38,923 nucleotides of DNA from Hymenobacter sp. (GCA_043763525.1 JAYULN010000569.1:1-38923); one strand, 5' to 3'; shown: positions 1 to 38,923, counted from the first letter of the stretch. Program-made: numbers and translations. The notes: generated by a model not told the origin, from the letters alone.

Positions 1-191
1 CCGATGCCAGCCAGGCCATCAAGCTGAAAGCCGATTATGCGGAGGCCTACCTCAACCGGGGCCACGCCCGCGAAATGCTGCGCCAGCCTGACGAGGCCTG
101 CCAGGACTGGCGCAAAGCCGCCACCCTGGGCCTGGCCGTGGGCAACAGCTACGCCGCCGCCGCCGGCTGCACGGGCGAGGCGGCCGAGTAA
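1..191 (+). CDS. 3' end of a TPR-repeat protein (partial, runs off window start)
   Basis: Frame 3 reads DASQAIKLKADYAEAYLNRGHAREMLRQPDEACQDWRKAATLG...AAE*, a typical TPR pattern; TAA at 189-191. Confidence 0.8.
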   Translation, partial: DASQAIKLKADYAEAYLNRGHAREMLRQPDEACQDWRKAATLGLAVGNSYAAAAGCTGEAAE

Positions 192-213
192 ATTTTATCA
201 GACCATGCATATG

Positions 214-321
214 AGAACGTCATGCAGAGCGCAGCGAAGCATCTTGCCCGCCACGAGTAAACCAATCGATTGGATTAGTGACTGCGGTAAAGATGCTTCG
301 CTGCGCTCTGCATGACGTTCT
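214..321. repeat. REP-like intergenic inverted repeat with 32-bp perfect arms
   Basis: AGAACGTCATGCAGAGCGCAGCGAAGCATCTT (214-245) is the reverse complement of 290-321; internal palindrome CCAATCGATTGG at 262-273. Confidence 0.85.
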
Positions 322-340
322 ATTTCAAGCCTAAATTGAT

Positions 341-2401
341 ATGTCCTTTCCTATCCGCCTGCTATTCATTTGCCTGCTCGCCAGCGCCGCGCTGCCCGCC
401 GCCGCCCAAAGCGTGGCCTTCACCAAAGACAACTTTGGCGATAACAAGGACGGCCTGCGCGAAGCCCAGCGCGAGCTGAAAGACGGCGACACCGAGTACC
501 GCGCCGACCCGCCGCGCTATGCTCAGGCCCTGCCCCATTTCCTGGCGGCCCAGGGGTTCAACCCCAACAACGCGGCGCTGAACGTGAAAATCGGCGACTG
601 CTACCTCAACACCGCTACCAAAACCGCTGCCCTGCCCTACCTGCAAAAAGCCGCCAAGCTCGACGTAACGGCCGATGCCCGCACCCATTACCTGCTGGCC
701 CGCGCCCTGCACCTGAGCGCGAAGTGGCGCGAGGCCATGGCCGAATACCAGCTGGCCCAGCCCGTGGGCAGCAACACCCGCAACGGCGACGCGGGGGCCA
801 TCACGGCCAACGACTTGCAGCGCCGCCTGCAAGAATGCCGCAACGGCCAGCAGCTGATGGCGCACCCCGTGCGCGTGTTCATCGACAACGCCGGGCCGGA
901 GCTGAACTCGACCGATTCGGACTACGGCCCGGTGATTTCAGCCGATGAGGCCACCATTCTCATCACCTCGCGCCGGGCGGGCTCGACGGGAGGCAAAAAG
1001 GACCCGGCCGGCGACGGTTATTTCGAGGACATTTACCAGGCTACCTGGCGCGGCAAAGCCTGGAGCCCGGCCACCAACCTGGGCGCGCCCGTGAACACCG
1101 ACGACCACAACGCCACCGTGGGCCTGGCCCCCGACGGCCAGCGCATGCTCGTGTACGTGGGCAGCAACGGCGGCGACCTGCTCGAAACGACGCTGGGCGG
1201 CAACAGCTGGGACCGGCCGCGCCGGCTAAACAGCCGCATCAACACCAACAGCCACGAAAGCTCGGCCAGCTACTCGCCCGATGGCCGGTTGCTGTACTTC
1301 GTGAGCGACCGGGAGGGCGGCGCGGGCAGCTCCGACATTTACAAAGTGGACCTGGAGGGCAAGAACACGCTCGTGGGCCTGGGTGCGGCCATCAACACGG
1401 CGTATGGGGAAGAGGGTGTTTTTATGGCCCCCGATGGCAAAACACTGTACTTTTCTTCGGAAGGCCACAACTCGATGGGCGGCTACGACATCTTCAAGTC
1501 GGTGTATGAGCACGGGAAGTGGAGCACGCCCGAGAACCTGGGCTGGCCTATTAATACGCCCGATGATGACGTGTTTTTCGTGACTTCGGCCTCGGGGCGG
1601 CACGGCTATTATTCCAGCGACCGGCCCGGCGGCCTGGGGGCCAAGGATATTTACCGCATCACCTTTCTGGGGCCCGAAAAACAGCCCTTGCTGAGCGAGG
1701 AAGACCAGCTGCTGGCTTCGCGCCTGGCTCCAGTTAAGCAAGCGGTGCTGGCCCCGGCGGTGGCGGTGGCCACGGCCCAGGTCACGATTCTGAAAGGGAC
1801 CGTGACCGACGATGCCACCAAGCAGCCGCTCGATGCCGCCATCGACCTGATTGACAACACCAGCGGCCAGACCATTGCCACCTTCCGCAGCAACGCCACC
1901 TCGGGCAAATACCTCGTCAGCCTGCCCTCGGGCACCAACTACGGCATTGTGGTACGGCAGGACGGCTACCTGTTTCACTCCGAAAACTTCGACCTGCCCG
2001 CCGGGGCCGCCTTTGCCGAAGTGGTGAAGGACATCCCGCTGAAGAAGCTGGAAGTGGGCACCGTCATCGTGCTGCGCAACATTTTCTTCGACACCGGCAG
2101 GACCAGCCTGCGCCCCGAAAGCACCGCCGAGCTCGAACGCCTGCAAAAGCTCCTCACCGAAACGCCCGCCCTGAAACTGGAAATGGCCGGCCACACCGAC
2201 AACGTAGGCGAAGCCGCCGCCAACCAAAGCCTCAGCCAGCGCCGCGCCCAGGCCGTGGTAGCCTACCTTACGCAGCACGGCATTGCCGCCGCCCGCCTCA
2301 GCGCCGCTGGCTACGGCGAAACCCAGCCCGTGGCTCCCAACGCCACCAAGCTCGGCCGCCAGCTCAACCGCCGCACCGAGTTCAAAGTCACGGCCAAATA
2401 A
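341..2401 (+). CDS. OmpA-family protein with TPR, PD40 beta-propeller, carboxypeptidase-regulatory-like and OmpA C-terminal domains (PorE-like architecture)
   Basis: Signal peptide (AAAQ); PD40 repeats (YFVSDREGG, LYFSSEGH, GGYDIF); OmpA_C motifs NIFFDTG, GHTDNVG, LSQRRAQAV, NRRTEF. Confidence 0.9.
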   Translation: MSFPIRLLFICLLASAALPAAAQSVAFTKDNFGDNKDGLREAQRELKDGDTEYRADPPRYAQALPHFLAAQGFNPNNAALNVKIGDCYLNTATKTAALPYLQKAAKLDVTADARTHYLLARALHLSAKWREAMAEYQLAQPVGSNTRNGDAGAITANDLQRRLQECRNGQQLMAHPVRVFIDNAGPELNSTDSDYGPVISADEATILITSRRAGSTGGKKDPAGDGYFEDIYQATWRGKAWSPATNLGAPVNTDDHNATVGLAPDGQRMLVYVGSNGGDLLETTLGGNSWDRPRRLNSRINTNSHESSASYSPDGRLLYFVSDREGGAGSSDIYKVDLEGKNTLVGLGAAINTAYGEEGVFMAPDGKTLYFSSEGHNSMGGYDIFKSVYEHGKWSTPENLGWPINTPDDDVFFVTSASGRHGYYSSDRPGGLGAKDIYRITFLGPEKQPLLSEEDQLLASRLAPVKQAVLAPAVAVATAQVTILKGTVTDDATKQPLDAAIDLIDNTSGQTIATFRSNATSGKYLVSLPSGTNYGIVVRQDGYLFHSENFDLPAGAAFAEVVKDIPLKKLEVGTVIVLRNIFFDTGRTSLRPESTAELERLQKLLTETPALKLEMAGHTDNVGEAAANQSLSQRRAQAVVAYLTQHGIAAARLSAAGYGETQPVAPNATKLGRQLNRRTEFKVTAK

Positions 2402-2471
2402 GGTACCGTGGACGCTGCGAGTCCGCGCGGGTGACCGGGCCACGCGCGGACTCACAGCGTCCACGGCACCT
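2401..2471. repeat. REP-like inverted repeat directly after the OmpA gene
   Basis: AGGTACCGTGGACGCTGCGAGTCCGCGCG (2401-2429) pairs with CGCGCGGACTCACAGCGTCCACGGCACCT (2443-2471) with 2 mismatches. Confidence 0.8.
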
Positions 2472-2580
2472 TTCAACAGGCCCCAAGCATTGCTAAGCGG
2501 AAAGTAGGCTTACCCCGAAACAGCGGACTCTACCTTGCAGCGTCAACCGCCGCCCAACCGGGCAAAGCCGCTTTTTCTGT

Positions 2581-5500
2581 TTGAAGCCACTACTGCAATT
2601 TCTTTACCTCCGCCGCCTGGGGCTGCTGGCCTTACTCGGGCTGGTGCTGCTGCTGGCCCGGCCGGCTAGTGCTCAACCGGCCTTCCTGCGCCAGTTTGGG
2701 CCGGCCGAGGGGCTGCGGACTCCATTCGCGTACGCGCTGTTGCAGGACCGGCAGGGCTACCTCTGGCTGGGCACCGGCGAGGGCCTGGTGCGCTACGACG
2801 GCAGCCGCTTCGTGAGCTTCACCAAAAAAGACGGGCTGGCCGAGGATTTTGTGGTGTCGCTGCGCGAAGACCCGGCCAGCGGCCGGCTGTGGGTGGGCCA
2901 CTACCAGGGCGGCATTTCGGTGAAGAAAACCGCTGCCGGCCCCTTTGCTCCCGCCGACCGGGCCGCCGTGCCGACCGCCCTGCGCCTGCCCGCCGACGGC
3001 CCGCCCCCCGTCGACACCGCCGCCATTGGCCGCTACCTGCGCCGCTACCACCTGCGCCTGCCCGCCGGCACCGAGGCCACCTGCCTGCTCGAAGACCGCG
3101 AAGGCAACGCCTGGCTGGGCACCGCCGGCCAGGGCCTGTGGCGGCACTCCGACCGGCATTTGCGGCTGGAAGTTCCGGCACGGCCCCTTGAGGATTTGCC
3201 GGCATTGGCGACCGTACTCAAAAATGGCCGCACTGAAGCCTGGCTCACGCAGTATGGCAACCACTTTTATCAGTTACGGGCAGCTACTCCTGTTCCGCTG
3301 GCCGCTGGCAACTTGCGGGTACCGCCACTGCCAGGGGCTCCGGTAAAAGTATTGTTATCACGCCCTACGCAATTAGGTGGCGGCTTTTGGATGGGTACAT
3401 CAGCAGGTTTATTCGTTGTAAATGCTAACCTGCTACCACAATCAGTAACGGGTTTTTCACCCGGCGAAAAAGACATTACCGCCCTCGCCTACGCGCCCGG
3501 CTCGGGCCTGTGGGTGGGCACGGCCGCCGACGGCCTCTACAACATTCCCACCGACCCCGCCCAGCGCCCGCGCCACTACACCACGGCCAATGGCCTGTTG
3601 CACAACAGCATCACCGCCCTGCTGGCCGACCACGCCGGGCGCGTGTGGGTGGGCACCCACGGCACGGGCCTGGCCGCGTTCGAGCCCGCCACCCAGAAAT
3701 TTGCCTACCACCGCCTCACCGCCACCGGGCTCGACGTGAGCAGCTTCGCCGAAGACGCCGACGGCCGCCTGTGGATTGGCACCGAGGGCGACGGCCTGTT
3801 TTGCCACCAGCCGGCGGGCCAGTGGCGGCAGTTTGGCCCCACCAACGGCCTGCCTTCCGACTACACGTATGGCCTGCTGGCCCTGCCCGCCGCGCCGGGC
3901 CCGGCGGGTCCGCAGCTGCTGCTGGTGCATCGCCAGGGCATCACGCTGCTCGATGCCCGCACCGGCCACTTCACCGCCCTGGCCGCCGCCGACAACCCGC
4001 TGGTGCGCGAGTGCCTCGGCCCGGCGGCCCTCGCCACCGGCCCCGAGGCCCGCGCGGTGGCGTGGCTGAGTACCCGCGCCGGCCTGCTGCGGGTAGACGT
4101 GGCCGCCGCCCGCCGCCTCGCCGCCCACCCACCCGGCCTCGCCCTTACCAGCGCCGAGGTCGATGGCGAGCCACAAAATTTGAGTGCGCTGGGCTGGCTC
4201 TCGGCCACCCGGCACCGCGTGGGCTTCGCTTTTCAGGGCATTAGCCTGGGTGCCGGCGAGGCGCTGACTTACCAGCACCGCCTGCGTGGCCTTTCCGACG
4301 ACTGGAGCCGCCCCGGCAGCGCGGCCGAAGCCCAGTTTCCGGGCCTCGATGCCGGCCAGTACGTGTTTGAGGCGCGGGCGCGGCGCGGCACCGCCGGGCC
4401 GTGGAGTGCGGTTGCGGCGGCGGCGTTCGGCATTGCCACACCGTTTTGGCGCACCTGGTGGTTCCGCACGCTGGCGGGGTTGGGCCTCGCGGGGCTGGTG
4501 TTTGGGCTGATGCGGTTCCGTGAGCGCAGCCTGCGCCGCACCCAATACGTGCTGGAGCGCACCGTGCTGGAGCGCACCACCGAGCTGCGCCAGCAAAAGG
4601 CCCACATCGAAGACATCAACGCCGACTTGGTGGTGGCCCGCGACGCGGCCGAGGCCTCGCGCCGGGCCAAGGCCCAGTTTCTGGCTAACATGAGCCACGA
4701 AATTCGCACGCCGATGAACGCCGTTATCGGCCTCACCAACCTGCTGCAAGCCACCCGCCCCAACCCCGAACAAAGCGAATACCTCACGGCCATCGAGTCG
4801 TCGTCGCAAAACCTGCTGGTGATTATCAACGACATCCTCGACAGCTCGAAGATGGAGGCCGGCAAGCTCACGCTGGAGCAAGTGCCCTTCCGCCTGCCCG
4901 AGGCCGTGCGCCGGCTGTCGGCCATGTTCAAGTTTGCCACCGAGAGCAAGGGCCTGTATTTGCAGGTGAACGTGGCCGACAACGTGCCCGCCGCCGTGCT
5001 CGGCGACCCCGTCCGCCTCAACCAAATTCTGGTGAACCTGGTCGGCAACGCCATTAAGTTCACCCGCGCCGGCGGGGTCACCCTCAACGTCGAAGTGGTG
5101 CCCGCGCCCGCCCAAACCTTGCCGTTTTCCACTTCGGATGAGGCTTTGGAGACCGCAGCCATCAACCCACCACCCCACCAATCCACCATCCGCTTTGCCG
5201 TGCGCGACACCGGCATTGGCATTGCGGCCGATAAGCTGGGGGCTATTTTCGAAGATTTTTCGCAGGCCAACACCTCCACCACCCGCGAGTTTGGCGGCAC
5301 CGGCCTGGGCCTGAGCATTGCCCGCAACCTCGTGCAGCTGCACGGCGGCCAGCTCGGCGTAACCAGCACCGAGGGCCAGGGCTCCGAGTTTTTCTTCGAG
5401 CTGCCCTACGAAGTGGCCGATGCCCGCGCCGCCCAGCCCGAGGCCCACGCCGGCCTGCTCACGCCCTTCGAGCCCGCCCTGCGCGTGCTGGTGGCCGAAG

Positions 5501-6252
5501 ACAACGCCCTCAACCAGCTCGTGGCCCGCAAAACCCTCGAAGCCTGGAACGTGCAGGTCGTCATCGCCGAAAACGGCCGCCTGGCCGTGGAAGCCGTCGC
5601 CGGCACCAATCAGCCCTTCGATGCCGTGCTGATGGACGTGCAGATGCCCGAAATGGACGGCTACGAAGCCGCCCGCCGCCTGCGCCAGCTTTTCCCTGAG
5701 GCCGGCCAGCTGCCCATCATCGGCCTCACCGCCTCGGTGCTGCCCGAAGACCGGGTGCTGGCCCTCGCCGCCGGCATGAACGACACCCTCGCCAAACCAT
5801 TCGAGCCCGCCGTGCTCTACGCCCGCCTGGCCTACTTCACCGGCCGGCAAGTCTCCGAATCAGGCAGCGTGGAGAGCGCAGAGCTTCAATCCACCAATCC
5901 GCCAGCCCACCACGTCACCATTCGCCCCGACTGGCACCTGCTCGAAGAGCTGGCCGGCGGCAACGAAGGCTTCCTGCGCCAAATCGTGAACACCTTCCTC
6001 GCCGAAGCCCCGGCCCTGGAAGCCCTGCTGGCCGCCACCTGCCCCCACGACCCCGCCGCCCTGGCCAGCACCGCCCACAAGCTGAAAGGCCAGGTCGCGT
6101 ACTTCGGCGTGCCGGTGCTGCACACCCAGCTCGACGAGCTGGAGCGCGCCGCCCGCCACCCCGCCATGCCCTACTGCGCGCCGCTGCTCGACACCATCCG
6201 GCAGCAGCTGGCCGAGCTCTATCCGCAGCTCGAAGACCGCGCCGGAACTTGA
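2581..6252 (+). CDS. Hybrid sensor histidine kinase (Reg_prop propeller, Y_Y_Y, TM, HisKA, HATPase_c, REC, HPt)
   Basis: QDRQGYLWLGT propeller repeats; PFWRTWWF TM; H-box FLANMSHEIRTPMN; NLVGNAIKFT, DTGIGI, GGTGLGL; REC VLMDVQMP; HPt AHKLKG. TTG start. Confidence 0.92.
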   Translation: MKPLLQFLYLRRLGLLALLGLVLLLARPASAQPAFLRQFGPAEGLRTPFAYALLQDRQGYLWLGTGEGLVRYDGSRFVSFTKKDGLAEDFVVSLREDPASGRLWVGHYQGGISVKKTAAGPFAPADRAAVPTALRLPADGPPPVDTAAIGRYLRRYHLRLPAGTEATCLLEDREGNAWLGTAGQGLWRHSDRHLRLEVPARPLEDLPALATVLKNGRTEAWLTQYGNHFYQLRAATPVPLAAGNLRVPPLPGAPVKVLLSRPTQLGGGFWMGTSAGLFVVNANLLPQSVTGFSPGEKDITALAYAPGSGLWVGTAADGLYNIPTDPAQRPRHYTTANGLLHNSITALLADHAGRVWVGTHGTGLAAFEPATQKFAYHRLTATGLDVSSFAEDADGRLWIGTEGDGLFCHQPAGQWRQFGPTNGLPSDYTYGLLALPAAPGPAGPQLLLVHRQGITLLDARTGHFTALAAADNPLVRECLGPAALATGPEARAVAWLSTRAGLLRVDVAAARRLAAHPPGLALTSAEVDGEPQNLSALGWLSATRHRVGFAFQGISLGAGEALTYQHRLRGLSDDWSRPGSAAEAQFPGLDAGQYVFEARARRGTAGPWSAVAAAAFGIATPFWRTWWFRTLAGLGLAGLVFGLMRFRERSLRRTQYVLERTVLERTTELRQQKAHIEDINADLVVARDAAEASRRAKAQFLANMSHEIRTPMNAVIGLTNLLQATRPNPEQSEYLTAIESSSQNLLVIINDILDSSKMEAGKLTLEQVPFRLPEAVRRLSAMFKFATESKGLYLQVNVADNVPAAVLGDPVRLNQILVNLVGNAIKFTRAGGVTLNVEVVPAPAQTLPFSTSDEALETAAINPPPHQSTIRFAVRDTGIGIAADKLGAIFEDFSQANTSTTREFGGTGLGLSIARNLVQLHGGQLGVTSTEGQGSEFFFELPYEVADARAAQPEAHAGLLTPFEPALRVLVAEDNALNQLVARKTLEAWNVQVVIAENGRLAVEAVAGTNQPFDAVLMDVQMPEMDGYEAARRLRQLFPEAGQLPIIGLTASVLPEDRVLALAAGMNDTLAKPFEPAVLYARLAYFTGRQVSESGSVESAELQSTNPPAHHVTIRPDWHLLEELAGGNEGFLRQIVNTFLAEAPALEALLAATCPHDPAALASTAHKLKGQVAYFGVPVLHTQLDELERAARHPAMPYCAPLLDTIRQQLAELYPQLEDRAGT

Positions 6253-6307
6253 AAACCCGGCCGGCCGGCTTACATTCGCTGACTTAACTACAATTGAGTC
6301 CGCGTTT

Positions 6308-7045
6308 ATGGCTAATAGTACTCCCGTCGTTTTGCGCGCTCTGGTGGTCGACGACGACCCCCTCTCGGTGCAGGTCGTGCTCAACTGCATTGCCAATACG
6401 CCCTTTCTCACGGCGGCGGGCAGCTTCACCAACCCCATCGAGGCGGCCGAAGCCCTGCGCACCCAACCCGTCGACCTGCTGTTTCTCGACGTGGAAATGC
6501 CCCTGCTTTCCGGCATCGAGCTGCTGGGCACCCTCCAGAATCCACCGCTCGTCGTCCTCATCACCAGCAGTAAAAACTACGCCGTGCAGGCCTTCGAGCA
6601 CGCCGTGGTCGACTACCTGGTGAAGCCCGTGAGCTACGCCCGCTTCCTGCAAGCCGCCCAGAAAGCCCTCGAAATGGCCGAGCGCCAAACCGCCGCGGCC
6701 GGCCCCGAAACCATCGAAACCGCCGCCCCTGATGCCGATTTCACCTTCGTAAAAGTTGATAATAAGCTCGTGCGCGTTGCCTTCGACGACGTGCGCTACG
6801 TCGAAGCCCTCGGCGACTACGTTCACATCGTCACCGGCCAAAGCAAGCTCATCGTTTACAGCACCATGAAGGCCGTGGAGGAGAAGTTTCCCAGCAACCG
6901 CTTTGCGCGGGTGCATCGCTCGTTCATCGTCAACGTCAACCGCATTCAGGCCCTTGAGGACAACTCGGTAGTTGTTGACGGCAAACACATTTCCGTGGGC
7001 CAGACTTACCTGCGCGACGTGTTGCAGCGCCTCAACAAATTCTAG
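6308..7045 (+). CDS. LytTR-family response regulator
   Basis: REC VVDDD...LFLDVEMP...DYLVKP; LytTR YVEALGDYV, FARVHRSFIVN. Confidence 0.93.
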   Translation: MANSTPVVLRALVVDDDPLSVQVVLNCIANTPFLTAAGSFTNPIEAAEALRTQPVDLLFLDVEMPLLSGIELLGTLQNPPLVVLITSSKNYAVQAFEHAVVDYLVKPVSYARFLQAAQKALEMAERQTAAAGPETIETAAPDADFTFVKVDNKLVRVAFDDVRYVEALGDYVHIVTGQSKLIVYSTMKAVEEKFPSNRFARVHRSFIVNVNRIQALEDNSVVVDGKHISVGQTYLRDVLQRLNKF

Positions 7046-7111
7046 ACTACCCCGCTTTACCGCTTCCCGCAGGGCTTTTTTCCTCCGTTTCCTCATTCCG
7101 TTTCCGCTGGC

Positions 7112-7738
7112 ATGCGCTTTCAAGCACTCTTCTTTCCTGATAAATTTTCGCTGTTGCTGGTGGGGCTACCACTGCTGGCGGGCTCGGCCGCCCATGCCCA
7201 GCAGGCCGGCGACACCACCAGCGTGAGATGCGGCCCGCCCCTGGCCCGCATGCTCTGCGTCGACCTCGATGGCCGCCCCTCCATCGACGAGCCCGCCGGC
7301 CCCTTCACCTACGAGTGGCACATGGGCGACGGCACCACCCTCACCGGCCCCATGGTGAGCTACTGCTACAAAGAGCGCAAAAACTACGTGGTGCAGCTCG
7401 ATGTCATCGTCGACAAAACCGGCGAAGTCCGCCGCGGCCAGAAGTACATCCCCGTCAACCTCATTGCGCAGGATATCGTCGATTTCACGGCCCAGCCCAG
7501 CCGCGTGCGCGTGGGCCAGTCGGTATCATTCGATGCGCCCGAGGCCCAGCTCCTCACCTGCCGCAACGTGCAGCTCATCTGGGATTTTCGCGATGGCACC
7601 ATCGTGCAGGGCCGCACCGCCCAGCACGTTTTTCGCCGAGCCGGCACCTACTCGGTGCGCTTCAGCATGCGCGGCTACGGCTCGCAGGCCTGCGTAGCCA
7701 GCCACTGCGTATCGCGCGAAATCGTAGTCGAGCCGTAA
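7112..7738 (+). CDS. Secreted PKD-domain protein
   Basis: Signal peptide ending AHAQ; two PKD motifs (YEWHMGDGT; IWDFRDGT...HVFRRAGTYSV). Confidence 0.8.
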   Translation: MRFQALFFPDKFSLLLVGLPLLAGSAAHAQQAGDTTSVRCGPPLARMLCVDLDGRPSIDEPAGPFTYEWHMGDGTTLTGPMVSYCYKERKNYVVQLDVIVDKTGEVRRGQKYIPVNLIAQDIVDFTAQPSRVRVGQSVSFDAPEAQLLTCRNVQLIWDFRDGTIVQGRTAQHVFRRAGTYSVRFSMRGYGSQACVASHCVSREIVVEP

Positions 7739-7879
7739 TTGGGGAGAGAAAGTCGTTACCAGCCGATTTAGAGCGGCTTTCAAGTCAGTATACCGTTTTT
7801 AGTGCCGGAGCTAGTTGCGCGAACTTTAGCTTGGCAACTGCCCTAAGAAGCTTCGTAGCGGGTTGTGGTTGCCCCCCTC

Positions 7880-10543
7880 CTACTCCAGCACCACGCGCCG
7901 GGCACGCGGTGCCCCCGGACCAGCGGTGGGCACCGCACGCAGTAAATACACACCCGGCCGCAGGCCAGTGGTATCGAACAGATTAAGCGCGCCCTCGGCG
8001 ATAGCCGTGCGCACAAGGCGGCCCTGGGCATCGTACAGGCGGATTGCAAACGGCACGCCGGGCTCGCCGGCAACTTGCAGCGGCTGGCCCACGGCCACGG
8101 GCACCGGAAACACCAGCAGCTCGTTGCGGCGCACCAGCTGCACGTCCACCACGTCGCTGGCGAAGCTGCGGCCGGCCACATCCTGGCCCAGAATGCGGTA
8201 TTGGTTGAGGCCCGAGGCGGCGGTAAGGTCCGTGAAAGCGGTAGCGAGCCGGACTACGGGGCTGAGGGTCTGGATGGTTTGGAAGCCGCCCGGCCCGAGG
8301 CGCTGCAACTGCACCGTCCGCAGGTGGTAGAGGCTGCCCAGCACCAGGCCCAGACGCACGGTGTCGGTGATGGGAGGCTGCGCCAGAAACGAGCGGATGT
8401 AGCAGCTCACGCCGGCTTCGGCCACGTTGGCGGTGGCACCACGCTCGGCCAGCCGGGTGCCCAGTTGGGGAGCCACGGCGAAATACAGCCCCGCGTTTTG
8501 GCTTGGGGTCACGCGCAGCAGCGTATCGGCCACGAGCTGGAATGGCTCAAGAGCGGTCGGCCCCAAACGGGACACCTGGTACTGCGAGGCACCGAGCGTA
8601 GCGGACCAGCTGAGCAAAGTTTCGTTGGGGCAAACGTAGCCGACGTGCAGCGGCAGCGGCCGGGCCAGCGCAAACGTGTCGGACTCGTAGCGCTGGCTGC
8701 CCACTACATAGCGCACCTGGGCCAGGGTAGTGGTGTCGGGGGCCGTCCAGGCATAGGTGTGCTGGCTAAGGTTCACGCTGGGGGCCAGGGTGCGCCAGGT
8801 GGCGCGGCCCACGGGGCGGTATTCGAGGCGGCCGGGCGTGGCCGGGCCGGCCCAGCTCCACCGCAACAGCGTGGGCTGGCCGGGGCGCACGTTGCGCACG
8901 GCGCTCGGCACCAGCCACTCCAGGCCGGGGGCCGCCACTTCGTAGGCCAGGCTGAATGCCTGCGAACCACTGCCCACCGCGTAGCCGCGCACCCGCAGCT
9001 GGTAGGTGCCCGCAGCGGGCAGGTCGATGGCAACCTGCTCGACGTTGTTGAGGTGGTCGGCCCGGCGGCGGGCGGGCAGGGCCAGCGAATCGGGGTGCGG
9101 GAAGGCGCTGAGGGACCAGGGCAACCAGCGGGCGCTGCCCGGCCCCAGCACGTCGAGGTCGAGGTCGTTGACGAGGGCTCGCGGCGCGTTGGCGGCGGCC
9201 TCAGGGTCGGTCCAGGCCAGGGTTACTTTCAGTTGGAGACTGCCAGCCGGCACGGGCAGGCTGATGAGCTGCTCCTGGCCCTGGGCCACGGTGCCGGCCC
9301 GGTAGCGGCCTTCGAGCATGGTGCGCACGGCCCCGAGGGCATCGAGCTGGCCAAAGCCCGATACGAAATCGACCTGCGGCCGGCCCACGTCGTCGGCGCT
9401 GTTAATAAGGGCGGCTTTCACCAAGGCGGCGGGCGGCAACGTGCCGCCCGCCTGGTCGCGGTAGGCCTGTTGCACCAGCAAGGCCGCCCCCGACCCCAGC
9501 GCGGCGGCATCGGAGGAGCCCGCCTCGCCATAGGCCACCAGCTCGGGCTTGATGCGGCCATCGTAAGCCGGCCCGCGCGAGCTGAGCGCGGCCACCTGCC
9601 CCAGGGCATCGGAAGCGCCCACGGCCAGCGAATTCTTCGACATTTTGAACTGGCCCGTGAGGTTGGCCACGGCCGGCAGGCCCTGGTATGCCCCGCTCGG
9701 ACTGGCGGCCGTGCCTTGGTTGCCCGCTGAAAAAACGTGCAGCAACGTGGGCAACTGCCGCGCCTGTAGGTCGTAGCCCTGGGCTTCAAGACCGTAGTAA
9801 TTCTCGATACCCGTGCCGTAGGAATGGTTTTGCACGCTCACGCCCAGCGCGGTGAGGTCGGCGTTGGCATCGGGCAGCAGGTTGGCGTAGGATGAGGAGG
9901 CGATGCGTACCCGTGGCGCGGCCCCCTCGCCGGCCGGCCCCGAGTTGCCGCCGCCCGCAATAAGCGTGGCCATGATGCTGGCGTGGGCCGACTCGATGAC
10001 CGTGCCAACCGGCGTATTTAGCAGTCGCCCCCGGAAGTCAAGGTCGGTGGCATCGAGCGGGTTTTCCCTGATGCCGACCGTAAGGCCCTGGCCGGTGAGC
10101 GTTGGGTATTTCCGTTGCACGACCCGCAGGTTGTTCACCGTCAGGTCGGCCCCGTTGAGCAGGCGTTCATCGTGGGCGCGGCGATTGGGCACATCCACGA
10201 AATCGACCAGCGGGCTGGCAGCCAGCTGGGCCAGTGCGGCGGCATCAAGCCCCGCAACGGTGAAGGTGCGGGCCGGGGCGCCGGCCGACGACACTTGGGC
10301 CGCGGGCAGGTGTTGCCGCAGCCACTGCCGGAAGGCGGCGGGGTCGGCCACACTCACCCGCACGGTTTGTGCGCCGCGCCGGGTGGCGGGGGTTTGGAGG
10401 CCGGAGGCCAGCTTGGGTTGGGTAGCGCGTTGTGGCGATGCTTGGGCGAGGAGTAATTGCGGAGCCAACAGCAGTTGCGGCAGTAGCCACCCCAGCAGCC
10501 CGGCTACCCGGCACATTATTGCTACGCTCCTTTTATGCCGCAT
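7880..10543 (-). CDS. S8 (subtilisin-like) peptidase with T9SS type A C-terminal sorting domain
   Basis: HASIMATLIAG, FSAGNQG, SSRGPAYDGRIKPEL, GSSDAA, GFGQLDA, LVNDLDL, NNVEQV; CTD LLVFPVPV...GLRPGVYLLR. Start taken at ATG 10543 (10516 also possible) rather than 10606. Confidence 0.85.
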   Translation of the reverse strand: MRHKRSVAIMCRVAGLLGWLLPQLLLAPQLLLAQASPQRATQPKLASGLQTPATRRGAQTVRVSVADPAAFRQWLRQHLPAAQVSSAGAPARTFTVAGLDAAALAQLAASPLVDFVDVPNRRAHDERLLNGADLTVNNLRVVQRKYPTLTGQGLTVGIRENPLDATDLDFRGRLLNTPVGTVIESAHASIMATLIAGGGNSGPAGEGAAPRVRIASSSYANLLPDANADLTALGVSVQNHSYGTGIENYYGLEAQGYDLQARQLPTLLHVFSAGNQGTAASPSGAYQGLPAVANLTGQFKMSKNSLAVGASDALGQVAALSSRGPAYDGRIKPELVAYGEAGSSDAAALGSGAALLVQQAYRDQAGGTLPPAALVKAALINSADDVGRPQVDFVSGFGQLDALGAVRTMLEGRYRAGTVAQGQEQLISLPVPAGSLQLKVTLAWTDPEAAANAPRALVNDLDLDVLGPGSARWLPWSLSAFPHPDSLALPARRRADHLNNVEQVAIDLPAAGTYQLRVRGYAVGSGSQAFSLAYEVAAPGLEWLVPSAVRNVRPGQPTLLRWSWAGPATPGRLEYRPVGRATWRTLAPSVNLSQHTYAWTAPDTTTLAQVRYVVGSQRYESDTFALARPLPLHVGYVCPNETLLSWSATLGASQYQVSRLGPTALEPFQLVADTLLRVTPSQNAGLYFAVAPQLGTRLAERGATANVAEAGVSCYIRSFLAQPPITDTVRLGLVLGSLYHLRTVQLQRLGPGGFQTIQTLSPVVRLATAFTDLTAASGLNQYRILGQDVAGRSFASDVVDVQLVRRNELLVFPVPVAVGQPLQVAGEPGVPFAIRLYDAQGRLVRTAIAEGALNLFDTTGLRPGVYLLRAVPTAGPGAPRARRVVLE

Positions 10544-10609
10544 GCGTTTGGTTGAAGTAAAAACAAGTAAAAAAGTGGCTATTGCCCAAATATAAAAAAG
10601 GGACACCAG

Positions 10610-11179
10610 CTACGGGAGGGGTAGGGTCAAGTCTAAAGCCTTGGCTACGAATTCGGCTAAAATACCGTAGGCCGCAGGACGCGCGACCGCAATGGCAGCC
10701 AGCAGCGGCCGCAACCCCAATTCGGCGGGACGTTTCTTGCAATACTTTTTGAACGCCGTGAAATCTGTAGGCAACTCAAAAGTGGCGAGTGATATTCCTG
10801 ATTCGGCGGCTCGCTGCCAGAGCCAGTCGTCGCACGCATGGTTGAGCACAATCAGGAACTGGTTGGTTTGGATTGGGTGGTGGAGCAGGGCGTGGGAATG
10901 GCCCCGCCGTGCCATACTCCCTCCCAAGACCGTAGAAAATTGACTCAGGTAGGGCTGTTGGTTAAATTTCTTATCCAAATCCACAATGCCAATTACCCGG
11001 CGGGCGGGCCCAAGGTTGGGGTCTGCCATAATGCGGCCAACATTGCCGATGCCTTGGCCATGGCTTACAAAGTCGTAGGGGCTTTCCTGGCTCACGGCGT
11101 TTTCCCGCAGCAGGGTTATCGTCAAAGCCGTATCGGCGTGGCACTCGGGCACGAACAGGGCGTGGGTAGCAGCCGCCAT
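10610..11179 (-). CDS. Hypothetical protein with TOPRIM-like acidic motifs, immediately downstream of the ATPase
   Basis: LFVPECHADT (beta strand-Glu), GQGIGNV, VIGIVDLD (DxD); starts 3 nt after the ATPase stop. Confidence 0.65.
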   Translation of the reverse strand: MAAATHALFVPECHADTALTITLLRENAVSQESPYDFVSHGQGIGNVGRIMADPNLGPARRVIGIVDLDKKFNQQPYLSQFSTVLGGSMARRGHSHALLHHPIQTNQFLIVLNHACDDWLWQRAAESGISLATFELPTDFTAFKKYCKKRPAELGLRPLLAAIAVARPAAYGILAEFVAKALDLTLPLP

Positions 11180-11182
11180 GTT

Positions 11183-12331
11183 TTAGAGCTTGTTATCGGG
11201 GCCGGGCACGAAACGCGCCATGTTGTAGAACACATCCAACCCATCGGCCCGGATGGCCACAACTTCCTTGTCGCTCAGTTGCCGCACTTTGGTTTGGTAG
11301 TCCTCGTAGTAAGTTACAAACATGGCCAATTCGGGCATCAGCTCATCATCCGTCAGCATTTCTTCCAGGATTTCCGTGATAAGGTAGGGGCTGTGCGTGG
11401 CCACGAAAAACTGGTTGTCGCGGCTTTCAACAATGCGCTGCCCGAGCTGCGAAACATACACCGGGTAGGAATGCGCCTCCGGTTCTTCGAGGAGAATTAC
11501 CGCGTCGGTATTCGATTCGATGGCGGCCAAGTAGAAGATGAGCCGTTGCAAAGTATCAGCAATAAGGGAGTAGGGAATAGAAGTGATAATGCCATCCTCA
11601 TTCTTCTGAATCTCTAGCTTTTGTTCTTCTGTGCGTTGCGCCAAGCTCAAACCAAAAGGTGTGAAAAAAGCGGCAACTACTTTGCGAAACCCTGATGGTG
11701 CAGTTTGAATAACTTCCATCAAATTATCACCAAATGGTGGCCTAAGAAAGGATTGATGGTGCGACTTACCGTACCTGGCCTGCTTTTGAAAAGAATATTT
11801 CTTTACATAAATGGGCGGTTGGGGTTCACTTAGTTGAATAATTGAAGTGCTACCATCTTTATTTATTAATTCGTGAAAATGATTCTTGTCCTCATAATTC
11901 ACTAAAAGGTGTTTATCCTGCTGTTGAATTAGCAACTCCTTATGCTGTCGATGCTCTATTAAAAGTTTATCTGAGTCTGAAGCAGAAATCAGTCCCCTCG
12001 CACGCCGCATTCCCCCGTCTCCAAATACTACCTCAGCTTGTTCCAGCCGTTTCCGAATCCTAGTCGCGCCAACGCCTTCTCCGGTCACGATAATTTCCTT
12101 CGACCAGTCGTTATCATAAAATAAATTCCGGATAGCCTCGTACCGAATCTGGCCTTCCATGAATTTATCGCCATCGAAGAACATCCCCCCCAGCAAGCTT
12201 ATTGCCTCCAGAATATTCGACTTTCCCACGTTCGGCTCGCCGATGATAATATTTACCCGGCGCGGTTTCATTTCCACGTCTTTGATGGACTTGAAATTCT
12301 GAATGCGCAGGGTTGTGATGGCGTTTTTCAT
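11183..12331 (-). CDS. AAA_15/AAA_21-type ABC ATPase (OLD/AbiEii/AriA-like)
   Basis: IQNFKSI, Walker A GEPNVGKS, Walker B ILLEEPEAH, H-loop VATHSPY. Confidence 0.88.
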   Translation of the reverse strand: MKNAITTLRIQNFKSIKDVEMKPRRVNIIIGEPNVGKSNILEAISLLGGMFFDGDKFMEGQIRYEAIRNLFYDNDWSKEIIVTGEGVGATRIRKRLEQAEVVFGDGGMRRARGLISASDSDKLLIEHRQHKELLIQQQDKHLLVNYEDKNHFHELINKDGSTSIIQLSEPQPPIYVKKYSFQKQARYGKSHHQSFLRPPFGDNLMEVIQTAPSGFRKVVAAFFTPFGLSLAQRTEEQKLEIQKNEDGIITSIPYSLIADTLQRLIFYLAAIESNTDAVILLEEPEAHSYPVYVSQLGQRIVESRDNQFFVATHSPYLITEILEEMLTDDELMPELAMFVTYYEDYQTKVRQLSDKEVVAIRADGLDVFYNMARFVPGPDNKL

Positions 12332-12386
12332 CGGATTTGAATTTTGGTAAAAGTACGGTTAGGCGCAACACCATCCATTACTAACC

Positions 12387-12421
12387 AAAAATGCCCCAGC
12401 CAAACCGGCTGGGGCATTTTT
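12387..12421. terminator. Bidirectional-type rho-independent terminator after the dehydrogenase gene
   Basis: AAAAATGCCCCAGCC-aaacc-GGCTGGGGCATTTTT perfect stem with A/T tails, just downstream of the stop at 12445. Confidence 0.85.
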
Positions 12422-12444
12422 GATGAAAAGCAACGATTGAAATT

Positions 12445-13611
12445 CTACATACCCGGCTTCAGCACCACTTTGGTGCAGTTGTCCTTCTTGTTGCGGAAGA
12501 TGTCGTAGGCGTGGGGGGCCTGGCTCAGGGGCAGGCGGTGCGAGATGATGTCGTCGAGTTTCACCTCGCCCTTGGCTACGTGCTGGAGCAGGCGGTCGAT
12601 GTGCTTGTGGGCGGGGGCCTGGCCGCCTTTCAGGGTGATGCCTTTGTCGAAGAACTGGTGGATGGGGAAGTTGTCGAAGGGTGAGGAGTACACGCCCAGC
12701 ACCGACACAAAGCCGCCGCGGCGCACGGCGCTCAGGCAGGCCAGCAGCACTTTGTCGGAGCCTTTTTCGAGGTTGAGGACGGATTTGGCGCGGTCGGCCA
12801 GGCTGCGGTCGGGCTCGAAGCCAACGGCTTCTACCACCACATCGGCCCCGTAGCCGTGGGTCATGCCCCGAATTTCGTCGACCACCTGGCCGTGGCTTTC
12901 CCAGAGGATGCCTTCGGCATTGGCGGCTTTTTTAGCCAGGTCGAGGCGGTATTGCTGGGTATCGATAATCATGACGCGGCTGGCCCCGCGCAGCCAGGCC
13001 GATTTGGCGGCCATGATGCCCACCGGGCCGGCCCCGAAAATGGCCACCGTTTCGCCGCCCTTCACCCCGGCCCAGTCGATGCCGGTGTAGCCGGTGGGGA
13101 AGATGTCGGTGAGGAAGAGCACCTGCTCGTCGCTCAGGTTGTCGGGCACTTTGCAGGGGCCGAAGTCGGCGTAGGGCACGCGCGCAAACTCGGCCTGACC
13201 GCCGTCGTAGCCGCCGTACAGGTCGGTATAGCCGAACAGAGCCCCGCCTTTTTCGGTCATCAGGCCGCCCTCGGGGCCGTAGTGCTCGGGGTTGGAGTTT
13301 TCGCAGTGCCCGGGCAGGTCGTGGTTGCAAAACAGGCAGTGGCCGCAGGCCACAGGGAAAGGCACCACCACGCGGTCGCCGCGCTTGAGGTTGGTTACGC
13401 CCTTGCCCACTTCCTCCACAATGCCCATAAACTCATGGCCCAGCGTCATGGGCCGGGGCTGCGGAATGCTGCCGTTGTAGATGTGCAGGTCGGACCCGCA
13501 GATGGCCGTGATGGTTACGCGCAGAATAATATCGCGCGAATCTTTGATTTCAGGGTCATCGACGTTATCGACGCGAACATCCTTGGCACCGTGAATGCGA
13601 AGAGCTTTCAT
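12445..13611 (-). CDS. Zinc-dependent alcohol/formaldehyde dehydrogenase-like (MDR family, YbdR-like)
   Basis: ICGSDLH, LGHEFMG, CGHCLFC...C structural Zn site, LTDIFPTGY, GAGPVG. Confidence 0.92.
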   Translation of the reverse strand: MKALRIHGAKDVRVDNVDDPEIKDSRDIILRVTITAICGSDLHIYNGSIPQPRPMTLGHEFMGIVEEVGKGVTNLKRGDRVVVPFPVACGHCLFCNHDLPGHCENSNPEHYGPEGGLMTEKGGALFGYTDLYGGYDGGQAEFARVPYADFGPCKVPDNLSDEQVLFLTDIFPTGYTGIDWAGVKGGETVAIFGAGPVGIMAAKSAWLRGASRVMIIDTQQYRLDLAKKAANAEGILWESHGQVVDEIRGMTHGYGADVVVEAVGFEPDRSLADRAKSVLNLEKGSDKVLLACLSAVRRGGFVSVLGVYSSPFDNFPIHQFFDKGITLKGGQAPAHKHIDRLLQHVAKGEVKLDDIISHRLPLSQAPHAYDIFRNKKDNCTKVVLKPGM

Positions 13612-13720
13612 GAAAAGAGGGCTAGAAGTGAAGAAGTGACTGCTCCTCCTAACGACCCTTTTTTTTCATCGGTTGCTACGGTTCAGGCCCGTCACCCGAT
13701 AACCACGGCCTTACTCACAG

Positions 13721-14608
13721 CTACCGCAGCTGATACACTGCCACTCCCGCCGCCGTGAAAATATAAGCGTAGGCCTCCCCCACCAGCACCTGCCGCACCG
13801 CGCCGGGGTCGAGGCCGGCGGGCAGGGCCACGCGGCGCTCGGTCAGGTTGTAGAGGTGGAAAAAGTGGACGGTGCCGCCGTCGAAATAGTACAGCTCATC
13901 GCCCCGAAAACCCACCGTGCTCAGCCCCACAAAGGGCAGCTTTTTCTTGTAGTTGCCCAGGTTGTCGAACACGTAGATGCCCGTGCTGCGGTCGACGAGG
14001 TAGGTGTTGTTCTGGTACTGGCGCAGGAAGCGGAAATCGGGCCGGGAGCGGCCGATAATCAAATCGAGCGGCGTGTTTTGCACGAGGCGCAGGCTGATGG
14101 GGTCGAGCTCGCGCAGCACCAGGTTGCTCTCGTCGAGCAGCCAGATGCGGTTGTCGGGGGCCAGCGTGGCCACGCGCACGGTGCCGTCCACGTAGTCGGC
14201 CAGCCGCACCTCGCTGATGAGTGACAGGAAGCGGTCGAGCAGCACCAGCTGCTGGCGGTCGTCGTTGAACACCAGCGTACTGGTCACGTTCCAGGCTTCT
14301 ACCTGGGCCACGTGGCCGGGCTGGGTGGGCGCGTAGGTGTTCAGGAGCAGGCCCTCGGGGCCATATTGGCGCAGGTTGTTGTCGGCATCGGCCACGTACA
14401 GCGCCCCGCGCCGGTCGAGCGAAGCCACACCGGGGTTGGGGAGTTTGATGAGGCGCAGCAGCTTCCAGGGGGCGTCCGTGGTGGCATCGGCTGGCGCGGC
14501 TGGTTGCACCGCAGCCACCACTTGCCGGGAGGCCGGAGCTACCGAAGCGGCGGATGGCACGGCGACTTGGGCCTGGGTAGTGACGGGGAGCAAGAATAGT
14601 AGCAGCAT
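13721..14608 (-). CDS. Secreted hypothetical protein, probably beta-propeller-like
   Basis: Likely start MLLLFLLPVTTQAQ (ATG 14608); the longer ORF's N-terminus runs through an intergenic repeat. Motifs SLDRRGALYVAD and GIYVFDNLGNY. Confidence 0.75.
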   Translation of the reverse strand: MLLLFLLPVTTQAQVAVPSAASVAPASRQVVAAVQPAAPADATTDAPWKLLRLIKLPNPGVASLDRRGALYVADADNNLRQYGPEGLLLNTYAPTQPGHVAQVEAWNVTSTLVFNDDRQQLVLLDRFLSLISEVRLADYVDGTVRVATLAPDNRIWLLDESNLVLRELDPISLRLVQNTPLDLIIGRSRPDFRFLRQYQNNTYLVDRSTGIYVFDNLGNYKKKLPFVGLSTVGFRGDELYYFDGGTVHFFHLYNLTERRVALPAGLDPGAVRQVLVGEAYAYIFTAAGVAVYQLR

Positions 14609-14621
14609 CGCCCTCCGCGTC

Positions 14622-14739
14622 AACCTCACCCCCTGACCCCCTCTCCAAAAAAGAGGGGGCACCGGCTCGTGAGGACGATTCCACCAAGCGCATAACCGGT
14701 GCCCCCTCTTTTTGGGAGAGGGGGACAGGGGGTGAGGTT
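14622..14739. repeat. CCTCACCCC/CCTCTCC-type REP-like inverted repeat element
   Basis: AACCTCACCCCCTGACCCCCTCTCCAAAAAAGAGGGGGCACCGG (14622-14665) is nearly the reverse complement of 14696-14739; each arm has an internal CCCCCTCT..AGAGGGGG hairpin. Confidence 0.85.
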
Positions 14740-14753
14740 TCGGGGCCGCGCGG

Positions 14754-15545
14754 CTACTGCTCAAAATGCCGCAAAGCCAGTTCATTGCCATCATACACGC
14801 CGTAAGAACAATAATTGACCCATTCGCCCAGGTTCACGTAGCGGCTGCCCGGCCCCACGGCCACATCGAGCGGCAAGTGGCGGTGGCCAAACACGTAGTA
14901 GTCGTGGTGCTGGCGGGCTTCCAGCTCGCGGCAGTATTGCAGCAGCCACTCCTCATCGCCGAAGAATTTGGTGTCGTCCTTGCCGATTTGCATGCGGCTG
15001 CGGCGGCTCCACTTGTTGGCCATGCCGATGCCGAAATTGGGGTGCAGCCGCGCAAACAGCCACTGCGCAATGCTCGAAGTAAACACTTGTTTTAGCGCCT
15101 TGTAGCTGTAGTCTTTCGGCCCCAGCCCGTCGCCGTGCCCGATGTGAAACAACTTATCGCCGATGCGTTGCGACACCTCCTGGCGCAGCACTGGAATGCC
15201 CATTTCCTGGGTGAAGTAGCCGAACATCCACATGTCGTGGTTGCCGGTAAAAATGGTGACGGGCAGGCCCGCATCGGTGAGCTCGGCCAGCTTGCCCTGC
15301 AACCGGCTGAACCCGCGCGGAATGGCGTGCTTGTATTCAAACCAGAAATCGAAAATATCGCCCAGCAGATAGATGGCCGCCGCGTCCTGGGCCGCCGCGT
15401 CGAGCCAGCGCACAATGCGCTTCTCCCGCGCCAGCGACGAGGCCGCATCGGGTGCCCCCAAGTGAAAATCGGAAGCGAAATACACCCGGCGGCCAGGCGG
15501 CAGGGCCAAGTCAGGGAGGAATTTGGTGCTTGGTGCTTGGTGCAT
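14754..15545 (-). CDS. lpxH: UDP-2,3-diacylglucosamine diphosphatase
   Basis: Metallophosphoesterase motifs FASDFHLG, LLGDIFDFW, GNHD, HGD, FGHRH, NLGEW. Confidence 0.88.
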   Translation of the reverse strand: MHQAPSTKFLPDLALPPGRRVYFASDFHLGAPDAASSLAREKRIVRWLDAAAQDAAAIYLLGDIFDFWFEYKHAIPRGFSRLQGKLAELTDAGLPVTIFTGNHDMWMFGYFTQEMGIPVLRQEVSQRIGDKLFHIGHGDGLGPKDYSYKALKQVFTSSIAQWLFARLHPNFGIGMANKWSRRSRMQIGKDDTKFFGDEEWLLQYCRELEARQHHDYYVFGHRHLPLDVAVGPGSRYVNLGEWVNYCSYGVYDGNELALRHFEQ

Positions 15546-15644
15546 AGTGCTTGGGTTCGGGGGTATGGGGCCTGGTTTGGTGCTTGGTTTGGTGCTTGGC
15601 GTATGTTCAGAGCCAAGCCCCAGGCACTAGGCACCAGGCACCAA
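15523..15644. repeat. Heptamer tandem repeats (TTGGTGC)n followed by inverted, degenerate (GCACCAG-like)n copies
   Basis: TTGGTGC x3 at 15523-15543, more copies at 15577-15600, then GCCAAGC CCCAGGC ACTAGGC ACCAGGC ACCAA at about 15612-15644. Confidence 0.75.
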
Positions 15645-16286
15645 CTCGTCTTCCAGCAAAAACAGCGCGATGCGGCGCGGGCCGTGTGCGCCCAGCACCA
15701 GGGTTTTTTCGATGTCGGCCGTGCGGCTGGGGCCGCTGGTGAGCGACACCATCGAGGGCATCTGCGGGCCGTAGCGGGCCTGCACCACGCGCAGGGCTTC
15801 CCCTATTTCGGCCACTACCTGGCTGGGGCGGGCCAGCACGAGGTGCTGGTCGGGGTAGATGCTCAGGCGGCGGCCGCTGGCCGTGGCCGCCGATACCAGC
15901 ACGCTGCCCGTGCGGGCCACCAGTGCCTCGCACGAAGTCAGGCTGAGGTCGGCGTGGGCAATGAAATCGGTTTCATCGGCCCGAAAGGCTACGCCGGCCG
16001 CTTGCAGCACGGCCTGCAATTCGGGCTCCCACACGTAGGGCGCGCCCACCTGCTGGCGCTGCTGGAAGCCGGCAATCTGCACCGCCAGGTGGGCCAGCGA
16101 CTCGCAGTAGTAAAACTCGCCGCCCACCCGCTGGAAACTTTCGGCAAAAGCCACCACCGGGTCGGAGTTGTTCAGGGGCGGATGCACGGGGGCCGCGAAA
16201 TCAGGTTTGGACGGCATCGGTGCGGGGCCAGCCGCCAAGCCTTGGCGAATGCGGGCAAGAACGGCAGCGCGGGAAGTATCGGCCAT
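15627..16286 (-). CDS. LUD-domain (LutC/YkgG family) protein
   Basis: LVARTGSV, GRRLSIYP, TSGPSRTADIEKTLVLGAHGP. Confidence 0.9.
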   Translation of the reverse strand: MADTSRAAVLARIRQGLAAGPAPMPSKPDFAAPVHPPLNNSDPVVAFAESFQRVGGEFYYCESLAHLAVQIAGFQQRQQVGAPYVWEPELQAVLQAAGVAFRADETDFIAHADLSLTSCEALVARTGSVLVSAATASGRRLSIYPDQHLVLARPSQVVAEIGEALRVVQARYGPQMPSMVSLTSGPSRTADIEKTLVLGAHGPRRIALFLLEDELVPGA

Positions 16287-16321
16287 AACGAATGACGAAA
16301 GGAAGGGCTGATTGAGGCTGC

Positions 16322-16329
16322 CAAAGTTA
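16322..16329 (-). promoter_or_regulatory. Bacteroidota sigma70 -7 element for the LUD gene
   Basis: Minus strand TAACTTTG matches TAnnTTTG about 35 nt upstream of ATG 16286; no clear -33 box. Confidence 0.55.
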
Positions 16330-16496
16330 GCCGGAATGGAAGAATTGCCGCCTCACCCGCTGCCGGGTTGCGCGGCAACCGCTACTTTAGGCGGCAACAT
16401 TGGCGGAGCAGCGGCGGAAAATTGCCGCTTGCCGCACTGTTCCCGGTTTTACGAAAACTGCCCGCGCATCTTCCCAAGCTACCTGTTTCCTGGCCC

Positions 16497-19400
16497 ATGA
16501 AAAACCTCTACTATTTTCATCCTTCGCTCGTCGTTCGCACCCCCGCCAACCCATTCGACCGGGAGTTTGACGAAGGCACCATTCTCCGGCAAGCAACCAA
16601 TCCGGCTTTTGCCGAGGCGCTGTACCTGGCTTCGCCCAGCCTGCACGACGACAGCCAAAAGCTGCACCTGGACGAGGGACTGGCCGCCAAGAAAAAGGAC
16701 AAGGTGTACCATAGCCTGGCCCGCTACTACGCCCGAATGAGCAGCCGGTGTACGCCGTTTGCCCTGTTTGCCGGGTGCGGAGTGGTGCAGTGGGGCGAGG
16801 CCACGCGCATTACCCGGGCCGGGCAGCCCGACCGCCGCCACACCCGCCTCGACATGTACTACCTGTGCGCCCTGGCCCAGCAGCTGGCCGGGCAACCCAG
16901 CGTGCAGGCGCGGCTGCGCTACTTCCCCAACAGCAGCCTGTACTCGATGGGCGAAGAAATCCGCTACACCGAATTTCGCTACGAAAAGGCCGAGCTGGTG
17001 CATCAAATCAGCGCGGTAGCAGCCTCCGAGCCGTTGCGGCTGGCCCTGGCGCACAGCCGCGCGGGCACCACCCGGCTGGACCTGGCCCACACCATGACCG
17101 ACGACAACATTACCCTGGCCGAGGCGCTGGACTTTGTGGATGAGCTCATTGAGGGGCAAATTCTCATGAGCGAGCTGGAGCCGACGGTAACGGGGCCGGA
17201 GTTCCTGCCCCACCTACGGCAAGTGCTGGCCCGCCTGCAAGCCGAGCAGCCAAGCGAGGAAATCCGGGCTATTGAGCAAATTTTGGAAGGCGTGCAGGCC
17301 GACCTGGCGGCGCTGGATAAGCCGGGGGCCGTGAACGCCAAAAGTGCATACGAGCGAATTACGCGGGCTTTGCAAGTGCTGGAAGCGCCCATCGAGCCTA
17401 ATAAGCTGTTCCAGACGGACCTGGTGTACGACCTGGCCGGCAGCACGCTGAACCAGGACCTTCAGCCGCAGCTGCTGGAAGCGTTGGAGGCCCTGACTTA
17501 CCTGGACCCGCCCGCTGGCCACGACCGGCTGGCGCAGTTCGTGTCGCTGTTCTACGCCCGGTACGAGGAACGGGAAGTGCCGCTGCTCGAAGCCCTCGAC
17601 AACGAAAGCGGCATCAGCTATTCGGAATACGGCCAACACAGCTACGCGGCGCTGGTGCATGATTTGGCCCCGCCCGCCCAGGCGGCAGCGGGCCGGTCCA
17701 TCAGCCAAAGCGACGTGCACACCTATCTGTATGAAAAGCTGCGTGCCGCCGATAGAAACGGGGATTACACCGTGGCCATCACCACGGCGGAGCTGCGGCA
17801 GTTTGCGCCTCTGGCCCGGCCGCTGCCCGCGTCGCTGTCGGTAATGTTTCGGCTGGGCGGGGCCGGGCAAATTGTGCTGGAATCGGTGGGCGGGTCGAGC
17901 GCGGCCAACCTGCTGGGCCGCTTTGCCCACGCCGCGCCGGAAATCGACCAGCTGGTGCGCGACATTACGCAGCAGGAGCAGCACCACAACCCCGCCGTGC
18001 GCTTTGCCGAAGTGTGCCACCTGCCGGCCAGCCGCATGGGCAACATTCTGCTGCGGCCCCATTTTCGGGAGCTGGAAATTCCGTACCTGGCACAGTCGAC
18101 GCTGCCGCCCGAGCAGCAGGTGGCCTTGCAGGACTTGTACCTGTCGGTGCGCCGGGGGCAGCTGGTGCTGCGCTCGCGCAAGCTCAACCAGGTCATTATT
18201 CCGCGCCTGAGCTCGGCCCACAATTACACTAACCAAGCCCTGCCCGTGTACCAGTTTTTGTGCGACCTGCAAACCCAGGGCGTGCAGTCGCACCTCAATT
18301 TCAGCTGGAAATCCATTTCCTTCTACACCAAGTTTCTGCCCCGGCTGGTGCATGGGCGGGTGGTGCTGCAAGTAGCCTCGTGGCAGCTCGATGCCGCCGA
18401 TTTCCAACCCTTGCTCAGTGCCCCCGACGCCGAGCTGGGCCCGCGCCTCCGGGCATTTTGCGCGCAGTGGCGGCTGCCGCCGCTCTTCACCCTGGCCGAC
18501 GGCGACAACGAGCTGCTCGTGGATACGCAGAACCCGGTAACCGTCCGGGCCTGGCTCGACAGCATCAAAACCCGCCCCGGCATCCTGCTCAAGGAGTTTT
18601 TGTTTGATGCCGCCCACTGCCCCGTTACCGATGCGGCGGGCCGGCCCTACATCAGCCAGTTTGTGGCCTCCCTGGTGCGGCGCACGGCCAGCTACCAGGC
18701 CCTGCCCACCCCGGCGGCCAGCCCCCAGCCGGTGCAGCGCGAGTTTGCGCTGGGCTCCGAGTGGTTCTACACCAAGCTCTACTGCGGGCAGAAAGTGGCC
18801 AACCGCCTCCTGGTCGAGCTGGTGAAGCCTCTCACCGACACCCTGCAAGCCACGGGGCTGATAGACCACTGGTTTTTCATCCGCTACGCCGACCCCGACA
18901 ACCACCTGCGCATTCGGCTGCACCTGCCCGACACCGGGCGCATCGGCGAGCTCATTCATGCCGTGAACGCGTTTCTGGAGCCATTTGTGGCGGCCGGGTA
19001 CATCTGGCGCACCCAAACCGACACCTATTGCCGCGAGCTGGAACGCTACGGCCCCCACACCATTGGGGCGGCCGAGGCCTTGTTTTGTGCCGACAGCGCC
19101 CACGCCGTGGCCCTGTTCGAGCACAGCGCCGCCGACCCCGACCCCGACACCACCCACTGGCTGTGGGGCCTGCGCCTGATTGACTCCCTGCTCGACGCGT
19201 TTACGTATTCGCTGGAACAGAAAATCGGGCTGCTGCGCCACAGCAAAGAGGCTTTTGCCCAGGAGTTCCGCCTGGACAAGGAGCTGAAGGTGCAGCTCGA
19301 TGCCAAGTACCGCCTGCACCGCAGCGCCATTCAGCAGGTGCTGCGCCGGGCCGACGGGGCCGCCCCGGCCCCCGACGAGCCGGTAGCCCTGCTGGCCTAC

Positions 19401-19634
19401 CACCGCACCGCGCCCGTGCGGCAGGCGGCGCAGCAGCTGTTGCAGCTGGCGCAGCACGGGCAGCTGGCCGTGCCCCTCGACCAGCTGCTGGGCAGCTACA
19501 TTCACATGCTGCTGAACCGTTTGATTTCGGGGCAGGCCCGGCTGCACGAGCTGGTCATCTACGACTTCCTGCACCGGCACTACCTCTCCGAGCAGGTGCG
19601 CGGCAAGGCGGCTACTTCTTGTTCCCTCCCATAA
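16497..19634 (+). CDS. lanB: Full-length class I lanthipeptide dehydratase (glutamylation and elimination domains)
   Basis: VVRTP, EALYLASP, RYYARMSSRCTPFALFAG, RLD, FQTDL, LLGRF, DGDNEL, WFYTKLY, WFFIRYADPDNHLRIRL, YCRELERYG, SYIHMLLNRL. Start taken at ATG 16497 (MKNLYYF). Confidence 0.93.
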   Translation: MKNLYYFHPSLVVRTPANPFDREFDEGTILRQATNPAFAEALYLASPSLHDDSQKLHLDEGLAAKKKDKVYHSLARYYARMSSRCTPFALFAGCGVVQWGEATRITRAGQPDRRHTRLDMYYLCALAQQLAGQPSVQARLRYFPNSSLYSMGEEIRYTEFRYEKAELVHQISAVAASEPLRLALAHSRAGTTRLDLAHTMTDDNITLAEALDFVDELIEGQILMSELEPTVTGPEFLPHLRQVLARLQAEQPSEEIRAIEQILEGVQADLAALDKPGAVNAKSAYERITRALQVLEAPIEPNKLFQTDLVYDLAGSTLNQDLQPQLLEALEALTYLDPPAGHDRLAQFVSLFYARYEEREVPLLEALDNESGISYSEYGQHSYAALVHDLAPPAQAAAGRSISQSDVHTYLYEKLRAADRNGDYTVAITTAELRQFAPLARPLPASLSVMFRLGGAGQIVLESVGGSSAANLLGRFAHAAPEIDQLVRDITQQEQHHNPAVRFAEVCHLPASRMGNILLRPHFRELEIPYLAQSTLPPEQQVALQDLYLSVRRGQLVLRSRKLNQVIIPRLSSAHNYTNQALPVYQFLCDLQTQGVQSHLNFSWKSISFYTKFLPRLVHGRVVLQVASWQLDAADFQPLLSAPDAELGPRLRAFCAQWRLPPLFTLADGDNELLVDTQNPVTVRAWLDSIKTRPGILLKEFLFDAAHCPVTDAAGRPYISQFVASLVRRTASYQALPTPAASPQPVQREFALGSEWFYTKLYCGQKVANRLLVELVKPLTDTLQATGLIDHWFFIRYADPDNHLRIRLHLPDTGRIGELIHAVNAFLEPFVAAGYIWRTQTDTYCRELERYGPHTIGAAEALFCADSAHAVALFEHSAADPDPDTTHWLWGLRLIDSLLDAFTYSLEQKIGLLRHSKEAFAQEFRLDKELKVQLDAKYRLHRSAIQQVLRRADGAAPAPDEPVALLAYHRTAPVRQAAQQLLQLAQHGQLAVPLDQLLGSYIHMLLNRLISGQARLHELVIYDFLHRHYLSEQVRGKAATSCSLP

Positions 19635-20346
19635 TTTTTTCCTGCAGGGCGCTGAAGAAAGCACTCCGGTAGGTGTCGCCCAGCGGTACGCAGGCCTTCA
19701 TGTCCTTCAGCAAAATCTGGTTGCCGTCGAGGGCCTTGATTTTGTTCAGCGACACGATGTACGACTTATGCACCCGCATAAACTGCTTGGCCGGCAGCTT
19801 CTCTTCCAGGTCTTTGATGTTGAGCAGGGTGATGATGCGGTCGTCGTGGGTGTAGATGGACACGTAGTTCTTCAGCCCTTCCACGTACACGATTTCGTCG
19901 AAATTGACCTTCGACATCTTGCCCTTGTTTTCCGTTTTCACGAAGATGTAGTCGTCCTCCTTCTCGGGCATCTGCCATTTGGCCGACGGCTCCACGAAGG
20001 AGTTCAGCGCCTTCTGGGAGGCCTTCAGAAATCGCTCGAACGCAATCGGTTTCAGCAGATAGTCCAGCGCATCCAGCTCGAAGCTCTCGACGGCAAACTC
20101 GCTGTAGGCCGTGGTCAGAATCACCTTGCTCCGCCCGTTCAGCATCCGCATGAAGTCGAGGCCCGAGAGCTGGGGCATGTGAATGTCGAGAAAAATCAAA
20201 TCAACCGGCTGGCTCTGGACCATGCCGATGGCCTCGATGGGGTTGGTGGTGGTGCCGCTGAGCGACAGAAAAGGGGTTTTGTTGATGAAGGTGCTCAGGA
20301 TGTCCAGGGCACCTTGCTCGTCATCGACAATCAGGCATGAAATCAT
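19612..20346 (-). CDS. LytTR-family response regulator
   Basis: IVDDE, IFLDIHMP, TTAYSEFA, DYLLKP, YVEGLKNYV, FMRVHKSYIV. Its 3' end overlaps the lanB 3' end by 23 nt. Confidence 0.93.
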   Translation of the reverse strand: MISCLIVDDEQGALDILSTFINKTPFLSLSGTTTNPIEAIGMVQSQPVDLIFLDIHMPQLSGLDFMRMLNGRSKVILTTAYSEFAVESFELDALDYLLKPIAFERFLKASQKALNSFVEPSAKWQMPEKEDDYIFVKTENKGKMSKVNFDEIVYVEGLKNYVSIYTHDDRIITLLNIKDLEEKLPAKQFMRVHKSYIVSLNKIKALDGNQILLKDMKACVPLGDTYRSAFFSALQEKIMGGNKK

Positions 20347-20349
20347 TTT

Positions 20350-21393
20350 TTACAGTTCTAGGTGGAGGGTGCAGGTGTAAGAGTCGGGGGCATTGTCGAC
20401 CTCGAGAGAGTACCGGTTGGGGTAAATCACGTCCAGGCGCTTGCGGGTGTTGGCCAGGCCAATGCCCGTGGTTTTTTCCTTGGGGCCGAGGCGCTTCTTG
20501 TTATGGGTGTAAAAGAAGAGCCGGTTGTTGTCGAGGCGCAGCCGGATAATGAGCGGAGCCGCCGGGTCGGCCAATTCCCCGTGCTTGAAGCAGTTTTCGA
20601 CAAACGTGATGAGCACCAGGGGCAGAATCATCAGAAACTCGCAGCACCCGTCCACCTCGAACTGAATTTGCAGCCGGTTGCTGAAACGCAGCTGGTTGAT
20701 GGTGATGTAGTTCTGCAAGTGATGCACTTCTTCTTCCAGCATCACCTTACCGTTCTCGCCGGTTTCCTTCAGGGCGTAGCGCATGATGGTGGACAGCAGC
20801 AGGATGCTCCTGGCCGCATCTTCGGACAGCGGGTACACCTGCGCGTACAGAAAGTTGAGCGCGTTGAAGAGGAAATGGGGGTTGATTTGGCTTTTGAGGA
20901 ACGCCACCTCGGCCTCGAGCAGGCTTTTTTCGGTGAGGCGCAGCTGCACCTGCTGCTGGCGCTGCCGCCGCTCGAGCCCAATGGCGTTGCGGGCAAACCA
21001 ATAGGCGAAGCTCAGCATCAGGAAATAGATGCCGCGCGACACCGTCTGGGCCCAGAACAGCTTTTCTGAGCTCACGGGCCGCAGCATGTTTTGGCCCAGC
21101 GCCGGCAGCAGCGCCATGTTCACCACGCCCCGCAGCGCCGCATACACGGCAAACAGCGCCAGCATCGTCGCTCCAAACGCCAGGTAGCGGCGGCGGGCGT
21201 ACAGCCGCGGCAGCAGCACATGCCCATTGCTGTAGAACAGCATAGCGTAGAGCAGGAAATTCAGCGCGACTTCGGCATAGTTAAAGCGCGCGGAATCAAT
21301 GAATAGTAAGAGCGAGGACTCATAAAGAATATAAAACAGCCATATAGATAAATGGGTGATTATGAGTCTTATATTTCTCGGCGCGAATGTCAT
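20350..21393 (-). CDS. LytS/YehU-type membrane histidine kinase
   Basis: About four N-terminal TM segments; LKSQINPHFLFNALN, ENCFKHG, TGIGLAN. Start taken at ATG 21393 (MTFAPRN). Confidence 0.92.
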   Translation of the reverse strand: MTFAPRNIRLIITHLSIWLFYILYESSLLLFIDSARFNYAEVALNFLLYAMLFYSNGHVLLPRLYARRRYLAFGATMLALFAVYAALRGVVNMALLPALGQNMLRPVSSEKLFWAQTVSRGIYFLMLSFAYWFARNAIGLERRQRQQQVQLRLTEKSLLEAEVAFLKSQINPHFLFNALNFLYAQVYPLSEDAARSILLLSTIMRYALKETGENGKVMLEEEVHHLQNYITINQLRFSNRLQIQFEVDGCCEFLMILPLVLITFVENCFKHGELADPAAPLIIRLRLDNNRLFFYTHNKKRLGPKEKTTGIGLANTRKRLDVIYPNRYSLEVDNAPDSYTCTLHLEL

Positions 21394-21680
21394 AGTCCTG
21401 CGGTAGCCCTGCCCCCCATCCGATGCGCAACTAAACGCGGGTAGCCATTGGCAGGGCAAAGAAGGCGAATAAGTTCTTACCCATTTAGTCACCCAGGGCG
21501 GGCAAGCCCCTATTTCCTTGACTAACAGCCGCAATTAACCATCGCGGCCCCATGGCGGGCTTTGGGGCGAGCGGCGGCCCGCCTGCTACCGCCCGGGGCG
21601 GCCCCGGGCCCCAGCCGCTCCCTGCGGAGGCTGACAATCCGGAAGTTCATCCCCCGAATGAGGGGGTTGGTGTAATAATT

Positions 21681-21711
21681 TTTGACTGGCTTCCCGTCTT
21701 CTCTAGGTTTG
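21681..21711 (+). promoter_or_regulatory. Consensus Bacteroidota housekeeping-type promoter upstream of the peptide gene
   Basis: TTTG (21681-21684), 19-nt spacer, TAGGTTTG (21704-21711), matching TTTG-N19-21-TAnnTTTG, 52 nt before ATG 21764. Confidence 0.75.
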
Positions 21712-21763
21712 TTTCATCAACAAGGCAACCACACTTCTCCTCACCTTTTTCACAACCAACCCG

Positions 21764-21895
21764 ATGAAAACCGCCAACAAAACCACTACCGCCAAATTCG
21801 GTCTGCAAAAGAAAATCGTTACCCGTTTCTCGCACACCCAAACCAGTACCAAGCCGAACTTCACCTCGCTCGACACCTGGTCGTCGTTTATGTAG
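21764..21895 (+). CDS. Putative RiPP precursor, 43 aa, Cys-free: MKTANKTTTAKFGLQKKIVTRFSHTQTSTKPNFTSLDTWSSFM
   Basis: Hand-translated (absent from the ORF track). Leader FGLQKKIVTRF resembles the LxLxKxx(I/V)xxL leader of Bacteroidota class I lanthipeptides; 10 of the last 21 residues are Ser/Thr; own promoter; lies between lanB and the lanC-like gene. Confidence 0.8.
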   Translation: MKTANKTTTAKFGLQKKIVTRFSHTQTSTKPNFTSLDTWSSFM

Positions 21896-22008
21896 AGCAC
21901 CGCGGCCGGGCTCGGGCCCGGCCAGCGGCCCCCACCCCCCGCCCCCAACATTCGCGCGCGCTTCGGCAGCCGCAGCCTGTTGATGGGAAGCTTAGCCCGC
22001 CGGCTTGC

Positions 22009-22072
22009 GACGGCCTAAGCCCGAATGGTGCCACAACTGATTGGTTGTGCGGCCATTTTGGCTTAGGCCGTC
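22009..22072. other. Long imperfect hairpin between the precursor and the lanC-like gene
   Basis: GACGGCCTAAGCC (22009-22021) pairs with GGCTTAGGCCGTC (22060-22072); inner pairs AATGG/CCATT and CACAAC/GTTGTG. Confidence 0.7.
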
Positions 22073-22149
22073 ACCAACGGGTAGCTAAAAAATAGCGAGG
22101 GAAATAATTAGCAAATCCGGGTGAGCGGGGTTCCGGCAACTACCCCGAT

Positions 22150-23346
22150 ATGGAGACACGACGCGGGCTATTCGTAAATAATAATTCGATGACAAATTGG
22201 GAAGCCATCCACGCTATTATCGAAAGCCCCACGGCTTTTCCGGCTTATAATTTAAGCGGGCTGGCCGTTTATTATTATTCGCTGTACCAGCAAACCGGCG
22301 AGGCCACTTACAACCAGCAGGCCAAACACTTATTTAATCAGCAGCTGGCCGAAATTGAGGCCCAGCTGACCAGCGCTGATTTTAACCCAAAGCACACGAA
22401 TTTTTGCGCCCTGGCCTGGCTGGACAAGCAGTGCAAACCGCTGTGGCACTACGACACCAACCTCTTCGCCCGGCTCGACCGTTGCCTGCTCGAAGAAGCC
22501 AACCGGCTTATCCGCACCACCGCAAGCCCCAACTGGGGCCCATTGCTGCACATTATGCGGTATTTTCTGGAGCGGCTGCCGGACGCAGCCGTGGCCCACT
22601 ACCTGCACGAGGTGGTGGCCATGGCGTATGGCATTACCCGGCAAAGCCTTGCCCAAACGCAGGCCGGCGGCACCATTCAGCTGGGGCTGGCCAATGGTTT
22701 GGTGGGCGAGCTGTTGGTGTTAATTGACATTTATAATACCGGAATTAAGCCGGCTATTATTCTCGATATCGTCCGCAATGGCATTACGGCGCTGCTGCAC
22801 ACCAAGCGGGAAGCGGATTTCCTGGCCGGGCGCTATTCCATTTTTCCCGATTCGGTGGACCACCGCTGGCAGGCCCCGGTGTATTCCAACAACCTGAGCT
22901 GGGGCCACGGGGTCGATTTGGGCGTTTCGCTGGTACTCTACAAGGCCCAGCAACTATTGGGCGACGATGCCGAGCTGGCCAAAATCGCGGAGCTCGTGGG
23001 CCTGAACACCTTGCTGCGCACCGAGCCGAAAACAACCGGCTTAAGCAGCTCGCAGTTCTGCCAGGGCACCGCCGGCGTGGCCTACCTCTACCACCAGCTT
23101 TTCTTGCTGAGTCATAACCCAGCTTACCAGCAGGGCTACCAGTTCTGGCTGGGCCAAACCCAAAACTGGCTCGGACAGGAGCTGCCCACCGAATTTTACC
23201 GGGGGCGCGAGCAGCGCTCGCTCTGCGGCGTGCCGGGCGTAAGCATCGCGCTGCTGGCCCTGGTAGACGAGCCGGCCAGCGCCGCCCCCCGCCGCAACCT
23301 GGCCGCCGTGGACATGGTGTGCCTGAGCAAGGCCAGCGCACTGTAG
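22150..23346 (+). CDS. LanC-like (lanthionine synthetase C fold) protein with degenerate active site
   Basis: GLAVYYYSLY; LGLANGLVG (cf. GLAHG); LSWGHGVDLG (cf. WCYGDLG); FCQGTAGVA (cf. CHGxAG); SLCGVPGV. Start may be ATG 22189. Confidence 0.82.
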   Translation: METRRGLFVNNNSMTNWEAIHAIIESPTAFPAYNLSGLAVYYYSLYQQTGEATYNQQAKHLFNQQLAEIEAQLTSADFNPKHTNFCALAWLDKQCKPLWHYDTNLFARLDRCLLEEANRLIRTTASPNWGPLLHIMRYFLERLPDAAVAHYLHEVVAMAYGITRQSLAQTQAGGTIQLGLANGLVGELLVLIDIYNTGIKPAIILDIVRNGITALLHTKREADFLAGRYSIFPDSVDHRWQAPVYSNNLSWGHGVDLGVSLVLYKAQQLLGDDAELAKIAELVGLNTLLRTEPKTTGLSSSQFCQGTAGVAYLYHQLFLLSHNPAYQQGYQFWLGQTQNWLGQELPTEFYRGREQRSLCGVPGVSIALLALVDEPASAAPRRNLAAVDMVCLSKASAL

Positions 23347-23370
23347 CAAAACACATTACGCCCTTGACCC

Positions 23371-23423
23371 GCCGCGCAGCGGCGATGCTTTCCCCCACGG
23401 AAGTGTCGCCGCTGCGCGGCTTT
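23371..23423 (+). terminator. GC-rich stem-loop after the lanC-like gene, possible terminator
   Basis: GCCGCGCAGCGGCGA (23371-23385) pairs with TCGCCGCTGCGCGGC (23406-23420), followed by only TTT. Confidence 0.5.
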
Positions 23424-23502
23424 GCGTGGTTTGGCAATGGGTTGCGACCAACGTACGCCTATCTTAAAAGCTTGGTCCAAAAATCGCGTTTGGATTAGCA
23501 AT

Positions 23503-23705
23503 GGGGTCGGCCGAAGGTTGGCACAAAACTTAGCCGGTCGGCTTGCCCACTACGGCTTTCCAGTGGCTGTGAATGACTACGCCCCGATGACGCAGGTATT
23601 TGTGGGGTCGGCCGAAAGTTTGGTGCAAAACTCAATCAGTCGGCTTGCTGGCTGCGGCTTGCCGATGACTATGAATGACGACACCCCGGTGGCACAGGTA
23701 TTTGT
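23503..23705. mobile_element. Two tandem Tn3-like element ends, each followed by a resolvase C-terminus
   Basis: GGGGTCGGCCGAAGGTTGGCACAAAAC at 23503 and GGGGTCGGCCGAAAGTTTGGTGCAAAAC at 23604. On the minus strand copy 1 encodes KYLRHRGVVIHSHWKAVVGKPTG* and copy 2 KYLCHRGVVIHSHRQAAASKPTD*. Confidence 0.7.
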
Positions 23706-24243
23706 AGAGCGTAACCTTGGAGATGTGCAGACGCTGGGCAATCTCATTCACTCCAAGTTTTTGCTCGCGGTAGAGCGTCTCGGCTACGATGGACGTGCGC
23801 ACGGCCTCTTCCGATAGCCCCCGCCGGCTGCCACCCACCCGGCCCCGCGCCCGCGCCGCAGCCAGTCCGGCATAGGTGCGCTCGCGAACCAGTTCCCGCT
23901 CAAATTCAGCCAGCGAGGCGAACAGGTTAAACACGAGTCGGCACTGGGCCGAGGTGATGTTGATGGCATCAGTGAGTGAAACCAGGCCCACGCCCCGGAA
24001 CTCCAACTCCGCCACCATGTCCAGCAAATGCTTGAGGGAACGGCCCAGCCGGTCGAGTTTGTAGATATAAACGGTGTCGCCGGGACGCAGACCGGCCAAC
24101 ATACGGTCCAACTCGGGGCACGCTTTCGCGGCCCCGGATGCTTTCTCCTAGCAAATGGTTTCACACCCAGCCTTATTTAAGGCTTCGAGTTGTAGTTCCA
24201 GATTCTGGTCGCGGGTCGAGACGCAGGCGTAGCCGATATTCAT
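23632..24243 (-). pseudogene. Serine resolvase/invertase pseudogene
   Basis: From ATG 24243: MNIGYACVSTRDQNLELQ...ETIC*EKASG; in-frame TAG at 24148-24150; YARVST changed to YACVST; downstream KLDRLGRS, LAEFERELVRERT and C-terminal HTH. Confidence 0.9.
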
Positions 24244-24249
24244 GGTACA

Positions 24250-24409
24250 AGTACAGGTTTATCGTCGCGAAGGCAACCTTGTTTGCACTTTGATTGCTGA
24301 ACAAGTTTTCTGAACCGATTCCGTCCGTTTTGACTGACATTTGCGGTCGTTCAGCATAGCCGCCGACTTGTTCAGTCAAACGAGGGTTTTGATTTTTGGC
24401 CAAAAATCA
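24250..24409. promoter_or_regulatory. Probable res site/promoter region of the resolvase
   Basis: Upstream of the resolvase with repeated TGAAC/GTTCAG half-sites (GCTGAACAAGTTTTCTGAACC, CGTTCAGCATA, TGTTCAGTCAAACG), ending in a 20-bp palindrome at 24390-24409. Confidence 0.45.
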
Positions 24410-27349
24410 TTCTAACAAGAGTTGGGATACTTGCCCAGTATTGTTGAGCCGCACGAGGTACACCCCTTTTAGCAAAGCTGTTAAATCCAGGTTAAGCGTT
24501 CCATCAGCCGATGGGCGCATAGACGCTTGGTACACGCACCGACCCACTACGTCGCATATCACGACAGCCGTTGGGCCGGTGAAGCTCCCTTGCACCCGGA
24601 CGAGTCCAGTAGACGGGTTGGGAGCCAATAACCAACTATTGAGCACGGCCCCGGCCGGCACCGCGCTCAACGGCGACGACACCCGAACGGTGAAATCCCG
24701 CACTTGCCCCAGTTCTTCCTGGCGGCGGCACGGGTCGGGAACCGTCGTGAGCCGGGTGTTGAAGGGCATACCCCAACAAGCGACGCGCAATCGTAGGGGT
24801 TGGTTGAGCAGCGTAGTCGCGGGCACCGTGATGGTGCCGCGAAACGTGCCCCCGATAAATCCGGTGGCCAACGAATTAAACAATAATTCTTGCGGGGCTT
24901 CGAACAGGCCGTTATCGTTCGCATCGAGCCACACAAAGCAAGAGGTCCCGCTGTAGTTGGAGTCGGCAAAATAGAAGGCGGCGCTGGCCCCTGCCGTCAG
25001 CGCAATGGCGGCCTGCGTGCAAGTCTCGTCCCGGTAGCCGACCGAATTCGCGGGTTGATGATAGGCGAAAACCGGCCCAATTTCCAAGGTGCCCATGCCG
25101 TGTCCCGCCCCCGTAGTACCCGCCGTTGGGGAAGGCAGGCAGGATACCGGCCGAGGGCCGGTCGTTGAGGTGCTGACGGATACGTAACCGGAACGGGTGG
25201 CCGTGTTGGTACCATATTGGTTGCTGGCTTGCAGGGCCACTGTGTAAGTGCCCGGTGCGGCGTAGGTGTGTAGGGGGTGTTGTAGGGTGGACGTGCCGCC
25301 GTCGCCAAACGACCACTGCCACCGATTGGGGGCGGCCACACTTTGGTCCCGGAACTGCACCACCGGGTTGCAGCTGGCCGGTTGGTCGGCCGCAAAATCC
25401 GCCGTGGGGGCGACAGGGGGCGGCATAATTACCACTGTGTAGTCCTCCACGGCGGCATTTATAAACCCCGGGGTGCATGAGCTGGTGGGCACAAAACTCG
25501 TGACGCCGTGAATGATGGCCCGCAACCGGGTGGCCCCGGCCTTGGCTGCGGCGGGAATGGTAACGCTCAACACCTGGGGACTAAACTGGGGCTGCGAGCT
25601 AAATTGCTCGGAGGGGCCAAATTCGCCGTCCTGGTTGTAATCAATCCAGACCTCCACGGCCACCCACGGGCCGGAGCCCGCGAAGGTCCATGGCAATGAC
25701 TCAGTCCGCACAGTATAGGTCTGGTCGGATTGCACCGTCGCGTAACGGGCCGTAAAATCGCGGTAGCCTACTCCAGGACCTCGAAAGTCCGTGTTATCCA
25801 GGTTGGCGAATTGAAAGCGCGTGAAGTAGGCCGGGCCGGCGCTGCTGCTGCCCCCCCCGGCGGTGCAGTAGCTGGGACAAGCGGTGGCCACGGCCACCCG
25901 CTGCCGGGCCGTGTCGCGCCCAAAAGCGTTCTGCGCGATGAGCTGCACTTCGTATACCCCCGCCGTCAGGTAGAGGTGAGCAGGCGGCACCGCGGCCGTA
26001 GAACTCGTGCCATCGCCAAAGTTCCAGCGGTAGCTGGTCGCCCCGCCGGCAGATTGATTGGCAAACGCCACCCGCACGGAATCGCACAGGCGCTCGTAGC
26101 GCACCGTAAAGGCCGAAGCGGGGGGAGCAGCGTTCGTCAAAATGATGAGGGAATAGTCTTCGGCCTGGCCAGACTGCACGGGGCCGCAGGGTCCGGTAGC
26201 ACTACTGCCGGCAAAGTCGGCCACGATGCGCAGGCGCAGGGCTTTGTTGTAAACCGACGCTACGGACGAAGGAATCGTGAGCGGCACCACCGGGCTGTGC
26301 ACCGACAGGCCCTGGTAAAGCAACTCGGCTGACCCGGAAAACTGGCCGTCGTCATTCAAATCCAGGTATACGCGCACGTCGTGGGCACCGGGACCCGTGG
26401 TGAGCCGTAGCGTATCGGGCTGGTCGGCCGTGAGCGTGGCGCGCTGGGCACAGCTAAAATCCTCGTAGCCGGCTTGCCCATCGGCCGAAGCATGGTCCAC
26501 GCCCGCTAAGCGCACACGGGTAAGCCCAAACTGGCAACAGTAGGCCACCGTGGCCGGTTGGCAATTACTGGCGCGCGGTCCATCGGTTCGTACCCGTACG
26601 TAGGCGGCGCGGGTAAGCGAGTCGCAGCCGCCGGGATTGCACACGCGCAATGACACGGCATAGGTGCCGGCTGCTGCATAGGTATGGGTCGGGTGCTGCT
26701 GCGTACTGGTCGTGCCGTCGCCGAATTGCCAGCGCCACGCTGCTGGCGTATTGAAGGAGTTGTCCCGAAAGGCGACCACGCCGGAGCATGTAATGGAATC
26801 AGCCGCCGCGAAGTGCGCCACCGGGGCCGCATTACCGGCTGTAATGCGCACCTGGTAGTCTTCAGTTTGGGAGTATTGAGGAGTCGAACAAGCCGTGGGA
26901 ATTGGGCTATTCACATAGTCAGCAGCGATGCGCAACCGCAAGGGCTGGTTTAAAATTGACGTGACTGGTACGGTGAAGCTACCGCTATGAGTGAGGGCAT
27001 TGAGGGAATACAGAATGCGCTCATTAGTGGCAAATGTTCCGTCATTATTATAGTCCAGCCATGCCACCACATTTTCGGCGGCAGAGATTCCGGTTTGCAC
27101 GCGCAAGGTGTAGGTAGAGCTTTGCAGAACATTAACCCTGCGTTGGCAACTGTAGTCGCGGTAGCCGTCGACGCTGCCATTGGTTACTGTATCTAGGTTG
27201 GCTAGTTGAACCCGATAAATGCCCATACCGAATTGGGTATTGGCTGGTGAAGCCGAACCGGAAACACAGATAACTGCTGGGAGGCATTGGGCCTGCGATA
27301 ATAATGATGGCAACAATAATAACAGTAACCATAAAGGAGTGTTTTTCAT
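24407..27349 (-). CDS. T9SS-secreted surface protein with 4 GEVED-like and 3 PKD domains
   Basis: Signal peptide (SQAQ); GEVED-like ends QTEDY, GQAEDY, AVEDY, GQVRDF with (W/Y)xDxNxxG motifs; PKD W(Q/N/S)FGDG; CTD LAPNPSTG...KGVYLVRL. Confidence 0.88.
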   Translation of the reverse strand: MKNTPLWLLLLLLPSLLSQAQCLPAVICVSGSASPANTQFGMGIYRVQLANLDTVTNGSVDGYRDYSCQRRVNVLQSSTYTLRVQTGISAAENVVAWLDYNNDGTFATNERILYSLNALTHSGSFTVPVTSILNQPLRLRIAADYVNSPIPTACSTPQYSQTEDYQVRITAGNAAPVAHFAAADSITCSGVVAFRDNSFNTPAAWRWQFGDGTTSTQQHPTHTYAAAGTYAVSLRVCNPGGCDSLTRAAYVRVRTDGPRASNCQPATVAYCCQFGLTRVRLAGVDHASADGQAGYEDFSCAQRATLTADQPDTLRLTTGPGAHDVRVYLDLNDDGQFSGSAELLYQGLSVHSPVVPLTIPSSVASVYNKALRLRIVADFAGSSATGPCGPVQSGQAEDYSLIILTNAAPPASAFTVRYERLCDSVRVAFANQSAGGATSYRWNFGDGTSSTAAVPPAHLYLTAGVYEVQLIAQNAFGRDTARQRVAVATACPSYCTAGGGSSSAGPAYFTRFQFANLDNTDFRGPGVGYRDFTARYATVQSDQTYTVRTESLPWTFAGSGPWVAVEVWIDYNQDGEFGPSEQFSSQPQFSPQVLSVTIPAAAKAGATRLRAIIHGVTSFVPTSSCTPGFINAAVEDYTVVIMPPPVAPTADFAADQPASCNPVVQFRDQSVAAPNRWQWSFGDGGTSTLQHPLHTYAAPGTYTVALQASNQYGTNTATRSGYVSVSTSTTGPRPVSCLPSPTAGTTGAGHGMGTLEIGPVFAYHQPANSVGYRDETCTQAAIALTAGASAAFYFADSNYSGTSCFVWLDANDNGLFEAPQELLFNSLATGFIGGTFRGTITVPATTLLNQPLRLRVACWGMPFNTRLTTVPDPCRRQEELGQVRDFTVRVSSPLSAVPAGAVLNSWLLAPNPSTGLVRVQGSFTGPTAVVICDVVGRCVYQASMRPSADGTLNLDLTALLKGVYLVRLNNTGQVSQLLLE

Positions 27350-27360
27350 ATATTCACCAC

Positions 27361-27864
27361 TTATTCAGGAGAGATATACCAGTCTCCACATATTTTTTTA
27401 GATTCTTTCAAAACCTTCAATGTTTCTGGGTAAGTAATCTTTTCAACACTTTCAGCTTTGAAAATCACGTTTCCGCTACTCATATATAATTTAAGCAATG
27501 TGCCTAAACCATCGGGCTCGCCATCATATTCCCTAATTCCTATTGAATTAAGCTTACTATCTAATTGCCTTACATAGGCAGATGGGTTTTTCTTTAACAG
27601 CGGAATAGTTTGCAAATATTCAATGCTGTCATTATTAAGCGTGTAAACTTCCTCTTTTACATCAATTACATACTGATTTGTTTTATTGCCCTTGTATGTT
27701 CTGAATATTATCAATCCATGACCCCGATTCTTTGCGAGAAAGGAATGAGTTAGTGTTGTCGTTAAATAGACTTGATTTTCGCATAGTCTTTCATCCTGTT
27801 GCTTAGTGGAGCAACTGCAAAATAAGATTATTAGCGATGCGCTGTAAGTAGGCAGTCTTTTCAT
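27361..27864 (-). CDS. Lipoprotein, putative immunity protein of the RHS toxin
   Basis: MKRLPTYSASLIILFCSC lipobox-like signal (ATG 27864); AT-rich; starts 4 nt after the RHS stop. Confidence 0.7.
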   Translation of the reverse strand: MKRLPTYSASLIILFCSCSTKQQDERLCENQVYLTTTLTHSFLAKNRGHGLIIFRTYKGNKTNQYVIDVKEEVYTLNNDSIEYLQTIPLLKKNPSAYVRQLDSKLNSIGIREYDGEPDGLGTLLKLYMSSGNVIFKAESVEKITYPETLKVLKESKKICGDWYISPE

Positions 27865-27868
27865 TGGC

Positions 27869-30800
27869 TTAGAATTTAGGCCCATACATATCGTTCATCT
27901 TCTGTGTCCTCTGGGACTGGCGAAGCATTTCAGTACCGGCTGGCGAGTTAGTATGCCCATTATATATCGCTCTCTGGTCACCTGGAGAGTCAAAAAAGGC
28001 TGGCGGGCCATTAGTACCGGGCCCAAAGGTGTATATAGGTGTTTTTTGAACTCTGCCAAAGAGCATATTATTAACCTGACCGCCTGTTTGTGCTACGCCC
28101 ACTGAAATCCCTAATTCAGCTGCTCCTCTGCCGAATAAATAATTTCCAATGTCACCGACATTGTAAGCTACTCCCTCCCTTAAATAAAAGGTCTTAGCAT
28201 TTAAATCATGTGCCCCAATTCCGGTAGCGCCATAATCCATTTTGTTAGCTCCTTCTCTCCAAGCGTAGAGAAGAGGTGAATTTCTTGCTTCACTGGATTT
28301 CACGCCGCTTTCATCTATCATCTTTTCAACCTTACTGTCAGTTAGAACCTCAGCCTGGGTTATGCCACTATTTCCTTGAATTCCGTTTTTAATAGCTTGT
28401 ACATCAGCCACTGGGTCATTAAATTGGTAACTCTGTTGCTGACACGTTTTAGAGTTTTCGATTACCAAAGCATCAGGTTTATTATTCTTATCGGTTCTAA
28501 TATAATTACCTTTCTCGTTAAATACATAATTGTCAAATGGTTCCATGCCATCTGGGTCAATAAACCGAATAGGATTATTAAAAGCATAGTTATATGCACT
28601 ATGCCGCCTCATCTTATCAGCCAGTGGGTCCACCGAGTTCCACCGCCCCAGTTGCGCATCGTACATGCGGGCTCCGTAGTCCAGCCAGTTGAGATTAAAG
28701 TCCGTCTGCTTCTCCTTGCCATTGTACTGGAACCGGCCGTTCGGGTCTCCGTCGTGTTCGATGCCCACCAGATTGAGCCCAAAAGGGTCGTAGTGGTTTT
28801 CCTGGTATTTGTATGGCTCTACGGGCCGCGATAATGCCATATCATCAAAATAGGCCGGCAGGGCACTTTGGTTGACCAGGCTCACGCGCACATAACCCGC
28901 GCTATCGGCTTTAAGACCAGCAGTCAGGCGCTGCCAGGAATCGGTTGCCGACCGGGTTAATGCACTGGTGCGCGTAGCAACCAACTGACTATCGCGGTTG
29001 AACAACTCGTAACGCAGATATGCCTGCGGGACCTGGGCCCGGCGCAGGCCCAAGAGCTGCGGAATAATAGCTAGGCTAACTCCCACGTAAGGCAGAAACT
29101 TGCGACGACTGGCCAGGGGCGTGTTCTGGTCGGCAGCCCCAGTAGCCGGTACGCTGCCAACCACGGCTCCGGCTACGAGCGCCCCCGTGCGGAAGGCCCC
29201 GGGCGTCAACTGGCCGCGGTCGTAGCGCCCGTACACTTCAGCCGTCACGCTGTCGCCAGCGGTAACAGCCAGGGTGAGCGTCGGGCCCTGCGCTCGCCCT
29301 TCGCGGGCATTCAGCTTCGCTACGTAATCGCCGGTACGTGCATGCAAAGCATCCCGAAAGCGGGTTTCGCCCACGTGCTGGAAATCGCGTTCTTCCTGCG
29401 CCGCATTCACCGGCTCCATGCCCGCCGAGGCGGTCCGTTGAGCCGTCGTGCCATTCGGCTCACGGAACGCATAGCGGACGTTGCCCAAATGGTCTTTGAT
29501 AAAGTACTCGTACTTCCAGCCGAAGCTGGGGGCCGTTGTGCCCTGGCCCGGCGTAAAGAGGACCCGCCCTTCGCTGGTCTGCACGAACGCAGGCACCCTA
29601 GGGGTGGTCTGGGATGTGGGCGTTTCGTAAACAAAAGGGCCGACGTAGTCCGTTGTCTTCAGCAAGTTCCCCATGCCGTAGGTGCGTTGCTGCAATTTGG
29701 TGCCCGTCGACGAGTACGTATACTCAATCCGGGTGCCATAGAACTTGTTGACGACCGTGGGCTGATTCAACAGGTTGTAGCCTGTGACCGAGACGAGACG
29801 GTTCGGGTCGTTGAGCAGATTTCCGTTTTTATCGTACGTATAAATCTGGGAACCGCCCCCTTGAAAATCGTGGGTGGCCGCGTGGGACGCGGCAAGGTCC
29901 ACAACGCTCTGCAACTGATTGCCCCCCAGCCGACTATAGGTATAGCGCAAGTCGTCGAGGGGGCCGCTTCCAGCCGTCGCTGGCCCGTTGATGTTGCCTT
30001 GGCGCATCATCGAGGTGATGTTGCCGTTGCCGTCGTAGCCAATATTTGACGCCGTGAAGTCGGTCGTAGTTTTACCGAAGGTGTAGTTTTCGTAGGTAGT
30101 GTAATCGGCTCCCCGCAGACGGCTGGCCCCGTCATACGAATAGGCGTAATCGCGCAAAATATTGGTTGGGTCGGTGCCCAGCGTATTCGGCGTGCGCGTT
30201 TTCCACAGCACTTCGGCGATATTGCCGTTGAACTGCCCTTGGCCTTGGTGCAGCCGGTCGTTATAGCAAATGTCCATCCCAAACAAGTCGTGGTCCGCCG
30301 TCAGGTCATCGGGGTCGGCGACTTGCCCTTCCACATTTTTGCCATCGGTCAAGTCCCGGTCGTTGATATTGGTCAACCAGCCCCGGATGTTGTAGCGAAA
30401 ATCGATTTTCTGCAAAAAACCGGTGCCCGCTGTGTAGGGCGGGTCGGGATTCACGCTCGGGTTGTGCAGCCGCTTGTCGATGAGCTGACCCACCTCGTTG
30501 TAGGTGTTTTCCACGAGCAATATTTTTGCTTGTCCCCCCGTTTCCTGGAAGGTGCGCTTTGGTCGTCCGGCATGGTCGTAGGTAAACTCGTTCCGGACGG
30601 TGTACGGCATATTCGTGCCGTTGGTGTGCGTGAGCAGCGAGTTCTGGAGCCGCGTAAAATCATACGTGTTCACGAGGTTATCCACCCCGCCCAGGTGGTT
30701 CAGGCTAACCTTTTGGACCAGGCGCGACCGGTCATCGTAAAAATTTGCTGTCACCAGCCAAGGCGATGGAGTCCCGTTGACTATCATTCCAGCCACGCTG

Positions 30801-33175
30801 ACCTGCCGTTCGCAACTGCCGGTTGGCAAGCCCCGGACCCCATCGGTTTTGGTAGCCACTGTGGGCGACAGGCGCGAGTCCTGCAACTTTCCGTAGCCGT
30901 ATTGGTCGTAATACGTAATCGTCAGCAGGTTGGCATTCTCCGTCAAACCCCGAGGGTACGCGTCATTCAGCGTGTAGCCGACGGATGAGCCGTTCAGGCT
31001 TTCCCACAGCGAGGCTCCAGCCGTTGCGTCGGCATCCACGTCAGTCTGCAGGTCTGCCTGGGTCTTATTAGAAGGAAACGAAACCGTGCCTCCCAGGACC
31101 GGACGGCCGAGGGCATCGTACTTCGTAAACGCCCATTCGTTACTGGTCTGCTGGTTAATGTACCGCTGGTTGCCGTCCTGCGTGAGCACTACTTGGTCGC
31201 GCTGATTATAGATCAACAAGACGGGGTCAGTGCCCGGGGTCTGTTTGCTAAGGATTCGATGACGTCCGTCGTATGCGTAGACAAAGCACCAGTTGTGGAG
31301 GAAGTCTGCCCACAGGGTCCAGCTGTTCACCTCAACGAGATAATTGTAGCCTTCGGGTTGGATAACGAGACGCAAGTTATCCAAGTCGTCGTACACGTAA
31401 TACGTCAACAAATTGGTCGCGGGCGCATACCGCTGGGCCACGGTAACTTTTCTGAGCACGACATGCCCCAGTAAATCCTTGAACTCGCTCACCAGTTGGT
31501 CTTGTTCGTCCCGCGTCTCCACTACAGAAAGGGTACCGGTGGCATACACCCCCGGAGAACTATACGTCCCACTGCCCGAATCAAAATTCCATTGGCGGAC
31601 GGCATCGGCGGCAGTATTCGCTCGCTGGTTAAACTTAACGGCATGGCCAGTGCCCGGCTGCCAGGCAGCTCCGGGTGCCCCCTGCTCCTGCACCCGGTTC
31701 AACGGCGAGGCTTCGTAGCTGGTCTTGGACCACGGGTTGGCATCTTTTGCCACCCGGGTCAGGGTAGCATTTGGCTGGTAAAATGCGGCCTGTTGGGCTA
31801 GGGCATTCATTTTATACCCCCCATCATCCAAGTCCTGCGTATAGGGCAGGTACGACGTTGCCGTTCTGCCCACCAGGTCGTAAGTAATCGGCTGTACTAA
31901 ATCAAGTTGGGTTGGACTGCCCGCTCGCTGCACCTGTTGAATCGGCCGTCCCAGGCCATCCATGTAAGTGGTACTGACTGCCACGTCTTTTGGTACGCGG
32001 CCCAGCATATCGGCGGCCGTTGCCAACCCCGCTATTTGAGCCGTTCGAGTGGTGATAAAATTCCCTTGATTTACCTGTACCTGCACTTGGAGCGGTGCGG
32101 AACTCAATCCACACCGCGTACCCACCACTGTGTAGGTAGTTGTAGTGTTTGGTGCGGCGGCATAGGTAGTTGTAGTGTTTCCCTGACCAGATACTGGAAC
32201 GTACGTGATAGTACTTGAAGGGGTCCATGTATAAGTAGTCGCTCCACTAACTGTTATCTTGGCTCCTACCGCATCGCCGAGCGTGTACTGGTATCCCCAT
32301 TGGGCTCCCCCCACAGGCGGGTCCACAAGGCTAATAACCGGGGGCAATGGCGTAGTCGTAATGGAAAGGATGGCATTTCCAGGATTCGCAGTGGTGCTTC
32401 CAACAGACGCGGCTTTACTTGCCAAAATGACGTAGTACGTCCCCGCTGGTAGGTCAACACTTAAAAAGGACGCATTCGGATTACAACTGGTAAGAGGTGC
32501 ATCATCGTTTGAATAATTTGAACCATACAGTGAACTACTTAAGAACAAGTAGGTATCGTAGTTGGAATAGCAAGTATTGAGGGCAACCGTGCTTGGGATA
32601 GACAAGCTAAAGCGCAGATAAAACGCTCGGTAGCCGTTTTGATAGCAAACCTCGTTGCACGGTCCGATGGAAGTGGGAACTCCCTGCGTTCCGCCGCAAT
32701 CAACCAACGTTCCCAAGTCACGCAGGTTATTCATGCTGGTTCCCACATTAGCAGTAGAAGGAGACGGACAGGAAACAGTAACCGTTAAATTTCCATCTTC
32801 AACAATATTATACGGGTAGACATTTTGTTGAATTTGATACCAAACCCGCCCGGTACCCGACGTGTTCCATTGAACAGTTACACTCGTTGAAGTAGGCGAG
32901 GAACCGCTTTGTACAATGGTGCCATTTGTAACTTGCCAAGACCAAGACGGGCTATAATAGGCGGAGTTGTATCCATTATAGGTATATGTCTTCGTTTCGC
33001 CAACAAGAGTGGGGCCATTAGGACCGTAGATATGGTAATTATTTTGACCTAATGCCGCTATTCCGTGGACGAATAAAACGGTCAAAACAACTAGATTTCG
33101 GCCAAACCAACCCGCATGGCCTTTCGATTTTCGCACAAGATTTGCGGGAGATTGGAGAGTAGCAAGGAATGACAT
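27869..33175 (-). CDS. DUF6443-type RHS repeat-associated core polymorphic toxin with Ntox44-like C-terminal domain
   Basis: Signal-like N-terminus and Ig/PPC-like domains; TYMDGLGRPIQ...YEASPLNRV (DUF6443-like); YNIRGWL; DHLGNVR; YQENHYDPFG, QYNGKE, DYGARMYDAQLGRW, NNPIRFIDPDGM; tip has DIGNYLFG and DSPGDQRAIYNG. Confidence 0.9.
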   Translation of the reverse strand: MSFLATLQSPANLVRKSKGHAGWFGRNLVVLTVLFVHGIAALGQNNYHIYGPNGPTLVGETKTYTYNGYNSAYYSPSWSWQVTNGTIVQSGSSPTSTSVTVQWNTSGTGRVWYQIQQNVYPYNIVEDGNLTVTVSCPSPSTANVGTSMNNLRDLGTLVDCGGTQGVPTSIGPCNEVCYQNGYRAFYLRFSLSIPSTVALNTCYSNYDTYLFLSSSLYGSNYSNDDAPLTSCNPNASFLSVDLPAGTYYVILASKAASVGSTTANPGNAILSITTTPLPPVISLVDPPVGGAQWGYQYTLGDAVGAKITVSGATTYTWTPSSTITYVPVSGQGNTTTTYAAAPNTTTTYTVVGTRCGLSSAPLQVQVQVNQGNFITTRTAQIAGLATAADMLGRVPKDVAVSTTYMDGLGRPIQQVQRAGSPTQLDLVQPITYDLVGRTATSYLPYTQDLDDGGYKMNALAQQAAFYQPNATLTRVAKDANPWSKTSYEASPLNRVQEQGAPGAAWQPGTGHAVKFNQRANTAADAVRQWNFDSGSGTYSSPGVYATGTLSVVETRDEQDQLVSEFKDLLGHVVLRKVTVAQRYAPATNLLTYYVYDDLDNLRLVIQPEGYNYLVEVNSWTLWADFLHNWCFVYAYDGRHRILSKQTPGTDPVLLIYNQRDQVVLTQDGNQRYINQQTSNEWAFTKYDALGRPVLGGTVSFPSNKTQADLQTDVDADATAGASLWESLNGSSVGYTLNDAYPRGLTENANLLTITYYDQYGYGKLQDSRLSPTVATKTDGVRGLPTGSCERQVSVAGMIVNGTPSPWLVTANFYDDRSRLVQKVSLNHLGGVDNLVNTYDFTRLQNSLLTHTNGTNMPYTVRNEFTYDHAGRPKRTFQETGGQAKILLVENTYNEVGQLIDKRLHNPSVNPDPPYTAGTGFLQKIDFRYNIRGWLTNINDRDLTDGKNVEGQVADPDDLTADHDLFGMDICYNDRLHQGQGQFNGNIAEVLWKTRTPNTLGTDPTNILRDYAYSYDGASRLRGADYTTYENYTFGKTTTDFTASNIGYDGNGNITSMMRQGNINGPATAGSGPLDDLRYTYSRLGGNQLQSVVDLAASHAATHDFQGGGSQIYTYDKNGNLLNDPNRLVSVTGYNLLNQPTVVNKFYGTRIEYTYSSTGTKLQQRTYGMGNLLKTTDYVGPFVYETPTSQTTPRVPAFVQTSEGRVLFTPGQGTTAPSFGWKYEYFIKDHLGNVRYAFREPNGTTAQRTASAGMEPVNAAQEERDFQHVGETRFRDALHARTGDYVAKLNAREGRAQGPTLTLAVTAGDSVTAEVYGRYDRGQLTPGAFRTGALVAGAVVGSVPATGAADQNTPLASRRKFLPYVGVSLAIIPQLLGLRRAQVPQAYLRYELFNRDSQLVATRTSALTRSATDSWQRLTAGLKADSAGYVRVSLVNQSALPAYFDDMALSRPVEPYKYQENHYDPFGLNLVGIEHDGDPNGRFQYNGKEKQTDFNLNWLDYGARMYDAQLGRWNSVDPLADKMRRHSAYNYAFNNPIRFIDPDGMEPFDNYVFNEKGNYIRTDKNNKPDALVIENSKTCQQQSYQFNDPVADVQAIKNGIQGNSGITQAEVLTDSKVEKMIDESGVKSSEARNSPLLYAWREGANKMDYGATGIGAHDLNAKTFYLREGVAYNVGDIGNYLFGRGAAELGISVGVAQTGGQVNNMLFGRVQKTPIYTFGPGTNGPPAFFDSPGDQRAIYNGHTNSPAGTEMLRQSQRTQKMNDMYGPKF

Positions 33176-33225
33176 GGAGAAGACGGGTAAAATGTGGACT
33201 ATCTGACCTTGCTGTAATTCTGATG

Positions 33226-36200
33226 CTACCGGGTTCGATAATAATATTGATACTGCTTGAGAACGTTGCGGTCGTGGTCGCGTAATAAACTGAGCCGGTT
33301 CAATTCATCGTATTCGTAGTGGATGGAGCGACTGTTGGCATCGGATGTACTGGTAAGGCCAATACCTGGGGCGTGGGTATAAGTTGTCATCAATGCACCG
33401 ACGGGATATAGTCGAACATCATCCACTGCGATTCGCTGACCAGGTGCATCGAATGCGACACTACCAGTGGGGTTTACGATGCTTCCTTGTGTCACACGTA
33501 TGCGATAACGCAGCAAATGGAACCCCAGTGGATCTGTCCGCTCGTCTGTCTGGCTTATGATTTGACTGGCGTTATCGGTCCAAACACTGACACTACCTAG
33601 TCCTGCTTGAGCCCAGAAACTCAATTCGTAGTCGCCCGGAGCCAAGTTAGCCCGGTTAACACTCCAATTACCAGCCAAAATATAAAATCCTTTTCCCGTC
33701 GCGCCGCCACTTCTTTGCAGATTGATGGGGTTGCCGCTTGCATCCAATTGTCCAAGCTTTGGATTGTAGTCCCAGCCGTACGGCCCTGCAGACTGAAAAG
33801 TGCCGCTGATGCTGTAGCTGGGCCCATCGGCCTCAAAGCCAGTATAGGCAATTTGATTAGGAGCCGCATTGTCCACTTTGGCAACCAGCAGTGTTTTGTT
33901 GTAGTCCCAGAGATAGCTGCTGGTCAAGCCGCCATCCTTTAGTAAACCGATTGGGTTACTCTGGCTGTCGTACTGCATCCAAGTAGTTTTCAAGCGCATT
34001 TGTGCATTACTTCCTCCCACTACAAAAGGGCCGCTACTGCCGGCGCTATAAGCCACATGCGTATACTGCGAATTGGTCAGCAGTTGTCCGCTTTCTAGGT
34101 TGTAAGACTTATATGGCAGAATATACGCATTTCCTGCACCACCCCATTTATACGTTTGCACTTGCGCCGCACTGATTTGCCCATTCCGTGTCGTAATAGT
34201 CTCAATGGGGTAATTCAGCATGTTCTGTGAGGCCATAGCATAAATAGCACTCGCCTCTGCGTCAGTTGGCGGGGAGGATGACGCGTTGGGATAGACGATG
34301 TTGAACGGGTAGGTATACGATACAACCAGTGACTTGCCTTTGCTGTCGGTGGTGGTACTGCTTGCGATTAGTTTGGAGGAATCGTAAGTGTAGCTGGTTG
34401 TGGTAGTGTGAGGACTTTCTCCATTGCTGTCATAGACCGTTTCGGATTGCTGAGAGGGTAAGCTAGCATAAGTGTAAAGGCGGTAGGCGGTACCTTCCTC
34501 CAGCGATTGCTGTGAACCACCACAAATGCCTGTCAACCGCACTTTAACTGCGCGTACGAATGAACCAGCGGTCCCTTTCTGGAATGCTATGTAATCAGTT
34601 TGACGACGTTTCACACATTTGTCCGCCGCTGAATACATTTCCTCCTTCGTCAGGTTACCCCGCTCCTGCTCACACATTGAGAATGGTTCATAGGCGGTGC
34701 GTGTAGGCTGTAGCACGTTCCCTTGCTCGTCAGGGTGGCCAGCCTCTGTATCGAAGTTGCTAAATGAATACTTGGTATAACTGTTGTCACTACGTTTTTC
34801 TACTACCTGACTGTAACCAACATGGCTTCCATGGCTGTTCATGCTTGATGGCAGAACTGATTGCGACGAAAAGACATTGTTTGTAACGGTACTATTATCT
34901 GTGAAGCTTTTCAGGGTGTACAAAAATTCATACTGTACCTGTCCACCGAGTACACCCGTCGAAGTCAATCCATTCACGGCGGTAGAACTGGCAGCGGCAG
35001 TATAACCACTCACATAGAAATATTCTTTCTCTAGCTTATTAGTGGGGTCGCTGAGACTGAAGCTTGTGATTTTTTTGATTCGAACACCTCCAGCCTGTTT
35101 GTTGGTTGAAGGATTGGCAGGTGCCTGACGGTTCAAAGCAACTTGCTTGCTGTAGCTGTGGGGTTCATAGAGGAACTCTGTTGTTCCGCCGGTCGGATAT
35201 GTAATCTGCTTTAGCATCCCACTTAGGTATACTGCTGGAGTAGCACTGGGTTCGCGGAAGCTATAGTAGCTCGTGCGATTGTCAAATGGGGCATAGACAT
35301 CATTGAAGAAACCCCAATGGTCAGTCCGACTCGATAAGTATTGTGCTTGACGGTTCAGTACGGTTCCGTTATATGTGTAACTATAATCGTAATAAGTAAA
35401 CTTGAAAGCGGGCTTAGAGCTTCCGGTACTACCAAATTCCTGTATTTTTTGCAAAGTCAGTCGTTCTAAGTCATTGCTGCTATAACTAAAGACGAAACTT
35501 TTTTGCAGCGCGTTTTGCTGGTTTACAGTTAACTGGTTTAGCTGCTTCCATTGCAATTTCTGCAAGACAGCAGCTGGATTCCCGCGATACGTTGGGCCGG
35601 TAAAATAATCTTCTAAATAGGGCAGGAAGTTATATTGCTTAGTCCATATATGATTATAATAGTAATCATATACAGGTATGCTATAGGTTAGCTCTGTTGT
35701 ATTACCCCGAGAAAACGTGACATTCGTATTGGACCCTTGAATATTGGTAAGGTATACTGGGGAGAGCAGTTTGCCTCTGTAATAGGCCTCAGGTACAGTT
35801 CCAAGGGGACTGCCAAAATTTGAACAGCTAAACGTGCCTAAAAAAGTACCATCGTTAGCACGGTTATTGCTTGTAGCCTGGTCAAAGGCTACGTACATCT
35901 GATTGATGAAAGTGGTTTCTCGCGCATAGCTAAAGGTGACTTCGTGGCCATCTGGTGCGATAATTCTAGTCAATACCCAAGAGTCTGCGAACCAAGGGGC
36001 TACTTGTTGGTCATAAAACGGAATACTGTATTCGACGGAAGATGCGGTACCCCCAAAAATGTATTGGGTACCGTCTTCTGTTATTACCGAAAAACCACCG
36101 TATGCTTTTGGATACGGTCCGTTGAGAGAAGCGCCTGGGCGTGATATAGGCACAGATACGAACGGGGCACTTGGATTAAGCAGTGTTACCTTCAGGGGCT

Positions 36201-36837
36201 TATCGCTTTGGACTTGCCAGGCACCTTTGTGGTCCAAATAAAATTTGCCGCTGTAGCCCATGAAGTTGAAGCTAAACTCATCAGGTTCAGAATCCCCCAA
36301 ATACTTTGGTATTCCCCGGTCTTGTTCACTGCATAAAGCCCGGATACGAGTATTGGAATCCCAATCGCTTACATCCAAATAATTATGAGTAAAGTAGTAG
36401 CCTCTTTGTAAAGCATACCCACCCGTCGTAGGGTCATCATACTCATCCGGCAAATCTCGGATGGTACGATTAATTCTTCCCCCCACATTGAGATTCCACC
36501 CCAACCCTACCCAACCCGGATGCTGGTCGGGCTGAAAACCGGACGCGTGATAGTTCAGCGACATCGGCACAGTAATAGGCCCTTCTTTAAGGTTATATAT
36601 TGGAACGTCTATATTTGCTGTTCCAGTGTATAACGATACTGGCACATCGCCAAACAGTTGAGAATTAGCAGCGTTGGGCGTTAAGACTCCGATTGGTTGC
36701 TGGGGTATTTGGGCCTTAATAGAAGTTACGTAGAAACTTATTAACCATATAACCAAAACAGGTTGAAAGAAACGTGGCTTGATAGCTTGTTTGCACGTTG
36801 AAAAAACACTTGAATTTCGGTGTGGCATTTTAAGCAT
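33226..36837 (-). CDS. Large secreted YD/RHS-like repeat protein, the usual upstream partner of Bacteroidota DUF6443 RHS proteins
   Basis: Signal peptide (IKAQ); PNAANSQLFGDVPVSLYTGT, WVGLGWNL, DSEPDEFSFNF, DHWGF, ITYPTGG, GGVRIKKI, HVGYSQV, TTYTHAPGIG, YEYDELNRL. Start uncertain (ATG 36837 or 36828). Confidence 0.85.
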   Translation of the reverse strand: MLKMPHRNSSVFSTCKQAIKPRFFQPVLVIWLISFYVTSIKAQIPQQPIGVLTPNAANSQLFGDVPVSLYTGTANIDVPIYNLKEGPITVPMSLNYHASGFQPDQHPGWVGLGWNLNVGGRINRTIRDLPDEYDDPTTGGYALQRGYYFTHNYLDVSDWDSNTRIRALCSEQDRGIPKYLGDSEPDEFSFNFMGYSGKFYLDHKGAWQVQSDKPLKVTLLNPSAPFVSVPISRPGASLNGPYPKAYGGFSVITEDGTQYIFGGTASSVEYSIPFYDQQVAPWFADSWVLTRIIAPDGHEVTFSYARETTFINQMYVAFDQATSNNRANDGTFLGTFSCSNFGSPLGTVPEAYYRGKLLSPVYLTNIQGSNTNVTFSRGNTTELTYSIPVYDYYYNHIWTKQYNFLPYLEDYFTGPTYRGNPAAVLQKLQWKQLNQLTVNQQNALQKSFVFSYSSNDLERLTLQKIQEFGSTGSSKPAFKFTYYDYSYTYNGTVLNRQAQYLSSRTDHWGFFNDVYAPFDNRTSYYSFREPSATPAVYLSGMLKQITYPTGGTTEFLYEPHSYSKQVALNRQAPANPSTNKQAGGVRIKKITSFSLSDPTNKLEKEYFYVSGYTAAASSTAVNGLTSTGVLGGQVQYEFLYTLKSFTDNSTVTNNVFSSQSVLPSSMNSHGSHVGYSQVVEKRSDNSYTKYSFSNFDTEAGHPDEQGNVLQPTRTAYEPFSMCEQERGNLTKEEMYSAADKCVKRRQTDYIAFQKGTAGSFVRAVKVRLTGICGGSQQSLEEGTAYRLYTYASLPSQQSETVYDSNGESPHTTTTSYTYDSSKLIASSTTTDSKGKSLVVSYTYPFNIVYPNASSSPPTDAEASAIYAMASQNMLNYPIETITTRNGQISAAQVQTYKWGGAGNAYILPYKSYNLESGQLLTNSQYTHVAYSAGSSGPFVVGGSNAQMRLKTTWMQYDSQSNPIGLLKDGGLTSSYLWDYNKTLLVAKVDNAAPNQIAYTGFEADGPSYSISGTFQSAGPYGWDYNPKLGQLDASGNPINLQRSGGATGKGFYILAGNWSVNRANLAPGDYELSFWAQAGLGSVSVWTDNASQIISQTDERTDPLGFHLLRYRIRVTQGSIVNPTGSVAFDAPGQRIAVDDVRLYPVGALMTTYTHAPGIGLTSTSDANSRSIHYEYDELNRLSLLRDHDRNVLKQYQYYYRTR

Positions 36838-37570
36838 GGTAGTGTCAGTTAGTACGCTTGTCGGAAAAGCAGAGTAGAAAGTTAGCATAACTCTAAGGTT
36901 ACACCAGGACAATAATTACAACCGGTTCCTCCGTGCAAATGCAAGACGGGAATAAAAAAGATATCCGACGGGCTGAGGGAAAGAGAACTTAGCGGACCAA
37001 TAGGTAGAAATGGCACTTTACCAGAGGCTGGCCTAGGGCGCGCGAAAACTGGTTAACCTTAATAACTCAGTGATTCTGAGAGAAGCCGGCAGCCGGTTAG
37101 TTATTGAGCAGTCCGACTTGTGGTGGAAACACAAGTCGAGTAACAGTACCCTCTGGCCAGCTAAAGGATGGTTATGTACATGTAAATATTCAAGCTTTTT
37201 TCATATTAATCAAGCACCAGCAAGGAAAAGCTATTCAATATGCTGGTAATCAATGATAAGAAATATGGCATTAGCAATGCACCATTTTTAATTAAAATGT
37301 AGTTATGTATCAATAATTATTCAATTATATGGTAGGTCCGTGAACACGCTCCGTTCATTGAAAGGAGCGCGTACGGCCAACGCTTTTAGGGCGCCCACGA
37401 ACAGGACCGAGTTACGAGTATGGCTGACTGCCGGGCCATTCCCTTTGATGAAGCCAAGCGCTACGCCAAGCTGCGAAAGCTATTGGGCGTTTGCGGTCTG
37501 CATGCTGACCTGCTACGTCGTACCTTCCTCAATCCCTAGGGAGAAATTCTGCCAGAATGAGGTGGTCCAG

Positions 37571-38470
37571 TTACGCTGGACAGTTTAGGGCGTTATTTTG
37601 AAGAAGCTGTTGATGAGTGTGATAGGGCGTTTGATAGTCGATGCTGGAGTGCAGGCGCTCGTGGTTGTAGTAGTCAAAATAGTCGGCGACGCTGGCCTGC
37701 GCGTCGGCCAGGTCGGCGAAAACAGGCCGCTCGCGTAGTTCGAGCACCTCGGTTTTGAGGCGGGACCACAGACTTTCGGCCTGCGCGTTGTCGTAGCAGT
37801 CGCCGCGGCGGCTCTGCGAGCGCACGGCCCCATGGTCGTGCAGTAGCTTTCGGTACGCATTGCCACAGTACTGCCCGCCGCGGTCCGAGTGCACGAGCAG
37901 GCCCGGCGTGGGCAGCTGGGCCCAAAAAGCGCGTTGCAAGGCCCTGGTGACCAGTTCTTCCGGCATCGTGGCCCCGACTTGCCAGCCGACTACCTGCTTG
38001 CTGGCCACGTCCTGGAACGCGCAGAGATAGGCCCACTCGCCGTTCGCCAGCGGCAAATACGTGATGTCGCTGACCCAGACCCGGTTCGCTTGGGTCGGCT
38101 TGGGCTGGTCCAGCAGCCGGTTCGGCGCGCAGCGCAGCCCGTGGGTGGAATCGGTGGTGCGCGGCGTAAAGGCCTTGGGTTGCAGCGCGCGCAGGCCCCG
38201 CCGGCGCATGGCCCCGCGCAGGCGGTGACGGCCGATGCGATGGCCTTTTCGGCGCAAGGCGACCTGGAGCCGGCGCGTGCCGTAGCGGCGTTTGTGGTGG
38301 CCGAATACCTTCACCAGCGCCGTTTCCCAGGCGGGCTCGCCTGGTGCTACACTTTGTTGTTGCGCGTGTTGCCACGCGTAGTACCCGCTGGCCGGTACGC
38401 GAAGCAACTGGCAGAGCAGGCGCACGGGGTGCGTGGCCCGCTGCCCGTCGATGAAGCGGTAGCGGCTCAT
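37571..38470 (-). CDS. IS3-family transposase OrfB (DDE/rve integrase core)
   Basis: YGTRRL, WVSDITY, HSDRGGQY, DNAQAES, YYNHERLHSSI. Confidence 0.95.
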   Translation of the reverse strand: MSRYRFIDGQRATHPVRLLCQLLRVPASGYYAWQHAQQQSVAPGEPAWETALVKVFGHHKRRYGTRRLQVALRRKGHRIGRHRLRGAMRRRGLRALQPKAFTPRTTDSTHGLRCAPNRLLDQPKPTQANRVWVSDITYLPLANGEWAYLCAFQDVASKQVVGWQVGATMPEELVTRALQRAFWAQLPTPGLLVHSDRGGQYCGNAYRKLLHDHGAVRSQSRRGDCYDNAQAESLWSRLKTEVLELRERPVFADLADAQASVADYFDYYNHERLHSSIDYQTPYHTHQQLLQNNALNCPA

Positions 38471-38775
38471 TGGTCCGGTGTCTGTGAGAAGATGGCGATG
38501 GCTTTTTTTAAAATATCCAGTTCCTGTGCCTGCCGCCGGGCCAAGGCCCGCAGCTGACGCAACTCAGCCGCCGTGGCTGGGTCCAAATCGGCCCCGCGAG
38601 CCGCTGCGACGGGCGTGAGGGCTTCTTTCTGCCACTTATAGAGCAGTTTGGGACTGATGTTGAGGGCGCGGGCGGCCGCCTGGGTGGAACGGCTCTCGCC
38701 CGCCAGGCGCAGGGCCTCGACGCGGAAGGCGGCGTCATAACGCCGACGTTTAACAGGTGGGGGGCTGTCTTTCAT
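38467..38775 (-). CDS. IS3-family transposase OrfA (HTH)
   Basis: RRRYDAAFRVEAL...LYKW...ILKKAIAIFS; AAAAAAAG slippery site near 38502-38509 and ATGA overlap with orfB. Confidence 0.93.
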   Translation of the reverse strand: MKDSPPPVKRRRYDAAFRVEALRLAGESRSTQAAARALNISPKLLYKWQKEALTPVAAARGADLDPATAAELRQLRALARRQAQELDILKKAIAIFSQTPDQ

Positions 38776-38923
38776 GACAATCGAAAGTTAAGACCCTATT
38801 CTGTCCAGATTTATCCGACCACCTCAAGCCACTGCGTATTAAAATACTGAGTGTTGGTTCGGTACTCTGCAGGCGGTACCCCCGTGGCGCTACCCGCCAG
38901 AAAACGCTGCATTTGCCAGCCCT

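Follow-up and report, generated by a model that had tools for sequence, protein, structure and literature searches.

A five-gene unit in Hymenobacter: a possible feedback regulator with its origin in a class I lanthipeptide cluster

The DNA analysed here, which we call the window, is the whole 38,923-nt stretch of Hymenobacter sp. GCA_043763525.1 (JAYULN010000569.1:1-38923). Positions 16497..23346 hold a five-gene unit made up of a lanthipeptide dehydratase gene (lanB), a LytTR-family response regulator gene (lytTR), a membrane histidine kinase gene, a short precursor peptide gene and a lanC-like gene, and the coordinates of all five parts were confirmed. Among 251 genomes of one family, the cassette-type LanB is found in 33, the LanC-like protein in 33 and both in 32, and all 33 genomes with a cassette LanB also have the LytTR subfamily; the genomes are mutually related, and these co-occurrence counts are therefore not independent. 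Judged by sequence, the five genes travel together, and they do so even where the unit is split by an NRPS cluster (~55 kb) or a lanthipeptide cluster, as in G066 and G164, which retain all five. There are exceptions: G174 has LanB and the peptide with no LanC-like match; G255 has the peptide and the LanC-like protein, its sole LanB being a 35% one located elsewhere; and a search for the peptide in G386 found none. The interval between the promoter element described below and lanC-like yielded no peptide in L024, L025 or L008, and in L025 (G066) and L008 it sits elsewhere in the split unit.

The lanB gene (16497..19634, + strand) encodes a 1045-residue protein of the cassette-type clade with PF04738 and PF14028, by sequence a full-length tRNA-Glu-dependent Ser/Thr dehydratase with glutamylation and elimination domains. 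The first-pass annotation had held that the glutamylation and elimination residues of NisB are retained, and this is borne out: all 11 NisB-type positions, which we take to be the catalytic ones, are kept, ten of them placed by alignment to NisB 4wd9_A (R14, Y80, R83, R87, T89, D121, R464, R786, R826 and H961) and the other, D299, via its motif only; LanB was also aligned to 9g04. The 11 positions are invariant in 47/47 full-length LanBs, 31 of them cassette-type, four partial LanBs being excluded from the comparison. Cassette LanBs form a single clade in the tree (37 rows, support 95), and their closest relatives belong to canonical clusters, of which three of four (L060, L080 and L115) have the promoter element. 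No copy of the element was found ahead of cassette lanB, and the upstream regions of 23 cassette lanB genes, compared by eye, have no apparent common motif.

The precursor peptide (21764..21895, + strand) has 43 residues, with neither Cys nor a double-glycine site; it begins with a basic-hydrophobic leader motif, KFxLxKxxVTRF, and continues into a Ser/Thr-rich tail. That it is the sole precursor candidate, and Cys-free, is upheld by a profile search of the genome's 19,660 small ORFs, in which the window's peptide scored E 8e-13, the Cys-containing precursor of the genome's second cluster gave a second, weak match at E 0.01, and nothing else fell below E 0.9. Across 34 peptides, Ser and Thr make up 40% of the last 16 residues, as against 11% in five control proteins. 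The cores are highly variable, with three peptide copies in one locus, and across the peptides we found no conserved double-glycine site and, in the cores, no conserved Lys or His. Cys is absent from 26 of the 34 aligned peptides and present in 8 (in one of these in the leader region only), and the LanC-like partners of the Cys-carrying peptides likewise have no catalytic set. Loss of Cys and loss of the cyclase site, as proposed, thus go together strongly but not strictly. Between the peptide and lanC-like lies a structured region (21896..22149, + strand) with two long hairpins and no U tract (z = -3.8 against 200 shuffles), which likely stabilises the peptide message and reduces read-through into lanC-like. 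Scans for sigma-70 promoters and for terminators did no better than chance.

One could suppose that the peptide serves as a decoy leader or a scaffold, tuning LanB or the LanC-like protein by binding, and that the real substrates of LanB are Cys-containing precursors of canonical clusters, modified in trans. The leader does resemble that of the genome's canonical precursor, and the class I leader model NF038153 gives weak matches to 9 of the 34 peptides, the window's own copy not among them (E up to 1, best 6e-5); moreover, the flanks of 10 of 33 cassettes contain another lanB cluster. Those clusters, however, have their own LanB, and a decoy would have no need of Ser/Thr-rich tails, and we consider this explanation improbable. 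For the same reason, although a Cys substrate and an active LanC do exist elsewhere in the genome, a circumstance that might have undercut the first-pass interpretation, the canonical cluster to which they belong encodes its own LanB and so fails to account for the cassette LanB.

The lanC-like gene (22150..23346, + strand) matches PF05147 at E 7e-13 and encodes 398 residues, or 385 from the ATG at 22189. Its structure model (pLDDT 89) gives TM scores of 0.69-0.71 to MadC and NisC; a search with the class III model NF038151 returned 13.5 bits against a cut-off of 575. The Zn ligands of NisC are C284, C330 and H331 and its acid His is H212, according to the accessible text of PMC9889658. With the genome's own LanC as reference, the canonical positions D/H/C/C/H read N/N/G/C/Q here, such that the acid His and two of the three Zn ligands are gone and one Zn-ligand Cys is kept (C304 in the 398-residue ORF); the earlier statement that the thiol-activating residues are lost stands for the former and fails for the latter. 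At most one of the four residues of the Zn/His set (Cys/Cys/His plus acid His) is kept in 60 of the 62 closest homologues. This copy is not a one-off decay. LanC-like sequences group in a single supported clade, 89 of whose 92 rows are pseudo; one homologue inside it, P0045, has all three Zn ligands. In this gene dN/dS is 0.07-0.30 in 8/8 pairs, as expected under purifying selection; on this evidence the catalytic set was lost while the gene was held by selection. No further cassette-type LanC-like protein was found in a phylum-wide sample of 400 genomes (E 1e-25; four candidates scored per genome).

Could the unit be a lanthipeptide cluster in decay? The LanC-like protein diverges fastest of the five, at 31-42% identity in most loci, and fragments occur (G047, and G142 with a stop inside the match), but the dN/dS values largely refute decay, the supported clade and the conservation of promoter and leader also speak against it, and we regard it as very unlikely. 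Coordinated repurposing, as first suggested, is supported by a conserved unit in which the cassette LanBs are one clade and the LanC-like protein is under purifying selection.

Of the LanC-like protein's 60 degenerate close homologues, one has His at the acid His position, and none of the five former catalytic positions has acquired a fixed replacement; since these positions vary freely, we read the protein as a pseudo-enzyme and not as a new catalyst. The contrary proposal, that the LanC fold now joins dehydro residues to a nucleophile other than Cys (an outside thiol, Lys, His or water) and so creates a new cross-link or adduct, can point to a fold that is intact and under selection, to four invariant residues (Y125, R129, D243 and R277 in the 385-residue numbering), to LanCL1, which adds glutathione to dehydro residues according to the part of PMC9934072 available, and to class III cyclase domains, described in a source available in part as functioning without Zn ligands. 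Yet the four invariant residues also occur in canonical LanC, the cores offer no conserved Lys or His, and G174 does without the gene; we think such chemistry unlikely. The LanC-like clade has a conserved helix of its own (E-L-A-K-I-A-E-L-V-G-L-N-T-L-L-R), and acidic and hydrophobic residues make up the patch whose conservation is specific to the clade. A predicted complex of the LanC-like protein with the peptide scored 0.02 against a mark of 0.32 and weighs neither way, and a putative leader mimic at the LanC-like N-terminus was dropped, being present only in L024 and L025.

The two regulatory genes lie on the opposite strand. The lytTR gene (19612..20346, - strand; PF00072 and PF04397) encodes a LytTR-family response regulator that is the most conserved part of the unit, with 60-89% identity among cassette genomes and dN/dS of 0.01-0.08. 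The kinase (20350..21393, - strand; PF06580) has 347 residues; by eye, some four hydrophobic stretches can be made out in its N-terminal region, which has no large outer domain, while a hydropathy scan at a threshold of 1.6 flagged just one of them, and its invariant residues are H17, W21, E28, Y57, R123 and F127 (numbering of this analysis). The first-pass assignment of a LytS/LytTR pair is therefore right as to the regulator and the presence of a kinase, but the latter is a PF06580 kinase without the LytS 5TM domain in Pfam, and not LytS proper. Cassette LanB is absent from 13 of the 46 LytTR-positive genomes, and the 11 LanB-less loci fetched have the kinase/LytTR pair with neither lanB nor lanC-like, the kinases keeping the same invariant membrane residues; one such genome has three tandem kinases. 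In a quick LytTR tree, 10 of the 11 LanB-less regulators form one clade nested among cassette regulators whose branching order is not resolved, a hint that these pairs may have arisen by secondary loss. Their existence implies that the kinase family can be of use where no peptide is encoded nearby, and that it may respond to another stimulus.

Upstream of the peptide is a promoter element (21644..21711, + strand) composed of repeat 1 (21644-21653), repeat 2 (21665-21676) and a Bacteroidota-type -7 element, TAnnTTTG (21704-21711). The repeat spacing is 21 bp in 30/30 parsed promoters, and the distance to the -7 is 37 in 28 of them and 38 in the other 2; a promoter beyond these 30 remained unparsed. 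The same 21-bp period characterises the 9+12 bp repeats bound by LytTR regulators, as described in the accessible part of PMC6193735, and the element is a predicted LytTR binding site. The peptide promoter is the best-scoring site in its genome. Over the 251 genomes the pattern gave 112 matches in 54 genomes, against 3 for the reversed control, and it is present in 41 of 46 LytTR-positive versus 13 of 205 LytTR-negative genomes, counts that include 7 LytTR-negative matches to one near-identical sequence taken for a chance match in a conserved gene. LytTR-positive genomes without LanB, which played no part in building the pattern, have it in 11 of 13 cases. No copy was found at the divergent kinase/lytTR operon of the window.

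The element is shared, as far as sequence tells, well beyond the peptide gene. Further copies lie in front of neighbouring lanthipeptide, NRPS and type II PKS clusters, and also of genes for secreted proteins and of candidate small RNAs (Rfam gave no match at six loci with the latter). Copies beyond the training set stand ahead of PF14905 outer-membrane barrels that head lanthipeptide, RiPP-like or NRPS clusters, and ahead of canonical lanB, Cys precursors, NRPS genes, a thioesterase and NusG-family and secreted proteins. The site ranking second in the window's genome lies ahead of an ammonia-lyase/type II PKS cluster on C345, its -7 match being poor (score 0.6), and no site above threshold was found at the genome's own canonical lanthipeptide cluster. 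The ammonia-lyase cluster directly adjoins lanB in G098, G186 and G199; its sites are weak in G098 and G199, and none was found in G186. In the fetched flanks, which are of unequal length and in some cases end at contig ends, 20 of 33 genomes have biosynthetic neighbours, differing in kind, and a C39 exporter is absent in 21 and present in 12; where inspected, these exporters belong to the neighbouring cluster. The window itself contains no exporter or leader protease.

These observations bear on the two roles first suggested for the product. The shared promoter element and the turnover of neighbouring clusters speak for an agr-like signal, but an exported electrophilic antimicrobial is weakened, because no exporter or protease belongs to the unit. 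The peptide might still be no more than another product under kinase/LytTR control. LanB would then make from it a linear poly-Dha/Dhb effector, be it antimicrobial, surface-active or thiol-scavenging; the LanC-like protein would shield the cell from this effector or carry it, and there would be no feedback on the kinase. Variable cores and a locus with three peptide copies would suit an effector, as would the placing of the peptide operon and other natural-product operons under one element, the occurrence of pairs of this subfamily without the peptide, and the two C39 exporters elsewhere in the window's genome. Against this, exporter, protease and double-glycine site are all missing from the unit, which stays with the regulator pair as neighbouring clusters change and survives splitting; we hold this account to be doubtful.

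The reading we put first, with about an even chance of being right, is that the unit arose from a class I lanthipeptide cluster and works as a portable feedback regulator whose signal is a ring-free dehydropeptide. We infer that LanB would dehydrate the Ser/Thr-rich tail, that the resulting ring-free dehydropeptide would act on the kinase membrane domain and set kinase/LytTR activity, and that LytTR would bind the 21-bp tandem repeat and activate the peptide operon together with neighbouring natural-product and secretion operons. The LanC-like protein would be a non-catalytic holder of the precursor or the reactive product, buffering or presenting the signal, a role suggested by its acidic and hydrophobic patch and the basic and hydrophobic leader. 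Positive feedback (autoinduction) is favoured, and since the unit has no exporter, the loop may close within one cell, at its inner membrane, or depend on an exporter encoded elsewhere. Several observations tell against this reading: the LytTR-positive genomes without cassette LanB, the exceptions G174, G255 and G386, the want of an exporter or protease in the unit and of the element at lanB, the weak or missing sites at the ammonia-lyase and canonical lanthipeptide clusters, the Zn ligands of P0045, and the fact that LytTR control suits an output as well as it does a signal. A bolder version, which we offer as tentative, is a Bacteroidota cell-to-cell signalling system in which the LanB-dehydrated, ring-free peptide is the autoinducer, the dead LanC an intracellular receptor or buffer, and LytTR gates the adjacent lanthipeptide, NRPS or PKS cluster, partly via small RNAs; LanB-less kinase/LytTR pairs might then be eavesdroppers on the peptides of neighbours, and because LanB uses up charged tRNA-Glu, such a loop could also report nutrient state.

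Several known systems share parts of this arrangement. Linaridins, daptides and dehydrazoles are linear, ring-free RiPPs rich in Dha and Dhb, with their own tailoring and export genes, and are not known to come with a pseudo-LanC or a LytTR module; streptococcal ComCDE and BlpRH are peptide-activated LytTR two-component systems. The Bacteroidota class I lanthipeptide clusters with an LxLxKx5L leader, in the available text of Walker et al. (bioRxiv 10.1101/2020.03.13.990614), likewise have a full-length LanB and a stand-alone LanC fold, with a leader motif that may be related, and Ped15, pinensin and viridisin are named examples in the accessible part of PMC9680876; the present unit differs in mostly having no core Cys, in having no Zn/His site, double-glycine site or exporter, and in its fixed kinase/LytTR pair. 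LytTR Regulatory Systems, as far as the text of PMC6193735 could be obtained, and agr also have a LytTR regulator and, upstream of the promoter, tandem repeats of 21-bp period, and control a small-peptide operon and bacteriocin-type genes. The unit has the agr features of a LytTR regulator with a membrane kinase and of tandem repeats (predicted sites) ahead of a peptide gene, but its kinase is of PF06580, its peptide would be modified by LanB, and it has no dedicated exporter and, among its five genes, no AgrB or AgrD Pfam match. The CA_C0082-type LanM-like Agr effector is also a synthetase homologue without Zn ligands, lies beside and under the control of a peptide-signalling two-component system, and, like the unit, often adjoins lanthipeptide clusters. 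That effector, however, is class II LanM-derived, with both domains degenerate, and lies downstream of agrBD-agrCA, whose signal, a cyclic peptide from AgrD, is produced without the effector, whereas the unit has a separate, intact LanB with its own peptide, a stand-alone LanC fold in which no LanM dehydratase domain was found, and a Gram-negative host. Unlike class III LanKC, it has no lyase-kinase-cyclase fusion, and the window's core has no Cys. Bacteroidales Zn-less LanC-like genes are described in the available portion of PMC10352776 as always without LanB.

Our literature search found no description of the unit, and the portions of PMC10663231, PMC11251773 and PMC13532221 available to us do not mention it. 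Mining with RODEO, according to a source available in part, drops precursors without a core Cys, and such loci would therefore be filtered out and the family missed by standard mining. What is new here is a rigid promoter before the peptide, shared with neighbouring clusters, that tracks the LytTR subfamily. Cultured type strains carry the unit, which makes each step testable; Hymenobacter lucidus BT178 and H. elongatus JCM 17223 are cultured carriers. Peptide autoinduction is documented mainly in Gram-positive bacteria, and Bacteroidota carry silent lanthipeptide, NRPS and PKS clusters. If our preferred reading is true, a lanthipeptide pathway reduced in Bacteroidota to a ring-free signal and a pseudo-cyclase would be a new use of RiPP chemistry, and the element predicts a regulon in which activation of LytTR might wake such clusters.

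In the window, whose named relatives are Hymenobacter species, the unit comprises a lanB gene (16497-19634, + strand), a LytTR response regulator (19612-20346, −), a PF06580 kinase (20350-21393, −), a 43-aa peptide (21764-21895, +) and a LanC-like gene (22150-23346, +). The LanB can be aligned to NisB and two further solved dehydratases and has all 11 NisB-type positions (ten placed via the alignment, D299 via motif), which we take to be catalytic in NisB; these are invariant in 47/47 full-length LanBs compared, 31 of them of the cassette type. The dehydratase is intact, as the first-pass annotation held. Cassette LanBs form a single clade (37 rows, support 95; FastTree, midpoint root) beside canonical Bacteroidota LanBs. 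That annotation had also favored coordinated repurposing over decay; the window copy is indeed not a one-off, since a cassette-type LanB is present in 33 of 251 family genomes and a strong LanC-like match in 33, with 32 common to both. The exceptions are G174, which has no LanC-like match, and G047, which has a LanC-like fragment only; G174 and G255 show that a unit can lose a single member. The window's gene order is the commonest among relatives, and complete units occur in another family of the same order (G537, G570; incomplete variants, G255 and G386). Locus L024, from a record labelled Janthinobacterium, is nearly co-linear with Hymenobacter L025; that metagenome-assembled genome probably contains a mis-binned contig. 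Just after the window's lanC-like gene lies a resolvase gene apparently split across two frames (23632-24243, −); resolvase-like sequence is also found at the end of contig C128 of this genome, and L011/L064 too has a resolvase after lanC-like. A lower-GC block (24407-36912, −) encodes a GEVED/PKD T9SS-sorted protein, a DUF6443 protein (1768 aa) and an RHS-repeat protein (1228 aa), and is followed by an integrase-domain IS.

The structure model of the LanC-like protein is confident (pLDDT 89), with MadC and NisC as its best structural matches (TM 0.69-0.71). Compared with the canonical LanC of the same genome, it has N/N/G/C/Q at the D/H/C/C/H positions, residues whose roles are described in PMC9889658 and PMC9934072. 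At most one catalytic residue is kept in 60/62 of the closest homologues, with no substitute residue fixed, which bears out the degenerate LanC of the first reading; in a tree of 149 rows, a subsample of the stored set, the LanC-like proteins form a single clade of 92 rows, 89 of which have no more than one of the four. All three Zn ligands are present in one homologue, P0045. The gene has a dN/dS of 0.07-0.30 in 8/8 close pairs, and the helix around residues 260-277, D210/F211 and E174 (385-aa numbering) are conserved in the clade and variable in 70 canonical relatives; from this pattern we infer that they may form a binding surface. A separate LanC clade (L057:13382-14587, L058, L064, L065, L070) keeps the acid His and has lost all three Zn ligands; its clusters have Cys-rich double-glycine precursors, a LanB and an exporter, and L057 showed no canonical LanC. 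In L088-L091 a related, partly degenerate LanC lies in tandem with a canonical LanC.

The 34 aligned precursor peptides have a common leader motif and tails rich in Ser/Thr, with S+T at 40% in the last 16 residues, and no conserved double-glycine site; the alignment does not include L023, L063, L074, L113 and two additional L010 copies. The proposed pairing of a Cys-free precursor with a degenerate LanC stands for the 26/34 peptides without Cys but is not strict, as the other eight contain one or two Cys and yet their LanC-like partners likewise lack the catalytic set. Cys-free precursors were discarded in RODEO mining. The window's genome has a second, canonical class I cluster, divided between two contigs (C187:2491-5547 and C128:1-5497), with a Cys-containing double-glycine precursor, its own LanB, an intact LanC, a C39 exporter and HlyD; because the leader of this precursor is weakly related to the cassette leader, cross-talk between the two is possible.

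Upstream of the peptides lie two repeats with a period of 21 bp and then, at a fixed distance, TAnnTTTG, presumably the Bacteroidota -7 box. The spacing is 21 in 30/30 parsed promoters (the script chose among 20-23), and the distance to the -7 element is 37 or 38. Two sites score at least 28 in the window's genome vs none in two base-shuffled genomes, and the strict pattern gives 112 matches in 54/251 genomes (reversed control, 3), those at peptide promoters being circular. The pattern occurs in 41/46 genomes with this LytTR subfamily, whereas it occurs in 13/205 without it; it is also present in 11/13 LytTR-positive, LanB-less genomes, in fetched loci beside their own kinase/LytTR pair. According to PMC6193735, LytTR regulators bind 9-bp repeats separated by 12 bp, a period of 21 bp identical to that of the predicted element. 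Related kinase/LytTR pairs with no LanB, peptide or LanC-like gene (L157-L165, L168, L169) have the element ahead of genes for small secreted proteins or ahead of their kinase gene; in G106 (L159), three kinases lie in tandem.

Among element copies outside the training set, some precede PF14905 outer-membrane barrels heading lanthipeptide, RiPP-like or NRPS clusters, and others canonical lanB genes, Cys precursors, NRPS genes, a thioesterase/PPTase operon, NusG-family genes fronting biosynthetic operons, acyl-ligase operons and secreted proteins. The second site in the window's genome, a weak copy, precedes an ammonia-lyase/FabG/ketosynthase/ACP cluster (C345:181-8165, annotated by reading sequences, not by family scan) that we take to be a type II PKS-like, aryl-polyene/flexirubin-like cluster; clusters of this type directly adjoin lanB in three relatives (G098, G186, G199). 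Within the fetched flanks, 20/33 cassette genomes have biosynthetic neighbors, differing in kind, and 21/33 have no C39 exporter; in G066 and G164 the neighboring cluster is inserted inside the unit, with all five genes retained. A conserved secreted protein of ~700 aa (L062:9422-11521, L072, L073, L185), with a T9SS sorting domain as its only Pfam domain, lies behind the element and beside the cassette in several genomes.

Several element copies have no downstream ORF and are followed by a stretch of 120-270 nt that closes with a terminator-like hairpin. One candidate small RNA family of ~120-160 nt (L181:1244, L137:1520, L184:7284 and L186:7027, from G244, G096, G144 and G160) begins behind the element and has a conserved 3' block, a terminator-like hairpin and a small convergent gene opposite; mean column identity is 73% over the four genomes, and Rfam gave no match in the three loci scanned. 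A second candidate type, also with no Rfam match (L182:6957 and 6420, L183:1498 and 2009, L180:3174; G244, G144, G013), is AT-rich with repeated GUUAUU/UUAUU words. Its copies often come as tandem pairs with a spacing of 510-540 bp; every copy follows the element and closes with a terminator-like hairpin, and the type is reminiscent of protein-titrating RNAs.

The unit falls outside the class I lanthipeptides, having no core Cys and no Zn site, and outside agr, having no AgrB/AgrD; our literature search, covering main texts and few subscription papers, did not find the unit or its promoter described. The closest published analogue, CA_C0082 (PMC10301443), acts in clostridial Agr signalling as a LanM-like effector and is Zn-less. 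The regulator pair, the intact dehydratase, the dead cyclase and a peptide under predicted LytTR control stay together, while the neighboring output varies; a feedback module is the simplest reading. Against it are the 13 genomes with the regulator pair and no LanB, the kinases examined from such pairs, which have the same invariant membrane residues, the unit's want of its own export route, a lanB that itself has no copy of the element, and the member losses in G174 and G255. The chief rival, that the peptide is simply an effector controlled by that regulator, we consider rather unlikely. In the feedback module, LytTR would activate the peptide and lanC-like genes, LanB would dehydrate the peptide tail, and the LanC-like protein would hold or present the dehydrated product, which would in turn set kinase activity. 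The unit probably behaves like a peptide-activated LytTR system made from lanthipeptide parts.
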